DNA of 64,000 nucleotides, from assembly GCA_963738405.1 (NCBI GenBank), contig CAVTWJ010000009.1, positions 224,001 to 288,000 of the forward strand. Reading direction: 5' to 3'. Positions 1 through 64,000 of the stretch are shown here, piece after piece. Position numbers and translations under genes: made by a program. Below the pieces are notes generated by a model, which did no database searches, was not told where the DNA came from, and saw only the letters and a list, made by a program, of their open reading frames with translations. This DNA comes from a candidate division FCPU426 bacterium (GTDB lineage: Bacteria > Oederibacteriota > Muellerivitia > Muellerivitales > Muellerivitaceae). Positions within the stretch are counted from its first letter, which is position 1, and each line of letters begins with the position of its first letter.

Positions 1-68
1 AGTATTGTTCATTTGCTGGGACCGCAACAGCGTTAAATCACGCTGCCTGGGGCCCGGCGACGGGATCT

Positions 69-2183
69 TTGCCTGGCGCGAATGGCGCTGTCAATCCGGG
101 TGGCGCTTCAACGACATTCACCTATGCCATGGCGGTAAGCAACGTTCAATCTTTTGAGTGGCAAACTGAAGCTCCGGTATCAGCCTTGATCAACTATAAG
201 TATTGGGTGAGTCAGGTTTGTGTGGCGGGCACGGGTTGGTTGTCCCCCACGCCACTGCCCACAAGTACATCAGTGGTTACTGTTTTGCCGACCAACACCA
301 ATACAACTTCACCAACGGCTACTGTAAGCCCCACCAAAACAAGCACTCCCACCTTAACGGCGACTCCATCACCTACTCTTGCTAATACGAATACTCCAAC
401 ATCCACAACGACAAAAACGCCTACCTTAACAGTTACGCCTTCTCCTACGTCCACATCGTCTCCGACAGCCACGCCTTCACCTACGTCTGCATCTACTTCT
501 ACCTATACCTATACGCCTTCCCCAACGGTAACCTCAACGGCTACAAGAACCTCTACTTCAACCCTGACCCAGACCTCAACTGTCACCCGGACCAATACCC
601 TCACTCAAACCGCCACCAACACTGGAACACCCACCCAAACTTCTCAGTTCAGTCCCACAAATACCTTGTCTCCGACCGCGACTCTTTCTCCAACGGCAAC
701 AGGAACCTATACTTCGACTTCCACAATGACGCATACACTCACAGCGACTTCAACGGTTACGCAAACTAACACCCCAACAACCACTCAAACATCGACCGCG
801 ACTCGTACCCTCACCGCTACGGTTACTTCTACTCCCACCATAACGGGAACCCCGACTCCAACCTCTCAATTCAGCCCGACGGATACTTTGTCCCCGACCG
901 TGACTCTTTCGCCAACAACGACCGGAACCTTTACCTCTACGAACACCACGACCAATACTCCCACGGTTACGGCAACCGCTACGCCTACTCATACTCTGAC
1001 CGCGACTCAAACCTCTACAGCCACCCGCACCCAAACCGCTACGATGACGCAAACCCCCACGGTGACCGCAACCTCCACTAACACCTCGCAATTCACCCCC
1101 ACCAACACCCTTTCGCCTACCTCCACCATGACCTTTACCACCACCTTCACCACGACCAATACCGGAACAAGCACCTATTCGCCGACCATTACCAACACGC
1201 CCACTATTACGAATACCCCGACTATGACCCTGACCCCGACGTGGACAAATACTTGGACGGTCACTCCCACGATCACCAACACACTGACCTGGACGCCCAC
1301 CTCGACATTTACCATTACGAATACTCCCACCTTTACGCCCAGCTTCACATCAACCTCAACCCAGACGCCCACCCCCACCGCCACCTCAGCGATTGTGGCC
1401 TTGGGCGGGGCAGCCTCAGGAAACGTCAATGTACTTTCGGGAACAAGTAACGTGACATCGGTTCAAGTGAATGTGACCAATTCAAGCGGATCTAACACTA
1501 CCCTGAACACTTTGACGGTGAGCGATTCGGGATCAGGCAGCACCTCTAATATCACAAGCGTCAATGTGGTGATCAACGGAATAATCGTTGGCTCACCCAC
1601 GGTGTTCTCGGGAAATTCGGCAACCATTAATTTGAACAATTATGTTCTGCCCTCCACCACCCAAACGTTGCAGATCGTGGTGAATTATTCAGCAAATGCC
1701 ACGGGGACTTACCAGATGTCCATAGAGAACATGACTGGAACCAGCGCGAATAACGGTGGTCAACCGGCCGAATTTACGGGTCTAGGGGCGACGGGCTATA
1801 ACGTCGATTGCCAACAGCCAACCTTAACGCCCACCTATAGCCCCACCGTGACAAGCACGACTACCCCAACGATCAGCCCGACGCCAACCTTTACGCAAAC
1901 GCCGGTACCGCAGAATTACCCGGTGGTGTATCCGAACCCCGCCGATGGAACGTCTCCGGTGGCGGTTCGTCCTCCCGCCTATACGGGGAATTCGGTTCAC
2001 GTTCAAATCTACACCTTGGCTTACCGCAAGGTGTTTGACCGGAGCTACTCCTACCAATATGGCCATGATCCCCAAATTTCCTTGAAGGATACATGGAACA
2101 ACCCCCTGGCCAGCGGGCTCTATTACGTGGTCGTGACCACCAGCAGCGGCCGAACCATCGGGAAATTGCTGATCCTGCGATAA
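69..2183 (+). CDS. Thr/Ser/Pro-rich surface protein with C-terminal sorting-like (T9SS-CTD/FlgD-Ig-like) domain; probably 5'-truncated by the window edge
   Basis: About 380 aa Thr-rich stalk, a beta-rich domain, then C-terminal YPNP...VQIYTLAYRKV...PLASGLYYVVV...KLLILR; frame appears open to the window start. Confidence 0.8.
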   Translation: MPGANGAVNPGGASTTFTYAMAVSNVQSFEWQTEAPVSALINYKYWVSQVCVAGTGWLSPTPLPTSTSVVTVLPTNTNTTSPTATVSPTKTSTPTLTATPSPTLANTNTPTSTTTKTPTLTVTPSPTSTSSPTATPSPTSASTSTYTYTPSPTVTSTATRTSTSTLTQTSTVTRTNTLTQTATNTGTPTQTSQFSPTNTLSPTATLSPTATGTYTSTSTMTHTLTATSTVTQTNTPTTTQTSTATRTLTATVTSTPTITGTPTPTSQFSPTDTLSPTVTLSPTTTGTFTSTNTTTNTPTVTATATPTHTLTATQTSTATRTQTATMTQTPTVTATSTNTSQFTPTNTLSPTSTMTFTTTFTTTNTGTSTYSPTITNTPTITNTPTMTLTPTWTNTWTVTPTITNTLTWTPTSTFTITNTPTFTPSFTSTSTQTPTPTATSAIVALGGAASGNVNVLSGTSNVTSVQVNVTNSSGSNTTLNTLTVSDSGSGSTSNITSVNVVINGIIVGSPTVFSGNSATINLNNYVLPSTTQTLQIVVNYSANATGTYQMSIENMTGTSANNGGQPAEFTGLGATGYNVDCQQPTLTPTYSPTVTSTTTPTISPTPTFTQTPVPQNYPVVYPNPADGTSPVAVRPPAYTGNSVHVQIYTLAYRKVFDRSYSYQYGHDPQISLKDTWNNPLASGLYYVVVTTSSGRTIGKLLILR
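642..1150 (+). repeat. Degenerate 222-nt (74 aa) intragenic tandem repeat
   Basis: SQF(S/T)PT(N/D)TLSPT units start at 642, 864 and 1086, exactly 222 nt apart. Confidence 0.8.
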
Positions 2184-2447
2184 CAATAGATCAACGTTTA
2201 AGCAGGCCCTTCCTTTTGATGTAAATTACCCGCGTACCTTCCGATAAAATTTTATTTGGTAGCTACTTTTGGGGAAGTTCTTTGCTCGGTTTGCGTTTTT
2301 GTCCTGAGGTTGAAATGAGGTTCTGAAAACCCTCTCAAGCGGGCCCATATTTATCAAGAACTTAAGCTATTTCATGCACAAGGACACTGGTTGACTGGAA
2401 ATGGGATTAATTTTTTCCATTTATCCCTAATTTGACAACATCTGTCC

Positions 2448-2477
2448 TTGACTCGCAAAAAAAAACTCGACTAGAAT
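2448..2477 (+). promoter_or_regulatory. sigma70-like promoter of the Rieske/cytochrome b operon
   Basis: TTGACT-N18-TAGAAT about 90 nt upstream of ATG 2567. Confidence 0.55.
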
Positions 2478-2566
2478 GCGCATGCTTTTTCAATTAGTGT
2501 TTAATCGTCTTTTGCCATGCCGATATAGACTTTCATTTGTCACTGTCCATTGGGAGTTTAGGATCA

Positions 2567-3343
2567 ATGCCTGATCGAAATCTAAGTTTAAAAGGGGTCT
2601 TTTTAACCCTGCTTCTAGCCCTAACCGCGTCTAAAGCCATGGCTTCCAGTGAATTGATGGAATCATTAAAAGTTCTTTCCCCGCTTGGATGGACCATCCT
2701 TTCGATTTGGCTCTTGTACGTTCTTATCCTCTTAATTTTCACACTGCGGTATGTCCTTAAGAACAACGAGACCATACCAGAATTCATTCCAAAGCCGGAA
2801 AAACCAAAAAGTCATAAAGACACTTCGGCTGAAGGTGTGGGCGCTCTAAGCCCTCCCATGACACGCCGTTCCTTTATCACTTTGTTGGGTTGGGCGTGGA
2901 TCGCTTTTACCGCCGCCACCATGGGAGCTCTCACCACTTGTCTTCGTTTTTTCTTTCCGAATGTTACATTCGAGCCGCCTTTAAAATTCAAAGTCGGATT
3001 TCCAGATCAGTTTTCCATTGGGGTGGACAACCGCTTTAAAGATGAACACCGGGTTTGGATCGTCCGCAATGACCAGGGGTTTTATGCCCTTTCCACCATT
3101 TGCACCCATTTGGGATGTACTCCCAACTGGCTTCAGTCGGAACAGAAATTCAAATGTCCCTGCCATGGCAGCGGTTATTACATAACGGGCATCAATTTTG
3201 AAGGTCCTGCGCCCCGGCCCTTGGAACGATTTAATATTACCATTGCGGATGACGGCCAGATCCAGGTGGATGAGGGACAGAAATACCAATATGAACTGGG
3301 GCAATGGGGTTTGCCTGGGGCTTTTTTAGATTACAAAGCATGA
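2567..3343 (+). CDS. petC: Rieske [2Fe-2S] subunit of a Rieske/cytochrome b complex, with N-terminal extension
   Basis: CTHLGC and CPCHGSGY boxes, GPAPRPL, internal twin-arginine TRRSF before a TM helix; ATG 2567 preferred over TTG 2537. Confidence 0.93.
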   Translation: MPDRNLSLKGVFLTLLLALTASKAMASSELMESLKVLSPLGWTILSIWLLYVLILLIFTLRYVLKNNETIPEFIPKPEKPKSHKDTSAEGVGALSPPMTRRSFITLLGWAWIAFTAATMGALTTCLRFFFPNVTFEPPLKFKVGFPDQFSIGVDNRFKDEHRVWIVRNDQGFYALSTICTHLGCTPNWLQSEQKFKCPCHGSGYYITGINFEGPAPRPLERFNITIADDGQIQVDEGQKYQYELGQWGLPGAFLDYKA

Positions 3344-3373
3344 CGAGTTGGTTTGAGCGAAAGGGGAATTTGA

Positions 3374-4204
3374 ATGTTTGACGGACTTAAAAAGAAGGTT
3401 GATGAACTAAAAGCCCAGGCGCCTTCGCCCGAGGTGGTCAAACAATCCATCGCCCAAGGCCAGATTTGGAAATCTATTTTCCGCCACGGTTATCCTGACA
3501 CCCCTCGAAACCGCATCATGGCGGTGCTCTCGAACGTATTTCTTCACCTTCATCCGGTCAAGGCGCGTTATTCGGGTATCAAGATGAGCTATACCTGGTG
3601 CATGGGCGGGTTGTCTTTCTTTCTTTTCCTGGTTTTGACTGTCACCGGAGTCCTTTTGATGTTCTACTACCGGCCCACTGCCGAATATGCTTATTACGAC
3701 ATCATCGCCTTGCGCGAGCATGTGCCCCTTGGAATCATGCGGGAACTGCACCGATGGGGCGCCCATGCGATGGTCATTACGGTTTGGCTGCACATGTTCC
3801 GGGTTTTTATGACCGGATCCTACAAGCCGCCCCGTGAGTTTAACTGGGTGGTGGGAGTTCTTTTGTTGGTTCTGACCCTCCTTCTTTCTTTCACCGGTTA
3901 TCTTTTGCCGTGGGATCAATTGGCCATGTGGGCTATTACCGTTGGAACCAATATGGCGCGTGCCACTCCCTTTATGGGTTATGAGGGCCCTGGAGCGTCC
4001 ATGATTCAGATCGGGGGCGTGAAGCTGGTTCACGGCGGCTCGGACATTCATTTCGCCCTTCTCGGGGGTCATTTCGTTTCGGAAGCCACCTTGCTTCGTT
4101 TTTACGTGCTTCATTGCGTGTTTATTCCGCTGGTCGCGGCAACACTCATGGCCATCCATTTTTGGCGAGTGCGAAAAGACGGCGGTATTTCCGGGCCGCT
4201 GTAA
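3374..4204 (+). CDS. petB: Cytochrome b6-like subunit (N-terminal half of split cytochrome b)
   Basis: [14 protein letters not shown] heme helix, [15 protein letters not shown]...AIHF, C-terminal GISGPL, WCMGG. Confidence 0.93.
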
Positions 4205-4232
4205 TAAGACCCGTTACATTTAAAGAGGTTTC

Positions 4233-5318
4233 ATGCAATTTCTGATCGACTTTACCAACTTCCTGTTTCAGCCCTGGATGTATTTTCTGTTAAGCGTTTT
4301 GGCATTCTGGGCCATGATTCGCTACCGGGAAACTTGGACAGAACCCAAATTCGCCCTCAAGATGGTGGCGGGAGTATTGGGTGTTCTGCTTCTTTCGCTG
4401 CTCAACGGACACTTCAGAGATATCTCCACAAAAGCAGATAATTTTCCCATTTTTATCATGGTGTTTTCCGTGGCTTTCTTTACCTGGCTTTCTTTTCGCC
4501 AAGCAGTGGTCAATGACCGGCGTATCTCGCAAGGCCAGCCCCCGGTTGAGAAGGAAACTTCTGATAAAAAAACCTATGTTTGGCCCGATTTGGTTTATAT
4601 CGAATTTATTGCGACCATCATCGGCGGGGTCTTGCTCCTCATCTGGTCTTTGGTTTTACACGCGCCCTTAGAAGAATCGGCGACCCCCGCATGGACCCCC
4701 AATCCTTCCAAAGCGCCCTGGTACTTTTTGGGCCTTCAAGAGATGCTGGTTTATTACGACCCTTGGCTTGCCGGGGTGGTCTTTCCCAGCCTGATCATCG
4801 TTGGCTTAATGGCCATTCCCTATATCGACAAAAACCCCAAGGGTTCGGGCTACTACACGTTTAATGAGCGCCAATGGGCGATCACGCCCTTCCTGTTTGG
4901 CTTTTTTATCCTTTGGGTAACCCTCATATTCCTCGGAACCTTTCTCCGCGGGCCGGCTTGGAACTTTTTTGGACCTTTTGAGGCCTGGGACGCTCACAAG
5001 GTTGTGGTGCTAAATAACGTGAATCTTTCCGAATACATTTGGGTAAAAATATTGGGAATTGGCCTGCCTCATTTTTGGCTTTTGCGCGAACTGCCGGGGT
5101 TTTTGCTGGTGGGTTTTTACCTCGTCGGCCTGCCGCCTCTCCTGACCAAAAGGTTTAAGATACTTCAAGATTTTCTTGAGAAGATGGGCATTGTCCGTTA
5201 CGGGATTTTAATTAATTTGGCCCTTCTCATGGCCGCTTTGCCCATCAAGATGATTCTTCGCTGGGTCTTGAACTTAAAGTACATCGTGGCGATCCCCGAG
5301 TTTTTCTTTAACATTTAG
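4233..5318 (+). CDS. Cytochrome b subunit IV-like membrane protein with extra TM helices
   Basis: VWPDLV...APLEE.A.P..TPNPSKAPWYFLGLQE, IPYIDKNP; follows petB. Confidence 0.85.
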   Translation: MQFLIDFTNFLFQPWMYFLLSVLAFWAMIRYRETWTEPKFALKMVAGVLGVLLLSLLNGHFRDISTKADNFPIFIMVFSVAFFTWLSFRQAVVNDRRISQGQPPVEKETSDKKTYVWPDLVYIEFIATIIGGVLLLIWSLVLHAPLEESATPAWTPNPSKAPWYFLGLQEMLVYYDPWLAGVVFPSLIIVGLMAIPYIDKNPKGSGYYTFNERQWAITPFLFGFFILWVTLIFLGTFLRGPAWNFFGPFEAWDAHKVVVLNNVNLSEYIWVKILGIGLPHFWLLRELPGFLLVGFYLVGLPPLLTKRFKILQDFLEKMGIVRYGILINLALLMAALPIKMILRWVLNLKYIVAIPEFFFNI

Positions 5319-5333
5319 AAAAAGGAAATAGCC

Positions 5334-8135
5334 TTGGCCGACTTCAAAGACGAACGGGTTTATAACAGCCATACCTTGACCGTTGTTTTTTTATGGTCCA
5401 GTTTGGCGCTTTTGGTCTGCGTGATCGCCATGGCTTGGTTCGATTACAGCCGCCCCTGGAAAGACTACCAGCGCCGTTTCATACGTTTGGAGCGTCAAAA
5501 GGCCCTTGAGAATCGCAACGAGGCCAAGGGCGAAATTGACATGGCCCAGTACAAGCAGTTGTTGATCGACAAAAAGGACGCCGAAAAGGAATTGAAATCC
5601 CGACAGGATGTTCTGGACCATATCCAGAGCCAGCAAGCGGACCTCGACAACCAAATCTACAAAACCAACATGGTTTATCAGGTTACCAAAGCTAAAATTG
5701 ACGCGGCTAAATATGATTATTCAGAACATTATCTCAAGGCGGGTGCCGACAATCCAAGCCTTAAGAAAAACATCGATCAGCTAGTCGATAACGCTGCGGC
5801 GTTGAGCCAGAAATTACTCGACTTTAAACAATCGAGAGCCGACGCCGATAAACAAATGGCCGACCTGACCGCCCAACGGGACGCGGTTCAGGACAAGATC
5901 ACCACTCTTCGAAAACAATTTGACTTTTATCAAACCCAGGCAAAAAGTTTCAAGCAAGACTGGTTTTTCGATTTTCGAAACGCCATGTTATTCGATTTTA
6001 TGGCACCCACCATTCATATTCAGCAGGTGGTGTTGAACAATCTTCCGGAAGACCTTTATTTCGCCAAGACCATGCGGGTGGACCGCTGTACGACCTGCCA
6101 TCAGGCCATCGACAAAAAGGGTTATGAGGACGCCCCCGAACCTTTCCGTACCCATCCCCATTTGGATCTTTTCTTGGGCGCCACCAGCCCCCACCCGATC
6201 GATAAGGTTGGATGTACCATCTGCCATGGCGGAGTGGGTGCTGCGGTTAATTTCAACACATGCGCCCATGTACCCAATGACGAGGATGAGGCGAAGAAAT
6301 GGAAAGCCCAATATGGATGGAAAGAGCCTGAGGGTGTTGCCGAGCCCATGCTGCCTCTCAAGTACACCGAAGGCTCCTGCCTGAAATGCCATGGAAATCA
6401 ACAACATGTCAACTTCGCTCCCAAGTTGGACAAGGGCCGTGAACTAATGGTGGTTCGGGGTTGCGTGGGCTGTCACAAGGTGAAAAACCTGGAGGGGCTC
6501 CCCAAAGCAGGGCCAAACCTTTTAAGGGTGAAAGGGAAGCTCAAAAAAGAATTTGTATTGAAGTGGGTTTGGTCGCCCCGTTCCTATAATCCTGCGGCCA
6601 AGATGCCGAGTTATTTCCAACAGACCAATAACTCCGATGATGAGGGTTTGGCCAAAACCAAGGCCGAGATGACGTCGATCGTTGATTATCTCTTCGACCA
6701 TTCAGGGGACTACACACCCAATGAGGCTCCAGGGCCGGGAAGCGCCAAGGTCGGTAAAAAATTATTCCACGATGTAGGCTGCGCGGCCTGCCATGGCATG
6801 GACGACATCACCGGTTATCACGCGGTCTTTGCGCCCGATCTATCCTCTGTGGGAAGCAAACTTTCTCCTTCTTGGATCTATACCTGGATCCGCAACCCGC
6901 GCCACTACGATCCCGAAACCCGAATGCCCCAACTTCGCCTCTCGCCTCAGGAAGCTTCGGATATTACGGCTTATTTGGAAACCAAGAAGAACAAGGATTT
7001 CGAGGCGCTTGATCCGCCCGTCGCCGACCCGGCTGTGCGCGACTCCCTTTTGGTGGATTACCTGGCCGTCCAATCTGGCCCCAAGGCCGCCCAAGCGCAA
7101 GTGGCCCAGATGACCGACGATGAAAAGGAACTGCTTCTCGGCCAGAAGAGCCTGGTGAAATACGGCTGCTACGGGTGCCACATGATCGTGGGATTCGAGA
7201 CAGCCCAGGGAATCGGTACCGAACTTTCCGAATGGGGAAGCAAGCAGATCAGCCAAATCGATTTCGGCTTCACCGACGTGGACCATACCCACGCGGGTTT
7301 CATCAATGCTAAGCTTTCCAATCCCCGCCAATTCGACAAGGACAAGGTTCAGGCCTTCCAAGACCGCCTGAAGATGCCTAACTTTAACCTGTCGGATGAA
7401 GATCGGGACGCGATCATGACCGCCGTCCTTGGCCTCACCAAAACCTATGTTCCGGACGAAATGACCGCGGGTATCCACGGCAACGGGCCCCTTCTGGAAA
7501 AAGGGCGTCGCGTGATTGCCAAGTTCAACTGCCGGGGCTGTCATTTGATTGAGGATCAGGGCGGAAAGATCCGCGCCATGTACGAAAACGAGGGTACGGA
7601 CCTTTCGCTGGCGCCCCCAAATTTACGTAAAGAAGGGGCCAAGCTCCAAATCGACTGGTTCCATAATTTCCTCATGGGACCTCACCCAATCCGTCCCTGG
7701 CTTCATATCCGTATGCCCAGCTTCCATTGGTCTGACGAGGATGTGAGCGCGGTTATCACCTATTTCAACGCCAAGGAAGACCAGGTGTTCCCTTTCAAGA
7801 CGGCGGAAACCAACGTTCTAAGGGGAGACGACTTGATTCAGGCTAAACAGCTTTTTGCCAAGCTGCAGTGCCAAAAATGCCATGTGTTGGGAAGCAAGAT
7901 TCCGCCGGACCTCAACTCCGCCGCTCCGGACCTCTATCAGGTGCATGAGCGCCTGAAGCCGGACTGGGTTGTGGAGTGGCTCAAGAATCCGGATGATCTT
8001 ATGCCGGGTACCCGCATGCCGGGCTTCTGGCCGCAGGATGTCTCCCCCGCTCCCCATTATTTCCAGGGCAACGCCCTGAAACAGCGGGAAGCCTTGCGCG
8101 ACTATCTCTTTATGTTCTGGAAAAACGCCCAATAA
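5334..8135 (+). CDS. Membrane-anchored octaheme cytochrome c with coiled-coil stalk
   Basis: Eight CxxCH motifs (CTTCH, CTICH, CLKCH, CVGCH, CAACH, CYGCH, CRGCH, CQKCH), N-terminal TM, heptad-rich region of about 150 aa; TTG start after AGGA. Confidence 0.92.
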   Translation: MADFKDERVYNSHTLTVVFLWSSLALLVCVIAMAWFDYSRPWKDYQRRFIRLERQKALENRNEAKGEIDMAQYKQLLIDKKDAEKELKSRQDVLDHIQSQQADLDNQIYKTNMVYQVTKAKIDAAKYDYSEHYLKAGADNPSLKKNIDQLVDNAAALSQKLLDFKQSRADADKQMADLTAQRDAVQDKITTLRKQFDFYQTQAKSFKQDWFFDFRNAMLFDFMAPTIHIQQVVLNNLPEDLYFAKTMRVDRCTTCHQAIDKKGYEDAPEPFRTHPHLDLFLGATSPHPIDKVGCTICHGGVGAAVNFNTCAHVPNDEDEAKKWKAQYGWKEPEGVAEPMLPLKYTEGSCLKCHGNQQHVNFAPKLDKGRELMVVRGCVGCHKVKNLEGLPKAGPNLLRVKGKLKKEFVLKWVWSPRSYNPAAKMPSYFQQTNNSDDEGLAKTKAEMTSIVDYLFDHSGDYTPNEAPGPGSAKVGKKLFHDVGCAACHGMDDITGYHAVFAPDLSSVGSKLSPSWIYTWIRNPRHYDPETRMPQLRLSPQEASDITAYLETKKNKDFEALDPPVADPAVRDSLLVDYLAVQSGPKAAQAQVAQMTDDEKELLLGQKSLVKYGCYGCHMIVGFETAQGIGTELSEWGSKQISQIDFGFTDVDHTHAGFINAKLSNPRQFDKDKVQAFQDRLKMPNFNLSDEDRDAIMTAVLGLTKTYVPDEMTAGIHGNGPLLEKGRRVIAKFNCRGCHLIEDQGGKIRAMYENEGTDLSLAPPNLRKEGAKLQIDWFHNFLMGPHPIRPWLHIRMPSFHWSDEDVSAVITYFNAKEDQVFPFKTAETNVLRGDDLIQAKQLFAKLQCQKCHVLGSKIPPDLNSAAPDLYQVHERLKPDWVVEWLKNPDDLMPGTRMPGFWPQDVSPAPHYFQGNALKQREALRDYLFMFWKNAQ

Positions 8136-8259
8136 ACAACCTGGCCTGGGGCGTGCTTGCATTGCGTTCCATACCGGTCTAGAGTAAAAAAACTCGCGAG
8201 ATTCACCGCGCCCTCTCTTCAAAGGGGGCCAACGGCAATAGAAATTTGAGGAGGATGGG

Positions 8260-9030
8260 ATGGAACTGAATAAATACCTGGCTTTGCTTTTGATCGCGGG
8301 GCTTACGGTGGCCGGATGTGGAAAAAGCGACGATGATGATTTGACGGCGGGCGGCGGAAGTTCAGCCGGTTCCTCGGCCTCGGCGGTCATGGGTACCGCC
8401 TCAGTCTCTGGAAAAGTCACATTAACCGGCAAGGCGCCCCAGCAGGCAGTGATTAGTTTCGAGGCGGACCCGGTTTGCAAGGCCCAACACACCGGAACCA
8501 CCTATGACGAAACGGTCGTGGCGGACGCCAAGGGCGATTTGGCCAACGTGCTGGTTTATGTCAAGGAAGGTGCAGGCAACTATCCCGCCCCCTCCACCGG
8601 CGTGACCCTTCTTCAAAAGGGCTGCCAGTATCACCCGCATGTTTTTGGAATCCAGGTTAACCAGCCACTGGAAATCATGAACGGCGATAATACCCTTCAC
8701 AACGTGCACGCCATGCCGGTCATCAACGACGCCTTCAACGTGGGCCAGCCCAGCCAGGGAATGGTGACGGAAAAGAAATTCACCAAGCCGGAGATGCCCG
8801 TCAAGTTCAAATGCGATGTGCATAGCTGGATGCATTGCATGACAGGGGTCTTTACCAATCCCTTTTTCTCTGTTTCGGACACCGATGGCAGCTTCAAAAT
8901 CAGCGGCCTGCCTGCCGGGTCCTACACCTTGGTAGCCTACCAGGAAAAATATGGCGAATCGGCCCCGCAGAAGATTGATATCAAGGATGGGGAAGCCAAG
9001 AGCGTCAATTTCACCTTCACAGCTCAGTAA
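8260..9030 (+). CDS. Lipoprotein with cupredoxin-like and carboxypeptidase-regulatory-like domains
   Basis: Lipobox VAGC; HNVH and KCDVHSWM resemble type-1 copper ligand spacing; GSFKISGLPAGSYTL. Confidence 0.75.
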   Translation: MELNKYLALLLIAGLTVAGCGKSDDDDLTAGGGSSAGSSASAVMGTASVSGKVTLTGKAPQQAVISFEADPVCKAQHTGTTYDETVVADAKGDLANVLVYVKEGAGNYPAPSTGVTLLQKGCQYHPHVFGIQVNQPLEIMNGDNTLHNVHAMPVINDAFNVGQPSQGMVTEKKFTKPEMPVKFKCDVHSWMHCMTGVFTNPFFSVSDTDGSFKISGLPAGSYTLVAYQEKYGESAPQKIDIKDGEAKSVNFTFTAQ

Positions 9031-9057
9031 TTTCCCGTAAAATCTAAGTAGTTTCTT

Positions 9058-9088
9058 AAGGCTCCGGCTTGATACCGGGGCCTTTTTT
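9058..9088 (+). terminator. Rho-independent terminator
   Basis: AGGCTCCGG-loop-CCGGGGCCT followed by a T run. Confidence 0.65.
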
Positions 9089-9111
9089 CTGGGTTCTGCC
9101 CGGAGGTTTTC

Positions 9112-10038
9112 TTGCCCCCTGAACAAAAAATCCATTACAACCGACCCCTTCACCGATACGTTTTCGTGACGGCGGGCTGCACCTTCTTTTTGGTGTTGGC
9201 GGGAGCCCTGGTCACCAGCACAGGATCAAGTCTTTCGGTGCCGGATTGGCCCCTTTCCTTCGGTACCTTTTTTCCCCACATGACCGGCGGAGTGTTTTTT
9301 GAACACGGCCACCGCCTGGTTGCGGGTACGGTGACCCTCCTGACTTTGGGGCAGGCCCTATTTGCCCAAAAAGTCGAACAGCGGGGCTGGGTCAAGGTAT
9401 TGGCATGGGTTTCGGTCGGTGCGGTATTGGTTCAGGCGGTTCTAGGCGGGGTTACCGTTCTCATGCATTTACCCACGGCTGTTTCCGTCGCCCATGCGGG
9501 TCTTGCCCAATTGTTCCTTTGTTTAAACGTCTCCATGGCCCTAGTGACCTCGAAATCATGGATATGGGATCATCCCTCTCGGCTTTACTTTAACCACGTA
9601 AGAAACATTTCTCCCTGGATCTTGGGCGCGGTTTACCTGCAGATCCTCATCGGCGCAGTGATGCGCCATAGCGGGGCGGGGTTGGCCATCCCTGATTTTC
9701 CCACCTGTTTTGGCGGGTTGATCCCCCTGGACTGGACCTTTCCCATCCTTATCAACTATCTTCACCGGCTGGGGGCACTGGCGGTTTTAGGGCTGCTCAC
9801 CCGGATTTCTTTTCAGGTTTGTTACCGGTACCCCGAGGAAAAGTCCCTTTTTTGGCCTGCGGCCTTCGCGGGTTTTCTGGTATGGGTCCAGTGTTTTTTG
9901 GGGATGATGGTGGTGGTAACCCAAAAAGACGTCATCCCCACATCGGTTCATGTCCTCACGGGCGCGGGGGTTCTGGCGAGTACTCTCATTTTGACCTTGA
10001 ACAGTTTGCGTCTTTTTAAGCCGGCGGTAAAAACATGA
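9112..10038 (+). CDS. ctaA: Heme A synthase (COX15/CtaA)
   Basis: GALVTSTGSSLSVPDWP, FEHGHR, VAH, YLHR, SVH; about 8 TM. Confidence 0.9.
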   Translation: MPPEQKIHYNRPLHRYVFVTAGCTFFLVLAGALVTSTGSSLSVPDWPLSFGTFFPHMTGGVFFEHGHRLVAGTVTLLTLGQALFAQKVEQRGWVKVLAWVSVGAVLVQAVLGGVTVLMHLPTAVSVAHAGLAQLFLCLNVSMALVTSKSWIWDHPSRLYFNHVRNISPWILGAVYLQILIGAVMRHSGAGLAIPDFPTCFGGLIPLDWTFPILINYLHRLGALAVLGLLTRISFQVCYRYPEEKSLFWPAAFAGFLVWVQCFLGMMVVVTQKDVIPTSVHVLTGAGVLASTLILTLNSLRLFKPAVKT

Positions 10039-10895
10039 AGAAAAACCCCTTCGGCGATTTCCTTTCCCTTACCAAGCCCAGGCTTAATCTGCTGGCGCTC
10101 TTAACCAATCTGGCGGGTTATCTTTTGGGATCCACCGGAGGGACTTCCTGGCGTCTGCTTTTTTTCTCCTTGGCGGGGGCTACCCTTTTGGCGGCGGGGT
10201 GCGGCGCCCTGAACCAATGGCTTGAGGTGGATGCCGATAAAAGGATGAAGCGGACAAAAAAACGGCCCCTGCCCGCAGGGAGACTTCCGCTTCATCAGGC
10301 CTTTTGGTTCGGCGCGATTCTCTCGGGAGCCGGCGTCCTTCTACTCTTATGGCAAGTGAACGAATTGACAGCTTTTTTAGGCCTTTGCGCTTTTGTAAGC
10401 TATGTGCTGCTGTACACCCCCTTAAAAAAGATCACCTCCCTTTGCACGATCGTGGGGGCGGTTCCCGGCGCCCTGCCGCCTCTCATGGGTTACGCCGCCG
10501 CCACAGGGACCACAGGCTTGGAAGGCTGGACACTTTTTTGCATCCTCTTCTTCTGGCAAATGCCCCACTTCCTGGCGATTGGTTGGATCTACCGGGATGA
10601 TTACGAACGTGCCGGGTTTCCCATGCTTTCCGTACGGGATCCCAAGGGCGAATTGACCGGGCTGGTAGCGGTGGTTTACGCCCTGGCTTTATTGCCGGTT
10701 TCCTTATTGCCGGTATACCTGCGCATGACGGGTCCCATATATTTTTGGATCGCCCTTGTGTTAAGTTTAACCTTCGTGGGGTTCGCGGCGGCCTTGGCCA
10801 AAAACCGAACCCTGGCTCAGGCTCGGCGCCTTTTTTGGGCCTCGATCCTTTACCTACCTTTTCTGTTCACCGCGATGGTTCTTAACAAGGGGTAA
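10035..10895 (+). CDS. ctaB: Protoheme IX farnesyltransferase (heme O synthase)
   Basis: LTKPR, D..MKRT..RPLP.G, YTPLKK, GALPPLMG, WQMPHF, YRDDY. Confidence 0.95.
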   Translation: MKKNPFGDFLSLTKPRLNLLALLTNLAGYLLGSTGGTSWRLLFFSLAGATLLAAGCGALNQWLEVDADKRMKRTKKRPLPAGRLPLHQAFWFGAILSGAGVLLLLWQVNELTAFLGLCAFVSYVLLYTPLKKITSLCTIVGAVPGALPPLMGYAAATGTTGLEGWTLFCILFFWQMPHFLAIGWIYRDDYERAGFPMLSVRDPKGELTGLVAVVYALALLPVSLLPVYLRMTGPIYFWIALVLSLTFVGFAAALAKNRTLAQARRLFWASILYLPFLFTAMVLNKG

Positions 10896-10898
10896 ACC

Positions 10899-11828
10899 TT
10901 GCCGACACTGCTGGATGTAAAAGACCTTTCGTTCAAATACGGCGATAAAACCGCCCTCAAGGGCCTTTCCTTTTCGGTCGCGAAGGGCGAAATCTTTGGG
11001 TTCCTCGGCCCCAATGGGGGGGGAAAATCCACCACCTTTAAACTGCTCTCAACCCTCTATCCATGCGAACCGGGCAAAATCAGCCTTTTTGATTTGGACT
11101 TGGCCCGAGACACCCAAGCCATCAGGGCAAGGATGGGCATCGTGTTTCAATCTCCAGCCCTCGACAAAAAGTTAACGGTTCGGGAAAACTTGAAACACCA
11201 GGGGCATTTATATGGGTTAACGGGCGACAAGCTCGAAAAACGCATCGACCGAGACCTTGACCGGCTGAGTCTTAAGGACCGCCAAGGGGAAAGGGTCGAA
11301 ACCCTCTCTGGAGGCCTTCAGCGACGGGTGGAGCTGGCCAAAGCCCTGGTAAACGATCCCGAACTCATGATTTTGGACGAACCCTCAACTGGACTCGACC
11401 CCTCCGCCCGAAAGGAATTTTGGGGTCACCTGGAAAATTTGAGGAAAAGCCAGGGCATGACGGTTTTGGTGACAACCCATTATTTGGAGGAAGCCGACCG
11501 CTGTGATCGCCTTTTGATCCTTCACCAAGGGGAAATGGTGGCCCTGGGAAACCCGGAAGAGCTCAAAGCCTCGATTGGGGGGGAAGTGCTTCGTGTCCGC
11601 GCAAGGAACGCCGAATCCCTTCAAACCGCTCTGTTGGATAAATTAAAAATAAAGTCTGAGCTGATCGCGGGGGTTTTGCAGGTGGAAAGCCCCAAGGCCC
11701 ACAATTTGGTGGCGCCGATTTTGGAGAGTTTTCCGAATGAGGTGCTTTCGCTCACTGTTGGTCTGCCCACCCTTGAGGACGTATTTATCCACAAAACGGG
11801 CCGGACCTTTGCCGAGGATAAAGATTAA
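10899..11828 (+). CDS. ABC transporter ATP-binding protein (DrrA-like)
   Basis: GPNGGGKST, LSGG, LDEPSTGLD, TTHY. Confidence 0.93.
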   Translation: MPTLLDVKDLSFKYGDKTALKGLSFSVAKGEIFGFLGPNGGGKSTTFKLLSTLYPCEPGKISLFDLDLARDTQAIRARMGIVFQSPALDKKLTVRENLKHQGHLYGLTGDKLEKRIDRDLDRLSLKDRQGERVETLSGGLQRRVELAKALVNDPELMILDEPSTGLDPSARKEFWGHLENLRKSQGMTVLVTTHYLEEADRCDRLLILHQGEMVALGNPEELKASIGGEVLRVRARNAESLQTALLDKLKIKSELIAGVLQVESPKAHNLVAPILESFPNEVLSLTVGLPTLEDVFIHKTGRTFAEDKD

Positions 11829-11857
11829 CGTATGCCGGACACCAAGGAGATAACCTC

Positions 11858-12619
11858 ATGACCTTTTGGACCGCGACCTATACCCTTTGGCAGAGGGAAC
11901 TGGTGCGCTTTTACCGCCAGCCCAGCCGGGTGGTGGGGGCGGTGGGAACGGCATTTCTCTTTTGGCTTGTTTTGGGTTCGGGTGTGCCCCAGGTCGATTA
12001 CCGGGCCTATTTTTTTCCTGGGACACTCCTTATGAGCGTCATGTTCACCTGTATCTTTTCCAACGCATCGGTCATTGAGGATCGTCAGGCGGGTTTTTTA
12101 CAATCAGTCATGACGGCTCCTGTTTCCCGGGGTGCCATCGTCATGGGCAAAATTCTAGGCGGTTCCACCCTCTCGACCCTGCAGGGTTTAATTCTTCTTC
12201 CCATCGGGTTTTTCGTAGGGGTTTCCTTTTCTCCATTGCCGCTTTTAGGCGCGGTGGCTTGTCTATTCTTGGTTTCTTTCGTTATGAACGCTGCGGGGTT
12301 TTGGCTGGCCTGGAAAATTGAATCGATCCCGGGCTTTCATACCCTTATGAACCTGGTTTTGCTTCCTCTTTGGATGGCCTCTGGCGCGGTATTTCCTTCC
12401 ACGGGTTCGGGTTTCATGAAAACCTTCATGTTAATCAATCCCTTAACCTATGGGGTGGCTGGATTGCGGCAGGGGCTTTATCCCAACGCGGCCTATCCCG
12501 ATCTTCCTTCCATGGGTCTTTGCCTATTGATGCTGGGTCTTTCTGGGCTTTTCTTCTATGCCGTCTCCTCCTTTGCCGTGGCCCAAAGTGGAATAAGAAA
12601 AATAAGGAAAAAGCCATGA
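11858..12619 (+). CDS. ABC-2 type permease
   Basis: Six TM, EDRQAGFL...APVSR..IV.GKILGG, NPLTY. Confidence 0.9.
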   Translation: MTFWTATYTLWQRELVRFYRQPSRVVGAVGTAFLFWLVLGSGVPQVDYRAYFFPGTLLMSVMFTCIFSNASVIEDRQAGFLQSVMTAPVSRGAIVMGKILGGSTLSTLQGLILLPIGFFVGVSFSPLPLLGAVACLFLVSFVMNAAGFWLAWKIESIPGFHTLMNLVLLPLWMASGAVFPSTGSGFMKTFMLINPLTYGVAGLRQGLYPNAAYPDLPSMGLCLLMLGLSGLFFYAVSSFAVAQSGIRKIRKKP

Positions 12620-13242
12620 AGGAAAAGCAGGGCTGGGCCATCTGGATCGTCATGATCCTGGGGATCGGCCTCTTGGCGGCCTGGGGCTTTAGGGTTTATC
12701 AACTCCGTACTTCTACCCGCTTCTTAAAACCGGTCATGTGCGCGCCGAATTTTTCATTTACCGCCCAGGACGGAAACACCTTTTCTTCCAATGATTTGAA
12801 GGGCAAGGTTTGGGTGGCGGATTTTATCTTCACCCGCTGCGCCGGGTCTTGTCCCATGCTCTCGGGTCAAATGCGGTTGTTGGCCCAGCAATGGAAGGGT
12901 GACGATCAACTTCGACTGGTAACCTTTACCGTTGATCCGGATTTCGACAAGGTTCCAATTATGGCGGCTTACGCCCGAAATTTCGGAGCCGACTCCAAAC
13001 AATGGATATTCTTGACCGGAACCAAAAAAGACATTTATGAAGTGATTGGGCAAGGTTTCAAACTGAGCGCGGCCGAGGACCCCCAAGGGACTCCGGGTTT
13101 CGAGTTTATCCATACCACCCGAATGGTGCTGGTGGACGGAGAGGGAAAGATCCGCGGACTCTATGACGGTGAAGACGAAACCGACACGCAGAATCTCCAA
13201 CGGGACCTGAAATACTTGCTAACAACCTGGGGGAAGGTATGA
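12616..13242 (+). CDS. sco: SCO family copper chaperone
   Basis: FIFTRCAGSCP (CxxxC), VDPDFD, conserved His in FIHTT; ATG 12616 overlaps permease stop (ATGA). Confidence 0.92.
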   Translation: MKEKQGWAIWIVMILGIGLLAAWGFRVYQLRTSTRFLKPVMCAPNFSFTAQDGNTFSSNDLKGKVWVADFIFTRCAGSCPMLSGQMRLLAQQWKGDDQLRLVTFTVDPDFDKVPIMAAYARNFGADSKQWIFLTGTKKDIYEVIGQGFKLSAAEDPQGTPGFEFIHTTRMVLVDGEGKIRGLYDGEDETDTQNLQRDLKYLLTTWGKV

Positions 13243-13673
13243 ACATGGCGCATTTTCCAGCCTTAATCGCTTCCTTGAATGGACTCAGCGCTTTTTTACT
13301 TCTTTTGGGTTACGGATTTATCAAAAATAAAAAACTCTTGGCCCACAAGACCTGCATGGGCCTGGCTTTCCTTTCTTCTGTCGTGTTTTTAGGCTGTTAC
13401 CTCTATTACCATGCCCATGTAGGGGTGAATCATTTCACGGGCCAGGGCTGGGTCCGGCCCCTCTATTTTTTTATTTTGACCACCCACACGGTTTTGGCGG
13501 CCATTGTTCCTATACTTGCGATCTGGACCCTTTCTCGGGCGCTGAGGGGCGAGTTCGAGAAACACCGCCGTATCGCCCGCATTACCTTTCCCATATGGCT
13601 TTATGTATCGGTGACAGGGGTTGTGGTTTATTTCATGCTTTATGTTCTTTATCAACCGGCGATTTCTGTCTAA
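13239..13673 (+). CDS. DUF420 (CtaM-like) membrane protein
   Basis: ASLNG, HKTCM, FLGCYL.YH, YFFIL.TH, HRRIAR...WLYVSVTG. Confidence 0.88.
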   Translation: MNMAHFPALIASLNGLSAFLLLLGYGFIKNKKLLAHKTCMGLAFLSSVVFLGCYLYYHAHVGVNHFTGQGWVRPLYFFILTTHTVLAAIVPILAIWTLSRALRGEFEKHRRIARITFPIWLYVSVTGVVVYFMLYVLYQPAISV

Positions 13674-13696
13674 ATGAAGGGTAGGAGGTTCGCAGA

Positions 13697-14119
13697 ATGA
13701 ACGACCAAGAGATCGAAAAAATTGTAAAAGAGGCTAAAACCATCGCGGTTTACGGCATGCAAGATGAGAAAAAGATGGCCCGGCCCGCCTATACCATTCC
13801 CGCTATGTTGAAGGGAAAGGGATACGAGATTTATCCCGTGAATCCGCTGATCGTTTCTTCCCTAGGCCTTGAGGCCTATGGGAAATTGGCCGACCTTCCG
13901 GTCAAGCCCGACATCCTGGATGTTTTCCGAAAAAGCGAGTTGATTCCTGAAGTAACCGATGAGATTTTGGCCATGCCAGAGGAAAAACGCCCCAAGACCG
14001 TTTGGCTCCAGACTGGGATTACCCATCCCCAATCGGAAGCCAGGCTGGAGGTTGAAGGGATTCAGGTGGTCAGCGACCAATGCCTGGGGGTTTGGGCGGC
14101 TAGGGTAAAGTCCCGTTAA
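13697..14119 (+). CDS. CoA-binding protein (YccU-like)
   Basis: TIAVYG, GYEIYPVNP, DILDVFR, VWLQTG, VV.DQC. Confidence 0.88.
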   Translation: MNDQEIEKIVKEAKTIAVYGMQDEKKMARPAYTIPAMLKGKGYEIYPVNPLIVSSLGLEAYGKLADLPVKPDILDVFRKSELIPEVTDEILAMPEEKRPKTVWLQTGITHPQSEARLEVEGIQVVSDQCLGVWAARVKSR

Positions 14120-14122
14120 AAG

Positions 14123-14716
14123 ATGAAAAAGGTTAAGTCGGGATCCAAACTAGGCTTCCTGATTCGAGAAATTTGTTTAACCATGCTTTTTCTTGCCGGT
14201 TTATTTTCATTCACGTGTGAAATTTTCCCCGCCCAGACACCCACCTTTCAGTTATCCAGTGATTCCTTTCAGGCAGGCAGGGAAATTCCACCCGCTTATA
14301 CCTGCCAGGGACAAAGTATTTCACCCGAACTCCATTGGACGGGAGTTCCCCAAAAAACAAAGTCATTCGCCCTTATTTGTGATGATCCTGACGCTCCAGG
14401 CCGAATCTGGGTGCATTGGGTCATCTACAACATTCCTATCGAAAAAGAAGTGTTCAAAACGACTTTCAAGCTCTTGGAGGCCTTTCCCAAGCAAGAAATC
14501 ACGGAAAAGGGAATCCGGCAGGGAATCAATGATTTTGGGAGAATCGGCTATGACGGGCCTTGCCCTCCCAACGGCAACCACCGCTACTATTTCAAGCTTT
14601 ACGCTCTGGATTCGCTTCTCAACTTAAAACCAGGCTCCAGCAAGCTTCAGCTTTTGGGAGCCATGAAGGGCCATATAATCGCTGAGACCCAACTGATGGG
14701 AACCTTCGGGAAATAA
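14123..14716 (+). CDS. YbhB/YbcL (PEBP) family protein, probably exported
   Basis: SPELHW, DDPDAP, WVHWVIYNIP, GYDGPCPP..HRYYFKLYALD. Confidence 0.92.
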   Translation: MKKVKSGSKLGFLIREICLTMLFLAGLFSFTCEIFPAQTPTFQLSSDSFQAGREIPPAYTCQGQSISPELHWTGVPQKTKSFALICDDPDAPGRIWVHWVIYNIPIEKEVFKTTFKLLEAFPKQEITEKGIRQGINDFGRIGYDGPCPPNGNHRYYFKLYALDSLLNLKPGSSKLQLLGAMKGHIIAETQLMGTFGK

Positions 14717-14731
14717 TAATCGGGAGTCAAT

Positions 14732-15349
14732 ATGGGTCTGGGTGGAATCATTGTATTGCTTTTAGTTTTGGGTATAGGAATCTATATTCTGGCGGTCGAA
14801 AAGCCTTTTCAAAAAAGAGAATACCTTACTGATTTAGACCTTCCCAAGCCGCCAGTCATCCTGGCCCCGGCCCCGCCGGGCATGGTGGAAGCTCTAACAC
14901 CACCTTGGCAAAAAGAACTCAATCAAAAGTTAAAGGATGAAGGTTTTCGGTATGTGGGAGATTTTTCATACGCGGCTCTGAATTTTTTTTGGGCCCGAAC
15001 CTTTATTTCGCCCGATTCCAGGTCTGCCCTATTGTTGGTGAATTGGGTGGAGGGCAAGGCGGGGGGGAAGGTCATTATTCCCAACCTGGAAATTTATTCC
15101 TTCGATGGAAATTCGTTCATTCTAACAGCCTGTTCCCAAGACGGCGCGGCGCGGCTCCTGACGGGCGCGAAGCGCCCGTCGAAAGAACAGCTTTCGCTCC
15201 ATTTGAAAGCGGTTTTTGCTGAAAGCGCGGTAAGGCCCATCTTGGACGAGCACCAGCGAAGGCTCGCGGACTGGGAAGGACGGGGCGCGAAAATTAGGGA
15301 GCTGACACCTTCCAATATTCTCCCAAGCCTTTCCAAAATTTATTCCTAA
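14732..15349 (+). CDS. Hypothetical protein with N-terminal TM anchor
   Basis: GGGAG RBS, hydrophobic N-terminus, co-oriented in operon. Confidence 0.7.
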   Translation: MGLGGIIVLLLVLGIGIYILAVEKPFQKREYLTDLDLPKPPVILAPAPPGMVEALTPPWQKELNQKLKDEGFRYVGDFSYAALNFFWARTFISPDSRSALLLVNWVEGKAGGKVIIPNLEIYSFDGNSFILTACSQDGAARLLTGAKRPSKEQLSLHLKAVFAESAVRPILDEHQRRLADWEGRGAKIRELTPSNILPSLSKIYS

Positions 15350-15507
15350 CATTTTGTTTAAACGTTCATTCTTTGTCTTCTGGATGTCCGAGAGATAAAT
15401 GGGTGAATGCCCGAAACTCAAGAAGGATGAAAGATGGACGTTAGGTTGAAGCGTGGTATCTTTTAATCTCACGGGTTTTGAATTGAACGCCTTAGGGGAG
15501 CGGCTGA

Positions 15508-15993
15508 ATGCGGCAAAAGACGGGATGGCTGGAGAAGCATTTTCGTGGATCCGTTCAATCGATTGTGGAAGTGAAATACCACCGGGCCAAGGTCAAAAAA
15601 ACGCCTCGAAAAAAACTGCTGAGCCGTTCGGCAACTCCCCTTTCGGACGACAACCTTTATTTTGTCATAGATAAAAAAGTCTCTTATGGGGAACTCTACT
15701 TGACTGGGGATGATGTTTTTAGCCCCAAGGAAATTATCGAGCTTCATCTATTCATTTCACGGCATAAAACGAAAATGCGGGTTTTGGCAAGGGTGTTAAG
15801 AACGGAAACCTTTTTTGAACTGAAACGGCCCATGTTTCGGGCGGAGATCCTTTTTGCGGCTGTGAATAGAGAAGATTTTTTGAGAATTCAGGCTTTGGAA
15901 AAAGCCAGTCAAATGGAAGGGCCTAAGACAAGACCCGAGCCTCCCACACTTCCATCGGGTAACAAAATGACCCTTACCTTTAGGCGAAGTTAA
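15508..15993 (+). CDS. Degenerate PilZ-like protein
   Basis: Aligns by eye with the 33919 PilZ protein (KTGWLEK/KSGWMEK, VLARVLR/LLAEVVR, FRAEI/FRAGL). Confidence 0.6.
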   Translation: MRQKTGWLEKHFRGSVQSIVEVKYHRAKVKKTPRKKLLSRSATPLSDDNLYFVIDKKVSYGELYLTGDDVFSPKEIIELHLFISRHKTKMRVLARVLRTETFFELKRPMFRAEILFAAVNREDFLRIQALEKASQMEGPKTRPEPPTLPSGNKMTLTFRRS

Positions 15994-16038
15994 GTCTTTT
16001 AACTGCCCGGCTTCTTGTCGTTTCCTATGAATCCCATA

Positions 16039-16072
16039 TTGACCCTACCTGAAAGGTATACTAAAGTATACC
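16039..16072 (+). promoter_or_regulatory. dinB promoter with overlapping palindromic operator
   Basis: TTGACC-N17-TAAAGT; perfect GGTATAC-TAAA-GTATACC at 16055-16072. Confidence 0.65.
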
Positions 16073-16073
16073 A

Positions 16074-17312
16074 ATGACCCGGCTCATCGCCCATGTGGAT
16101 ATGGATTCCTTTTTTGTTTCCTGCGAAAGACTGGTAAACCCAGCTCTCAATGGAAAACCCGTCATTGTGGGGGGCCGCAAGGGCGAAAGGGGGGTCGTTG
16201 CCTCCGCCTCCTATGAAGTCCGCAAATTCGGGGTCAAATCGGGTATGCCGCTCATTACCGCCGAAAGACTCTGTCCTCAGGCGGTTTTTGTAACAGGACA
16301 ACACAAGCTTTATTCGAAATACTCCCGCAAGGTTTACGTGCTTCTTCGCCGCGTCGCCCCTCTGGTGGAATACGCCTCCATCGACGAGTTTTATCTCGAT
16401 TTCACAGGCTGTGAGGAGCTTTACGGCAACGACCCTTCCGCTATGGCGAAAAGGGTGAAGGAAAGTATTTTTAAACGCACCGGGTTGTCCTGTTCGGTAT
16501 CCATCGCTTCCAACAAGTACGTGGCCAAGATCGCGGGTAAAACCGTTAAGCCGTCCTCCGGTTCTCAACAAGGCTGGATTATCGTGCCTGAGGGCGGGGA
16601 ACAAGCTTTTCTCGCCAATCTTCCCATTGAGAGGCTCCATGGTGCGGGTGAGAAAACACAGCCCCGCTTGAAGGCCTTGGGGCTGAATAAAATCGGGGAC
16701 ATTCTCAGCCTGCCCCAAAAGAAGCTTGAGCAGGCCTTCGGGCCTTCGGCGGGCCATTGGCTTTATGAGGCCGCGCGGGGCATGGATGATTCGCCCGTGA
16801 CGCCCTACCACCTTTCCAAAAGCGTGGGTCACGAGACCACCTTTGATAAGGATTCAGATGATCCGGTTTTAATCCGGCAGACCCTAGCCTGGCTCTCGGA
16901 AAAAAGCTGTTACCGCTTGAGACGCCTTGGGAAGAAAGCCCGGACGGTCACCTTGAAACTGCGCTTCGACGATTTTCAGACCCTAATCCGGGCCAAGACC
17001 CTGCCCGCAACCCACGATGACGCAGTGGTTTTGAGGGTGGCCGAAGACCTTTTTAAGGAATCCCATAATCGAAAACGAAAAATCCGTCTCTTGGGGGTTT
17101 CCCTCTCAAAGTTTGAGTCGGGTGGTCAGGAGGATTGGCTTTTCCCGGAAATGAACAATCCACGCAAGGAAGCTCTTTTTAAGACCATGGATGTCATCAA
17201 ACGAAAATACGGTTTTAACAAGCTTGGAAAGGCCGCTTCCCTGGAAGGAACGAGTAGGGCAAAAAAAGGAGAAGGGGGGCCTTCTTCATTCGAGAAACCA
17301 AAGATACGTTGA
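16074..17312 (+). CDS. dinB: DNA polymerase IV (Y family)
   Basis: HVDMDSFFVSCE, ASYEVRKFGVKSGMP, SIDEFYLD, KSVGHETTF, IRLLGV. Confidence 0.96.
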   Translation: MTRLIAHVDMDSFFVSCERLVNPALNGKPVIVGGRKGERGVVASASYEVRKFGVKSGMPLITAERLCPQAVFVTGQHKLYSKYSRKVYVLLRRVAPLVEYASIDEFYLDFTGCEELYGNDPSAMAKRVKESIFKRTGLSCSVSIASNKYVAKIAGKTVKPSSGSQQGWIIVPEGGEQAFLANLPIERLHGAGEKTQPRLKALGLNKIGDILSLPQKKLEQAFGPSAGHWLYEAARGMDDSPVTPYHLSKSVGHETTFDKDSDDPVLIRQTLAWLSEKSCYRLRRLGKKARTVTLKLRFDDFQTLIRAKTLPATHDDAVVLRVAEDLFKESHNRKRKIRLLGVSLSKFESGGQEDWLFPEMNNPRKEALFKTMDVIKRKYGFNKLGKAASLEGTSRAKKGEGGPSSFEKPKIR

Positions 17313-17334
17313 CCGGGGTCGGATTAAAACAGGA

Positions 17335-18048
17335 TTAGGGATTGGAAACGACAGGTGTCATTTTAATCGCAAGACTATCCACCGCATTGCCTGACTTCAA
17401 AGCTAAACTGAGCTTGGTGGGGAGCTGTTGCGAATCCTTCAAGGCCTGTGCCGCTCGTTCCTGGTCAATCTCGCCCTGTCTTTGGGCGATTTCCCGCCGC
17501 AGGGACTGCAGGAGATCCTGGACGTTGCCCTTGACCACGTCGGAGGCGATGAAGGCCGGAGCCGAAAAATTTTGTGCCGCGTCGAGGCTGTAAATCACTT
17601 CCAGTCCGTGTCCCAGTGAAGAAGGCGTAATACTCCAACTGCCTTGATAGACATTGAAATCCTGGTGGCTGGTATCGGTAAAGAAGATGGTATCGGTTTG
17701 GGGCTGCTCATGCACATTCATTAAAAGACGTATACGCTTCGAGAAAAACAGAAAGCCTCCCTCGCCTTCCTGGCGAAGAACCAAGTCGTTGGTATCGCGG
17801 CTTTCCACATGGCTGATTTTCATGCTGTGAACAAAATCGGGGATATGATCGTAATTGGTCAGGATGTCCCAGGCGGTCTGCTTATCGGCATCCACAAAAA
17901 AAGAGCCCTCGACCTTGTAATGGCCGTAGCCCTCGTAGAAAGCTAGTGAGATATCATCGGCAGCGGCGCCTGTGCCGCAGGAGAGCACGACACAGGCGAC
18001 TGCCATTACAGCCCTGAGGAGGTATGTGCTGAGGCTTTTTCCCCTCAT
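17335..18048 (-). CDS. Exported SRPBCC/START (polyketide cyclase/Coq10-like) protein
   Basis: Signal peptide; AWDILTNYDHIPDFV..MK.S, F..YQGSW pattern. Confidence 0.75.
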   Translation of the reverse strand: MRGKSLSTYLLRAVMAVACVVLSCGTGAAADDISLAFYEGYGHYKVEGSFFVDADKQTAWDILTNYDHIPDFVHSMKISHVESRDTNDLVLRQEGEGGFLFFSKRIRLLMNVHEQPQTDTIFFTDTSHQDFNVYQGSWSITPSSLGHGLEVIYSLDAAQNFSAPAFIASDVVKGNVQDLLQSLRREIAQRQGEIDQERAAQALKDSQQLPTKLSLALKSGNAVDSLAIKMTPVVSNP

Positions 18049-18062
18049 GGCTTCCTCTTTTC

Positions 18063-19511
18063 TTAGAACATCAACTGGAACTGCATCCGACCCATCGGAA
18101 CCAATCCCTCGCGGAAGTTGCCGCCGTTAACGCCGGAAGCGGCCGAACCGGGCATTTCGGTTACCAGGTAGGTACCGTCGTCGCTCGGAACCGCCGGGGT
18201 GTTGATCATGAACATGGTCTCGGCGACCAGTTTGCAATCGGCGTTCATGTGCCAGGTGATGGACGGGATCGTAAGTTCATAGATAGGGGTACTGTCCGTG
18301 AAGATGGGGGCGTAACCGGTGGCTGGCGTGGCGGCCAATCCGTTGGCCTTACGGTTCGCATAGGCACCCACCATGCTGGTGTCGGGGATGGCCATCGCGA
18401 AACGGCCTGCGAATTCCCAGGGGTTGTCACCCACGGAAGCCTCGACCATACCGCCGCCGACATTGAGGGCGTATTGCTGGCCAGGGAGAACCGCTTGACC
18501 CGCGAGGGTGGTCGTTTGCGTCTCGAAAAGCATGGCTTGAGGGACGGTCATATCGTAATGCTCGATCATGGCCATACCGGTCAAGGTGAAGGTCGTGTCA
18601 TTCATGGGCGTACGTAATTGGAAGTCCATTCCGGCCTGCCAATAATTGGCCGTGACTGGGCTCGCGCCCGCGGCTGACAGGTAAGGGTTGAAGACCGAGG
18701 AGTTGAGCACGTTCCCATAAAGGTTATTGTTGGCGTTGAAGGTGGCCAAGTATCCGCCGCCCAAGCCCAAGTCGTTGCTATGACCCGCGTTTTGATCGGC
18801 GGAATAGTAACCGTTCAAGTGAATGGCAAACTCGGTTTTAGTCGGTTTGTCAAAGCCGGTTTCGGCTGGCTTGAAAGGATTGTCCGTAATCCCGTCGTTG
18901 TACCCAATGCGCAAGAAGATCGGGGTCGGGAAATTCAGGATCTCAGGCAAGTAACGCTGGGGAAGGTCCGGAGCGCCTTGGACCAAGCCGCCCTGGAAAT
19001 CCAGTTCCCCGAGATGGCCGTAAAGCGCCACGCCGCAGTCGTATCCCTGGTTGAAGAACAGGTTGTAAAGGGGGGATTTCTCAGTGAAGAGCATGTTCCC
19101 TTCGTAAACGGCGCTTTCCAGGTTGCCCGGCATCTTGAACTGACCGATTTTCACAGTGGCCATGTCGGGAATCAGGGGAATATCCACGTTAGCATCGTAA
19201 AGGTTCAACACGCCGTTGGACCCGTTGGTCCCGCTGGCGGGCGTCTCACCGCCGAACTCCACCTCGAAATCCCACTTGTAGCCCTTGTAGTCTCCCGTTG
19301 TGAAGAGGCGGTCTGACTCGTTCCACAGGAACAACCTAAAATGGTCGCGAACCGGATCGGAAGTGACCAATTCCGCCGCGCCCATCAATTGAATGCGACC
19401 CCCGAAATCCAAATCGAGGTCGTCGTTCTTAAAAATCTCTGCGGCATGGGCGCGGGGCATAAAGCCCAGCAGCAACAGGGCCGCCATCATCACTTTCTGA
19501 AAAGTTTTCAT
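18063..19511 (-). CDS. Outer-membrane porin (OprO/OprP-like beta-barrel)
   Basis: Signal peptide AHA, FGGRIQ, LYDA, VKIGQFKMP, C-terminal QFQLMF. Confidence 0.75.
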   Translation of the reverse strand: MKTFQKVMMAALLLLGFMPRAHAAEIFKNDDLDLDFGGRIQLMGAAELVTSDPVRDHFRLFLWNESDRLFTTGDYKGYKWDFEVEFGGETPASGTNGSNGVLNLYDANVDIPLIPDMATVKIGQFKMPGNLESAVYEGNMLFTEKSPLYNLFFNQGYDCGVALYGHLGELDFQGGLVQGAPDLPQRYLPEILNFPTPIFLRIGYNDGITDNPFKPAETGFDKPTKTEFAIHLNGYYSADQNAGHSNDLGLGGGYLATFNANNNLYGNVLNSSVFNPYLSAAGASPVTANYWQAGMDFQLRTPMNDTTFTLTGMAMIEHYDMTVPQAMLFETQTTTLAGQAVLPGQQYALNVGGGMVEASVGDNPWEFAGRFAMAIPDTSMVGAYANRKANGLAATPATGYAPIFTDSTPIYELTIPSITWHMNADCKLVAETMFMINTPAVPSDDGTYLVTEMPGSAASGVNGGNFREGLVPMGRMQFQLMF

Positions 19512-19645
19512 TTCTGCTCCTCCTGTTTTTTTAACTGCTCTTCGGGCTTGGTTTTTGGGGCCATCCCTCCCCGTCGCGAAACCTGTCCGAAGTCCTTCTA
19601 TCTTCCGAGCCCCCTCAGGGAGAAAGCTCGGGTCTTCGCTCTCAA

Positions 19646-20431
19646 TTACTTTGCCGCGGCGTCCTGCGCGATGGCGAATAACACGTCATAGTGAATCTCA
19701 ATCTCGTCCGTGCATTTGATGGAAGTGACCAAAAGGTTGAAGACGGGCGGCGTGATTTTGTAATCGGTCATCTTCAGCTTCTGGACGCCTTTGACCCTTA
19801 TGACCCCGTCCTTAACCGTGGCTTCGGCGGTCAAGACAATCGGCTGGGTCACGCCCGAGATAGCCAAGGAACCCTTGGCGGTCATCACGTAGCTAGCGGC
19901 GTCTTTGCCCGCTTCTAAAGTTTCACTGGTCAAGGTGAAGTTGATATCAGGATTCTGGGACGTGTTGAGGGCTTTGTAAGCGTTATCGTCCAAACCCGAT
20001 TCTTTCGATTTCAACAGGGTGACGGGCACAGTCAATGCCATGGTCTCAGCCTTGCCGGCTTTCAAGGCCGCCAAAATTCCATCGTCGGTCTTGAGGGCCG
20101 TGGGTTTGGCCTTGAGAACTGCCGAGCCTTGGAGTGACTTGGCGCCCATTTCATATTTATGAAGGGTGGAATCGCCCAACAGATAAAGAACGCTGCCGGG
20201 TTGGATCGCCAGAAGAACCGATCCGGCCTTGGCGGTGACGCTCGCGACCGGACCCAGGATAGTCGCGGGCCGCTCGGTGATCGGTGGCACGGCGGTTCCG
20301 GACATCAATTGGTTTCCGGTCCAGGCGCTTTTGGTTGGAGCGGGTGCCGGGGTGGAATCAGCCCATAGGGCCGGAGTTGAAAGGGCGGCTAGGCCCATCA
20401 TCCCAATGAAGGCTTGTTTGATTTTTTTCAT
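19646..20431 (-). CDS. Exported YceI family protein
   Basis: GDSTLHKY, PV..LKS...GLD..AYKAL...NPDI.F, G.LAISGVT, LKMTDYKITPP. Confidence 0.88.
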   Translation of the reverse strand: MKKIKQAFIGMMGLAALSTPALWADSTPAPAPTKSAWTGNQLMSGTAVPPITERPATILGPVASVTAKAGSVLLAIQPGSVLYLLGDSTLHKYEMGAKSLQGSAVLKAKPTALKTDDGILAALKAGKAETMALTVPVTLLKSKESGLDDNAYKALNTSQNPDINFTLTSETLEAGKDAASYVMTAKGSLAISGVTQPIVLTAEATVKDGVIRVKGVQKLKMTDYKITPPVFNLLVTSIKCTDEIEIHYDVLFAIAQDAAAK

Positions 20432-20526
20432 TTCTGTTTCTCCTCGTTTTTTAAACCGTATTAAATTTCACTTCAGCCCAACCTCAAAAATTCTTTTCTC
20501 TCTTATCGGTTGGCATTTACTTGTAG

Positions 20527-20543
20527 AGCAAGGAGGGTGCCAG
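20527..20543 (-). promoter_or_regulatory. sigma54 (-24/-12) promoter
   Basis: Minus strand CTGGCAC-CCTCC-TTGCT matches TGGCAC-N5-TTGC, about 95 nt upstream of the yceI start. Confidence 0.8.
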
Positions 20544-20819
20544 CAGAAAAACCGGGGGAAAGTAAGAATTTTTGAAAGAAATCATTAATAAGGTTATGGG
20601 GGCATGGAGAGAACGCTATGGCGCGAACACCATAGTTCGGGATTAGTACCCCGGAATAGGTTTGAGGGAAAATGTTTGTAGGTTGATTTGCGAATTTAAG
20701 TTTCATGGCTCTCTCGTTGATCTCAAAGCGGTCTTTCGGATTTGCGAATTCAACTACACTACTCATCCGCTGGTCGATGGCTTGTTGATTGTGTTTTAAA
20801 GGTGTTCTTGAATTTGTTA

Positions 20820-20835
20820 TGTGACCTACGTCACA
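20820..20835. promoter_or_regulatory. CRP/FNR-family binding site
   Basis: TGTGA-CCTACG-TCACA, perfect CRP core. Confidence 0.7.
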
Positions 20836-20892
20836 CTGGGAAAAATTTATTAAAAAAATCTAATTAAACGGTAAGTAAGTCACCTTTGGTAA

Positions 20893-20908
20893 TGTGACGC
20901 AGATCATA
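20893..20908. promoter_or_regulatory. Second CRP/FNR-family site
   Basis: TGTGA-CGCAGA-TCATA, one mismatch. Confidence 0.55.
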
Positions 20909-21075
20909 ATATCCGTCATAGATACTAAGTAACCAATGGAAAGGGCCGAAAAGATTGTAAAAAAGGTTCCATATCAGATTGAGAGGGTCTACTCGAAAGA
21001 GGGATATTCGCTTATTTTGATGCGGCCGCAGTTGAGCTGGAACGGTGAAGGGCAAATGAAAGGTAAAGCTGGATC

Positions 21076-21408
21076 ATGACAGGATCATGGGTTGGGAAAG
21101 TTCCTTGGATAAAGTTTTTTTTGCTTTGGGGTCTTGCGATTTTGATGGGTGGGTCGCTTCTTTGGCTCCATTGGGGTTTTACTTCCCAAGTGCTCCCGCC
21201 CCTTATGGGATTAACCCTGATCGCGGGTTGCGGCCTTCTTTGGGCCACCAGCAGGCCCCAATGGCAAAAGACCTATTGTGGCTGGTGCGGAAAAAGCGTC
21301 AAGGCCCACTCCTCCCGAAGAGATGAAAAGGGAAAGGGTTGGGTTTTAGTATATTTATGCGCTTCTTGCGGGCAGGTCACCGAGAAGATTTCAGGTTCTA
21401 AAAAGTAA
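21076..21408 (+). CDS. Small two-TM protein with C-terminal zinc ribbon
   Basis: Two hydrophobic segments, CGWC...CASC. Confidence 0.65.
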   Translation: MTGSWVGKVPWIKFFLLWGLAILMGGSLLWLHWGFTSQVLPPLMGLTLIAGCGLLWATSRPQWQKTYCGWCGKSVKAHSSRRDEKGKGWVLVYLCASCGQVTEKISGSKK

Positions 21409-21469
21409 AATATTTATTCGAGAAATTCGAATAGCAGGGCAAGGAAAAGCCGCCGTTTGAAAATAAGCT

Positions 21470-22126
21470 ATGATATATGAAGCTTATCCAGAGGAATTTC
21501 CGAGGTTAGATTCAATGGCCGCAGAAAAATCAAGTACAAGCGAAAGGTCGCCTTTCCGGCTTCTATTCTTTGAAGCGCTGGCCCTGGGCGGTTATCTTTA
21601 CGTGCGGTCCCACCCCATTGCCCAACCCCTTTGGGACCTGAATTTTCGCTATAACGCCCTGGTTTTTCTTGCGGCCTATCCCATCCTTTTCGTTTACCGC
21701 TGGAAAGTGGCGAGCGGATGCTTAGGAATGATTCTTTGGCCCTTGAGTTATGTTTTGAGTCTGGCCTTAGGAATCTCCTGCTATCTTTGGCTGGCCTGCG
21801 GCTTTTATTATTTAGGTAGCCCCTTTTATACCAGCCTGACCCGGCACGAAATTGTCCTGGGGATACTGTTTACGCTAGTTTACTTTCCTTTACTTCAGCC
21901 GATCCTGGGTATTGGGAAAAGATATTTTTCCATTACGAAGGTTTTTGGAATCCTGCTCTTCTCGGTTTTTGGCGGATTCTTGGGTTACCTTCTTGGCCAG
22001 TTCATCATCAAGAAGGCTGGGATGCCTTCCGGGGATAATGGTCTTTTGTTTCTCCTATGGCTTGCTCTCATTTTAATAGGAGCCGCAGTGGGAGCCTTAG
22101 GCGCCCAGCGCAAGGGAAGCGATTGA
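21470..22126 (+). CDS. Hypothetical polytopic membrane protein (start may be the later MAAEK Met)
   Basis: About six hydrophobic segments. Confidence 0.7.
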   Translation: MIYEAYPEEFPRLDSMAAEKSSTSERSPFRLLFFEALALGGYLYVRSHPIAQPLWDLNFRYNALVFLAAYPILFVYRWKVASGCLGMILWPLSYVLSLALGISCYLWLACGFYYLGSPFYTSLTRHEIVLGILFTLVYFPLLQPILGIGKRYFSITKVFGILLFSVFGGFLGYLLGQFIIKKAGMPSGDNGLLFLLWLALILIGAAVGALGAQRKGSD

Positions 22127-22133
22127 AAGCATT

Positions 22134-22149
22134 CATGACGCAAGTCATG
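22134..22149. promoter_or_regulatory. Palindromic operator upstream of the metal efflux cluster
   Basis: CATGAC-GCAA-GTCATG perfect palindrome. Confidence 0.5.
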
Positions 22150-22200
22150 GCCGCTTGAAGTAAGAAAGTCTAATATAAGTTCCTGTTAGAGGCCTGTTTG

Positions 22201-22229
22201 TTGACACGTTAGAGATAGAGGGATAGGCT
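22201..22229 (+). promoter_or_regulatory. sigma70-like promoter
   Basis: TTGACA-N17-TAGGCT, 7 nt before ATG 22237. Confidence 0.65.
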
Positions 22230-22236
22230 TAAAGAC

Positions 22237-22593
22237 ATGAAGCGAATAACTTCCATCCTTAATCGAATGTTTCTGGTGACAGGGTTATTGATTGCATTAA
22301 CTCCTTGTGGCTCTTGCCACGCGTCTTCTATGACCCAGGCTTCCGCCTGTTCTATGGCCCATATGGACGGGATGAAATGCTGCGGGCAAGGCCCGTCTCA
22401 CAAAGCCCATAACCCCTTTTGCAAGGTCATGGATCAATCTTCCCTCCAGATTTCAGGAGCCCATTTGAATGTTGCCGATGTTCCGGCCGTTTCTTTCGTC
22501 GGCTTTTTGCCTTCCGTTTCCCGGATGGCAAGCTTTTCGCATCAGCCTCTTTTCGATACATCCCCCCCCAAGCCGCTCGTTCTCCGCATCTGA
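22237..22593 (+). CDS. Cys/Met/His-rich leader-type protein preceding the Cu efflux genes
   Basis: Hydrophobic N-terminus, CGSCH, CSMAHMDGMKCC, C-terminal SPPKPLVLRI. Confidence 0.7.
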   Translation: MKRITSILNRMFLVTGLLIALTPCGSCHASSMTQASACSMAHMDGMKCCGQGPSHKAHNPFCKVMDQSSLQISGAHLNVADVPAVSFVGFLPSVSRMASFSHQPLFDTSPPKPLVLRI

Positions 22594-22757
22594 AAATTCT
22601 CTAAAACCAGCCATAGGCCCTGTGGAATGGCCTATGGCGCTTTCGCGCGTCCATTAAAGGGCGCTCCAAGTCTTTTTCGTTCCGCAATTCAAGAGCAGGG
22701 GGATGCCTAACGCAAACCCCATATGAACCATTCGTTTTTAACTTAAGGAGAATCGTC

Positions 22758-23102
22758 ATGAAAACTTTAACTTTCGCTTTGGCAGTAGCTTTGATCCTTG
22801 GAACCACCACCTTCAGCTTTGCGGGGAACCATCCGGCTGTAACATATCCGGCAGGCAAGTTCGCTACGACTGGAGGGAATACGCAGGTTACCCCTTGGAA
22901 CAAGGGATCACTGCAATATCCGGGAGGCGTTGTTGTGGCCAAGGCCGAAAACGGGGTTTGTCCGGTAATGGGCCACAAAATAACCTCGAAGCATAATGCG
23001 GTAGTTGTCTTGTCTAACGGCAAACACATGACCTTGTGCTGTGTGCCATGCAAGCAAAGCGTCGAGCAGAATTTGGCGAAGTACCAGGACCTGATGTACT
23101 AA
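22758..23102 (+). CDS. Exported YHS/TRASH-like metal-binding protein
   Basis: AAGGAG RBS, signal peptide, CPVMG...LCCVPCK. Confidence 0.8.
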   Translation: MKTLTFALAVALILGTTTFSFAGNHPAVTYPAGKFATTGGNTQVTPWNKGSLQYPGGVVVAKAENGVCPVMGHKITSKHNAVVVLSNGKHMTLCCVPCKQSVEQNLAKYQDLMY

Positions 23103-23180
23103 AAGCAGAAGGAGCTTCATGGCGGAGCGCTATTAAAAACGCTCCGCTTGGCTTCCTAACTTGTTCAAGGGGAATTGAAA

Positions 23181-24470
23181 ATGAGATTAAAAATATTCAT
23201 GACCTTCGTGTTCCTTGGGGAATGCATTATTCCTACGAGGGGTTGGTCGCAGACGGCTGAAATGCAAGGGATGAATCATGGCATCGAGGGAAATTCCTCA
23301 ACGATTTCCCTGACGCTTTCCAAGGCTGAGGAACTGGCGTTGTCCGGCAACCCGCACATCAAGGCGGCGGATGACCGGGCTCAAGCCTCGGGGGACCGGG
23401 TTTTACCCGCCCTTTTTCCGGACGATCCCATGTTCGAAATTGATAATACCGTCCCAGGGATGGACCAATGGATGATCGAGGAAAAACTGGGTTTTCCCGG
23501 TAAGGGCATCGCCCAGGCGGACGTGAACGGAGCGGAAGCCAAAAAGTCGCAGGCGGAAGCTTCCGTGGAACGGCGGTCCATTGTGCTTCAGGCACGCCAG
23601 GCCTTTTGGGAATTTTACTACCGCCAGAAAGTCGACGGCCTTTTGCAAGAGGCGGAAAAAAACTGGAAGGGCTTAAGCCAGTTGATGGAATCCAAAGAAC
23701 TCAGCGGCCAGTGGCTTTCGGTGAAAACAATCAGTATGCAGATGGAAATGGCTAAGGCGGTGAACGAACTCATCACCAATAGCCGGGCCCTCAAGGTTTC
23801 ACAGTTCAACTTGAACCATCTATTCAGCCTGCCCCACGGGACCCTTTACACGATCCCCGATGACGTGTCCGTTTCTCCCTTCACGGGGAAGGAAGAGGAT
23901 TACGTGCAAAAGGCCCTTTCGCATAATTCCGAAATCGAAGTTTACCAGGACGCTGTCCAAGCCCAACAGGCAAGTCAAAGCCTGGCGGATTTTGATTACC
24001 TCCCGGACTTTGATGTTTGGGTCTCGGGGGTAAGGCGGCCCGACGGAGGATTTTCCGATTACGGCTACCGCTTGGGGATCAGCCTGCCGATTTTCTTTGC
24101 CGCTAAACAAAGCCCAGCTGCGGGGGCCGCCGCCGAAGAGGTTTCAGCCGCCCGTTACGATCTAAAGGGCAAACAAAACGAAGTGATTCACATGGTGGAA
24201 GACGCATTCGTCAACGCTGAATCGGCTTGGCGCCTCGTAAGGCTTTATGAAGAAGGCGGGCTATTGAGGCAAACCCAAAAGGCATGGGCCTCCACCCAGC
24301 TGGCTTATCGTAACGAAGAAATACCCCTCGCCGAATTCGTTGAGAACTACAACATCTACCTGGAAACTTTTCGAAGCTATTACCAATCCCAGGCCGATTA
24401 CGGAAAGGCCCTGGCGGAGTTGGATTACCAAACCGGGGAATTAAAAGGAGACAGCCATGAAAACCAATAA
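23181..24470 (+). CDS. cusC: TolC/CusC-family outer membrane efflux protein
   Basis: AEELALSGNP.I.AA, LGFPGK, YLPDFD, GISLPIF; upstream of MFP and RND genes. Confidence 0.85.
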   Translation: MRLKIFMTFVFLGECIIPTRGWSQTAEMQGMNHGIEGNSSTISLTLSKAEELALSGNPHIKAADDRAQASGDRVLPALFPDDPMFEIDNTVPGMDQWMIEEKLGFPGKGIAQADVNGAEAKKSQAEASVERRSIVLQARQAFWEFYYRQKVDGLLQEAEKNWKGLSQLMESKELSGQWLSVKTISMQMEMAKAVNELITNSRALKVSQFNLNHLFSLPHGTLYTIPDDVSVSPFTGKEEDYVQKALSHNSEIEVYQDAVQAQQASQSLADFDYLPDFDVWVSGVRRPDGGFSDYGYRLGISLPIFFAAKQSPAAGAAAEEVSAARYDLKGKQNEVIHMVEDAFVNAESAWRLVRLYEEGGLLRQTQKAWASTQLAYRNEEIPLAEFVENYNIYLETFRSYYQSQADYGKALAELDYQTGELKGDSHENQ

Positions 24471-25512
24471 ATCGAAAAGGATTTTTCTGTTAAGCCTGCT
24501 GTTGGCGGCGTCCGCGGGAACCCTGGTTTTTGGGGGATGCGGAAAAAACCCAGGTTCCACCCAGGCCCAAGCCAAGGCAACTATCTATACCTGTGTCATG
24601 CACCACCAGATCCGCCGAGACAAACCGGGGGATTGCCCCATCTGCGGGATGACGTTGGTTCCATTGGAACAAGTCACGGGAGAATCCGCAGCGACAACCA
24701 TCCTTGCGGCGGAATCAGGGCCGGTCAGTGAAAAAAAGATCAAGTATTGGGCCAATCCAATGGACCCAGCTCAACACAGCCGCAAATCGATGAAAGATGA
24801 CATGGGGATGGATTACATCCCGGTTTACGAAGATGGCTCGGCGGCGGCCGGGAATGCGCCCGAAGCACTCAAGGGGTTGGCGGTCGTTCAAATTAGCCCC
24901 TACAAACAGCAGTTGATCGGGGTGAGGTTCGCGGCGGTTCAAAAGGCCCCCATCACCCGGGTAATCCATACGGGGGGGCGCTTCGCGGGGGGCGAGGGCG
25001 ACTTCGCGGCCATGGCGGGCGATTTCGCAGCGAGAAATTCACTCCAGTCTTCAGGGCGTTACGTCGTGGCCGATGTCTACGCGCTGGATCTGCCCTTCGT
25101 GAAGGCCGGGCAGAAGGCGGTCGTGACCTCCATGAGTGGTTCGGGGGAAAGGGTGGAAGGGAAGATCACCCACATTTACCCCTACGACGAAACCCAGTCC
25201 CGGGTGACAAGGGTCAAGATCACACTGGACAAGCCCATGGCGGCAGGTCTTTTCGCCAACGTGGATATCGAAGCGGTCGCCGGGCCCTTTTTATGCGTGC
25301 CGCCCTCGGCGGTCATGGATACGGGCACCCACCGTTATGTCTTTGTCCAAACCGAACCCGGAACCTTTTCTCCCCGTGAAGTCACGGTGGGCACCCAGGG
25401 AACCGATTTATGGGAAGTGACTTCGGGTTTAAAAGAAGGCGAAAAGGTCGTCGATGGGGCGAATTTCCTCATCGATTCCGATTCCAAAATCACATCGTCT
25501 TTCGCCGAATAA
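24457..25512 (+). CDS. cusB: CusB-like periplasmic adaptor with two heavy-metal-binding motifs, internally shortened
   Basis: YTCVMH...CPICGMTLVP, YWANPMDP...DDMGMDYIPVY, VP.SAVMDTG, GLKEGEKVV..ANFLIDSDS. Confidence 0.85.
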   Translation: MKTNKSKRIFLLSLLLAASAGTLVFGGCGKNPGSTQAQAKATIYTCVMHHQIRRDKPGDCPICGMTLVPLEQVTGESAATTILAAESGPVSEKKIKYWANPMDPAQHSRKSMKDDMGMDYIPVYEDGSAAAGNAPEALKGLAVVQISPYKQQLIGVRFAAVQKAPITRVIHTGGRFAGGEGDFAAMAGDFAARNSLQSSGRYVVADVYALDLPFVKAGQKAVVTSMSGSGERVEGKITHIYPYDETQSRVTRVKITLDKPMAAGLFANVDIEAVAGPFLCVPPSAVMDTGTHRYVFVQTEPGTFSPREVTVGTQGTDLWEVTSGLKEGEKVVDGANFLIDSDSKITSSFAE

Positions 25513-25521
25513 GGGGAAAAC

Positions 25522-28500
25522 ATGATTTCCAAACTGATCGACTGGTGCGGTAAGAACAAATTCCTAGTATCTCTCGGGATGCTGGTCATTATTTTCTGGG
25601 GTATTTGGGCGCTGAAAAACATCCCCCTGGACGCCATTCCTGACATCTCGGACACCCAGGTGGTGGTTTACGCCAAATGGATGAAGAGCCCGGACATATT
25701 GGAAGACCAGGTGGCTTATCCCATCGTGCGGGCGCTTTTGGGCGCGCCGAAGGTCAAGACCATCCGGGCCTTCTCGGATTTCGGCTACAGCTATGTTTAC
25801 ATTCTCTTTGACGACGGGACGGACCCCTATTGGGCCCGGAGCCGGGTTCTGGAATACCTTTCCAAAGTGCAGGGGAACCTGCCCGAGGGGGTGAAAGTAG
25901 AAATGGGCCCGGACGCTACGGGCGTAGGATGGGTTTACCAATACGCCCTGGTCGACAAAACCGGCCAGCACACGTTATCCGAATTGAAAAGCTACCAGGA
26001 CTGGAACCTGCGCTACCAGCTTCAAAGTCTTTCCGGCGTGGCGGAAGTATCCACCGTGGGCGGCGAGACCAAGCAATACCAGGTCGAGGTCAACCCGAAC
26101 GCACTGGCATCCTATGACCTCACTTTCGGACAGGTTCTGGACGCGGTGAGAAATTCCAACCGGGACGTGGGCGGAAGGCTTTTGGAAATCAACGGCGCCG
26201 AATACATGATCCGGGGCCTGGGTTATTTAAAAGGCATTTCGGACATTGAAAGGGTAGTGGTGGGCCGGGACAAACAGGGCACTCCCATCTTCATCGGGGA
26301 TATCGCCCATGTGCAGACGGGCCCGGAGGTTCGCCGGGGCGTAGCCGAATTGGATGGGGAAGGCGAAGTGGTAGGCGGTATCGTGACCGCCCGCTACGGC
26401 GAAAACGCGCTTTCCGTCATCCGGCGGGTAAAACAAAAACTGGAAGAGATCAAACCATCGCTTCCTCCGGGAGTGGAAGTGGTTCCGGTTTACGACCGGT
26501 CGGAACTCATCAACAAGTCCATCGATACCCTGACCCATGAACAGATCAAGCTGGCTATCGCGGTGGCGCTGGTGTGCCTGGTCTTTTTATGGCACCTGCC
26601 TTCGGCCCTCGTCATCATCCTCACCCTGCCCCTGGCCGTTTTGATGTCCTTTATCTGCATGAAATACCTGGGGGTCTCCTCGAACATCATGAGCCTGGGG
26701 GGCATCGCCATCGCCATTGGGGCCATGGTGGACGCTTCCATCATCATGGTCGAAAACGCCTGCAAGAGGCTGGAAGAATGGGAAATCGGCGGCCAAAAAG
26801 GCGATCGCACCGAGGTGATATTGAACGCGGCCAAGGAAGTGGGGCCGTCGCTTTTTTATACCCTGCTGGTCATCACGGTCGGGTTCCTTCCTGTATTCGC
26901 CCTGCAGGGGCAAGAAGGCAAGCTCTTCTCGCCCCTGGCCTACACCAAAACCTTTTCCATGTTCTTCGCGGCTTTCCTCGCCGTCACGGTGACGCCCTTC
27001 CTGATGGTGATCTTTCTGAAGGGAAAAATTTTGACCGAGGAAGAACACCCCCTGAATCGATTATTGGATAGGCTCTACACCCGCCCGGCCAAGTGGGTTT
27101 TGGAAAACCAAAAAAAGACGATTCTCGCGGCCCTGGGGCTGATCTTGGTGACGGTCTTTCCCCTTTCCCGGTTGGGAAGCGAATTCATGCCACCCCTTTG
27201 GGAAGGATCGCTTCTCTATATGCCCACCACCCTACCAGGGGTATCGGTCACCGAGGCGGCAAGGATTCTTCAAACCCAGGATCGGATCATCAAGTCCTTC
27301 CCCGAGGTAGAAAGGGTCTTCGGCAAGGCGGGGAGGGCCGAAACCTCGCTCGATCCGGCTCCCTTTTCAATGGTGGAAACCACCATCACCCTCAAACCGG
27401 AAAGCCAATGGCGCAAGGGCATGACACAGGAAAAACTGATCCACGATTTGAATGAAGCCCTTCAGTTTCCCGGTTATACCAACGCCATGACCATGCCCAT
27501 CATCAACCGCATCAACATGCTTACCACGGGCGTGCGCACACCCATCGGCATCAAGGTCTTGGGAACGGACTTTAAAACCATCGAACGGGTCGGGATCGAT
27601 GTCGAAAAAGCCCTTACCAATCTCAAGGGCACCTCCAGCGTCTATGCCGAACGAGTGACTGGGGGTTATTACGTCGACATCACTCCCCGCAAGGACCAGA
27701 TCGCTCGTTACGGGCTTCGCATTGAGGACGTGAACGAAATTATCGAGATGGCCATTGGCGGAGATACCGTCACTACGACGGTGGAGGGTCGGGAACGATA
27801 CTCGGTGAGCGTGCGTTATGCCAAAGATTTCCGGGACGACGTGGATAAACTGCGCCGTGTTTTGGTGACCACTGCGTCAGGAAGCAAGGTTCAGCTCGGA
27901 CAACTTGCTGATGTTAGCCTCTCTCTGGGGCCCGGCATGATTCGGGATGAAAACGGCCTTCTGGCGGGTTATGTGTATGTCGATATTGCCGGAATCGATC
28001 CTGGAACCTATGTTCAATTGGCTAAGAAACTAATTGCCGAAAAGGTACATCTTCCGGTGGGGACCAGCCTGGCCTGGAGCGGCCAGTACGAGTACATGGT
28101 GAGGGCCATGGAACGTCTCAAGATCATGGTTCCGGTGACGCTCCTCATCGTGTTCCTCTTGATTTATTTCAATACCAAATCCTTCACGGAAACCTTCATC
28201 GTGCTGTTAGCGGTGCCTTTTTCCCTCATTGGGGCGGTGTGGCTGCTTTGGGCGCTGGGCTATAACACCTCGGTGGCGGTGTGGGTGGGGGTGATCGCCC
28301 TGGCGGGGCTGGACGCCGAGACGGGGGTGGTGATGCTTCTATACTTGAACCTGTCCTACCGAAAATACCGGGAGGAAGGGAAGATGAACAATCTTCAGGA
28401 CTTGGAAGAATCGGTTATGCATGGGGCGGTGAAAAGGCTTCGCCCCAAACTGATGACGGTCTCGGCGGCCTGGTTTGGGCTGGTGCCGATCCTCTTTTCC

Positions 28501-28680
28501 ACGGGGGTAGGGGCGGATGTGATGAAACGCATCGCGGCGCCCATGGTAGGCGGGGTTTTTACGTCTTTTCTTTTGGAACTTCTGGTTTATCCCGTTTTGT
28601 TTACCTTGTGGAAATGGCATACCGAGGTAAACCCCGAAAAACCCAAGGGTTTTTGGAAAGGGGTGGCCAAAATCGGTTGA
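25522..28680 (+). CDS. cusA: CusA/SilA heavy-metal RND efflux pump (Cu(I)/Ag(I) type)
   Basis: DAIPDISDTQV, GPDATGVGWVYQY, GAMVDASIIMVEN, Met triad LLYMP / FSMVET / INMLTTG, RLRPKLMT. Confidence 0.96.
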   Translation: MISKLIDWCGKNKFLVSLGMLVIIFWGIWALKNIPLDAIPDISDTQVVVYAKWMKSPDILEDQVAYPIVRALLGAPKVKTIRAFSDFGYSYVYILFDDGTDPYWARSRVLEYLSKVQGNLPEGVKVEMGPDATGVGWVYQYALVDKTGQHTLSELKSYQDWNLRYQLQSLSGVAEVSTVGGETKQYQVEVNPNALASYDLTFGQVLDAVRNSNRDVGGRLLEINGAEYMIRGLGYLKGISDIERVVVGRDKQGTPIFIGDIAHVQTGPEVRRGVAELDGEGEVVGGIVTARYGENALSVIRRVKQKLEEIKPSLPPGVEVVPVYDRSELINKSIDTLTHEQIKLAIAVALVCLVFLWHLPSALVIILTLPLAVLMSFICMKYLGVSSNIMSLGGIAIAIGAMVDASIIMVENACKRLEEWEIGGQKGDRTEVILNAAKEVGPSLFYTLLVITVGFLPVFALQGQEGKLFSPLAYTKTFSMFFAAFLAVTVTPFLMVIFLKGKILTEEEHPLNRLLDRLYTRPAKWVLENQKKTILAALGLILVTVFPLSRLGSEFMPPLWEGSLLYMPTTLPGVSVTEAARILQTQDRIIKSFPEVERVFGKAGRAETSLDPAPFSMVETTITLKPESQWRKGMTQEKLIHDLNEALQFPGYTNAMTMPIINRINMLTTGVRTPIGIKVLGTDFKTIERVGIDVEKALTNLKGTSSVYAERVTGGYYVDITPRKDQIARYGLRIEDVNEIIEMAIGGDTVTTTVEGRERYSVSVRYAKDFRDDVDKLRRVLVTTASGSKVQLGQLADVSLSLGPGMIRDENGLLAGYVYVDIAGIDPGTYVQLAKKLIAEKVHLPVGTSLAWSGQYEYMVRAMERLKIMVPVTLLIVFLLIYFNTKSFTETFIVLLAVPFSLIGAVWLLWALGYNTSVAVWVGVIALAGLDAETGVVMLLYLNLSYRKYREEGKMNNLQDLEESVMHGAVKRLRPKLMTVSAAWFGLVPILFSTGVGADVMKRIAAPMVGGVFTSFLLELLVYPVLFTLWKWHTEVNPEKPKGFWKGVAKIG

Positions 28681-28787
28681 AAAGACGAGTAACTTTAGCC
28701 GGTGGTTCGTCTTATATAAGTGAGATTCGGCGGTTGTTCTCATTCCCCCAAGGGGATGAAACCTATTCAAGTTTGAGGAGAAACAAA

Positions 28788-29093
28788 ATGAAAAAGCTTT
28801 TGAGCTGGGTGCTGGCGGTCGCGGTGGTTTTGGCGGTTCAATCGGTTCGGGCGGATTCCATCACGGGAAGTACGGCCATGACTTCTTCCACTCCCATGGC
28901 CACTCCGGTGATGAAGGCCAAGATGAAGAAGAAGGCCAAAAAACAGGCCATGAAAACGGTCTGGGTCTGCCCCATGGGGGACTATTCGGGTCCAAAGACA
29001 GCAAACGGCAAATGTCCCAATTGCCAAATGGATTTGGTGAAGAAGGAAGTCCCGGCGGACTCAACTACGTCGGCTCCAGCTAAAACGAACTAA
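28788..29093 (+). CDS. Small exported heavy-metal-binding protein
   Basis: GAGGAG RBS, signal peptide, WVCPM...GKCPNCQMDLV. Confidence 0.82.
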   Translation: MKKLLSWVLAVAVVLAVQSVRADSITGSTAMTSSTPMATPVMKAKMKKKAKKQAMKTVWVCPMGDYSGPKTANGKCPNCQMDLVKKEVPADSTTSAPAKTN

Positions 29094-29119
29094 ACCGGTC
29101 TTACCTTATTTGTTTCTTC

Positions 29120-29150
29120 AAGCGGCCCCTCAAAAGGGGCCGCTTTTTTT
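29120..29150 (+). terminator. Rho-independent terminator
   Basis: AGCGGCCCCT-CAAA-AGGGGCCGCT plus T run. Confidence 0.9.
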
Positions 29151-29333
29151 GTGGTTGAAGGATATAACAAGGTTTTCCGTAAGGTTAAACAGGAAAGGTT
29201 CAAAAGAATAAGCCCGTAATTTTTTTCGAATTTATGACTAAGCTCCTATCCTCTTTTTGCCCTTGCGGGTAAAAGACTTGAGGAAGAAACTCTTTGTAGT
29301 TCCGCAAAACGTGACGTTAAAAGAGGGATAGGA

Positions 29334-31529
29334 ATGCTCGACAAAGACCAGGTCAAAACCGCCTCCATCCTCGTGCGGGATTTGCGGATCGCCTTCTCCA
29401 ACTTTTTCCTTTACGCGTCTGAAAACGCCATGGTGAAGCAGTCCCTGGAAAGGCTCTTGGCTTCCCTGGCGGAATTGTTCAAGACCCTTCCGGCCGTCTC
29501 CTTGGGCGAATCCGAAGGACGACTCGTGGTGGAAGGCACCGCGCTCGATGAGAAGTCCACCGGCTCCACCAACATGATCAGAGACCTTTTCCTGACCCAC
29601 AAGATCCACAGCATGACCTTTTTGCCGGGCCTCCAGCTTCCCGAACTGCAGAAATTTCTCGAACTCATGAAGCCCCGGGCCCTGGCCGAAAACCAGACCC
29701 TCTATTCGGCCGCTGAGGCCCAGGGCATCGTGAACGTCAAGGTCAACGAAAAGATGTTCGTGGCCGTCAAGGAAGGGGAGCATGTCGTGGCCGACGGGGA
29801 GGGGATCGAGGGTCTGCAAGGCGAGGAAAATTTCCATGAGGCTCTGGAAGCCCTGCAATATTTTCTTCAAATTTTCGCCAGGGTCCGGCCGGACGCCAAC
29901 AAAAAGGAAGTGGCCCGGAAAATGATGGATCAAATGGGCGGATTATTAACCGCGGAAGATTTCAAGGAGGTGGGGGTCAACCTGCCATCGTTCGCGCCCA
30001 CCGCTGAAGCCCAGGGGAACTGGAACCAAATCCTCTCGGCCTTCCTGGCCATGAAAAACAATCTGGCCTCGGCGAAGGCGCCGGAACAATTGGCGTCGGT
30101 GCAAATGTCCATGGATGACATCCTTAAAAAGCTAGTGATGTTGGGCGAAAGCCAGGGCCTGGGCGGGGGAACGGGGGACAGCTCCGGCATGGACGTGAGC
30201 GGGGTGGACCCCATGGAAGAACGGTTCACTCTCTTTGAGACCGACCCGGTCTTGAGCGCCCTGGACGAGGGCGACCTTTCACCTTTGTCTTCCGCCGCCC
30301 AAGAGGGGGCGGTGGCCCAGCGGATCACCCGGCTTCAGGAGGCGGGGGAGGAAGAACGGTTCACGAAATTGTGGGACGGCCTTTGGCTTTCGGCCCTCAG
30401 CCAACCGGGCGAGGCGCGGGTCGTGTCCCTACGCCATTTGCAAAGGCTGGATTGGGATAAACTCAAACGGGCCTTTCAAAAGGCGGGCATCCAAAAACTG
30501 CGGGAACTTTTCGCGACCGGCCAAACCCCCGAGTCCTTTCCCCTGGTGATGGCCCTTTACCAGAACTGGGTGGGCCGGGAACTCGCCAACCCGGACTGGC
30601 CCGAATTGATTTTGGGGGTTTCAGCCCTCAAGGGCATCGCCTTCCGGGCCGAGGAAGAATTCACGAACCAGGCCGCCCAGGCCCGGAACGCTTTGGAAAC
30701 GCTTTTTTCAAGAAATACCCTGGACCGGCTGGACGCCCTGGAAGTTTCCCCGGACAAGGAAACGGAAACCAGGGAAAGGCTTTTCGTGACGCTGGATTTT
30801 TTAACGGGGCCCTTCTTTATTCAAAGGGCCATGGACAGCGCGGCGGATTCACCCGCTTTCAAAAGGGCTTTTACCCGTCTGGACCGCTTTCAAACACTCC
30901 AGGTGCCGGTTTTGGAACGCTGGTTCCAGGCCGGGGCGCCTCCGGATCGGATCCGGTTGTTTTTGGAACTGCTCAAAAAAATTCCGCCTTCCGCGGCCCT
31001 CTTTGCCCTTTTCCAGAAAAACTGGGAAGGCTTTTCCCCCGAGCAAAAAATCCAGATTCTCGAGGTGGTGGAACGCTGGCATTGGTCCGATTTCCGCCCC
31101 CGGCTCATCGAACTGGTGGGCGCCCAGGACAAAAAGCTGTCCACTCCCGCCCTGAAAACTCTGAGTAAGGTGGGCGTGGAGGGCGATTCTTTCGTCATCG
31201 TGGAAGCCATCAAGGCCTATGGGGCGGAATCACCCGCCAAGGAAGAATTTTGGGTGGAAGCCTGCCGGGTACTGGGGGAAATGGCCGAGGCCTATACCAT
31301 CAACCTGTTGGTGGAATGGGCGGACGGCTACAAGTTTCTCGAGAAAAAAGGCGAGCGGCCCATGGCCGTGCGCGAGGCGGCGGTTGCGGCCCTGGGCCAT
31401 TTCCGGTCCCAGTATGTTTTGAAGTTCCTCATGAAATTGGAAAAGGACGGTGAAAAGGAACTGCGCCCCGCCGTTGAAACCGCCCTGAAATCCGTGCAAG
31501 AAAAATTGTCCGAGGAAACCTCCGCTTAA
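29334..31529 (+). CDS. Large helical protein with C-terminal HEAT-like repeats
   Basis: ALKTLSKVG, ACRVLGEM, VREAAVAALGHF repeats; 731 aa with RBS. Confidence 0.75.
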   Translation: MLDKDQVKTASILVRDLRIAFSNFFLYASENAMVKQSLERLLASLAELFKTLPAVSLGESEGRLVVEGTALDEKSTGSTNMIRDLFLTHKIHSMTFLPGLQLPELQKFLELMKPRALAENQTLYSAAEAQGIVNVKVNEKMFVAVKEGEHVVADGEGIEGLQGEENFHEALEALQYFLQIFARVRPDANKKEVARKMMDQMGGLLTAEDFKEVGVNLPSFAPTAEAQGNWNQILSAFLAMKNNLASAKAPEQLASVQMSMDDILKKLVMLGESQGLGGGTGDSSGMDVSGVDPMEERFTLFETDPVLSALDEGDLSPLSSAAQEGAVAQRITRLQEAGEEERFTKLWDGLWLSALSQPGEARVVSLRHLQRLDWDKLKRAFQKAGIQKLRELFATGQTPESFPLVMALYQNWVGRELANPDWPELILGVSALKGIAFRAEEEFTNQAAQARNALETLFSRNTLDRLDALEVSPDKETETRERLFVTLDFLTGPFFIQRAMDSAADSPAFKRAFTRLDRFQTLQVPVLERWFQAGAPPDRIRLFLELLKKIPPSAALFALFQKNWEGFSPEQKIQILEVVERWHWSDFRPRLIELVGAQDKKLSTPALKTLSKVGVEGDSFVIVEAIKAYGAESPAKEEFWVEACRVLGEMAEAYTINLLVEWADGYKFLEKKGERPMAVREAAVAALGHFRSQYVLKFLMKLEKDGEKELRPAVETALKSVQEKLSEETSA

Positions 31530-31683
31530 AAATATCCGCCGGTTCGCCGATGGGTCCAAGAATTTTCAAAAGACCTTTATTTAACGTTACTTAAATGGAT
31601 TATTTTTCTCGAAATGATAGCCCTTGAGGAATATAAAGCTTCGGGCCTTGGGGAGAGGCGTAAACAATTGAAGGAGGTTGGAT

Positions 31684-31869
31684 ATGGATTGCAGGACAGT
31701 ATTCCTTCAGTTTAGGGATTACCAAAAGGGTTCTCTGGACAAGAGCCAGATGATTTGGGTGAAGGACCATATCCGAAAATGCCCCGACTGTTACCTCTTG
31801 GACGTTGAAAACCGGAAGGAATACATGAGCCATTGGTCCTTCCTTCGGGAAACAAACGTCACGGCCTAA
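31684..31869 (+). CDS. Stand-alone zf-HC2 (ZAS anti-sigma-like) zinc finger protein
   Basis: AGGAGG RBS; MDC...Y..G.L......V..HIRKCPDC (HxxxCxxC). Confidence 0.8.
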   Translation: MDCRTVFLQFRDYQKGSLDKSQMIWVKDHIRKCPDCYLLDVENRKEYMSHWSFLRETNVTA

Positions 31870-31889
31870 GATTCCGCATCTCCTCTTTT

Positions 31890-32609
31890 TTATTTCAATC
31901 GAACCTTTAAGGCCTTATTCAAGCGCGCCCCCTTGAGGTTGACCTGGGCTACGTAAGCTTTTAAATAAACGTTTTTCTTCGCCGCCTGGCGCAGGGTTTT
32001 TGCGAAAAGCGGGTCCGTATCTTCCTTCGGCCCCACCGCCTCACCCAGCGGGTTTTGAACCACAAAGAAAACAAAAGCTTTTGTCTTGGGTTTGCGGGCA
32101 AGAACCATCAGTTCCCTTAAGTGCTTGGAAGCCCTTTCCGATGGCGCGTCGGGGAAGCGGGCGGTTCCGTCCTTTTCTACCAGGGTCACGCATTTCACCT
32201 CCACCCAAGCCGTTTCTCCCGTGGTGGTGTTTGTTCCCCTAAAATCAGAGCGGGTGTGGGCGTTCAGGGGCACCTCGGCCTTTAGCTCGGTGTAGGCCTT
32301 CAACTCCGGAACCTTTCCCTTCTCCCAGGCTTCCTTTAACAAGCGGGGGGCGATATTGGCTTCGATGCAAACCCACTTGCCCCTGTAATGGGCGAGCCGG
32401 ATGGCATAGCGGGTCTTTCGTTGGGTGGTGCCTGGCGGGCCGTGGTCCACCAGGGCCACCCTCGCCCCCGGATAGAGCAATTCCTTTAAGCGCCCCGAAT
32501 TAGTGACATGACAGTATTCCTGCCGTCCCTTGACCTGAATATGGGCCCCGAAGCGGTGAAGCCGTTCCAGGAAAAGCCCTTCCACCAATCGTTTTTCCGG
32601 CCAGCGCAT
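31890..32609 (-). CDS. sfsA: SfsA family DNA/RNA nuclease-like protein
   Basis: HVTNSGRLKELL, RSDF, VEVKCVTL, FPDAPSERASKHLREL. Confidence 0.93.
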   Translation of the reverse strand: MRWPEKRLVEGLFLERLHRFGAHIQVKGRQEYCHVTNSGRLKELLYPGARVALVDHGPPGTTQRKTRYAIRLAHYRGKWVCIEANIAPRLLKEAWEKGKVPELKAYTELKAEVPLNAHTRSDFRGTNTTTGETAWVEVKCVTLVEKDGTARFPDAPSERASKHLRELMVLARKPKTKAFVFFVVQNPLGEAVGPKEDTDPLFAKTLRQAAKKNVYLKAYVAQVNLKGARLNKALKVRLK

Positions 32610-32707
32610 GGTGAATCCCTGTCCATTACTTGAAAGTTTGAAAATTACCCGCTTTTCTCCAAGCTGGGGTATCCTTCTGCTAAACTAAATAAGCCTTCAT
32701 TTTTATC

Positions 32708-33691
32708 GTGAAAAGAAAACCAATGCCTACAAAAACCCTCCTGAAAGCCTTTATTGTTCTTTTCTTATCCTTTGGTATCGCGGGCCGGGCCTTTTCAACG
32801 ACGACCATTCAGGATTTCGATTCGAACGGCCAAACGGACCTGCAAAGCATCTCGGATTTCCTCAACAGCCAATTCACCAAAAGCATGGGCTTTTATAGCA
32901 CCTTGGGATGGAATAATCCCCCGGGAGTCTACGACCTGGTGGCCGGTCCCCATTTTGAGATTGGAGTGGGTGTCGGGGCGGACCTGATCCAGGTGACAAG
33001 CTTGAATAACCTGAACCTTCAGGCACTGGCGGGGTCGGCCAACGTGAACCTGCCGGGGGTCTTGCCCGCTCCCTTTCCCGCCGCTACCCTTCGAGTCGGT
33101 TTGGCGAATGGTTTGGATATCGGGTTAAAGCTTCTTTACCTTCCGGAAATTGATTTGTCCGACATCGGTTTTTCGGGGAACTATACGGGATTCGGGGTCG
33201 ACTTCCGCTACCGCATTCTGGAAGGGGCCCAACTGCCCACCCTGACCGTCGGGGTGAGCTGGGACGAAATGCAGGGAAGCATCGGTTTGAATACCACCGT
33301 CAACCAAAGCTCCAGTTACACCGATTCGGGAACCACCTACAGCGCCTCGGTTTCGGGTACCACCAGCTACGCCCTCAATTGGAACGTCCACAGCTTCGGG
33401 GCCAAAGTGGTATTGGGAAAAGACCTGATGGTGGTTTACCCCTTCATCGGGGTGGGGTTCCAGCGTAATTCGGGAAGCGTGGTTTCCACCATCAATCCCC
33501 AATTAGTTACCAACGTTAATGGCGGCAACGGTGCTATCAATACCGTGGTGGTCTCCAACGGCGCTCCCGTGGTTTTCGAGCCCAAGTACGTGGCCGGGTT
33601 GGATTTTGGCCAGGGCCTCCATTGGGCGCTGGTGGGTGAATCCAACGGCTCGGACATTGGGGTCAGCACCAGTTTCCGAATCCAATTTTGA
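32708..33691 (+). CDS. Putative outer-membrane beta-barrel protein
   Basis: Signal peptide, amphipathic beta strands, C-terminal FRIQF. Confidence 0.65.
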   Translation: MKRKPMPTKTLLKAFIVLFLSFGIAGRAFSTTTIQDFDSNGQTDLQSISDFLNSQFTKSMGFYSTLGWNNPPGVYDLVAGPHFEIGVGVGADLIQVTSLNNLNLQALAGSANVNLPGVLPAPFPAATLRVGLANGLDIGLKLLYLPEIDLSDIGFSGNYTGFGVDFRYRILEGAQLPTLTVGVSWDEMQGSIGLNTTVNQSSSYTDSGTTYSASVSGTTSYALNWNVHSFGAKVVLGKDLMVVYPFIGVGFQRNSGSVVSTINPQLVTNVNGGNGAINTVVVSNGAPVVFEPKYVAGLDFGQGLHWALVGESNGSDIGVSTSFRIQF

Positions 33692-33698
33692 GCGTGCC

Positions 33699-33908
33699 AT
33701 GCCCGGCGTAAAGAAAATCAATCCTATCTCCTATGTGGACGCGAAAGAATGCACGGGCTGCGAGGCCTGCGTTGTTTCCGTGCCCAAAGTATTCCGCATG
33801 ACCGTGGACGGCGTCGCCGAGGTGTTCGACCCCCAGGGGGACAAGAAAGAATCGATCCAAGAGGCGATGGATGGTTGTCCCGTTTCCTGCATCCACTGGA
33901 AGAAATAA
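33699..33908 (+). CDS. fdx: Monocluster [4Fe-4S] ferredoxin
   Basis: CTGCEAC...CPVSCI; ATG 33699. Confidence 0.88.
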   Translation: MPGVKKINPISYVDAKECTGCEACVVSVPKVFRMTVDGVAEVFDPQGDKKESIQEAMDGCPVSCIHWKK

Positions 33909-33918
33909 GGGGTCGCGG

Positions 33919-34377
33919 ATGGAAATGAAATCGGGTTGGATGGAAAAACGCCAGTCCGAACGCGTGGACGCTACTGTTAAGGTGACCTACATCGCCATCC
34001 AAAAGCATGAATTGGTCACGGCCCTGGCCGACCCGGCTTACCGCGAATCCACCGTGGACCACCTGCCTGAGCTTTCCAAGCGATCTGCCACCATGCACGC
34101 TGTCACGAGGGACCTTTCCATTAGCGGCATGTCCCTGGTGGGCCAGGAAAATTTTCCAGAGGATTGCGCCCTGCAGATCCAGCTTTACCTGCCGGGCCAG
34201 CCCATCCCCCTGAATCTTTTGGCCGAGGTGGTGCGGGCCGTCCAGGAATCCAACAGCTCGACCGGGGCCACCTTCCGCGCAGGCCTTAAGATACTCGCCC
34301 TCAATAAGCAGGATGTGGCGAAACTGGATAGGTTTTTGCTTGCGGAAAAGATCCGCCTTCGAAATGCCGGAAAGTAA
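33919..34377 (+). CDS. PilZ domain protein (c-di-GMP receptor candidate)
   Basis: RQSER (RxxxR) and DLSISG (DxSxxG). Confidence 0.85.
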   Translation: MEMKSGWMEKRQSERVDATVKVTYIAIQKHELVTALADPAYRESTVDHLPELSKRSATMHAVTRDLSISGMSLVGQENFPEDCALQIQLYLPGQPIPLNLLAEVVRAVQESNSSTGATFRAGLKILALNKQDVAKLDRFLLAEKIRLRNAGK

Positions 34378-35236
34378 ACTCGCCGTCCTCACCAGCCTCA
34401 AGGCCGCTGAATACCACACGCCCGGACACCCCGAGCATCCCAACCGCATTCTCTACAGCATGAACCACCTTCAAAAAATCATCGCGCCCGATTTGTTTAT
34501 AGAACCTTCTCCCATTTCGTTGGCTGATGTGGAGGCGGTGCATGGCAAAGCCCAAGTGAAGCTGGTGCAAAGCGGGCGATCGGCGGACCCGGACACTCCC
34601 GGTGGAAAAGGCGTTTACGATGCCAGCCTGTTATCGGCCGGGGCGGCCTACCAAGCGGCGGGATTAGCTTTAAAGGGCCGAATTCCCTTTTCACTCATGC
34701 GGCCTCCCGGTCATCACGCCACGCCGGAAAAATCGATGGGCTTCTGTTATTTCAATTCCATGGCCATCGCCTTGAACAGGCTCTTGGCCGAAGGAACCAT
34801 CAGAAGGGCCGCGGTTTTGGATCTGGACTGCCACCACGGCAACGGCACCGAGGCCTTTTGCCTGGAGAAGGACCCCTATCTCTTCGTCTCCCTGCACCAG
34901 TACCCCTGCTATCCCGGCACGGGCGTGGAAAGCCGGGACAACTGTCGCAACTACCCGCTGGCCCCCCAGACTCGGGAAGGGGTATTTTTTCACGCGATGG
35001 AAAAAGCCATGGAAGAAGTACGAATTTTCAAACCGGACCTGGTGGGGGTTTCTATGGGTTTCGATACTTACGAGCAGGACCCCCTGACCGATTTCGGCCT
35101 GGTGCAAAAGGATTATTACGCCATGGGAAAAGCCGTGACCGCCATGGGATTTCCCGTTTTCTCTCTATTAGAAGGGGGCTATCATCGGGATATGCCGTTG
35201 CTGATTGAGGAGTATTTAGCGGGTTTAACCGCCTGA
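34364..35236 (+). CDS. Histone deacetylase family (Zn-dependent) amidohydrolase
   Basis: HPEHPNR, RPPGHHA, GFCYFN, DLDCHHGNGT, SLHQYP.YPGTG, LEGGY. Confidence 0.94.
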   Translation: MPESKLAVLTSLKAAEYHTPGHPEHPNRILYSMNHLQKIIAPDLFIEPSPISLADVEAVHGKAQVKLVQSGRSADPDTPGGKGVYDASLLSAGAAYQAAGLALKGRIPFSLMRPPGHHATPEKSMGFCYFNSMAIALNRLLAEGTIRRAAVLDLDCHHGNGTEAFCLEKDPYLFVSLHQYPCYPGTGVESRDNCRNYPLAPQTREGVFFHAMEKAMEEVRIFKPDLVGVSMGFDTYEQDPLTDFGLVQKDYYAMGKAVTAMGFPVFSLLEGGYHRDMPLLIEEYLAGLTA

Positions 35237-35243
35237 AATTTTC

Positions 35244-35333
35244 ACCACCAAGACACCAAGAACTGAGTTAGACAAGTTTTTGAAAATGGTGTAAATCCAA
35301 ATCTTTTTTTGTTTTTCTTGGTGTCTTGGTGGT
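35244..35333. repeat. REP-like inverted repeat built from CACCAAGA octamers
   Basis: Perfect 19-bp arms ACCACCAAGACACCAAGAA / TTCTTGGTGTCTTGGTGGT, 52-nt spacer. Confidence 0.85.
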
Positions 35334-35354
35334 TAGATTGGTTTGAGGTGTTAT

Positions 35355-36125
35355 TTGCGAAACCCCATCATCACTTTACTTACCGACTTTGGAACCAAAG
35401 ACCCCTATGTGGGCATCATGAAAGGCGTCATTCTCGGCATCTGTCCCCACGCCCATTTGGTGGATTTAAGTCATGAGGTCCCGCCCCAAGCCATTCTTAC
35501 CGGTTCTTTTCTTCTTCAGTCCGCCATCGATTATTTTCCTAAGGGCACGATCCATCTGGCAGTTGTGGACCCGGGCGTGGGAAGCCGTCGAAAGACGGTG
35601 GCCTTTAAGTCGCAGGGACAATATTTCGTGGGGCCGGATAATGGGTTGATTCCCGCGGCCTTGAAGGGCTGGAAAATCGAACAGGCGGTCGAATTAACCA
35701 ATAAAAAATACCAGCTTCCCAATGCCAGTTCTACCTTTCATGGGCGGGATGTCTTCGCCCCCGCGGCGGCCTATTTGGCCAAAGGCGTGCCCATGGTCAA
35801 GCTAGGCAAGAAAACCAATAACTGGGTATGGGGTGAAATCCCTAAGCCCTTCAAAACAGCTAAGGGATGGACGGGTCAGGTGATGTGGATGGATCGTTTC
35901 GGTAATTTGATAACGAACCTTGAGAAAAAGCATTTGCCGCATCCTTTTCGACTAAGGGTTGGAAAGACGGTTATTTTGAGTTTTATTAATCATTACGTTG
36001 AGGCCAAAAAGGGAACGGTGGCAGGTCTCATCGGTTCTTCGGGAAAGTTGGAAATTTCTGTGAACAGCGGGAGCGCCGCCCAGAAACTGGGGGTTGGGAT
36101 TGGGGCTTCAGTGGTGTTTTGTTAA
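35355..36125 (+). CDS. SAM hydroxide adenosyltransferase / chlorinase-fluorinase family (DUF62)
   Basis: TLLTDFG..DPYVG.MKGV, VVDPGVGS.R, GPDNG, TFHGRDVFAP, DRFGNLITN. Confidence 0.94.
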   Translation: MRNPIITLLTDFGTKDPYVGIMKGVILGICPHAHLVDLSHEVPPQAILTGSFLLQSAIDYFPKGTIHLAVVDPGVGSRRKTVAFKSQGQYFVGPDNGLIPAALKGWKIEQAVELTNKKYQLPNASSTFHGRDVFAPAAAYLAKGVPMVKLGKKTNNWVWGEIPKPFKTAKGWTGQVMWMDRFGNLITNLEKKHLPHPFRLRVGKTVILSFINHYVEAKKGTVAGLIGSSGKLEISVNSGSAAQKLGVGIGASVVFC

Positions 36126-36161
36126 GAAAATAAATCATTCTAGCCCAACCTGGGGAATTTT

Positions 36162-36911
36162 TTGAAGACTCAATCCAAACAAACCTTTTCAGATGGCGGA
36201 GAATTATTTCACTTTGGCGATGGAAGTGAAAAGACGCGTATTTTCTTTTTGGAACGAGATGATTCTTTTCGAGATAAGGAACTCATTGAATATTTAAAAG
36301 AACTCTTTATCGACAAGGAGTTCTCTGTTTCGATTTTTTACCCGCCCAATGCGGCCTTTAAACGCAAAATCGATCCCGATTTTAAGTTGAGGAATAGGCC
36401 GGGAACGCCCTGGAGATTCCTAATGACACTTTCCTTAATCTTTCAGCCGATATATTGGAAATATTTTATTGATTCCCACATCAAAAGAATGGGAACCATC
36501 GAATATCAGGCTCAAAGTTTTGTTAAAGCCTTTCATTCCTTATCCCCCTTGCCGACTTTCATCCTGGGCCGTTCTAGTGGAGCCAGGATTGCCACCCTGG
36601 TCGCGGATCAGCTTGCGGTGGCAGGGCTCATTTGCATCGGCTATCCATTTAGAAATCCAGATGGCGGGGATGAGCCAGCAAGATACCGTCATTTGGAATC
36701 GCTTAAGACACCTTGTCTTCTCCTTCAGGGAGAAAAAGACCCATATGGCGGGTTGGGACTCAATGAAAAGTACAAGTTATCCGAATCTATTTCTTTAAAA
36801 TTTATGAATGTTGATCACGATTTTATTTTGACGGAGGAAGCCAGGATTGAATTTACAGAAATAGTGGACCGCTTTATTCGTGAAAAATTGCCAAAACCGG
36901 GGGTTGGTTAG
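36162..36911 (+). CDS. Alpha/beta hydrolase (KANL3/Tex30-like)
   Basis: GRSSGAR nucleophile elbow, IGYPF, LQGEKDPYG, DHDF. Confidence 0.8.
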   Translation: MKTQSKQTFSDGGELFHFGDGSEKTRIFFLERDDSFRDKELIEYLKELFIDKEFSVSIFYPPNAAFKRKIDPDFKLRNRPGTPWRFLMTLSLIFQPIYWKYFIDSHIKRMGTIEYQAQSFVKAFHSLSPLPTFILGRSSGARIATLVADQLAVAGLICIGYPFRNPDGGDEPARYRHLESLKTPCLLLQGEKDPYGGLGLNEKYKLSESISLKFMNVDHDFILTEEARIEFTEIVDRFIREKLPKPGVG

Positions 36912-36922
36912 TTTTTCTTCAA

Positions 36923-37726
36923 CTAGTTCTCAACCCACTTATTTTCATCTGGCCCGGCCCAAAGAAGTTTGTGCATCTTCGGGTGGATTTTTCCGTTACT
37001 GGCTAAAGCGTTTTGAGCCAGAAGGTCATAGGGCTTCCCTGAAATATCTGTCACCTTGCCGCCAGCCTCCCTTATCAACAAAACTCCCGCCGCCATGTCC
37101 CATGCCTGGATGCCTCGCTCCCAAAAGCCCTCAAACCGCCCAGCCGCTACATAGGCCAGGTTCATGGCCGCCGAGCCATCCCGCCTAACGCCCTGGCTAT
37201 TCAAGACGAAATTTTTAAAATTCTCGAAGTTATAAAAGGTTTCTTTGACCCCATAGGCAAAGCCGGTGCTTAAGAGGCTTTTCGAGAGGGAAGAGGTGGA
37301 AGAAACCTTGATTCGCTTACCGTTTAGGAAGGCGCCCTTGCCCTTTTCGGCTGTAAAGCATTCGTTATTCATGGCGTCGTAAATGACAGCGGATATCGGT
37401 TCTTTTCCTTTAAGTAAGGCGATGGAAACGCAGAAAAAGGGATAGGCATGGGCGAAATTGGTGGTGCCATCCAAAGGATCAACGATCCAAGTGAATTCCG
37501 AATCGCCTGCAAGTTGGCCGCTTTCCTCGCCCCAGAAATTAAAAGCAGGGAAGCGATTGTGCAAAACTGATTGGATCTTTTTCTCGCAAGCTTTATCCAC
37601 CTGGGTGACCAGGTTCAGGGAATTTTCTTTTTTGATTTCTACTTTCAGGGTTTTGCCGTAAAAACGGCGGTGTATTTTCCCTGCGGCTTTCGCGGCTTCA
37701 ATCGCGGCTTTTAACACGGCGCTCAT
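36923..37726 (-). CDS. suhB: Inositol monophosphatase
   Basis: GEE, WIVDPLDGTTNF, RRDGSAA, WDMAAG. Confidence 0.93.
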   Translation of the reverse strand: MSAVLKAAIEAAKAAGKIHRRFYGKTLKVEIKKENSLNLVTQVDKACEKKIQSVLHNRFPAFNFWGEESGQLAGDSEFTWIVDPLDGTTNFAHAYPFFCVSIALLKGKEPISAVIYDAMNNECFTAEKGKGAFLNGKRIKVSSTSSLSKSLLSTGFAYGVKETFYNFENFKNFVLNSQGVRRDGSAAMNLAYVAAGRFEGFWERGIQAWDMAAGVLLIREAGGKVTDISGKPYDLLAQNALASNGKIHPKMHKLLWAGPDENKWVEN

Positions 37727-37869
37727 TTAGGAATCCTTTCGATTTTTGGCAAGGGGTTGGATTTTAGCAACCTTGTCACGGGCCGTCCATGAGGCCCCTT
37801 GACGGGGAAAAGGACCGTTCCTATTTGTACCGTTAGAAATGGAATTCAAATTGTTTCGGAGGTAGCACC

Positions 37870-38331
37870 ATGGATTTACACCAGCTTTCACGCCGAGCCA
37901 ACAGCGGCAACCGCCCTTGGGTGGATTCTCTCGACCAGCTTTTCGAGAGGGTGTTTCAGGACCGTTTTGACAGCGAATGGAAGGGCCTGGGCCCCCATTG
38001 GGTTCCCGCGGTGGATGTGGAGGAAACCGAGAACGAATATCTTTTCAAGGCGGAAATGCCTGGCTTGAAAAAAGAAGACGTCAAGATTTCCCTGTTGGAC
38101 AACGTTCTGACCCTGACGGGTGAAAAGAAAACCGAGGAAAAAAAGACCGATAAGGAAAAGAAATATCACCGTGTGGAAAGGTCCTACGGGTCTTTCCAAC
38201 GGAGTTTCGCCCTTTCATCGCCGATCCAGGGGGATAAGATTTCTGCCTCCTACAGGGATGGGATACTAGAAATCGTTGTTCCCAAGAGCGAGGAATCCAA
38301 ACCGAAGGAAATTGATATCAAGGTCAATTAA
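37870..38331 (+). CDS. Small heat shock protein Hsp20
   Basis: PAVDV.E, AEMPG, LTLTGEK, ERSYGSFQRSF, YRDGILEI.VPK. Confidence 0.95.
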   Translation: MDLHQLSRRANSGNRPWVDSLDQLFERVFQDRFDSEWKGLGPHWVPAVDVEETENEYLFKAEMPGLKKEDVKISLLDNVLTLTGEKKTEEKKTDKEKKYHRVERSYGSFQRSFALSSPIQGDKISASYRDGILEIVVPKSEESKPKEIDIKVN

Positions 38332-38372
38332 TCGGTCTGGTAGCGCCAATTCTTTTGTTAATTTGAGTTTTT

Positions 38373-38404
38373 AAAAAGCCCGGGAGCGGATTCCGGGCTT
38401 TTTT
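38373..38404 (+). terminator. Rho-independent terminator
   Basis: AAAAAGCCCGG-loop-CCGGGCTTTTTT. Confidence 0.88.
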
Positions 38405-38488
38405 ATTTTGTGTAGAGCATTAAAGGCAGCCGTCTTTGTTTTCGGGTATAATCATTAGGTTCTGATTTACACCTTCCACCCTCGCATA

Positions 38489-38603
38489 TGAAAGCGGTTT
38501 TCCAAAGGGCGGATGAATCTCAAAATTTGTGAAAGCGCGTGAAAGCCTTAAACAAGCTTTAAACCCGGATGAATCTTTTCTGACGTTCAGGAAAAAGCGC
38601 TTT
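38489..38603. promoter_or_regulatory. Cluster of LacI-type operator-like sites
   Basis: TGAAAGCGGTTTTCC (38489), TGAAAGCGCG (38530), AAAGCGCTTT (38594), each with the central CG. Confidence 0.55.
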
Positions 38604-38623
38604 GAAAGAAAAACGGAGAATTC

Positions 38624-39652
38624 ATGATCACCAGCACCATCTATGACGTGGCCGCAAAGGCGGGCGTTTCCATTTCCACCGTTTCCCGCGTGTTAAATAA
38701 CAATCCCAACGTTTTGGACGAGACCCGCCAAAAGGTCTTGAAGGTGATCGCCGAGCTTCAATTCAAGCCCAACCCCATCGCCCGGGGCCTGGTGGTCAAG
38801 CAAACCAACCTTATCGAGGTTTTCTTTTCCTGGGCGGGTTATGAATTCGGATTCAACAGCCCCTGGTACGCGAAGATTTTGGACGGCATCAACCAGGTGG
38901 TCCAAGAAAACCAATACGGCATCCTCATCAACACCATCGCCGGGGTCTTCGACCCCGAGGAAGTTTACCGCCGGGTGTTCCACAACGCGGTGGACGGTGT
39001 TTTGATGGTGTCGCCCTACCTGGAAGAAAAACAAGTGGCCCAAATGATGGAAAACAGGGTTCCGGTGGTCTTAATCGGCTATCGCACTTTAAACCCGCAC
39101 CTGGATTTCGTGGATAGCGACAATATGCAGGCCGCGGGACAGGTGGTGGATCATCTGGTAAAACTGGGGCATAAAAAAATCGCCATCATCACGGGGCAGC
39201 AAAAAACTTCCCGCAACGCTTCGGACCGTCTTTCCGGTTTCAAACTGGTCATGCACCGCCATGGTTTGACCGTCCCGGAAGAATATATACACGAAGGCGA
39301 CTTTATGAGGGAATCGGGGGAAGAAGGCATGACCCGGTTGTTGAGCTTGCCCGATAAACCCACGGCCGTTTTCGCGAGCAATGATTTGATGGCCTTGGGC
39401 GCCATCAAGTCCCTGGAAAAAGCCAAGCTGAAAGTAGGAAAAGACATGGCCCTAGTGGGCTTTGACGATATCACCGAAGCCTCCCTTCCACCGGTTTCGT
39501 TAACCACCGTCCGGCAGGATTACCGCACCATCAGCGTGGAGGCGGCCCGCATTCTCCTGCAGAAAATACAGACCCCGGAACATTGGCGCCCCAAGCAAAT
39601 GCTGATTCCGACCGAGCTTGTGGTAAGAACTTCCTGCGGATCGAAAAAATAG
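38624..39652 (+). CDS. LacI family transcriptional regulator
   Basis: TIYDVAAKAGVSISTVSRVLN, PNPIARGL, AVFASNDLMALG, VGFDD, LTTVRQ. Confidence 0.96.
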   Translation: MITSTIYDVAAKAGVSISTVSRVLNNNPNVLDETRQKVLKVIAELQFKPNPIARGLVVKQTNLIEVFFSWAGYEFGFNSPWYAKILDGINQVVQENQYGILINTIAGVFDPEEVYRRVFHNAVDGVLMVSPYLEEKQVAQMMENRVPVVLIGYRTLNPHLDFVDSDNMQAAGQVVDHLVKLGHKKIAIITGQQKTSRNASDRLSGFKLVMHRHGLTVPEEYIHEGDFMRESGEEGMTRLLSLPDKPTAVFASNDLMALGAIKSLEKAKLKVGKDMALVGFDDITEASLPPVSLTTVRQDYRTISVEAARILLQKIQTPEHWRPKQMLIPTELVVRTSCGSKK

Positions 39653-39761
39653 GCTTTTACCCCGGGAAGCCCCGCAAGACACGAAGATTGCGGGCCCTCA
39701 GGGAGGCTGTTACAATGCGACGGTTGCGCCCAATCCCGTCTAATCCATCTGAGGAAACAAT

Positions 39762-40544
39762 ATGAGACTTTTCTTGCAATTCCTGATCGTCGTCCTAGTT
39801 TTAGCCCTCATTTATTTCGTGGCGCAGGGACTGGGCTTGACCAAGGGTTTCAACAAGAAAAAGGAATCCAAGCGGATTATGGTCATCAACGACTTTGAGG
39901 ACCCGGACATGGACCTGGATTGGGGCACCGGCGGTTACGTGAAAATGGAAAGCTCCACCGAAAACCTGACCCACGGCAAACGCTCGGCCATGGCGACCTT
40001 CCTTCTGGAAGGACAGTTTTACCCCACCCCGACCCCAGGCCCGAACGCGCCGCCCACGGCCACTCCCGCGCCGCCGACCCCCACGCCCAACCCGAAGGTG
40101 AAGATTGTTCCCACCTCCGTACCCAGGGGCAAGGTCAGCCCGACGCCGGTCATTGACACCACCCAGATGACGCCCCCCCCGATTTCGTCCTGGCAGCCCA
40201 CCCTGGCCCTGGACACCGATTCGCCGACCCCATTGAAGGTTTACGACTGGTCCGATTACGACACCCTGAACCTGGACGTCTTTAACCCCCAGGGTCAGCC
40301 CATCACCTGGCACATCAAGGTGGCGGATTCCAAATCCTTCACCCACGAGTCCTGGGGCGTGATGGAACCCAAGAAGGTCGCCAATTTGGCCGTGACCTTC
40401 ACTGACTTCACAAACGAAAGGCTGGATTTGACCAACATGCGCTCCATCCAATTTTGGGTGGATACGACGGGGATGACCCAGGCTCCGGTGGTTTACCTGG
40501 ATTACCTCAGGCTCGAAGGGGCCTTGACCCCCAAGAAAAAATAA
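39762..40544 (+). CDS. Membrane-anchored CBM-like (galactose-binding fold) protein with Pro/Thr insertion
   Basis: N-terminal TM, INDFE, DWSDYDTL.LDV, DLTNMRSIQF, VYLDYLRL. Confidence 0.65.
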   Translation: MRLFLQFLIVVLVLALIYFVAQGLGLTKGFNKKKESKRIMVINDFEDPDMDLDWGTGGYVKMESSTENLTHGKRSAMATFLLEGQFYPTPTPGPNAPPTATPAPPTPTPNPKVKIVPTSVPRGKVSPTPVIDTTQMTPPPISSWQPTLALDTDSPTPLKVYDWSDYDTLNLDVFNPQGQPITWHIKVADSKSFTHESWGVMEPKKVANLAVTFTDFTNERLDLTNMRSIQFWVDTTGMTQAPVVYLDYLRLEGALTPKKK

Positions 40545-40562
40545 ATCGCTTCTTTCAAAAAC

Positions 40563-40599
40563 AAAAAAGGGTTCAGGCTTTAGCCTGAACCCTTTTTTT
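40563..40599. terminator. Bidirectional terminator between convergent genes
   Basis: AAAAAAGGGTTCAGGCT-TT-AGCCTGAACCCTTTTTT. Confidence 0.92.
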
Positions 40600-40622
40600 A
40601 TAGTTGAGCTTGGGAGTGTGTT

Positions 40623-42098
40623 CTATAAGAAGACCGTTCCTGAAATTTCCATGCCGTCCAATATTCCCCCATTGGCCGAATTCTGCAGGTCCGTCTGTTC
40701 CCCCACCCAAAGTCTCAAATCACAGGCCCAATTGGTATCCTCCCAGCCTAAGCCTGTGTTCAATGTCACGAGAAGGTCTTGAAAGTTCGAGACCTGGAAA
40801 TATTGGTCATCCTCGGCGGTCAGGCCAAGCCGGTAAGCCAGATGTTCATTCAGCCACCTTTCCCCCCCGAGGGTGAATTGGAAATAGTTGAAGTCGGTCG
40901 AGATGGTGGTGACCGCGGCGGCGATGGCCGAATGGTCCAGGGTGTAATTCAGGCTCGAAAACTGGATTCCCAGGGTGTAATCGTGGATGGCTTCCACGCC
41001 CACCCCCAAATTCGTCAAGACCTGTTGGCGGTTGATGTTGTCGGTGACGTTGAGGCCCGTGCCAATATCGTCGGTGTTGTTGAAAAAGGAGGAAATGAAC
41101 CCGCCGATTTTAAGGTTTTCACGTCCCGAGAGGGGAAAGGACAAGCGGAAACTGCCCGTGGCATTCATGGATTGGTATTGAGAAGAATGAAAAGAGTTGA
41201 CGTTGGGGTAATCGGTGTTGGTTTGGGAAACGGTCCTCGCGAAATTGGTGTCGTCATAGATCATGAAGTAACTGAAGCGCAGGATCATCTGGTGGGGAAC
41301 CTCGTATCTGAGTTCGGGCCCGAAAAAGTAATAATCCGAAAGGGTATTGTTTTGCTGAAAGCTAAAGGGCCCGCCGCCTGGAAAAACCAAGCTGGTATTG
41401 AGGATGTTGGTCCCGCCCGCGACCTGGGCCTCAAATACCCCTCCAGCCTGCCAAAAGGCATCGTGGGGCCCCCGCTTTTCGGGGAAGGTCGAAAGCAATC
41501 CGGCCCTGATGAAGGTTTGGTTGAGAGCGCTGGAGCCCGATTGGAGCGAATAGGGATTGCCCGTGATCTTTCCATATTGATAGACACCCTGGTCAAAGGC
41601 GTTGTCCGATTCCATGTTGCGGATTTCCAACCCTAGGGCCAAGGGCCCGAGGCTGACCGCCCCCCGCAGGAGGCCCCGGTATTGGGAAGCGGTGAAACTA
41701 TCGAGAAAATTGTTCCCCGTTTGGCCCGTCTGGGAAAGAAAATCCCCGCCCGCCTGGAAGGCCAAGCCGGGTGAGGGAAAGGCCATTAGCCCTGAGTAGT
41801 GGATATCGTTTTCATTGGCCAGCCAGGGGATGGAACCGGTCGTTTGCTGGAAGGAGCCGGGCTGAACCGGCTGGCTGTTTTGCTGTACCCACTGGAAGGC
41901 CGCATCCAAGCGGTCATGGGTGTCCAATAGGACAAGGCCGGCCGGGTTGCCGTCCATGAAAAAGCTCAAGTCGGTGGTTTCGTCCGTCAGGATAGTCGAC
42001 AGGCCGCCGGTGGCTTGAACGCGGGTTTCGGAGGGAAAACAGGGCTGGGTCAGGGCTGACAAAATCAATATTCCCGCAAACCCAAAAAGCCTTTTCAC
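40623..42098 (-). CDS. Putative outer-membrane beta-barrel protein
   Basis: GTG 42098 after GGAGGG RBS, signal peptide, GNPAGL, alternating strands, C-terminal GTVFL. Confidence 0.7.
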   Translation of the reverse strand: MKRLFGFAGILILSALTQPCFPSETRVQATGGLSTILTDETTDLSFFMDGNPAGLVLLDTHDRLDAAFQWVQQNSQPVQPGSFQQTTGSIPWLANENDIHYSGLMAFPSPGLAFQAGGDFLSQTGQTGNNFLDSFTASQYRGLLRGAVSLGPLALGLEIRNMESDNAFDQGVYQYGKITGNPYSLQSGSSALNQTFIRAGLLSTFPEKRGPHDAFWQAGGVFEAQVAGGTNILNTSLVFPGGGPFSFQQNNTLSDYYFFGPELRYEVPHQMILRFSYFMIYDDTNFARTVSQTNTDYPNVNSFHSSQYQSMNATGSFRLSFPLSGRENLKIGGFISSFFNNTDDIGTGLNVTDNINRQQVLTNLGVGVEAIHDYTLGIQFSSLNYTLDHSAIAAAVTTISTDFNYFQFTLGGERWLNEHLAYRLGLTAEDDQYFQVSNFQDLLVTLNTGLGWEDTNWACDLRLWVGEQTDLQNSANGGILDGMEISGTVFL

Positions 42099-42230
42099 AA
42101 TACCCTCCACGGCGGGTTTCCCCGCCTCCGTTAGATAGCTTCCAAAACTCCTCAAGTGCCCCCTGGGCGGGTAAAGTATATCCTTGGAAGAGGGCAGGTT
42201 GGGATACGTTTTGGCGTTGAAATACATTAA

Positions 42231-42374
42231 CAGGGCGCTAAAAAGTGTTTTCAGCGCCCTGTCGACAGCCATGGGTTTGAACGAGCCACAAAAAAAAGGT
42301 TTTTATATTCGTGGCTCGTTCCTAAGTATGAAAAAGTCCAAAAAGTCTAATCTGTGGACTTTTTCAACAACCTG
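42231..42374. mobile_element. Putative MITE with imperfect TIRs and TTAA flanks
   Basis: TTAA|CAGGGCGCTAAAAAGT ... ACTTTTTCAACAACCTG|TTAA; three internal hairpins; no transposase. Confidence 0.55.
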
Positions 42375-42519
42375 TTAAAATACTCCTGTCACGGGGTGAA
42401 AGTTTTTAAGTTTGCGGCACTTCACCAAACTTTTCGAGAGGGCGGGTTGAAAAAAATCCAAAGGATGTTTTCGCCTCAGCTCTTTTCTCTTTTGTCCAAT
42501 ACCTCGTCTGAAGGCATGA

Positions 42520-45500
42520 ATGAAAACCAAAGCTGTTAAACCGGTCCGGTTCGGAGACCGGATCGAACTTGAAATTACCTCCCTGGCCTTCGGGGGGGAC
42601 TCGGTAGGGCGGTACCAGGACTTCGCGATTTTTATTCCCGGAGGTCTGCCTGGGGAAAGGGTGACGGCCCAGATCACCCAGGTGAAAGACCAATTCGCCG
42701 TCGGGAAAATCATCGGGTTCACCCGCCGTTCCCCCGACCGGGTGGAGCCGCCCTGCCCCATTTTCGAGGAGTGCGGGGGCTGCCATTGGCAGCACTTTCA
42801 ATATCCCCGTCAGCTTCAGGCCAAGCGGCAGTTCCTGGTCGACTCCCTGGAGCGCATCGGCAAACTCACGAACGTCACGGTCCAACCCTGTCTTCCCTCG
42901 CCCTCTTCCTACCATTACCGCAACAAGGCCATGCCGGTTACTTCCATGCGGGACGGACATTTCGTGGCGGGCATTTTCGAGCCCCGTTCCCACAAGCTGG
43001 TGCCCTACCAAAACTGTCCCATCCAGGCTGACGCCATCAACGAGCTAATCCAACAGGTGTTAAGGAAGATCGACCGCTCCGGCTTGACGCCCTACCAGGA
43101 AAAATCCCACACGGGATTCATGCGGCACCTGGCCGTGCGCAAGGGCGAGAAAACAGGGGAAATCCTTTTGGCCCTGGTCACCCGAACCGAAATTCCCGAA
43201 GAAAGGGTTCAAACGCCCGATGTGTCCTTGGAATCCCTGCCCGAAATTCTTCCCCGTCTGGCAAAGGAACTGATGGCGGAGGTGCCTCACCTGGTGGGTG
43301 TTTTGCAAAACGTCAACCCCTCCAGAACCAACATCGTCTTTGGGTCCACGACCCGCGTCCTGGCGGGCCGGGACCATTACTTCGAAGAGCTCGACCATCT
43401 GAAGCTGAAGGTCTCGCTGCAATCCTTTCTCCAGGTGAACACCCTTCAGGCCGACCTGCTGCACGAGGTGGTGCGGGAGGCCCTAGGGCGCCCGGAAAAC
43501 GGCGGAAAATGGCAGACGGTTCTGGACCTTTACAGCGGTATCGGCACCCTGGCCCTGGCGGTATCCAACGAGTGCGAATATGTGGTGGGCATCGAGGAAG
43601 TGGGCCCCGCGGTGGAGGATGCCAAGGCTAACCTTTTATTAAACCAGCGGGACAACATCGATTTTTTAGAAGGCGACGTCTCGCAGGTCCTGTTGGGATT
43701 GAAAGAAAAGGGGCTGACCCAGGTGGACGCGGTCATCGTGGATCCTCCCCGCAAGGGCGTGCTGCCCGAGGTTTTGGCCCGGGTGGGAGCCTTGCGGCCC
43801 CAGCGGATGGTCTATGTCTCCTGCGATCCTTCCACCCTGGCGAGGGATTTGGCGCTTTTGGCCAAACACGGCTACGAGGCTGAATGGGCGCAGCCACTGG
43901 ATATGTTCCCCCAAACCTACCATGTGGAGACGGTGGTCCGGCTGACCCGCACCGTGCCCAGGGAAACGATCGATGGATATTCCACCGGTGAAAAACTGGA
44001 ACCCTTCCGACTTCCCCGGGAAGCGGACGCCATCCCAAGCACTTCCTTCATCCAGAACAGCGTCAAGTTTTTAGGAAAAGGGATTATGAGCTTAAGCCGG
44101 GCCCTGAGGTCGGGATGGGCCAAGGCGAGTAAAAACATGACCCGGGCGAACCAATGGGCCGGGAAGGTAGTGGAAAAGTTTAATCCTGCGCGCCCCATGG
44201 AAGAACCCGTGAAGTTGATCCAAGAACCCCCATCTCCTCTTCCTGAACCCAAACCCGTTATGGACCATGAGGAGGCCATCCGGCGGTTTTTGTGGGGTTC
44301 TATCCAGGAAGAGCAATTGACCCAGACGGCTCCGCCTCCCGCCATTTCCATAACCCAAGCCCTAGAACCCGATCCCGTTGTGGAGGATTTTTCGGAAACC
44401 GTCCTTGTTAAGTTCGCCACCATTGAGGAAGCCCTGGAATCCGCCATTCAAGATGAGGCGCCCGAACCGGCGCCCGTTTTAACCATCGAACCAGCCGCTG
44501 TTCCTTCGTCAGCGGCGGAAGAACCCAAACCGGCTGTCTCGGAGGATATGTTTTCGAGGATGGTTTTGGATGGAACCCTTGATTCCAACAGGGCCCAAGA
44601 ACCCATTTCTGAAATGGCAGTCCCTGATAAGCCGGTTTTTAAAAGTGAACTGTCTGGGACGAACCTGGAATCGCAATTTTACTTCCCGACCTTCAAGGCC
44701 CTTTACGCCGCGGCCCAATCCTGGTTGCGGGGGGAAGGGGTCATTTGGGCCTTTTCGTCCCGCCGAATTTGGGGCGCCGCGGGAGCCCTTTTCGGGCTCT
44801 TTCTTTTGGTTTTCCTGGCCAAGGCCACCTTGACGCCCCTCGTTTCCCAACCCGCCATTCCCTTGAAAACCCTGTCCCTGGAAATTCCGGATGTGGTGGC
44901 CTTGATGCCCAAGGGAAGTTACTTGCGCTATGAGATGGTCCCTTTCGAGCTCAAGGTCGACTCGATGAACTACAAGCGTTTCCAAGAAAGCCGCGCCTAT
45001 GTGGAAGTCTTGAGAGACGGAAAACCGGTGACGATGGTGGACGGCCAAACCCGGATGGTTTTGGGAAAGGAATCCGAGGGAAGAAAGTTTTTCGGGAACT
45101 GGCCCATTCCCTATAACCCCCCGCCCGGCACCTATTTGGCCCAGGTGACCCTGGTGGATCCCGAAAGATCCAACCCCCGCGTCTTCCAATCGGCCTTCAC
45201 GATTCCGCCCCTCCAGCCTTCCGGACTGGAACCGGGTTACGCGGTCCTGACCATGGAGGGGGGGAAACAACTGATTAAGGGCGCTGTCCCTTCTTTGGAT
45301 GAAAACGGGGCCATGAGCACCGCAAACGCCATCGATTGGGCCAAGTTCATGGGCGCCAATGTTTTTTGCAACTTGGTGGCCGAAACCGCCATTTGGGACC
45401 GGTTTTACCCGGAGGACTTTCCCTTCAATCGGGAAGAAATGGAAAACGGGCGCAAATACTCCAGCGCCGCGCACTCGGCAGGGCTTAAGTACGCGGCCTA

Positions 45501-46707
45501 CATGACCACTTTCAAAGTCGGCGGGGACGGCTGGCAGCAGGCACCCTACGAATTTTCCTTAGGGTATGACCTCAGCACGGATCAGGTGATCCAGACCCGA
45601 TTCATTTCATTGGATGACCCCAAACGGCAGCAGGACATTTTGGATTTCCTCCAGGCCATGAACAAGGACAACACCGTGGATTACGTGGGTTTGGATTACG
45701 TCCGCACGGGTTTCGCGGGTTATGAACTGGTGGATGAGTTCGTGAAAGATCTGACCATGACCCTGCCGGAGGGGTTCGACAAGATGGCCGAGCCCGATCG
45801 CATCCATTGGCTGGCTCGCACTGTGGAGCATAAAGAGGACAAGCAGGTGGTGGCCCTATTCGAGTGGTGGAGGGCCCACAAGGTGGCCACCATCCTGAAA
45901 AAAATATTGGACGAGGCCAAGATGACCAAGCCCGTTTTCACCTTCACCCTGGGCTGGGAAATGGGGCATCAGCACGGACAGGACCCGGCCATGCTGGTGG
46001 ACGCCGGCATCAACTTCAACCACATCATGCTTTATGAGGGGGACCGCAGCACTATCGAGGACATGAAACACCACTGGCCCAATTACCTTTCACGGGAAGG
46101 CGGTATGTACGTTCCAGGCGAGGAGGTCGATTTCAACATGGTCCAGAAAAGCCTGGACCCTCCCGCGCCCGAGGAGCTTTATAACCGGGAGGTGGAAACC
46201 TTCAATCTCTGGTATGGCTTGAACGCCAACCTGGGAATGTTTTGGCACGACCTCTACCGCCTGGTTTGGGGCGTGAGGGGGCCCTATTCCCGAATGGAGT
46301 GGGCGATTTCGGGAGGGAAAGCCTTCACGACCCTCCGGCAGGCCGAGGGACTGCTGCCGGTAGAGGTGAATTTGATCGCGCCTAAGGAAGCTCCGTTGGG
46401 GGTTTCGGTGCCCCTGACAGTGGACATCCATAACCATTCGGACCACATGATCAAAGGGCTTGTCTTGCGCCAGCTGGACGCCACCAAGGATTTTTACAGC
46501 ACCCTCGCCACTGTGGGGCCCTTGGATGTCTCGCCCGGGATGGTCGTGCGGGTGAAAAGTCTTTTTGTGAACCTGCCAAAGGAAGCCCAGCCCGAGAGGG
46601 ACAATCAAAACATGGCGGCCATTTTGTTGGAAACGCCGGATGACTCGATCCACGCTTTTGATTTTGCCTACCTCAAGGGCCAATCGGGACGTAAGTCCAA
46701 ACCCTAG
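42520..46707 (+). CDS. rlmD: RlmD-like 23S rRNA m5U methyltransferase fused via linker and TM to a putative glycoside-hydrolase-like domain
   Basis: TRAM domain, CPIFEECGGC, FLQVN, DLYSGIG, VDPPRKG, YVSCDPSTLARD, DMFPQTYHVE in the first ~475 aa; TM near aa 750-770; DYVGLDYVR in the C-terminal domain. Confidence 0.85.
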   Translation: MKTKAVKPVRFGDRIELEITSLAFGGDSVGRYQDFAIFIPGGLPGERVTAQITQVKDQFAVGKIIGFTRRSPDRVEPPCPIFEECGGCHWQHFQYPRQLQAKRQFLVDSLERIGKLTNVTVQPCLPSPSSYHYRNKAMPVTSMRDGHFVAGIFEPRSHKLVPYQNCPIQADAINELIQQVLRKIDRSGLTPYQEKSHTGFMRHLAVRKGEKTGEILLALVTRTEIPEERVQTPDVSLESLPEILPRLAKELMAEVPHLVGVLQNVNPSRTNIVFGSTTRVLAGRDHYFEELDHLKLKVSLQSFLQVNTLQADLLHEVVREALGRPENGGKWQTVLDLYSGIGTLALAVSNECEYVVGIEEVGPAVEDAKANLLLNQRDNIDFLEGDVSQVLLGLKEKGLTQVDAVIVDPPRKGVLPEVLARVGALRPQRMVYVSCDPSTLARDLALLAKHGYEAEWAQPLDMFPQTYHVETVVRLTRTVPRETIDGYSTGEKLEPFRLPREADAIPSTSFIQNSVKFLGKGIMSLSRALRSGWAKASKNMTRANQWAGKVVEKFNPARPMEEPVKLIQEPPSPLPEPKPVMDHEEAIRRFLWGSIQEEQLTQTAPPPAISITQALEPDPVVEDFSETVLVKFATIEEALESAIQDEAPEPAPVLTIEPAAVPSSAAEEPKPAVSEDMFSRMVLDGTLDSNRAQEPISEMAVPDKPVFKSELSGTNLESQFYFPTFKALYAAAQSWLRGEGVIWAFSSRRIWGAAGALFGLFLLVFLAKATLTPLVSQPAIPLKTLSLEIPDVVALMPKGSYLRYEMVPFELKVDSMNYKRFQESRAYVEVLRDGKPVTMVDGQTRMVLGKESEGRKFFGNWPIPYNPPPGTYLAQVTLVDPERSNPRVFQSAFTIPPLQPSGLEPGYAVLTMEGGKQLIKGAVPSLDENGAMSTANAIDWAKFMGANVFCNLVAETAIWDRFYPEDFPFNREEMENGRKYSSAAHSAGLKYAAYMTTFKVGGDGWQQAPYEFSLGYDLSTDQVIQTRFISLDDPKRQQDILDFLQAMNKDNTVDYVGLDYVRTGFAGYELVDEFVKDLTMTLPEGFDKMAEPDRIHWLARTVEHKEDKQVVALFEWWRAHKVATILKKILDEAKMTKPVFTFTLGWEMGHQHGQDPAMLVDAGINFNHIMLYEGDRSTIEDMKHHWPNYLSREGGMYVPGEEVDFNMVQKSLDPPAPEELYNREVETFNLWYGLNANLGMFWHDLYRLVWGVRGPYSRMEWAISGGKAFTTLRQAEGLLPVEVNLIAPKEAPLGVSVPLTVDIHNHSDHMIKGLVLRQLDATKDFYSTLATVGPLDVSPGMVVRVKSLFVNLPKEAQPERDNQNMAAILLETPDDSIHAFDFAYLKGQSGRKSKP

Positions 46708-46773
46708 CGGATGTACCTAATTTCCCGCCGACCCCTTGATGATGAGGGTCATAGTGGCCAAACCCTTTAAAGT

Positions 46774-46798
46774 TAAAACCCTTCATGAAAGGGTTTTA
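46774..46798. promoter_or_regulatory. Palindrome upstream of the lipoprotein/porin operon
   Basis: TAAAACCCTT-CATGA-AAGGGTTTTA. Confidence 0.5.
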
Positions 46799-46926
46799 CT
46801 GAGATTGGAAAAGTTCAAGCGTTTTAAAAGTTACATGGCTGTTCCTTGAAAAAAAAACTAACGTCCCTCTCGGCCTTTTAGTAAAATACCCCGGCTTTGC
46901 TCCTTTATCCCCCGCACGAGGTTGAT

Positions 46927-47694
46927 ATGTTTTCCCCGAAACTGAACGCCTTGCTGGGGCTCTTTTTGGTTTTTCTCCTGGCCGGATGCGGAGCGGTTTT
47001 CATCAATCCCGGTTCTTCCCAATCCTCCCTGCGCGAGGGCCTTTCCAACCCCGATCTCAACAAGGTAAAGGTCGCCGTTCCCCACGACCAATCCGTGATT
47101 TGCAATTTCGATGATGGCACCAAAAACACCAATTCCAAACTTTATGGGAAATCGGGCGGAACCTGGTTTGATTTTTCCGAAGGGGGCAATGTCCCGAACG
47201 CGGTTTTTATCGTTCCGGGAGGCGCCAACGGCTCCGCCATGGCCGCCCATATTTTCGGCTCCTTGACGGATAAGGGTGATAAGTCCTATCCCGCCTTCTC
47301 GATTCAGGGCAAATTCACCGCCAGCGGCAACTACGACGCCAGCGCCTTTAACGGAATTCAGTTTTATTACAAATGCCCTGCGGACGACCAGGCCGTCAAA
47401 CGCCGTTTTGTCATCGCCACGGTGCCCACCCTGCCCTCTGAAAACGGCGGAACCTGCGTTTCGGACTGCTACAACCATTTTGGGGCCATGATGTCCCAAA
47501 CCAACGATTGGAAACTCTGTTCCTATAAGTTCACCGAATTGACCCGGGAACAGGGGTGGGGTTCTCCCGTAACCCCCCCCGATTTGATCGACCACCTCAA
47601 GGAATTCGTCTATTTAGAATGGGACCAAAGCGGGGACAACAACGCCGGGACCTACGCGATTGATTATTGGGTGGATGAGGTCGAATTTTTCTAA
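46927..47694 (+). CDS. Lipoprotein with CBM11/CIA30-like domain (paralog 1)
   Basis: Lipobox LAGC; ICNFDDG, YDASAFNGIQFY, GGTCVSDCYNHF, YWVDEVEFF. Confidence 0.75.
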   Translation: MFSPKLNALLGLFLVFLLAGCGAVFINPGSSQSSLREGLSNPDLNKVKVAVPHDQSVICNFDDGTKNTNSKLYGKSGGTWFDFSEGGNVPNAVFIVPGGANGSAMAAHIFGSLTDKGDKSYPAFSIQGKFTASGNYDASAFNGIQFYYKCPADDQAVKRRFVIATVPTLPSENGGTCVSDCYNHFGAMMSQTNDWKLCSYKFTELTREQGWGSPVTPPDLIDHLKEFVYLEWDQSGDNNAGTYAIDYWVDEVEFF

Positions 47695-47703
47695 GATCTT
47701 TGA

Positions 47704-50451
47704 ATGTTGTTTGATCAACTTGAACCCAAGGGATGGATTTTGAAAATCAAGTTTTCAATCTTTTTGGCGGTGTTAACGGGGTGCGGTGTTTTATTGCCGA
47801 CGGGCCGTCTTTGGGCCAACCCTTATGAGGAAGTCACCTCCGATGAGGCGGTTTATCAAAGGGTCAAGCACCTGGAGACCTACGGCCTTTTGGATCCTAC
47901 CGACCAGCAGGTTTTGGATCAGGGAAAAATCGTTACCCGGATGGAACTTGCCTTTTATACCGAAAAGGCCAAGGCCCGCATTGAGGCCCCCATGTTAGGC
48001 CCCGCGCCAGTCCCCGGTGCCCTAACGGTCCCGACACCCGAAATCACCATTCCCTCTAACCTTGAGGTTTTGCCGCCTACGCTTCCGACCGCCACCCCGG
48101 TTTCTGCCGCTCCCACCCCTGCCGTGCCCGAGCCTGTGGTTCCCTCGACTCCCGAAGTTCCCACGGCTATTCCGACCCTGGCGCCCAACTATCCCCCAGC
48201 CGCTAAGGCCGAAATTGAGCAGCTTTTAAAAGAACTCAGTGACTCCACCCAGATTTTAAAAACCCGTTTGGCCTTGGAAGACGAACGCTTGAAAGACCGG
48301 GAAGCGGAATTGGAAAACCTCAAAACCGTTCAGGATGACGTGGATAGCGTCTGGAAAAAAGCCAACAAATCGGTGGGGATTCCTAATTTCAACACCAATA
48401 CCAATACCCGCTTCGAGAATTTGAACATCTCCGGCATCGCCTCGCAAAGCGCCACCAAGATTTTGCAGGAAGCCTGGGTGGGCATGTACACCGATTTAGG
48501 GGGCGTGGGCACCCTTTCCACCGGCTTCGGCATGATCCTTCCCTTCGATAATTACTCGGCTAAGGTTCAGGTGGCGGGCGTAGGAACAGCCCCGGCTTCC
48601 ATCTACCTCGGCAACCCGAGCGCCAACTTCCACCTTTACGGCGACTTGGGCAAGTGGGACACCACCTTCGCGGTGGAATGCTACCAGCCGGACACCACCT
48701 TCGGGCCCTTCAGCCGGGGCATCGCCAATACCGCCATCAAGCGTTTTGAGAACCCTTTTGACATCAAAAACTTCAACGACGACAAGAACGCCAAAAACTG
48801 GGACGACTACATGTCCCAGGTCAGCTATGTCCCCGCCTACTCGGCCAACGCGGGAAACGTGCAATCCGCCAGCGACCGGGTGTTTGACGGCATGTACGCG
48901 ACAGGGCGGCAGGTGCCCTGGCTGGGGCCGGACGGGCGGATGACTTTTATGGTGGGCCGCATGGGGGAAACCCCGACCCAAACCCAGCGGTGGGAAGAGG
49001 GCCTGAAGATCGACCAGCCCTGGGCCGACAGCCTGGTGCGCACGTCGGTGGCTGTAGAATGGATCAATGACAATTTCGGGGTCGTGCAGCCCCTTCAGCC
49101 CCAGTTGGATTTGAAAGATTACGAAGCCGATATCCACTTAAACCTGAACGCGGTGCAGGTGGACTTCGACGGCGGATTCTCTCATTTCTATACCGGCTCC
49201 GAAATAGCGGGGCCCGTTTACCTGAACACGGGCAACGCCATCGTGGACAACAGCGCTATCGAGTCGGGCGCGGGCCAGGCCTCCATCGCCTTTTACCCCT
49301 TCACGCTTTTTGGGTTCGCCATCGGCGACACCTACGCCGATTACCAAAGCAAGGTCACCATGAGCGGGCTTAACTTTTTCCATTACGGACTCTATTTCAA
49401 TCCCAGTGATTTTAACGACGTGTACGGGGCCATCGGGGAAGTGGACAATCTTCAAACCGACCGATACGGCTGGCGTTTCAACTTTGGGTGGAATGGGCGA
49501 AAACAAGAGTTCATGAAAAAGTGGCCGTCTTTCCTGGATGGTATCGTGATCAACTTGGATGTGGCGCAAAAGTCGGAATTCGTTTCCGTTCAAGACCCCA
49601 TGGGCTACAACACCATCGAGCCCTCGCAATTCTTAAGTTTTTACTACCCCGACGACGAGGGTCTTTGGGGCTTGGATATGTGGGGAAACTATTCTCCCAA
49701 CGTCAACCCGATCCGTCAGGACTACATTAACAACATTCAAAGCCTAAGAAACGACGGGGATATCTTGAACGATGACGCAAGGTACCAGTTCCGCATGACC
49801 TCCGAGCGCCTCCCCTTGATTCTTCCTATCTATAACAACGGCGGCACCCTCAGCCTCGCCCCCGCCAACCCGAACCAGGCCCCCGCCACCTACACGAGCG
49901 GCCTTTCCAAGGGCTACAACGAGTACGCTAACCTGCAGGATCTTAAAAGCTACAACTACATCACCCTCACCACCAAGCTCAAGGTGGGGCAATGGTTGAA
50001 TTCAAATCCCCTGGATCTTTCCTTCTTCATGACGATCAACCAGGTTTCCGCCTCCAGTTCCAACGCCTATAGCTACTTGAACCCCAACCTGGCGGGCTCC
50101 GCTACAACAGCCTCCCCGGGCTCCCCCTCTTCCACCTCCCCCTCGGTTTTTTCAGACAATATCCCGAACCTTTTCACCCAGCAGGTGTTTGACGGCGCCA
50201 TCATGATTAATGTGGTTAAAGACCTGGATTTGATGGGCGACATCGGCGTGGAAACCTGGAACTCCAATTACACCTACCCGCTAGTCAATTACCAAACCAA
50301 CGCCTACGGCCTCGGATTCGCATGGGACCTTCCCTGGGGCGGCGGCAAGATGGAATGGCGATATAAACATATCGATTTCGCGGACGCCTACGTGCCCGCC
50401 AATGATTATTCGGGCGACCAGTTTTTCACCAAAATTAAATTCATGTTTTAA
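47704..50451 (+). CDS. SLH-like / Pro-rich / coiled-coil / beta-barrel outer-membrane protein 1
   Basis: Signal peptide, YQRVKHLETYGLL...VTRMELA, Pro-rich linker, heptads, C-terminal KIKFMF. Confidence 0.7.
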   Translation: MLFDQLEPKGWILKIKFSIFLAVLTGCGVLLPTGRLWANPYEEVTSDEAVYQRVKHLETYGLLDPTDQQVLDQGKIVTRMELAFYTEKAKARIEAPMLGPAPVPGALTVPTPEITIPSNLEVLPPTLPTATPVSAAPTPAVPEPVVPSTPEVPTAIPTLAPNYPPAAKAEIEQLLKELSDSTQILKTRLALEDERLKDREAELENLKTVQDDVDSVWKKANKSVGIPNFNTNTNTRFENLNISGIASQSATKILQEAWVGMYTDLGGVGTLSTGFGMILPFDNYSAKVQVAGVGTAPASIYLGNPSANFHLYGDLGKWDTTFAVECYQPDTTFGPFSRGIANTAIKRFENPFDIKNFNDDKNAKNWDDYMSQVSYVPAYSANAGNVQSASDRVFDGMYATGRQVPWLGPDGRMTFMVGRMGETPTQTQRWEEGLKIDQPWADSLVRTSVAVEWINDNFGVVQPLQPQLDLKDYEADIHLNLNAVQVDFDGGFSHFYTGSEIAGPVYLNTGNAIVDNSAIESGAGQASIAFYPFTLFGFAIGDTYADYQSKVTMSGLNFFHYGLYFNPSDFNDVYGAIGEVDNLQTDRYGWRFNFGWNGRKQEFMKKWPSFLDGIVINLDVAQKSEFVSVQDPMGYNTIEPSQFLSFYYPDDEGLWGLDMWGNYSPNVNPIRQDYINNIQSLRNDGDILNDDARYQFRMTSERLPLILPIYNNGGTLSLAPANPNQAPATYTSGLSKGYNEYANLQDLKSYNYITLTTKLKVGQWLNSNPLDLSFFMTINQVSASSSNAYSYLNPNLAGSATTASPGSPSSTSPSVFSDNIPNLFTQQVFDGAIMINVVKDLDLMGDIGVETWNSNYTYPLVNYQTNAYGLGFAWDLPWGGGKMEWRYKHIDFADAYVPANDYSGDQFFTKIKFMF

Positions 50452-50456
50452 CGGAA

Positions 50457-52763
50457 TTGAGAACATTGAGACCCAAAGCGCTGTTTAAAAAAACCTTCAC
50501 CGCCGCCTGGCTCCTTTTGGGGCTGGTCCTGCCCGCTTGGGCCGAGCATGGCCGTTTGGCCACGACCCAACGCGACCCTTGGATCAATGCGGCGGCTGAA
50601 AACCTGATTTTGTCCGGTATGGTTGCCGACCCCGGCAAGAATCCCGATCAGATGACCAACCTGGAAATGGCCCAATTGACCGCCAAGGCCTCCCAAATGA
50701 TCATGGCCCAGGCCGACCCAAACCTCCTGCCGATCCCCCTGGACGTCGATCCCGGCCTTCCCGAGCCCACCCTGCCCGCCGCTCCGGCGCCGGCTCCGGT
50801 TTTAAGCGCCGCCGCCATGCCGGATCAGGTGGTTCCCTCCAAAAATCTGCAGCAATTGGTGGAAGAGTTCGCGGAGGAACTGACGGCCATGGGGCTTCAG
50901 GTGGACCAGATTGAGCAGCGCCTGGATGACGCGGAAATCCGAAATGAGGTATTCGCCGCCCTTCAGAAAAAATACCTGACCCAATCAGGAACCGAAGTGG
51001 GCGGGGAATCGCGCGGTTTCATGTATCAGTACCGGGGCTTCGGCACCAACGCCGCCTATCCGGCGATGGACTATAACGCGGCCATCTACATGCAAATGGA
51101 CCTTCGAAGCGTGCCAGTCCCCGACGTTCTTTTTAACGTCAGCTTCCGGTTCTGGCGATCGATCGGTATGTACTACCAGGATCCGATCCAACCCAATTAC
51201 CAGCTGCGCTGGTTCAGCCTCGCTGGCTATGGCGACGCGGCCACCATCACGGGCGGTGATTTTTACAAGAGCTACACGCCCTTCACCCTTTGGAACGCCA
51301 ACACCCCCGTTTATACCCTGATCGAACCGACCTCCTTTAATCGGGTGCGCAACGACCAGGAGGATCTTCTTTACCTCAACCATGGAACGGACTGGAAACT
51401 CCGGGGCTTTCACGGGGCCGTGGGCCAAGCCTGGGGCACCAGTTGGGACTTGAGCAGTTATAACGTAGATACCATGGTGGGGGTCATGCAGGACCCGGGC
51501 GACAACATCGGAGCCATCAGTTTCGGCAATTATTTCGCGGGGAGCCAGGCATCGCTCGGGTTCCTCCAGCAGAATCTTTTTCTGGGAGCTACGGGCCTTC
51601 TGCTTTGGCAGGATTCGGGCAGCGCCAATGTGCCTTATTTCCCAGACTATCCGGATAATTACGCCAAGCAATACCAGGTGGGAAGCGTTTGGTCCAAGGC
51701 GGGCATTCCCTTCGATGAAAACGTCAAGCTGACGGGCGCTTTCGAGAGCGCCTTCAGCCAATATGACGACGATTCCAGCGACGCCAACAAGACTTTCCAT
51801 GATTGGGCCCTTTCGGCGGAAGGCGCCCTGGAAGTCTACGGGCTGAAGCTCTCGGCCAAGTACTTGAACGTGGGTCCCTACTTCTATTCCCCCGGCGCCC
51901 AAGCTAACCGCTATTCCCCCGACTCCGCGGCCCAGGGTTATTTGACCACCAACCTAACCGGATTGGATGACGGCGCCCCCGGGCTTCTCAACCAAAGCCC
52001 CTTCCAGGGTGTGAACCGCCCCTTCTTCGCCCCCTATGACAGAACCGCCGAAAATATTCTTCCCTACGGGGATGCCACTCCCAACCGCCAGGTTTTCAAG
52101 CTGGGTCTTTCCGGAGCCGTGGGGGAGAGGGGCTGGCTCCAACCCAAGGCGTCGGTGGTCATCAACGCCCAAGAAATAGCTCCCAACTATGTTTTAAATG
52201 CCTTGGGCATTGGCTCGATCCCCGTGGATAGCCAAACCAACACCACCGTGGGCCGGACCTTCGGTGGGTGGGAGGGCGCCCTCGCTTTGGATTTCGCAAA
52301 GATGGCGAACCTGCCTGGAAAAACCTACGACGTCCAATTCGACTATAAAAATCAAACCACCGATTTAGGCATCGGCGCGGCTCCCTTTACCTCGAATACG
52401 ATCATCGGCGGCGCGGATTTTAACATTCCCGTCCGGGCCCTTTCTTCCCTCGTTTGGTCGGCGGCCTTTGAGCAGGTTCAAAGCACCGGCAGCGAATACG
52501 TTTTGACCGGCCAAGGCAATCCACCCGATTTGGGCCAATATGTTTTTTACGTGGACCCCTATTCGGCCACCAGCACCATTCCCCAATTCACCTACCAGGC
52601 CTTGAATTTGACCCGGCAAACCTGGGCCTTCGGGGTGAAATATCCCTTGAGCAGCCTCGTGAATATCCGCATGGATTGTTTCTTTACCAGCTACAACTGG
52701 GCCGACCAACCCTGGGACCGTAATGATGAAATTTGGAGATTCACTTATGAAGCCCATTATTAA
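50457..52763 (+). CDS. SLH-like / coiled-coil / beta-barrel outer-membrane protein 2
   Basis: DPW...ENLILSGMV...MTNLEMA, LQQLVEEFAEELTAMGLQVDQIEQRL, C-terminal FTYEAHY. Confidence 0.72.
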   Translation: MRTLRPKALFKKTFTAAWLLLGLVLPAWAEHGRLATTQRDPWINAAAENLILSGMVADPGKNPDQMTNLEMAQLTAKASQMIMAQADPNLLPIPLDVDPGLPEPTLPAAPAPAPVLSAAAMPDQVVPSKNLQQLVEEFAEELTAMGLQVDQIEQRLDDAEIRNEVFAALQKKYLTQSGTEVGGESRGFMYQYRGFGTNAAYPAMDYNAAIYMQMDLRSVPVPDVLFNVSFRFWRSIGMYYQDPIQPNYQLRWFSLAGYGDAATITGGDFYKSYTPFTLWNANTPVYTLIEPTSFNRVRNDQEDLLYLNHGTDWKLRGFHGAVGQAWGTSWDLSSYNVDTMVGVMQDPGDNIGAISFGNYFAGSQASLGFLQQNLFLGATGLLLWQDSGSANVPYFPDYPDNYAKQYQVGSVWSKAGIPFDENVKLTGAFESAFSQYDDDSSDANKTFHDWALSAEGALEVYGLKLSAKYLNVGPYFYSPGAQANRYSPDSAAQGYLTTNLTGLDDGAPGLLNQSPFQGVNRPFFAPYDRTAENILPYGDATPNRQVFKLGLSGAVGERGWLQPKASVVINAQEIAPNYVLNALGIGSIPVDSQTNTTVGRTFGGWEGALALDFAKMANLPGKTYDVQFDYKNQTTDLGIGAAPFTSNTIIGGADFNIPVRALSSLVWSAAFEQVQSTGSEYVLTGQGNPPDLGQYVFYVDPYSATSTIPQFTYQALNLTRQTWAFGVKYPLSSLVNIRMDCFFTSYNWADQPWDRNDEIWRFTYEAHY

Positions 52764-55389
52764 TACCCAGCGCCGAATCGGCGCCCTGGTTTTCCTTTTC
52801 GCCCTGGGGTGGGCCTTTTCCGCCCTCGCGTCGGATACTTTGTTTTCTGTGGTGCCCGCTGGCGATGCCACCTATATGAAGCTGGGCCAATTGGAAAAGG
52901 CAGGTCTTCTGAACCCAGGAGATTCCCAGGGACCCTTAACCCGATTTGAAGTGGCCCATCTGATCAACAAGGCCCAAGGAAATATGTACGGCATTGAAGT
53001 GGCGCAGTTAGATGAGATCCCGCCGCCTCCCGATTCGGGGGCTCCCGCTCCTCCGTCTTCTTCTCCGGCACCTGCAGCCGCTCCCGCGAACGCGGCCCCT
53101 GCGCCTGTTGCCGCCGCAGGCGATGACTCCAGCATTCCGCCCCCGCCTGACTCTGGTACCGCCGCTTCCCCGGCCGCTGCCCAACCCGCGCCTGCTCCGG
53201 CTCCCGCCGCCCCAGCTCCCTCGGATGCCACCCTGCTTCCACCCCCGGATATGGGCGCGGCTCCAGCGATACCATCCCTTCCGGACACTGGCACCGCGCC
53301 ACCTCCGCCCCCGGCTCCCGATACCACGGCGCCCGCCGTTGCCGCCCCGGCCGCTCCAGCGCCTGCTGAGGCCACGGCAGTCCCGACCCCTTCAGCGACC
53401 CCGGAAGATCCAATGAAATGGGCCAAGTTGGCTGAGACCCTCAATAGCCTGGAGGACGCCTACCAGTATGAATTGAAAGACATCAAGGCGCCGGTCAATG
53501 ACCTCAACGACAAAACCCAGGCCCTGGAAAACGGCCAATATGACCTTTTGAAAAGGCTCAAAGGCATCGATGAATATCCCACCATCACCTGGCATGGCAT
53601 CGGTAGGGTCTTCGGGGCCGCCCAGCGTTTCACCAGTTCAGACCCGGGCTATACCCCTCCGCAAAACGATAATTTCCAGGGAAGAGGCTATATCGATTTC
53701 GAGCCCGTGGGCGTCATCGGCAAACAGATTCGTTGGGAATTGATCGTGCGTTACGGGACGGCCATGGTGGCCAATGATTCCCAGGCCATAGATAGCTTCC
53801 TACCCCGCCGGGGAACCATGGAACTCAAGACCCCCTGGTTTAGCGCCACCTTTGGGGATTTCGATGAGTCCTACACGCCCCTGACCCTTTGGAACCGTAA
53901 CAACCTAGATTTGCGCTGGGTTCCGGAAATGATGGCGCGGGAAGACGACACCTTGAAGTATGAGAGCTTCATGAACAACGAACCCAATTGGCCTTTTAGG
54001 GGCCTGCGCCTGGGTACGGAAATCGCCTGGCCCGACTCCACCTGGTTTGACCATTTCAACCTCTCCCTTATGGGAGATATTTTGCGAAACGGGTACAACG
54101 ACCTTTCCAGCGGGGGCAACTATTTTGGTCCGGGATTCTTCACCGACTATCTCTTCGCCGGAAAAACCCAATTGGCTACCAAGAGGCTTTTTCTAGGCGG
54201 TAACAGCAGCCTGAAATTTTCCTTTGACGCCTATGGGTTATTGTTATGGGAACCCATCTCAAGCCAAATGCCTGGAAGCCCCTACACGCCTTACGGCCCC
54301 ACCAATTGGGCCCACCAATACCAGATCTTCAGCTTGAAGCCTTCTTTCGAGGTATCCATGGGAGACGGTGTAGTGTTGGGCGGGTCCTGGGAAAGCGCGG
54401 GTTCGCTTTACGAGGATGATTCCCAAAACAGCACATCGAACGTGACCGATTGGGCCTTCATCGCGGGACCTTACTTGAAACTCGACCATTCCATCCTCTC
54501 CTTCAATTACCTGAACATCGGCCCGAATTTCTTCTCCCCCCTGGCCCAGACCCGCCAGGACGGGGTAACCACAGCGTTAAGCTTCAACCCCGCTAGCGGC
54601 CTGCCCACACCGGAGCTTTTTTCAGCCCCGCTCCGAAGCCAGTTTTTCCTTGCCGGGGTGCCCCGGGCCAACGATATCTTTTCATTCTATGACCGCACTG
54701 AAGACAATACCTTCCCCTATGGCTTGGCTACCCCCAATCGCCAAGGCGGGGGCATGGAATTGGACATCAAAACGTTGGAAAAAGACGCTTTTAAGATCAA
54801 TGGCTCGGTTTACTTCGTTCAGGAAATCGGTGGTAACCTTGTCTCGAGCTCCGGTGTGAACGGGTTCGTTGCCGTGGACGCCCCGGTGACCGCGACCATT
54901 CCGGTGCGTAATTTCACCTACGTGAACATTGGGCCTTCCATCAACCTGGGCCCCTTCATCGATGATCCGGAAGATTTGGTGATCGGGACGAACGTACGCT
55001 TTGAACAAACCAACAGCTCCATCGGAACCCTCACCAGCGTTTGGGCCTTGGGCGGGGTAGAAGCGGGCTTGTTTTCTTGGTGGCACACGGCCCTGTCTTT
55101 CGGGGTGGATAACGTGAGCGGATCGGAAGCGGGTTACAACGGAACCACGATGGCCCGGTATTCATACCTATTCAACAACCAGGATTTGGGACTTTACCAG
55201 CCTTTTACCATCAACGGCACCAATAACAGCCTCCGGCTGTCGACGGCCTTTACATTGAATCGGAACTCCAAGCTGTACCTGGATTACGATTACACCTTTG
55301 GCAACGCGGTTCCTTATTTCGGCACGACCCCCAACGGGGGCAACCTGAACAACCAGTTCGCGGAGTTAACTTATGAAATCCTCTTCTAA
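52747..55389 (+). CDS. SLH-like / Pro-Ala-rich / coiled-coil / beta-barrel outer-membrane protein 3
   Basis: FSVVPAGDATY..L.QLEKAGLL...LTRFEVA, about 130 aa Pro/Ala linker, C-terminal LTYEILF; GGAG RBS before ATG 52747. Confidence 0.75.
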   Translation: MKPIINTQRRIGALVFLFALGWAFSALASDTLFSVVPAGDATYMKLGQLEKAGLLNPGDSQGPLTRFEVAHLINKAQGNMYGIEVAQLDEIPPPPDSGAPAPPSSSPAPAAAPANAAPAPVAAAGDDSSIPPPPDSGTAASPAAAQPAPAPAPAAPAPSDATLLPPPDMGAAPAIPSLPDTGTAPPPPPAPDTTAPAVAAPAAPAPAEATAVPTPSATPEDPMKWAKLAETLNSLEDAYQYELKDIKAPVNDLNDKTQALENGQYDLLKRLKGIDEYPTITWHGIGRVFGAAQRFTSSDPGYTPPQNDNFQGRGYIDFEPVGVIGKQIRWELIVRYGTAMVANDSQAIDSFLPRRGTMELKTPWFSATFGDFDESYTPLTLWNRNNLDLRWVPEMMAREDDTLKYESFMNNEPNWPFRGLRLGTEIAWPDSTWFDHFNLSLMGDILRNGYNDLSSGGNYFGPGFFTDYLFAGKTQLATKRLFLGGNSSLKFSFDAYGLLLWEPISSQMPGSPYTPYGPTNWAHQYQIFSLKPSFEVSMGDGVVLGGSWESAGSLYEDDSQNSTSNVTDWAFIAGPYLKLDHSILSFNYLNIGPNFFSPLAQTRQDGVTTALSFNPASGLPTPELFSAPLRSQFFLAGVPRANDIFSFYDRTEDNTFPYGLATPNRQGGGMELDIKTLEKDAFKINGSVYFVQEIGGNLVSSSGVNGFVAVDAPVTATIPVRNFTYVNIGPSINLGPFIDDPEDLVIGTNVRFEQTNSSIGTLTSVWALGGVEAGLFSWWHTALSFGVDNVSGSEAGYNGTTMARYSYLFNNQDLGLYQPFTINGTNNSLRLSTAFTLNRNSKLYLDYDYTFGNAVPYFGTTPNGGNLNNQFAELTYEILF

Positions 55390-56293
55390 ACGGCGAAAAA
55401 GCCTTTTAGGCAAAAAAAACGCCAGGCCCGTTTTATTAGGCTTGGGGCTTCTTTGGGCTGTGGCCGCGGGATTATTAGTGATCATCGGCTGCCAAAACAG
55501 CATCCCCCCCCTGGGAACCTATGGAGCCCCTGTTTCCCAGGTCAACCGAGACTTGGTGGCCGATTTCAGCTTGAACGGATTAATTCCCTATAACACCCCT
55601 TCCGTCTTGCCCGTCCAATCCATTACTGGGCCTGTACTTGACAGCACCGGCAAACCGGTATTGAGCTACCCGATCAATCCCAACCTCTTTGAAAACAACA
55701 ACCCGCCTACCTACACCATCAAAAACCAGGGCGCGGTGACGCTCCTCAACAATTTCGCGGCCTACCTTAATTTCTTTTCCTGGGGGCTTTACGGCCCCGG
55801 GGCCAATGGGGCCCCTTACGGTTACCGTGTTTACGGCACCGTGACCGACAAGGGGGACGCAGCCTTCCCCGAAATGGACATTTGCGCTTACATGGAATCG
55901 GGCGGCGCCTTCTATGACGCCAGCAACTTTACCGGGGTCGATTTCTATCTTAAGGTCGCCAGCGACGACACCTGCCTGGAACGGCATTTCGAGATACCGG
56001 TTTTCCAAACCACCGCGCCGACGGAAGGGGGAGGATGTCAGGCCGGGCCCCACCTTTGCTCGGACCATTTCTCGGCCGACGTTACCTCGGGCACCGGCGG
56101 ACAGTGGGAATTCTTCAGGTATAACTTCAGCGACTTGAAACAGCTGGTGCCAGGGGCCATTCCCGATCCACCCACCTTGAGTGGAAACAACCTCAAGCAG
56201 ATGATGTGGCTGGTATGGATGGGGGCCCGAAACAACAAGGCGGGCACTTCCACCGTGGACATTTCGGTGGATGACGTGGAATTTTTCAAATAG
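55373..56293 (+). CDS. Lipoprotein with CBM11/CIA30-like domain (paralog 2)
   Basis: IIGC lipobox-like; G.VTDKGD, YDASNFTGVDFY, GGGC...CSDHF, ISVDDVEFF. Confidence 0.72.
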   Translation: MKSSSKRRKSLLGKKNARPVLLGLGLLWAVAAGLLVIIGCQNSIPPLGTYGAPVSQVNRDLVADFSLNGLIPYNTPSVLPVQSITGPVLDSTGKPVLSYPINPNLFENNNPPTYTIKNQGAVTLLNNFAAYLNFFSWGLYGPGANGAPYGYRVYGTVTDKGDAAFPEMDICAYMESGGAFYDASNFTGVDFYLKVASDDTCLERHFEIPVFQTTAPTEGGGCQAGPHLCSDHFSADVTSGTGGQWEFFRYNFSDLKQLVPGAIPDPPTLSGNNLKQMMWLVWMGARNNKAGTSTVDISVDDVEFFK

Positions 56294-56345
56294 TGATAAA
56301 CTTTTAAAGAAGGGCCCAAGGGCGTTTTGGGCGGGAGGCGTCTCA

Positions 56346-57278
56346 ATGAAAAAACAATGGTTTGGGATAGGACTAGGGGTCTTAGGTGTCGTCTTGGCCG
56401 CCCTTCCTCTATTACTTTCCCAGGGTTGCAATAGTACCAACCCAACACTATCCTCCGTGGTTCCCACCCCTTCGGTTAACGGTATGGTTAGTAATTTCGC
56501 GCAAGGTTCCCTTAACACCTACCCAGCCTTTTCCTCAACCGGCTATTTCAACTACCAAGTCACAGGTGGCGCCCCGGGCTTCCCCAACATGATCGACGGT
56601 AGCAGCACGCCTTATATTTTGGAGCCCAACCCCAATCCCGCCCCCGGCGGAAGCCCCTACGCCATCCACATTTGGGGGGTCCAGACCGATTATTGCCCGC
56701 CTTTTAACCCCAACAATTGCACCAATCCCCAATGCACGGGTTACCCCGCCTACCAAACCTTTTGCTACCTGAAAAACGACCCGGCGAATCCCCTTTACGA
56801 TGTTTCGGGATATACGGGAATCGAATTTTGGATGAATATTCCCCCCAAAGTCGTATCCGGCGGGGTAACGACGGGAGACGCTAATCCCCAGGAACGGTTC
56901 GCTATCGGGGCCGCTCCCGAAGTGCCGACCACCACCGACCAGGGCGGTCTTTGCCCCCCTCCCTTCGGCACCAATTGCTATAACTATTTTTGGTATCAAA
57001 CCAAGCTGGGACCCACGCCAGGTTGGAAGCAATTTCAAATCCCCTTTTCCATGCTGAAGATGGACGCCGGATACGCCTATATCGGAGGCGGCGCCTCTGC
57101 GGCGCAGACCTTGATGCCCGGAAGCGCGGTGGCCTTCAACTACACGGGGCTTAACAAGGGAGGGACCAACTGTAATTTCGAGAAACAGGCGCTTTTCCTT
57201 CTCTGGAAATTTACCGATAACGGTGCTTGTGGTACTACCAACACTGATTACTGGATCGATAACGTCCAGTTCTATTAA
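56346..57278 (+). CDS. Cys-rich lipoprotein with CBM11/CIA30-like domain (paralog 3)
   Basis: GGAGG RBS, SQGC, YDVSGYTGIEFW, GGLC...CYNYF, YWIDNVQFY. Confidence 0.72.
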   Translation: MKKQWFGIGLGVLGVVLAALPLLLSQGCNSTNPTLSSVVPTPSVNGMVSNFAQGSLNTYPAFSSTGYFNYQVTGGAPGFPNMIDGSSTPYILEPNPNPAPGGSPYAIHIWGVQTDYCPPFNPNNCTNPQCTGYPAYQTFCYLKNDPANPLYDVSGYTGIEFWMNIPPKVVSGGVTTGDANPQERFAIGAAPEVPTTTDQGGLCPPPFGTNCYNYFWYQTKLGPTPGWKQFQIPFSMLKMDAGYAYIGGGASAAQTLMPGSAVAFNYTGLNKGGTNCNFEKQALFLLWKFTDNGACGTTNTDYWIDNVQFY

Positions 57279-57294
57279 ACCCAAACAATCACTC

Positions 57295-57326
57295 GGGCGG
57301 TCCCTGTAAAAGGGGCCGCCTTTTTT
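57295..57326 (+). terminator. Rho-independent terminator
   Basis: GGCGGTCCCT-GTAAA-AGGGGCCGCC plus T run. Confidence 0.85.
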
Positions 57327-57427
57327 GTTTTATCCCCTTTTCGGGCGCCAAACCATTCTTCTTTTTCGCAAAACCCTCGCCTATACTAGCCCCCTTTGAA
57401 ATAAGCCATTCGGGAAGAGGATTTTAA

Positions 57428-59227
57428 GTGTCTCTGGAACATATCCGCAATTTCTGCATCATCGCCCACATCGACCACGGCAAAAGCACCCTGGCCGACC
57501 GGCTTTTGGAATTCACGGGGGCCATCCCGCCCCGTGAAATGCGCGAACAGCTCATGGACCAGATGGATCTGGAACGGGAGCGGGGCATTACCATCAAGGC
57601 CAAGGCGGTGCGTTTTTTCTACAAGGCCAAGAACGGCCAAACCTACGAGATGAACCTGATCGACACGCCCGGCCATGTGGATTTTAATTACGAAGTTTCC
57701 CGAAGCCTCAAGGCCTGCGAGGGAGCGCTCCTCCTGATTGACGCTTCCCAAGGGGTGGAAGCCCAGACGCTGGCTAACGCCTTTTTGGCCATGGACCAGA
57801 AACTCACCATTGTTCCCGTCATCAACAAGATCGACCTGCCCGCCGCCGACGTGGAGCGCTGTAAAAAACAGATGGAAGAATCCCTCGCCATCGAGGGGTC
57901 GGAGGCCATTTTAGCCTCGGCCAAGGAAGGGATCGGCATCGAGGAAATATTGGAGGCGGTGGTAAAGCGTGTTCCCGCCCCCATCGGCAACGCGGAGGAG
58001 CCCTTGAAGGGCCTGATCTTTGATTCGATGTACGACATTTACCGGGGCGTGATGATCTTTGTGCGCATCTTGGAAGGCAAGATCGAGAAAAACACCAAGA
58101 TGAGACTGATGGCCACCGGCAAGGTTTTCGAGGTGGAAGAAGTCGGCGTCTTCAAGCCCAAGATGGAAAAGACGGGCATTCTTTCGGCCGGGGAAGTAGG
58201 CTATATCGCCGCCAATATCAAAGAAGTGCGCGACGCCAAGGTAGGCGAGACCGTGACCGAGGAAGGCCGGCCCACGGCCGAGGCCATGCCGGGTTTTAAA
58301 GATGTTTTGCCCATGGTCTTTTGCGGGCTTTTTCCGGTCGTCTCGGATGATTACGACCATTTAAAGGAAGCCCTCTCCAAACTCAAACTATCCGACGCGG
58401 CGCTCTCTTACGAGCCCGAGACCTCGGTGGCCCTATCCTTCGGTTTCCGATGCGGCTTTTTGGGTCTTCTTCATATGGAAATCGTTCAGGAACGGCTGGA
58501 GCGGGAATACAACCTCAATCTCATCTGCACCGCCCCCAGCGTGGTGTACAAGGTCGTGAAAACCGACCGCACCGAGATCATGATCGACAACCCCACCAAA
58601 CTTCCTGATCTCTCGCAGATTGAGGAAATTTTGGAACCCTATATCGACGGCAAGATCATCGTGCCAGCCGATTACATTGGGGCCGTCATGACCCTTTGCC
58701 AGGAACGGCGAGGAATCCATAAAAATACCCATTTTCTCGATACTACGAGGGCTCAGATCACCTACGAGCTTCCCTTGGCCGAGGTGGTGATGGATTTTTT
58801 CGACAAACTCAAGAGTTGTACCAAGGGTTACGCGTCTTTAGATTATGAGCCCATCGGCTACCGCCCGGGCGATATCGTGAAGGTCGACATCCTCTTGAAC
58901 GCCGAGGTGGTGGACGCCCTTTCCTTCATGGTGCACAAGCAAAAATCGGAAATCCGGGGCCGGGGCATCGCCGAAAAACTGAAAGAAATTATCCCCCAGC
59001 AGCTCTTTGAGGTGCCCATCCAGGCCGCCATTGGGGGCAAGATCATCGCGCGGGAAACGGTTCGGGCCCGCCGCAAGGACGTTTTGGCAAAATGCTACGG
59101 CGGTGACATCACACGAAAGCGCAAGCTGCTGGAAAAGCAGAAGGAAGGCAAAAAGCGAATGAAGAACATCGGGAGCGTGGAGATACCCCAGGAAGCTTTC
59201 ATGGCCGTGTTGAAGGTGGAGGACTAA
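57428..59227 (+). CDS. lepA: Elongation factor 4
   Basis: [49 protein letters not shown]. Confidence 0.98.
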
Positions 59228-59249
59228 TAACTCGAAAAAAATCCGTTTA

Positions 59250-59343
59250 ACTACATGACACCAAGTCGCCAAGGAAAAAAATTAAAGATTAGGGTTTTGT
59301 TATTTATGGTTTTCTTGGTGTCTTTGTGACTTGGTGGTGAAAA
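59250..59343. repeat. Second, inverted and degenerate copy of the CACCAAG REP-like element
   Basis: GACACCAAGTCGCCAAG ... CTTGGTGTCTTTGTGACTTGGTGGTGAAAA. Confidence 0.75.
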
Positions 59344-59402
59344 GTTTCTTCTTTGTAGGGATGATTGTTTTTAGGTGAATATCTCGGTGAAAAGGATTTG
59401 TG

Positions 59403-60104
59403 ATGGAAAACTTGAATTATTACCTCTACGGTGCGGCCATTTTGCTGACGCTGGTGGAAGCGATTTTTAAATGGATCATGCCCTCAATCCGCAAAAACCC
59501 GCAAATGGCGGGAACGGTTGAGACGGTCGATTCGCTTTGGATCGCCCTGGTGGTGGCCCTGACCCTTAAGGCGGTTTTGGTCCAGCCCTTCACGATCCCC
59601 TCGGGCTCGATGGAAGACACCCTGCTGGTGGGGGATTACATCCTCGTGAAAAAATACGAATATGGCTATTCACTTTGGAACAGCACGCCCCGGTTTCTGG
59701 AGTTCCGCAAGCCCAACCGCCGTGACGTGATGGTTTTCGTATTTCCGGGCGACCACACCAAGGACTACATCAAGCGCTGTATCGGCCTGCCGGGCGATGT
59801 GATTGAGGTGAAAAATAAAGATCTCTATCTCAACGGGGTTAAGCAGGACGAGCCCTACGTCAAGCACATCGACCCCAACACTTACCCCCGAGGTTTCCTG
59901 ACTTATGAGAGGGACAATTACGGGCCCGTGACGGTGGCCCCGGGGCATTATTTCATGATGGGGGACAACCGGGACAACAGCGCTGACTCCAGGGTCTGGG
60001 GCCAGTTGGATGAACAGCTTATCAAAGGCCGGGCCTGGGTCATCTACTGGCATTCGGTCAATTTCCTCCCCACCTTCGACCGAATCTTCAAGGGCATCCA
60101 TTAA
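59403..60104 (+). CDS. lepB: Signal peptidase I
   Basis: IPSGSM..TL.VGD, DYIKRCIGLPGD, MMGDNRDNSADSR. Confidence 0.96.
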   Translation: MENLNYYLYGAAILLTLVEAIFKWIMPSIRKNPQMAGTVETVDSLWIALVVALTLKAVLVQPFTIPSGSMEDTLLVGDYILVKKYEYGYSLWNSTPRFLEFRKPNRRDVMVFVFPGDHTKDYIKRCIGLPGDVIEVKNKDLYLNGVKQDEPYVKHIDPNTYPRGFLTYERDNYGPVTVAPGHYFMMGDNRDNSADSRVWGQLDEQLIKGRAWVIYWHSVNFLPTFDRIFKGIH

Positions 60105-60137
60105 TAGGGAGCATGTGAAGCGGAGGGAGAGGGCTCT

Positions 60138-61244
60138 TTGAACGCTTATCTGCATATTCCCTTTTGTGTCTCCATCTGCAGTTATTGCGATTTCACATCG
60201 CTTGCGGGGCAGGAATCTCGAATCGGATCTTATGTTTCCGCCTTGGTTCGGGAAATCGCCTCGTCGGATCTGAAGGGTCCTTTAAGCACGGTCTATTTCG
60301 GGGGGGGAACCCCCTCCACCCTTCCAGCGCCTGAACTGGAAAGAATCCTGAAGGCCCTTAAGAATAAGGCCGGGTTCTCGCCGGATGCCGAAATTTCCCT
60401 GGAAGCCAATCCTGAAACGGTGGATCTCTCAAAGCTTTCCGGGTATCGGACGGCGGGGGTGAACCGGATTTCTTACGGGGCCCAAGCCGCGCAAAAAGAC
60501 ATCCTTAAAAAACTAGGCCGGGGTCATGAGTGGCCGAGGGTGGAACAGGCAGTAGCAGAGGCCCGACAAGCGGGTTTTAGTAATCTCAATCTTGATCTCA
60601 TGTTCGGCCTGCCGGACCAAGATTTACCGATGTTCCGGGAATCCCTGGAAAAGGCGTTGGAACTTTCTCCCGAACACCTATCCCTATATTCTCTTCAAGT
60701 TGAAGAGGGAACGCCCCTCTCCCGTTGGGTGAAGGAAGGTATGGCTCTTCCCCAAGAGGGACTGGTGGCGGATCAATACGAGACAGCCCAATGGATGCTA
60801 GGCGTTTCGGGCTATGAGCAATATGAGGTTTCCAATTTCGCCAAGCCGGGTTTTGCCTGCCGCCACAACTGGAACATCTGGCGGGGGGAGGATTACTGGG
60901 GATTCGGGATATCCGCAGTGGGAACGGCCCAAGGCGTCCGGTGGACCCACCGGGAGGACCTTTTGGAATATATTCAAAAAGCCGGCGGGGATTTGCCGGT
61001 TGAAAAGGAAGACTTGGGAGCGGAAACGCTCCTTTTTGAGCGAATTATGCTGGGCCTTCGCACGAAGGAGGGAATCACCGAATCCCAAATCGGTGATTTT
61101 GAGAGATTGAATCAAAAGAAGGTTTTAAACCATTGGGATGAAATGGTGTCGGGCGGCTTGTTGTCCCATTCCCAAGGCCGCTACCAGGCGACTTCCAAGG
61201 GTTTTTTCGTTTTAAATGGAATGCTGGAAAAGCTGGTGTTTTAA
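60138..61244 (+). CDS. hemW: Radical SAM heme chaperone
   Basis: YLHIPFCVSICSYCDF, FGGGTPS, YEVSNF, HN..W. Confidence 0.92.
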   Translation: MNAYLHIPFCVSICSYCDFTSLAGQESRIGSYVSALVREIASSDLKGPLSTVYFGGGTPSTLPAPELERILKALKNKAGFSPDAEISLEANPETVDLSKLSGYRTAGVNRISYGAQAAQKDILKKLGRGHEWPRVEQAVAEARQAGFSNLNLDLMFGLPDQDLPMFRESLEKALELSPEHLSLYSLQVEEGTPLSRWVKEGMALPQEGLVADQYETAQWMLGVSGYEQYEVSNFAKPGFACRHNWNIWRGEDYWGFGISAVGTAQGVRWTHREDLLEYIQKAGGDLPVEKEDLGAETLLFERIMLGLRTKEGITESQIGDFERLNQKKVLNHWDEMVSGGLLSHSQGRYQATSKGFFVLNGMLEKLVF

Positions 61245-61296
61245 CCCTTCGGAACGCGCGAAAAGTTGACTTTCAAAGTCCCCTCCCTATTATTAT

Positions 61297-61323
61297 CTAG
61301 CCCTCAACCAGACTGATTGGAGA
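61297..61323 (+). promoter_or_regulatory. Degenerate CIRCE-like element downstream of a TTGACT/TATTAT promoter
   Basis: CTAGCCCTC-N9-GATTGGAGA versus TTAGCACTC-N9-GAGTGCTAA (7/9 and 5/9). Confidence 0.4.
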
Positions 61324-61330
61324 GTACCCC

Positions 61331-62365
61331 TTGACGACGCCAGGCCTTGAAGACCGGGAAGAAAGCGTTCTGACCTCGGTCATTCATTATTACGTGAACA
61401 CCGCTAAACCGGTCTCGTCCCAGGCCATTGCCGGTCAAATGGGGCTTTCCCCCGCCACCGTGCGCAATGTTCTGATGGATCTGGAAAAAAAAGGCTTCCT
61501 GACCCACCCACATACCTCCGCGGGCCGGGTTCCCTTGAACCCCGCCTACCGGCTTTACGTGGACAAGCTCATGCAGGCCAAGCGGTTGAACCTGGAGGAA
61601 AAGCGCCAGATCGAGCGGCAATACCAGGTGACCCGCACCGAAGTGGAAGCCGTCATCCGCCACACCGCCAAGATTCTCTCGGCCATGACCAACTTGGGGG
61701 GCCTAGCGGCTTTCCATGTGCCGGAAGAAATTTCCCTCGACCACTTCAAGCTGGTGCCAATTGACGCCAAGAAGCTGATGGTCATCCTGGTTTTGGACCA
61801 TGGGCTGGTGAAGGAAGAGCTGGTGCGCCTAGACGCCGCCGTGAGTTTCAAGGAAATATCCCAAATCACCCAGCTTTTGAACTCCCGCTTTGGGGGAAAG
61901 AGCCTGGCGGACCTACGGGCCATGCTGCTCAAGGAAGCCGAGACAGTGAAAAAAACGCGTCTTTCCATCGTTGAATCCACCCTGCGGTTGATTGAAGAGG
62001 CCATGGATTTCGGGAGCAGCCAAGTCCAGCTGGAGGGAGCTTCCCACCTGGGGGAACAGCCCGAATTCAAGGACGCCGAGAAGATGGAACGCCTCTTAAA
62101 GATTGTGGAGCAAAAATCCCTTTTGGCCCGCGTCATGAACCGGTTTCCCGAACCCGGCGGATTGGCCGTCCAAATCGGGTCCGAAATTCCCGAAATTACA
62201 TTGAAGGATTTTTCTCTGGTCCGCATTCCCTTTGCCTGGGAAGGCCGGGTCGTCGGGTCCCTGGGGGTCTTGGGCCCAACAAGGATGGATTACGAGCGGA
62301 TCTTTTCACTCGTCAGCCACTTGGCCCTCACGCTTAAAGAAAATCTCGGACGATTGGAGCCTTAA
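61331..62365 (+). CDS. hrcA: Heat-inducible transcription repressor
   Basis: PVSS, SPATVRN.L.DLE..G.L.HPHTSAGRVP, GVLGPTRMDY. Confidence 0.95.
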   Translation: MTTPGLEDREESVLTSVIHYYVNTAKPVSSQAIAGQMGLSPATVRNVLMDLEKKGFLTHPHTSAGRVPLNPAYRLYVDKLMQAKRLNLEEKRQIERQYQVTRTEVEAVIRHTAKILSAMTNLGGLAAFHVPEEISLDHFKLVPIDAKKLMVILVLDHGLVKEELVRLDAAVSFKEISQITQLLNSRFGGKSLADLRAMLLKEAETVKKTRLSIVESTLRLIEEAMDFGSSQVQLEGASHLGEQPEFKDAEKMERLLKIVEQKSLLARVMNRFPEPGGLAVQIGSEIPEITLKDFSLVRIPFAWEGRVVGSLGVLGPTRMDYERIFSLVSHLALTLKENLGRLEP

Positions 62366-62368
62366 ACC

Positions 62369-62965
62369 ATGATTCCCCTGAACGCTGACGCGAATGACCC
62401 CGAAGTTGAAATCCTTTCCAGTTCCCCGGAAACCGAGGACGGTGTCGAAAACCCCAAGCCCAAACCCTCTTCCCGTTTGGCGGGGGACATTACGAATAAC
62501 CCCCAGGCGGAAGAATGGAAAAACAAGCACGACGAGGTAAAGGAAAGCTATCTCTGGCTGGCGGCGGACTTTGATAATTACAAAAAGCGCACCTTGAAGG
62601 AACAGGAAGAGAGCCGTAAATTTATCGCAGCCGACGTAATCAAGGAATTCCTGGTGGTGGGGGACAACCTGGAAAGGGCCCTATCCGCCCTTCCCGCTGA
62701 CGACCAGGACAAGGGGCTTTTGAGCCTGAAGCAGGGCGTGGAGCTGACCCTCAAGCAGTTTTTTAGCATGCTGGAGAAATACGGGGTCAAGAAGATGAAA
62801 ACCGTGGGCGAAAAGTTCGACCCCCGGTACCATCAGGTGCTTTTCCAAGAGGTGACGGATAAGGCGCCCGACGAAACAGTTTTGGAAGAACTGCAAAGCG
62901 GTTACCTGGTCCACGAGAGGGTGATCCGGGCGGCCCTGGTGAAGATCGCCAAGAACGTCGGTTGA
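62369..62965 (+). CDS. grpE: Nucleotide exchange factor
   Basis: ADFDNYKKR, DNLERAL, GEKFDP..H, GY..HERVIRAA.V. Confidence 0.95.
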   Translation: MIPLNADANDPEVEILSSSPETEDGVENPKPKPSSRLAGDITNNPQAEEWKNKHDEVKESYLWLAADFDNYKKRTLKEQEESRKFIAADVIKEFLVVGDNLERALSALPADDQDKGLLSLKQGVELTLKQFFSMLEKYGVKKMKTVGEKFDPRYHQVLFQEVTDKAPDETVLEELQSGYLVHERVIRAALVKIAKNVG

Positions 62966-63056
62966 AAGCTGAAAGAAGAAAGGCTGTTGAATTTAAGAAG
63001 AAACCCTAAAAGCCCCAAGGCGGGCGAAAAGGTTTGAATGAAAGAGGAGTAACCAC

Positions 63057-64000
63057 ATGGCAACGAACAAAGTTTTAGGAATCGACTTAGGAACCACCAA
63101 TTCCTGCATGGCGATCATGGAAGGCGGAGAGCCCAAGGTCATCGCCAACGCGGAAGGGGCCCGCACGACCCCCTCGGTGGTGGGCTTTGCCAAATCCGGC
63201 GAGCGTCTGGTGGGCCGGGTGGCCAAGAACCAGGCTATCACCAACCCCACCAACACGGTGTTTTCCATCAAGCGTTTCATGGGCCGCAAACTGCATGACC
63301 CGGAAGTGGAAATGGACCGCAAGCTGGTCCCCTACACGATGAAAGAATCCTCCAACGGCGACGTGAGGGTGAAGATCGACGACAAGGAATTCTCGCCTCC
63401 CGAAATCTCCGCCATGATTTTGCAGAAGCTCAAGGCGGACGCCGAGGCTTACCTGGGCACCGAAATCACGGAGGCGGTCATCACCGTTCCGGCTTATTTC
63501 AACGACGCCCAGCGCCAGGCCACCAAGGATGCGGGCAAGATCGCGGGTCTTGAGGTGCTTCGCATCATCAACGAACCCACGGCCGCGGCTTTGGCCTACG
63601 GCTTGGATAAGGACAAGAAGAACGAAAAGATAGCTGTCTATGACCTGGGCGGGGGAACCTTCGACATCTCCATCCTCGAACTGGGCGACGGGGTTTTCGA
63701 GGTGAAATCCACCAACGGGGACACCCATTTGGGCGGGGACGACTTCGACCAGCGCATCATCCAATGGCTGATCGACGAGTTTAAAAAAGAAACGGGCGTT
63801 GATTTGAAAAACGACCGCATGGCCCTCCAGCGCTTGAAGGAAGCCGCCGAAAAGGCCAAGATCGACTTGTCCACGACGCAAGAAACGGACCTCAACCTGC
63901 CCTTTATCACGGCGGACGCCTCGGGCCCCAAGCACATGAACATAAAGCTGTCGCGTTCCAAGCTGGAACAATTGGTGGGGGATATGGTTGATAAGACCCT
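63057..64000 (+). CDS. dnaK: Chaperone DnaK (partial, runs off the window; absent from the ORF track)
   Basis: [64 protein letters not shown]. Confidence 0.97.

Follow-up and report, generated by a model that had tools for sequence, protein, structure and literature searches.

The window, a 64,000-nt stretch of DNA from a candidate division FCPU426 bacterium, contains one uninterrupted frame in which a complete RlmD-type rRNA methyltransferase is followed by a variable linker, a signal-peptide-like segment and a glycoside-hydrolase-like module. The fusion is genuine and ancient and does not represent a lost stop codon. On balance, we lean towards a precursor of two unrelated working parts, the tail of which would cross the membrane and probably be removed by signal peptidase I. 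The features of the region are the following:

42510..42514, + strand: Shine-Dalgarno-like GAAGG, 5 nt upstream of the ORF ATG (read from the sequence)
42520..46707, + strand: whole fused ORF P0001, ATG start, 1395 aa, no internal stop
42520..43953, + strand: RlmD module, aa 1-478 (TRAM, Fe-S-binding central domain, SAM methyltransferase), from TIGR00479, Pfam, PDB matches and AF2
42754..42783, + strand: three of the four Fe-S cysteines, Cys79-x5-Cys85-x2-Cys88 (Cys conserved in 52-53/53 fused relatives)
43015-43017, + strand: fourth Fe-S cysteine, Cys166
43822..43824, + strand: Cys435, putative catalytic nucleophile (YVSCDPST; YVSC is aa 432-435), in 53/53 relatives
43927-43929, + strand: Glu470, putative general base, in 53/53 relatives
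43954..44754, + strand: linker, aa 479-745, Glu/Pro/Ala-rich and mostly disordered (low identity, dN/dS, pLDDT)
44005..44013, + strand: Phe-Arg-Leu motif, aa 496-498, in EPFRLP (FRL in 47/53 fused relatives)
44056..44118, + strand: amphipathic basic helix, aa 513-533 (hydrophobic moment 0.64, mean hydrophobicity 0.05)
44755..44826, + strand: signal-peptide-like segment, aa 746-769 (n-region SSRR, 17-residue h-region, A767-K-A769, then T770)
44893..45216, + strand: Ig-like beta-sandwich, N-terminal in the tail, aa 792-899 (AF2 strands 13-116 of the 616-aa query)
45220..46356, + strand: (beta/alpha)8 barrel, glycoside-hydrolase-like, aa 901-1279 (structure matches, conserved strand-end residues)
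45694..45699, + strand: candidate catalytic centre, Asp1059-Tyr1060 of GLDYVR, where barrel strand beta4 ends
46360..46683, + strand: C-terminal beta-sandwich, aa 1281-1388 (AF2 strands 502-609)
46775..46797, + strand: hairpin AAAACCCTT-CATG-AAAGGGTTTT, 68 nt past the stop codon of the fused ORF (read from the sequence)
57428-59227, + strand: lepA (Pfam; context only)
59400-60104, + strand: lepB, signal peptidase I (Pfam; context only)

The RlmD head

The first-pass annotation had described a single 1395-codon frame with a complete RlmD at its N-terminus, and both points were borne out. The NCBIfam model TIGR00479 (RlmD) matches residues 24-470 with 394.4 bits (cut-off 183.55), and Pfam places TRAM at residues 12-64 and tRNA_U5-meth_tr at residues 301-477. 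The head matches the PDB entries 5xj1 (E 7e-69) and 1uwv (E 6.7e-38), and the AF2 pLDDT of the module is mostly >90. The order of TRAM, central and SAM methyltransferase domains is the same as in RlmD of E. coli (RumA; 1uwv/2bh2) and RlmCD of Streptococcus pneumoniae (5xj1). The Cys motif CPIFEECGGCHWQH (residues 79-92) supplies a Cys-x5-Cys-x2-Cys arrangement that, with the fourth Cys, is as in RumA; Cys79, Cys85, Cys88 and Cys166 are what we take to be the equivalents of the RumA Fe-S cluster ligands. The regions around Cys435 and Glu470, the putative catalytic residues shared with these enzymes, align with the motifs ISCN and HVE of 5xj1.

The head is complete, with every catalytic and Fe-S residue present, and the Fe-S cysteines, the SAM motif, DPPR, Cys435 and Glu470 are all kept in 52-53 of the 53 relatives. 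The within-genus dN/dS of this part is 0.055-0.089. To judge from its residues, the head looks catalytically active, and its putative substrate position would be U1939, or U747 too. No second m5U-methyltransferase gene turned up in this genome, and the fused frame is the sole PF05958 match in genomes G000, G004, G006 and G025. RlmD is usually a soluble protein of roughly 430-480 aa (about 430-460 aa in the known RlmD and RlmCD), and the stand-alone RlmDs of the phylum have 459-497 aa; by contrast, the fused protein bears 917 extra residues, which comprise the linker, the signal-like segment and the exported module.

Linker and signal-like segment

Residues 480-1395 match no Pfam or NCBIfam family. 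The Pro/Glu-rich character assigned earlier to the linker was confirmed over residues 479-745 (Glu 11.2%, Pro 10.9%, Ala 10.9%). An alignment of 53 full-length relatives shows that both halves are conserved but the linker is not: its identity to relatives is 0.08-0.15 per block with gaps of 15-57% (0.37 in block 476-500), and its length ranges from 82 to 401 residues. Within the genus, linker amino-acid identity is 35-36% and dN/dS is 0.31-0.41, versus 0.05-0.09 in both domains, and pLDDT is <50 at residues 555-581 and 591-620. The FRL motif, nearly invariant in alignment A2, lies beyond the point at which the stand-alone RlmDs of the phylum stop, and its conservation hints that the junction may have a function. 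The amphipathic helix falls inside a long helix predicted at residues 510-554 (pLDDT 52-69). At its position, ~25-70 residues past FRL, 19 of the 53 relatives carry a strongly hydrophobic segment; in these 19 proteins, a simple N-in/C-out topology would not hold if this second segment crosses the membrane.

The 1395-aa protein has a single hydrophobic peak, with a 19-residue Kyte-Doolittle maximum of 2.09 at residue 757. The corresponding stretch IWGAAGALFGLFLLVFLA (residues 750-767), read in the first-pass annotation as a transmembrane helix at nt 44767-44825, is present, although its span is nt 44767-44820, and permanent tethering of the tail is doubtful because the segment is built as a cleavable internal signal peptide. 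It is preceded by 1-4 Lys/Arg within eight residues across the 53 relatives, and the h-region comprises 14 residues in 35 of them (median 14, range 14-19; 17 here) and is Gly-rich in most. The -1 position is Ala in 52/53 relatives, and the -3 position is small in 52/53 (Ala 46, Gly 4, Ser 1, Val 1). By this build, the segment resembles an internal Sec signal peptide and not a stable anchor, although the 17-residue h-region of the present protein could also serve as an uncleaved anchor; some stand-alone tail relatives look anchored, not cleaved.

Fold and candidate active site of the tail

The AF2 model of the 616-aa tail query (residues 780-1395; m6669319ff896) has a pLDDT of 94.4 and a pTM of 0.93, and agrees with the Ig-like part and TIM barrel proposed in the first pass; the motifs DYVGLDYVR (residues 1054-1062, nt 45679-45705) and FWHDLYR (residues 1241-1247, nt 46240-46260) are present. 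No Pfam model covers the tail family. In relatives, the Ig-like domain gives weak MG2 and Transglut_C matches and the C-terminal sandwich weak NPCBM_assoc and CARDB matches, and a GH20 lacto-N-biosidase is matched, in its own C-terminal sandwich, by the family profile (E 4.7e-4). As an architecture, the proposed link between a real, membrane-tethered RNA-modifying enzyme and a glycan module outside the cytoplasm gains support from the retained fusion and from the stand-alone tail relatives, which begin with signal peptides, lipoboxes or signal anchors. The tail itself is predicted to be extracytoplasmic.

The best fold match of the barrel is the C-domain of PgaB (4p7q; Z 23.6, rmsd 3.7, 310 aligned), and Cwp19 (5oq2; Z 22.4, rmsd 4.1, 302 aligned, 12% identity) and BpsB (6au1; Z 21.8-22.0) are also matched, the top two standing only 1.5-2 Z over a continuum of other GH barrels. 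The PgaB/BpsB C-domain (GH153, PNAG hydrolase; 6-9% identity) is a periplasmic barrel acting on a GlcNAc polymer. By Pfam, the fused protein lacks the CE4 deacetylase domain of PgaB, no pga genes occur among the scanned neighbours of the fused ORF, and elsewhere in the phylum the usual place of the stand-alone C-module gene is just upstream of lepA rather than within an exopolysaccharide operon. DigH (YddW), from the same broad group of barrels, is a periplasmic glycosyl hydrolase that is presumably a GHL10 member and that resembles the tail without a sequence-level link. DigH of E. coli is described as a hydrolase that works at the site of division and is specific to denuded glycan strands (PMC12288456).

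Cwp19 of Clostridioides difficile (GHL10, PF02638; 5oq2/5oq3) is described as a peptidoglycan lytic transglycosylase (PMC6016235). It is secreted, as the fused tail is predicted to be, and is flanked by CWB2 repeats, whereas the fused barrel is flanked by the Ig-like domain and the beta-sandwich and has two further motifs that are conserved, HGQD...DAG and HD. The strand ends of the barrel carry invariant Asp, Glu, His and Tyr residues. For GHL10, Asp-Tyr after beta4, a Tyr ending beta6 and a Gly in beta7 are listed, and Asp196-Tyr197 of Cwp19 and Asp466 of PgaB are described (PMC5765458). The putative counterparts here are Asp1059-Tyr1060, Tyr1172 and Gly1200, and the parallel of Asp1059-Tyr1060 with the Cwp19 and PgaB residues is one of position only, without residue-level superposition. 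Asp1059 is found in 59 and Tyr1060 in 51 of the 62 tail-family members. The fused protein stays below the Pfam threshold for GHL10, weak GHL10 matches appear in only 6/62 family members (best E 0.002), and the whole genome contains no GHL10 match above the cut-off. The tail would most likely cleave a glycan of the cell envelope, which could be peptidoglycan strands or an exopolysaccharide of the GlcNAc type. By analogy with DigH, the single-copy, core-gene setting of the C-module family would be consistent with a housekeeping role in the cell wall.

Distribution of the fusion and alternative readings

The single open frame is retained in 29 of the 30 other genomes of the family (f1) that were searched and in the sister family f2, with a tail identity of 45-87%, and the fusion is therefore old. 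A survey of 99 genomes of the phylum found open frames of 1278-1542 aa for 26 of 30 f1 matches, the remaining four being short frames on small contigs, and a 1243-aa frame in f2, so that one-frame homologues span 1243-1542 aa; no stop was found within any survey match. The RlmD Pfam domain is present in 54 of 60 tail matches (proteins of 767-2442 aa), and three more are N-terminally cut fragments whose first residues fall in the end of RlmD, in the linker or in the signal. In 44 genomes of the phylum, the tail is a frame of its own (594-754 aa). The fused C-modules sit on long stem branches (0.84 and 1.09). A third family, f9, has the fusion too (L029:1885-5370, 1161 aa; L105:120-3527, 1135 aa) with a catalytically dead RlmD-like head, matched to RlmD by hhalign over positions 9-475 (probability 99.3, E 8e-21). 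This head retains TRAM and the Cys motif, and carries Cys435 to Glu, DPPRKG to HSRNEK and HVE to GMRC substitutions; it is conserved between two genera (67% amino-acid identity; pN 0.21, pS saturated).

The suggestion that a stop codon was recently lost, or that a sequencing or assembly error joined two genes, draws only on the unusual architecture of an enzyme that is normally soluble and short. It is ruled out, since the same one-frame fusion recurs in independent assemblies (ncbi, jgi, ena, lgn) and throughout the two families. Moreover, families that encode the two separately have the genes for RlmD and the C-module far apart or on different contigs, so that no adjacent pair is available for stop loss. 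It is also very improbable that the fusion is largely formal and that an internal start yields the exported protein alone. The in-frame ATG at 44086 (Met523) put forward in the first pass exists, with AGGAAAAGGG 4-13 nt upstream, and the f9 signal segment starts with Met-Met-Lys-Arg, which resembles a retained start codon. However, the Met523 column is mostly Ala (12), Ser (10) or gap (7) in the 53 relatives, so a separate product from this ATG is not a family feature; Met540, Met560 and Met581 are unconserved as well, and the absence of Met between residues 699 and 796 leaves no start near the signal. The linker frame is open in all relatives, with whole-codon indels and dN/dS <1, and no promoter-like site was found within 42200-47000 (1.8 expected).

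According to the precursor reading, which we slightly favour, residues 1-478 would fold in the cytoplasm into an Fe-S/SAM-dependent 23S rRNA m5U methyltransferase (RlmD), followed by a ~270-residue linker, weakly constrained and predicted to be mostly disordered, with the FRL motif and a membrane-seeking helix. The internal Sec signal would lead the last ~625 residues, an Ig-like domain, a GHL10/GH153-type barrel and a beta-sandwich, across the inner membrane. Cleavage after Ala769 by signal peptidase I is probable because the A-x-A site is conserved; lepB, the sole PF10502 match in the genome, lies 12.7 kb downstream of the fused ORF. The tail would then be freed in a form matching its stand-alone relatives, RlmD would be left membrane-held by the signal peptide or released once the peptide is degraded, and the halves would work independently.

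That the protein instead stays uncleaved and bitopic, with functionally coupled ends, appears rather unlikely. In that case, the TRAM/Fe-S head would sit at the inner membrane face and either bind to RNA or pre-ribosomes there or serve as a sensor of redox or iron state. Via the linker and membrane segment, it would regulate or place the glycan hydrolase in the periplasm, or the reverse, and envelope remodelling would thereby be tied to ribosome biogenesis or to growth state. Such coupling is favoured by the FRL motif and the membrane-seeking helix directly after the head, by the persistence of the fusion through the family and its sister without a separate RlmD copy, and by the long C-module stem branches, which suggest altered constraints after fusion. 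Family f9 keeps the fusion despite the loss of the methyltransferase motifs, and a dead yet conserved head is hard to explain as a passenger, which favours a cis role of the head. On the other hand, the conserved A-x-A and the 14-residue Gly-rich h-region fit cleavage better than a signalling helix, the linker, being variable and predicted to be disordered, would be a poor transmitter of conformational signals, and both domains resemble ordinary, complete stand-alone versions.

Bitopic bacterial proteins combine a cytoplasmic enzyme head with an extracytoplasmic domain, and viral polyproteins are cut at internal signal peptides. The fused protein shares with these the head-in, tail-out layout via one hydrophobic segment and a possible signal-peptidase cut, but in place of a kinase or anti-sigma domain its head is an enzyme that modifies rRNA. 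Our literature search found no paper describing an RlmD/glycosidase-like fusion and no system coupling an rRNA methyltransferase to a periplasmic enzyme. It likewise brought up no earlier bacterial example of such a layout with an rRNA methyltransferase, or of a comparable internal signal that is cleavable.

Overall, the first-pass interpretation is partly supported. It had also placed the frame directly before an operon; the adjacency is real and is synteny kept within the family, but a gap of ~190-220 nt and the hairpin, which does not appear in the terminator scan, lie between the two.

The fused frame and its conservation

The gene is read in one ATG-started frame of 1395 codons with 0 internal stops, as the first-pass annotation had described it. 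The protein consists of an RlmD head (aa 1–478), a linker (aa 479–745), a signal-like segment (aa 746–769) and a tail (aa 780–1395) with an Ig-like domain, a (β/α)8 barrel and a β-sandwich. The features of the region are:

40623–42272, − strand: divergent 549-aa ORF, no Pfam match
42229–42263, − strand: 16-pair G+C-rich hairpin, followed by T-rich sequence
42510–42514: GAAGG, 5' of the start of the fused ORF
42520–46707, + strand: fused ORF
44767–44820, + strand: hydrophobic stretch of the fused protein (aa 750–767)
46897–57278, + strand: six ORFs without Pfam match (265, 915, 768, 888, 306 and 335 aa)
59400–60104: lepB, the one signal peptidase I gene in the genome

The motifs quoted in the annotation were all found in place, with a small correction to the limits of the hydrophobic stretch. 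No promoter-like sites were found within 42200–47000, and the 8 terminator-like sites found there are at chance level (8.4 expected). The motif CTGTTAAAC occurs once in the window (42533–42541), also at chance level, with at least one occurrence in 29 of 100 shuffles. The hairpin sits in the first codons of the divergent ORF, an odd site for a terminator-like element. DNA run X1 (share of words 0.07) gave a single 151-nt contig at 43761–43911, which stops short of the head–linker junction.

A search with the tail (aa 780–1395) among proteins of 767–2442 aa returned 60 matches. The question of whether relatives retain the fusion is answered by these matches, as 54 of the 60 carry the RlmD Pfam domain, with tail identities of 45–87%. 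Three others (P0030, P0035 and P0039) are fragments whose starts fall in the end of RlmD, in the linker or in the signal segment; the final three are distant stand-alone proteins with 29–30% identity. Where the relatives are named in their source annotations, the name is 'RlmD' or 'hypothetical protein'. Across an alignment of 53 full-length fused relatives, conservation is seen in both halves (0.34–0.84 identity to the query per 25-residue block); the linker shows an identity of 0.08–0.15 per block, with 15–57% gaps and lengths of 82 to 401 residues.

The same organization is found in whole genomes. In the family of the source genome (f1), a single open frame free of stops contains the match in 23 of 24 other genomes in a first survey and in 29 of 30 in a survey of 99 genomes of the phylum. 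Frames of 1278–1542 aa account for 26 of the 30 f1 matches, source genome included, and the remaining four are short frames (345–1153 aa) on small contigs. The sister family f2 has a fused frame of 1243 aa. An artefactual frame is ruled out by this recurrence among the tail matches and in the whole genomes of both families. Within the genus, dN/dS values, which are rough because dS is high, are 0.055–0.089 for RlmD, 0.05–0.08 for the tail and 0.31–0.41 for the linker, and indels are of whole codons. The fusion is old and selected. The recent loss of a stop codon, which the annotation had offered as one explanation, is refuted, given that the one-frame fusion is kept without stops throughout f1 and in f2. 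An in-frame ATG at 44086 had also been proposed as a separate start for the downstream protein; its position is not conserved in relatives.

The RlmD head and its putatively enzyme-dead variant

The head matches the NCBIfam RlmD equivalog TIGR00479 with 394.4 bits against a cut-off of 183.55, aa 24–470 covering positions 3–432 of the 432 in the model. A TRAM domain (PF01938) is detected at aa 12–64 with an E-value of 3.8e-10, where the AlphaFold2 (AF2) model has a β-barrel at 14–69, and the Pfam U5-methyltransferase domain spans aa 301–477. The closest solved relatives are RlmCD from Streptococcus pneumoniae (5xj1; E 7e-69) and RumA from Escherichia coli (1uwv; E 6.7e-38). Three residues in a Cys-x5-Cys-x2-Cys arrangement (Cys79, Cys85 and Cys88) and a distal Cys166 are Cys in 52–53 of the 53 relatives and are putative [4Fe-4S] ligands, corresponding to those of RumA. 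The residues Asp336, Gly340 and Gly342 of the SAM-binding site, Asp408-Pro-Pro-Arg411, Cys435 and Glu470 align to 5xj1 and are each present in all 53 relatives. Judged by these residues, the head appears to be a functional RlmD, for which methylation of U1939 of 23S rRNA is predicted.

Members of the RlmD family are stand-alone soluble proteins of about 430–480 aa, whereas the fused protein, at 1395 aa, also carries a linker, a signal-like segment and a module predicted to be exported. Enzymes that methylate rRNA are considered soluble proteins of the cytoplasm. Stand-alone RlmDs taken from other families in the phylum (459–497 aa) end 5–10 residues past the HVE motif and, therefore, everything beyond residue ~478 constitutes the fusion. 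Pfam family PF05958 was found only in the fused frame in the source genome (90.66% complete), and likewise only in that frame in three other genomes, G004 and G006 (99% complete, 5 contigs each) and G025 (97%). In a whole bacterial family, the sole gene for an m5U methyltransferase would be expressed as the head of a secretory precursor.

Fused-length frames occur in only three families among the 99 phylum genomes: f1, f2 and a third, f9. The fused proteins of the two f9 genomes have 1161 aa (L029:1885–5370) and 1135 aa (L105:120–3527), and consist of an RlmD-like domain followed directly by the signal segment and tail. Aligned with hhalign, the f9 head matches the f1 RlmD profile with a probability of 99.3 and an E-value of 8e-21 over positions 9–475. 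It has lost the SAM motif and has other residues in place of Cys435, DPPRKG and HVE, and it retains TRAM and the Cys-x5-Cys-x2-Cys motif. No PF05958 match was found in either f9 genome (83% and 89% complete). By these replacements the RlmD-like head of f9 is a candidate pseudo-enzyme, and such a dead-head variant is a natural experiment on other uses of the RlmD fold. Between the two genera, the f9 heads share 67% identity, and their pN is 0.21, compared with 0.16 for the tail. Because synonymous sites are saturated (pS about 0.745), this pair is compared by pN and amino-acid identity and not by dN/dS.

A quick LG+G4 tree was built from 40 tails (10 fused f1/f2, 2 fused f9, 22 stand-alone with one to three per family, and 6 outgroup MAG rows with other phylum labels). 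It places f9 as sister to f1+f2 with an SH-aLRT of 85, but the two groups lie on the longest inner branches. A single origin of the fusion for f9 and f1+f2 is possible on the basis of this tree.

The linker, the signal-like segment and the probably exported tail

An AF2 model of aa 1–620, built on 48 aligned sequences, predicts a confident RlmD domain, a long helix at 510–554 (pLDDT 52–69) and disorder beyond. The linker contains a Phe-Arg-Leu (FRL) motif at aa 496–498, kept in 47 of the 53 relatives, and just past it a membrane-seeking helix that is amphipathic and basic in the fused ORF (aa 513–533; hydrophobic moment 0.64) and strongly hydrophobic in 19 of the 53. In these proteins (P0006, P0008, P0014, P0015, P0041 and 14 other fused relatives) a second hydrophobic segment lies at residues ~520–585, with Kyte-Doolittle 19-mer values of 1.67–2.61. 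If it spans the membrane, the simple topology fails for those 19 relatives.

The annotation had placed a TM helix at about 44767–44825. A hydrophobic segment is indeed present; with its surroundings (aa 746–769) it is built like a signal peptide, with a basic n-region, a short h-region and an A-x-A-type site. The eight residues before the uncharged stretch contain 1–4 Lys/Arg across the 53 relatives (the n-region is SSRR in the fused ORF). The h-region, which is often Gly-rich, has 14 residues in 35 of the 53 (median 14, range 14–19; 17 in the fused ORF), and those of Sec signal peptides are typically short. Position −3 is occupied by Ala in 46, Gly in 4, Ser in 1 and Val in 1 of the 53 relatives; position −2 accepts any residue (Lys in 33), position −1 is Ala in 52, and Thr-Leu-x-Pro follows. 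The n-region, the h-region and the −3/−1 residues thus fit a Sec-type signal peptide for signal peptidase I, but the location is not N-terminal, as the segment starts at residue 746 of 1395. From this pattern we infer a cut after Ala769 by signal peptidase I. A 'Rhomboid' match (0.19) over the hydrophobic segment was dismissed as chance.

At their N-termini, stand-alone members of the tail family carry ordinary signal peptides, lipoboxes or signal anchors and, therefore, the tail belongs outside the cytoplasm. In five members of 816–855 aa (P0059, P0102, P0106, P0116 and P0125), the Ig-like domain is preceded by a signal anchor at the N-terminus and a stalk of ~200 low-complexity residues, and membrane-anchored versions of the tail thus exist without RlmD.

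Residues 480–1395 have no match in Pfam or NCBIfam. An exhaustive HMMER search with the tail found 203 representatives (50% identity) at E ≤ 0.001, 120 of them at E ≤ 1e-30; these define a sizeable family without a Pfam model, whose proteins are mostly 600–750 aa and whose titled records come from MAGs labelled Elusimicrobiota, Goldbacteria, Firestonebacteria, Edwardsbacteria and others. The AF2 model of the tail, based on a 62-sequence alignment, is predicted with a pLDDT of 94.4 and a pTM of 0.93, and shows an Ig-like sandwich, a (β/α)8 barrel and a C-terminal sandwich. The best structural matches of the barrel are GH153 and GHL10 proteins, below which GH35, GH14, GH42 and GH5 barrels form a continuum at Z 17–21.

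Table. Solved structures matched to the modelled barrel of the tail.
Structure (PDB code); family; Z; rmsd; aligned residues
E. coli PgaB C-domain (4p7q); GH153; 23.6; 3.7; 310
Clostridioides difficile Cwp19 (5oq2); GHL10; 22.4; 4.1; 302
Bordetella BpsB (6au1); GH153; 21.8–22.0; 3.9–4.1; 303–307

Among 48,161 chains searched independently of Foldseek, Cwp19 ranked first, with a lead of only about 1.7 Z over β-amylase, and the language-model look-alikes of the tail (GHL10, DUF4434 and GH66) point in the same direction as the fold matches. With the whole model, the top Foldseek matches were GH66 dextranases and GH13 proteins at TM-scores of about 0.3, taken as a similar three-domain layout only. 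At the sequence level, the fused ORF has no match at E ≤ 1 to GHL10 (PF02638; gathering score 27.9 bits), and 6 of 62 family members have sub-threshold matches (best E 0.002). The tail-family profile gave no significant barrel match by sequence to solved structures; its best match was to a GH20 enzyme, in the C-terminal sandwich (E 4.7e-4), with GH29 next (0.039).

The strand-end residues kept in at least 80% of the 62 members are Glu913, Asp1059-Tyr1060, Arg1062, Glu1069, His1152-Gly-Gln-Asp1155, Asp1161, Tyr1172, Gly1200, Asp1204, His1243-Asp1244 and Arg1247. DigH of E. coli is a GHL10 protein; a literature search on the names YddW and DigH together found no paper. Cwp19 is reported to be a peptidoglycan lytic transglycosylase (PMC6016235) and DigH a hydrolase specific for denuded glycan strands (PMC12288456). 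The conserved GHL10 active-site set described for Cwp19 includes Asp196-Tyr197 after β4, Tyr297 after β6 and Gly328 in β7, besides an aromatic residue at β8 and a conserved Arg (PMC5765458). Candidate counterparts in the tail, by position only, are Asp1059-Tyr1060, Tyr1172, Gly1200, Phe1241/His1243-Asp1244 and Arg1036. The barrel fold of the GH153 proteins PgaB and BpsB is alike, but their CE4 deacetylase domain is absent from the fused protein and a pgaABCD-type operon is not matched: the neighbours scanned are LacI, LepA or of no family, and stand-alone relatives lie beside lepA, alaS, dtd or sppA. Given the barrel matches, the residue parallels with GHL10 and the activities of Cwp19 and DigH, we favour an envelope-glycan hydrolase, the substrate of which would be peptidoglycan or a GlcNAc polymer.

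The tail is present once per genome in 77 of the 99 phylum genomes (E ≤ 1e-20), as a frame of 594–754 aa in 44 of the 77 (15 families), and in separate-gene genomes RlmD and the tail gene are far apart or on different contigs. The stand-alone tail gene lies directly upstream of lepA in 22 of the 53 loci longer than 9 kb, comprising 18 by script count and four minus-strand loci (L099, L100, L103 and L104) from coordinates. Among the neighbour ORFs, of which 53 of 108 were Pfam-scanned, LepA is Pfam-confirmed in six loci (L023, L026, L028, L034, L039 and L040), and tblastn adds 16 loci. The tail–lepA gaps in plus-strand loci are 8–276 nt, with lepB after lepA in L026; together, the GH-like exported gene, lepA and lepB seem to form a conserved string. 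In the window, lepA-lepB lies 10.7 kb downstream of the fused gene, beyond the six ORFs. This block of six shows conserved synteny across the fused clade and is missing from loci where lepA directly follows the tail gene. The tail is a predicted envelope protein present in single copy, its gene neighbours lepA and lepB, and its barrel is nearest to peptidoglycan- and PNAG-cleaving enzymes, which makes it a candidate for a core enzyme of the cell wall in several uncultured phyla. Four loci from Elusimicrobia-labelled and similar MAGs (L027, L030, L052 and L061) have alaS, an SLOG (LDcluster4) gene and/or dtd (D-Tyr-tRNA deacylase) upstream of the tail gene. Downstream lies sppA (Peptidase_S49), which encodes a signal-peptide peptidase; L052 and L061 have an intervening small ORF that lacks a Pfam match.

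Readings of the fused protein

The simplest account of the protein is a two-enzyme precursor: the RlmD head would stay inside the cell, and the tail would use its old signal peptide for export and would probably be cleaved off. The alternative that head and tail work jointly across the membrane is kept open by the conserved dead head of f9, the FRL motif and the membrane-seeking helix. We consider it unlikely that an RNA-binding Fe-S head derived from RlmD reads the ribosome-assembly or redox state and governs the envelope glycan hydrolase in cis, a role that would become the main one in f9, where the chemistry is lost but the head is kept. A literature search found no paper on RlmD fused to a membrane or exported module, nor a pertinent bacterial polyprotein with an internal signal. 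Whether the two-enzyme precursor is split in bacteria by an internal signal peptide or the ribosome is modified on a membrane tether, each outcome would be unusual.

P0070, a protein of 1102 aa, has an N-terminal region of ~440 residues with a TRAM-like start, then a membrane segment and a tail match at 496–1012. With an hhalign probability of 4% (E 0.0099) to the RlmD profile, it is not counted as a third lineage with the fusion, though it might represent a more decayed one.

Follow-up and report, generated by a model that had tools for sequence, protein, structure and literature searches.

Six co-oriented genes in the stretch of DNA analyzed here (the window, 64,000 nucleotides) probably encode an outer-membrane unit for the capture and import of beta-1,4-glucan fragments, namely cellodextrins and xyloglucan oligosaccharides, with barrels homologous to those of the chu_1276-1280 "atypical PUL" of Cytophaga hutchinsonii. 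We assign this reading a probability of about 0.68; it is built on gene content, folds, homologies, conserved gene order and co-location with glucanases, from which the rest is inferred.

Organization of the operon

The six open reading frames span 46927..57278 in the order lipoprotein, three barrels, two lipoproteins (Table 1), and the strongest terminator-like hairpin of a 19-kb scan lies at their end, in agreement with the single-terminator operon described by an earlier sequence-only reading. Comparison with orthologs indicates that the true gene starts are likely 47740, 50466, 52747 and 56346. The overlap between the barrel 3 and lipoprotein 2 genes recurs in 19 of 25 loci. None of the six proteins was matched in a Pfam search at E 0.1 or assigned to an NCBIfam family, and an Rfam search of the window gave no match.

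Table 1. Features of the operon and its upstream region (positions in the window)
Feature	Position	Strand	Comment
LacI-family regulator, candidate controller	38624..39652	+	Pfam LacI + Peripla_BP
RlmD fusion	42520..46707	+	RlmD TIGR00479; the "GH-like" protein of the sequence-only reading
LacI-type operator-like site	46813..46828	+	AAnCGnTT core; upstream of operon; putative
Lipoprotein 1	46927..47694	+	Single CBM11-like domain; best conserved of the three lipoproteins
Barrel 1 (type A, presumably CHU_1276-like)	47704..50451	+	SLH-like domain, Pro-rich linker, coiled coil, plug-less barrel
Barrel 2 (type B, CHU_1277 homolog)	50457..52763	+	Plug-less barrel behind a degenerate SLH-like domain and a coiled coil
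Barrel 3 (type B', CHU_1277 homolog)	52723..55389	+	Sister to barrel 2; by sequence comparison
Lipoprotein 2	55373..56293	+	CBM11-like; 17-nt overlap with barrel 3
Lipoprotein 3	56271..57278	+	CBM11-like
Intrinsic terminator-like hairpin	57295..57321	+	11 pairs, 8 G-C, T-rich tail; operon end

Among the upstream neighbors, the "GH-like protein" proved to be the C-terminal half of an RlmD fusion of 1395 aa and matched no family. In this fusion, a long linker and a hydrophobic segment are followed by a conserved 600-aa C-terminal domain (60% column identity) for which no PDB or Pfam match was found, and the fusion is a single ORF in 15 core loci. A 260-aa protein at 39762 likewise matched no solved structure and no Pfam family. 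The LacI regulator noted earlier does exist, but 7 kb upstream of the operon rather than adjacent to it; the gene is present in 14/16 core and 3/10 accessory loci. The AAnCGnTT core, which we take to be a LacI-family operator motif, occurs upstream of the first lipoprotein gene in 8/16 core and 4/8 accessory loci, against means of 1.1 and 0.7, respectively, and a maximum of 4 each in mononucleotide shuffles, a weak control.

Architecture of the barrel proteins

Folded models cover barrels 1 and 2, and barrel 3 was characterized from its sequence. The AF2 model of barrel 1 (pLDDT 74.8) contains 22 long strands and that of barrel 2 (pLDDT 86.9) 22 strands, both by our own count, each with an SLH-like domain and a coiled coil ahead of the barrel; in barrel 1, these occupy residues 38-94 (SLH-like), 165-221 (coiled coil) and 228-915 (barrel). 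No plug domain is present in either model, as had been noticed from the sequence. Residues 86-160 of the barrel proteins consist of Pro and Ala to 31-56%. The N-termini match OmpM1 in profile searches (barrel 1, E 6e-9, SLH; barrel 2, E 8e-4, and barrel 3, E 8e-4, stalk), and the SLH assignment rests on these matches because Pfam gives none for the six proteins and no SLH domain was found by Pfam in the whole genome. Together, the models of barrels 1 and 2 and the profile matches of all three support the proposed plug-less SLH-stalk-barrel anatomy. The coiled coils are about 60, 52 and 47 residues long in barrels 1 to 3, an inequality that counts against the heterotrimeric importer proposed below.

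The SLH-like motif TR.E.A, ascribed to every barrel by the sequence-only reading, is found in barrel 1 (TRMELA) and barrel 3 (TRFEVA), whereas barrel 2 reads TNLEMA; this Asn replaces Arg in 16/16 orthologs in which the motif was found by pattern (22 orthologs searched). Every barrel ends in F or Y, in line with the aromatic C-terminus noted earlier, and the motifs described as common to barrels 2 and 3 (GDF..SYTP.TLWN, YLN.GP.F.SP.AQ and YDRT..N..PYG.ATPNRQ) are exact in both. These two proteins are close kin, with 32% identity over 355 aa and a joint position on one side of a branch of the tree (SH-aLRT 99), but barrel 1 is only their distant relative. Fold searches with barrel 1 (barrel folds at Z 12-15) and barrel 2 (barrel folds, with 8bym at Z 13, not above other porins) returned generic barrel matches and no standout. 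The barrels show no relationship to a 549-aa protein encoded on the minus strand, for which HHalign gives 1.1% at most.

The lipoproteins

The lipobox cysteines are C21, C40 and C53 in lipoproteins 1, 2 and 3, respectively. A profile of 65 lipoprotein sequences matches the Clostridium thermocellum CBM11 (2lro, 1v0a/6r3m) at E 1e-4, which supports the predicted CBM-like nature of these proteins; Pfam CBM_11 at E 0.01 recognizes 6 of the 65 family members and none of the operon's own three, and Pfam SusD matches none of the 65. Lipoprotein 1 shows a mean ortholog identity of 57%, and lipoproteins 2 and 3 are 34% and 23% (E 8e-14) identical to it. The CBM11 entry 6R3M, which is the structure nearest to the C-domain of CHU_1279 (PMC12016534), is also matched by the operon lipoproteins. 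By profile they share the fold class of CHU_1279, but orthology to CHU_1278/1279 is not demonstrable (HHalign 0.6-75%).

Relationship to the Cytophaga locus

In pairwise alignment, CHU_1277 is 21% identical to barrel 2 (522 aa, E 2e-11) and likewise 21% identical to barrel 3 (408 aa, E 1e-8). HHalign gives 97.2% for barrel 2 across 468 columns, and comparison of profiles for barrels 2 and 3 gives 99.7/99.8%, against <1% for reversed-alignment controls; the identity of the CHU_1277 sequence used (P0339) was checked by eye against that printed in the supplement of PMC5553014. By these comparisons, barrels 2 and 3 are distant homologs of CHU_1277. For barrel 1 the connection is stepwise: it matches the type-A profile of the phylum at 99.3%, this profile matches the Bacteroidota c1 profile at 99.8%, and the direct comparison with c1 gives 88.4% over 490 columns (all HHalign). 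Barrel 1 is thus probably tied to the Bacteroidota family encoded upstream of type B, which in turn is probably that of CHU_1276, whose size it fits. In the Bacteroidota loci, an A-barrel is followed by a B-barrel, an Ig+CBM lipoprotein and a tandem-CBM lipoprotein, with type A found in 51/63 loci, many of them truncated; the protein sizes match CHU_1276-1279, and the aromatic spacing matches CHU_1279. Given the homology of barrels 2 and 3 to CHU_1277 and the link of barrel 1, the operon would therefore be a version of the chu_1276-1280 locus, likewise free of SusC/D, that has stalks and three barrels. The sequence-only reading had taken OmpM/SlpA and SusC/D as analogues; its anatomy and its link to glycans are supported, but the closest system is, by homology of the barrel domains, the genetically studied CHU_1277 family of Cytophaga and probably that of CHU_1276.

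In C. hutchinsonii, mutants in chu_1276, chu_1277 or chu_1279 do not grow on cellulose, CHU_1279 binds cellulose, a binding-dead CHU_1279 still permits growth, and the cluster is reported in only two close relatives (PMC12016534). No demonstration of direct transport by the chu_1276-1280 proteins was found in the literature surveyed. NCBIfam has no model matching CHU_1277 either, and a search of a plasmid collection with the Bacteroidota type-B barrel gave no match; barrel relatives also occur among proteins that look Fibrobacterota. The link between the stalked operon and the Bacteroidota form, drawn from sequence comparison, is new here, and the supplements of earlier Cytophaga papers may mention homologs in other phyla.

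Distribution and genomic context

The co-occurrence of the genes in other genomes was confirmed: the operon is present in 31/31 other genomes of the order, and the A-B-B' order is preserved in 25/26 loci. Thus, barrel-like and SLH-like folds, CBM-like lipoproteins and conserved co-occurrence were all found, each of which the sequence-only reading had named as a point on which it could fail. The copy in the window is a universal "core" copy, surrounded by the housekeeping genes lepA, hrcA and dnaK and with no recognizable glycoside hydrolase within 20 kb in 16/16 genomes, one 1860-aa neighbor lying outside the scan. The extra, accessory copies are specialized and lie within xyloglucan/cellulose enzyme clusters, with GH44 alongside in 8/10 loci and GH2 in 6/10, as well as GH29, GH31, GH35, GH36, GH42, sugar-binding proteins, xylA and galK. 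The same genome carries a second copy of the operon in a locus with a glucanase gene, and of 96 GH44 matches across the order, 14 are found no more than 20 kb from a barrel-2 gene.

Across the phylum, GH9 was found in 57/66 genomes with the type-A barrel versus 7/33 without it, counts in which related genomes are not independent; by family, the figures are 14/17 versus 1/6. In the one exceptional family, GH9 is found in 5/5 genomes and barrels are absent, and nine barrel-bearing genomes lack GH9. Stalked two-barrel forms occur in other families and B is duplicated in this order, a pattern that fits a 1:2 trimer.

Several observations were counted against the importer reading, namely, the GH-free core locus, the 21% barrel identity, the lack of demonstrable lipoprotein orthology to CHU_1278/1279, the barrel-less GH9 family, the GH9-less barrel genomes and growth with binding-dead CHU_1279.

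Proposed function and alternatives

In the mechanism that we propose, the CBM11-like lipoproteins would bind glucan chains at the surface and keep them at the barrels, and oligosaccharides would cross the barrels, which lack a plug and are made narrower by two long, conserved loops, through facilitated diffusion independent of TonB, to be followed by periplasmic hydrolysis and ABC uptake. The three barrels may form an A:B:B' heterotrimer, in which the single SLH domain and the coiled coil of each barrel would join those of the other two in one OmpM-like stalk anchoring the unit to the cell wall, and the LacI protein could control the operon. TonB-independence is suggested by the missing plug.

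Alternatively, the core copy could mainly be the OmpM of this lineage, that is, a general porin, present in abundance, that also tethers the outer membrane, with lipoproteins binding the cell's own envelope glycans, the extra copies alone serving for feeding. This we consider unlikely. The SLH-coiled-coil-barrel architecture with its sequence match to OmpM1, the presence of the operon throughout the order, the GH-free housekeeping neighborhood, the lack of any other Pfam SLH protein and the single pyruvyltransferase-family gene in the genome would all suit such a role; however, six families of the phylum do not have the operon, and GH9 is lacking as well in five of them, the genome has six OmpA-domain matches, including one of Pal size (176 aa), and the barrels exceed the 16 strands of OmpM, are homologous to CHU_1277 and are linked to LacI.

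Somewhat less probable still is a platform for adhesion and enzyme presentation, by which the cell would be clamped to insoluble cellulose and surface glucanases organized, with barrels as scaffolds or lipoprotein export routes rather than importers. A wall anchor is suited to load-bearing adhesion, the presence of CHU_1279 counts for more than its binding (PMC12016534), Cytophaga mutants lose cell-associated beta-glucosidase activity (PMC5553014), and Goldbacteria are reported to have been captured via cellulose binding and to have many CBM11 copies (PMC7031533). Yet the chu_1279 mutant retains adhesion to filter paper, chu_1276 and chu_1279 mutants grow poorly at low glucose (PMC12016534), and marine Bacteroidota copies adjoin GH16/GH3, for soluble beta-1,3-glucan.

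It is highly improbable that a motor of the TonB/ExbBD kind, with its genes elsewhere, energizes uptake by way of the periplasmic stalk rather than a plug: the genome outside the operon has four TonB_C genes, the strand count of the barrels is TBDT-like, CHU_1276 predictions bring up TBDTs (PMC12016534) and TonB/ExbBD of F. succinogenes are induced on cellulose with no known partner barrel (PMC6851124), but the models of barrels 1 and 2 lack a plug, no tonB/exb gene was recognized among the scanned neighbors, and at least two TonB genes adjoin conventional TBDTs.

Implications of the importer reading

The uptake of cellulose by Cytophaga and Fibrobacter, which proceeds without SusC/D or cellulosomes, has long been a puzzle, and the shared barrels point to a common non-SusC/D route of glucan uptake in Cytophaga and the uncultured, plant-fibre-degrading host. 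As the Cytophaga barrels have relatives with stalks in an uncultured cellulolytic phylum far removed from their own, what was a three-species curiosity becomes a cross-phylum family. A broader idea, which we advance tentatively and consider rather doubtful, is that, besides sugar porins and SusC/D, there is a third class of glycan importer in the outer membrane, defined by the A and B barrels. It would be an obligate heterotrimer, in the ratio 1:2, of 22-stranded barrels without a plug, derived from OmpM-like tethers; Goldiibacteriota, Bacteroidota and Fibrobacterota would have it in common, with repeated use for cellulose, xyloglucan and laminarin. If so, Cytophaga and possibly Fibrobacter, whose cellulose degradation is contact-dependent, would have in it their missing uptake route, and the stoichiometry would be revealed by the operon, in which each subunit has one gene and a trimerizing stalk is built in. 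An evolutionary path from an OmpM-like tether to a specialized importer is suggested. For the genetically tractable C. hutchinsonii, the predictions concern a 1:2 stoichiometry, the conserved lumen-loop motifs PYG.AT.NR and S.GAQ, and TonB independence, and the barrels could serve as markers for SusC/D-free glycan loci missed by current PUL prediction.

Comparison with known systems

With Veillonella parvula OmpM1 (PDB 8bys, 8bym, 8bz2) and Deinococcus SlpA, the operon barrels share a signal peptide, a single SLH domain, a coiled coil and a C-terminal barrel; with OmpM1 they also share sequence over the SLH domain and coil, and long inserts at loops 3 and 7, which fold inward in OmpM1. Unlike OmpM1, with 16 strands, the modeled barrels 1 and 2 have about 22, and their barrel domains show no significant sequence match to OmpM1. 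The SlpA barrel has 30 strands. The fixed presence of three divergent paralogs next to lipoproteins in a single operon, a long Pro-rich spacer, a degenerate SLH domain in barrel 2 and a patchy distribution tracking cellulases further separate the operon from both. Barrel size and ancestry rule it out as an OmpM proper.

The SusC/SusD utilisome likewise combines a large barrel with lipoproteins that bind glycans at the surface, their genes lying with those for hydrolases and a regulator, but the plug, the TonB-dependent receptor domains and SusD are all absent here (Pfam TBDT has no match in the window and seven above cut-off elsewhere in the genome), and the likeness is one of functional analogy only; the absence of plug and SusD rules out a SusC/D system. 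The lipoproteins match the CBM11 of C. thermocellum CelH (2lro, 1v0a, 6r3m) by profile over their C-terminal 120 residues, but those of the window fall under the Pfam threshold, have an insert with a conserved Cys pair and stand alone.

From the chu_1276-1280 locus (PMC12016534) the operon differs in having three barrels instead of two, in the SLH-like domain, Pro-rich linker and coiled coil on each barrel, which CHU_1277 lacks, in its single-domain lipoproteins, one of them upstream of the barrels, in a core copy without endoglucanase, in linkage to LacI rather than an ECF sigma factor, and in phylum. Common to both are the homologous type-B barrel, the A-then-B order, probably the type-A barrel, CBM11-like lipoproteins after the barrels, the absence of SusC/SusD and the beta-1,4-glucan context.

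Architecture and predicted folds of the operon proteins

The tight spacing, the gene order (lipoprotein 1, barrels 1, 2 and 3, lipoproteins 2 and 3) and the closing hairpin described in the sequence-only reading were all confirmed by re-examination of the sequence. The motifs listed there as common to barrels 2 and 3 recur letter for letter, while the TR.E signature is replaced by TNLE in barrel 2. No family for any of the six proteins was found in Pfam or NCBIfam. Barrels 2 and 3 (types B and B') share 32% identity over 355 aa, barrel 1 (type A) is alignable with them at the N-terminus only, and the three lipoproteins are paralogs of one another.

AF2 models were built for barrel 1 (43-row alignment, pLDDT 74.8) and barrel 2 (77 rows, pLDDT 86.9). 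Both comprise helical SLH-like segments, a disordered linker and a long helix, and end in 22 consecutive long strands (our count from the DSSP strings); both lack a plug, in line with the sequence-only reading. Fold searches with these two barrels retrieved ushers, porins of the OprD family and TBDT barrels (Z 12-15.5, rmsd 4-8), without any one standing out. Veillonella OmpM1 is matched by all three barrel profiles over the SLH domain and/or coil (E 6e-9 for barrel 1, 8e-4 for barrels 2 and 3). Conserved inserts are longest after strands 5 and 13, in loops 3 and 7, which fold into the lumen of the 16-stranded OmpM1 (bioRxiv 10.1101/2023.08.14.552755) and by analogy may do so here.

The proposed CBM-like character of the lipoproteins also held: their 65-row profile matches C. 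thermocellum CBM11 at E 1e-4, and Pfam CBM_11 is matched by 6 of the 65 family members. The CBM11-like domain is also present in four large proteins elsewhere in the genome (920-1150 aa; contigs G000:C1, C9, C14 and C19), which are probably modular CAZymes. TPR repeats occur in two members of the barrel-1 alignment, probably the ~1035-aa orthologs in the table.

Coordinates of the operon, its neighbors and related features
Feature	Location	Strand	Description
RND efflux genes	window 23175-28680		CusCBA-type, heavy-metal (OEP, HlyD/HMBD, ACR_tran); ordinary
LacI gene	window 38624-39652	+	
260-aa protein	window 39762-40544		membrane-anchored; Pro/Thr-rich insert; CBM-like sequence features
549-aa protein	window 40623-42272	-	aromatic/hydrophobic pattern at end; probable outer-membrane barrel
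RlmD fusion	window 42520-46707	+	23S rRNA methyltransferase RlmD plus a highly conserved 600-aa domain that fits no known family
Inverted repeat	window 46775-46797		9-bp arms, between RlmD fusion and lipoprotein 1; may act as a terminator or as another operator
Operon	window 46927-57326	+	six genes
Second operon copy	locus L001 17045-19687 and G000:C2 76-116 kb		in xylose/galactose locus
Barrel-1 ortholog	locus L061 15617-18715		~1035 aa
Barrel-1 ortholog	locus L072 1201-4314		~1035 aa

Distribution and genomic context in the phylum

Barrel 2 is matched in 57 of 99 phylum genomes, including 32/32 of the order, and barrel 1 in 66 of 99. From ~58 full-length barrel-2 matches, 26 loci (40-kb regions) on long contigs were selected. 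The A-B-B' order is retained in 25 of them, the remaining one ending at a contig edge; in four loci barrel 2 was missed by the ORF filter and was placed by the phylum-wide barrel-2 search. A family lipoprotein precedes barrel 1 in 22/25 loci.

Sixteen core loci, that is, copies of the universal operon, share the arrangement LacI, 260-aa protein, RlmD fusion, operon and lepA...dnaK, and in none of the 16 was a glycoside hydrolase recognized. The 260-aa protein (no PDB or Pfam match) adjoins LacI in 14 core loci, and the 549-aa protein, which has no Pfam match and is unrelated to barrels 1-3, keeps its place in 9/16. In 15 genomes of two families the RlmD fusion forms one continuous ORF of 1240-1462 aa, its two parts joined by ~300 aa of low-complexity linker that includes a hydrophobic segment; a D..G.DY.R motif may be reminiscent of GH-like TIM barrels.

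The ten accessory loci, extra copies in enzyme clusters, carry GH44 (8/10), GH2 (6/10), GH29, GH31, GH35, GH36, GH42, an esterase, sugar-binding proteins, xylFGH, xylA/B and galK (85 of 803 ORFs scanned; names of the xylose and galactose genes assigned by sequence), a repertoire that would be expected for xyloglucan. The host genome (3.18 Mb, 90.7% complete) carries another operon copy on contig C2, accompanied by a divergent GH44, GH2, a sugar-binding protein, xylFGH, LacI, galK, xylA and xylB. GH44 is present in 32/32 genomes of the order, and by our count 14 of 96 GH44 matches lie no more than 20 kb from a barrel-2 gene. In other families the barrels number two (A, B), are mostly stalked and are followed by CBM9/CBM11 proteins, with GH9, GH44 or BNR-repeat enzymes nearby. 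GH9 occurs in 57/66 genomes with barrel A versus 7/33 without, kin not being independent; one family has GH9 in 5/5 genomes and no barrels. The lineage of the host is probably Goldiibacteriota (Goldbacteria/FCPU426), to judge from the top ESM Atlas cluster and from a relative labeled Firestonebacteria. Goldbacteria have been described as cellulose binders rich in CBM11 and GH5, 8, 9 and 44, and the terms "outer membrane", "barrel" and "SLH" do not occur in the accessible part of that paper (PMC7031533).

Relationship to CHU_1277 and the Bacteroidota two-barrel loci

The barrel-2 profile, compared with 1.84 billion representatives, matched 294 proteins at E 0.001. Among the 150 matches listed, a stalk-less ~570-aa family, Bacteroidota by source names, and a ~660-700-aa family share the PYG.ATPNR motif. 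For one member of the latter, the closest Atlas clusters are mostly Fibrobacterota, a label that for the other nine rests on the tree. One type-B clade, its closest Atlas clusters again mostly Fibrobacterota, has a short coil and no SLH domain (P0148, P0152, P0153, P0165, P0175, P0179, P0180, P0186, P0191, P0194).

A search from the ~570-aa family yielded P0339, which bears the name [quoted passage not shown] and agrees by eye over the first 360 residues with CHU_1277 as given in the PMC5553014 supplement. Alignment with P0339 shows 21% identity for barrel 2 across 522 aa (pairwise E 2e-11; profile HHalign 97.2% over 468 columns) and 21% for barrel 3 across 408 aa (E 1e-8). Against the Bacteroidota type-B profile, HHalign gave 99.7% for barrel 2 and 99.8% for barrel 3, with at most 0.9% in five reversed-alignment controls. 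Barrel 1 matches the type-A barrel of other families in its phylum (99.3%), which in turn matches, at 99.8%, the gene preceding type B in Bacteroidota; matched directly to the latter, barrel 1 reaches 88.4%. Barrel 1 appears akin to this upstream family, which is probably that of CHU_1276. The operon's lipoproteins match those of Bacteroidota weakly (0.6-75%) and are therefore assigned to the same fold class, not to proven orthologs.

Of 63 type-B metagenome loci, many on short contigs, 51 contain type A and 37 an Ig+CBM-type lipoprotein; tandem-CBM lipoproteins are present in 12 and 16 of them. Protein sizes fit the values for CHU_1276-1279 (85.25, 65.5, 41.5 and 42.4, read as kDa) in the PMC6247017 supplement. 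Aromatic residues in the tandem-CBM family have a spacing of 86-91, a range that takes in the spacing seen in CHU_1279 (87, 88). Marine-type copies adjoin GH16 (11 loci) and GH3 among 23 representatives scanned. Loci L138-L165, L173 and L174, Bacteroidota two-barrel loci of the laminarin type, combine GH16 and GH3 with a GH2-like TIM barrel, a sugar transporter of the MFS class and a Y_Y_Y/LuxR regulator; their scanned representatives carry no SusC/D.

Proposed mechanism and alternatives

We favor, at a probability of roughly two in three, a system in which CBM11-like lipoproteins would capture glucan chains, oligosaccharides would cross the plug-less barrels passively and the three stalks would together make a single wall anchor. 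SLH domains function as triplets (bioRxiv 10.1101/2023.08.14.552755) and each barrel has one; since, in addition, the three barrel genes always stay together and barrels 2 and 3 group as sisters, excluding all other sampled type-B barrels (quick tree, 53 rows, SH-aLRT 99), we infer an A:B:B' heterotrimer. The sisterhood is as expected if an A:B2 trimer turned into A:B:B'. The coils are indel-free within each paralog except in two rows, and their lengths differ between paralogs. LacI control is hinted at by an operator-like core upstream of the operon in 12/24 loci.

An OmpM-like tether, which the OmpM1 matches could suggest, is unlikely, and the genome has OmpA/Pal-type proteins; an adhesion scaffold is slightly less likely again. 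Elsewhere the genome encodes seven TBDTs over the cut-off and four TonB genes; because the plug is missing from the models, the barrels are probably TonB-independent, and TonB acting in trans is quite improbable.

Comparison with known systems

In C. hutchinsonii, chu_1276, 1277 and 1279 are needed for cellulose, CHU_1279 binds cellulose via a CBM11-like domain, and the chu_1276-1280 cluster was found in two close relatives only, according to PMC12016534. In the open literature searched, the five papers that name chu_1276 all concern C. hutchinsonii, and no stalked or three-barrel forms are described; a term search of a 2026 glycoside-transporter review (PMC13543919) gave no occurrence of Cytophaga, OmpM or Fibrobacter. 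The operon is real, and what is new is that the stalked operon of the window and the two-barrel loci of Bacteroidota and Cytophaga constitute one family.
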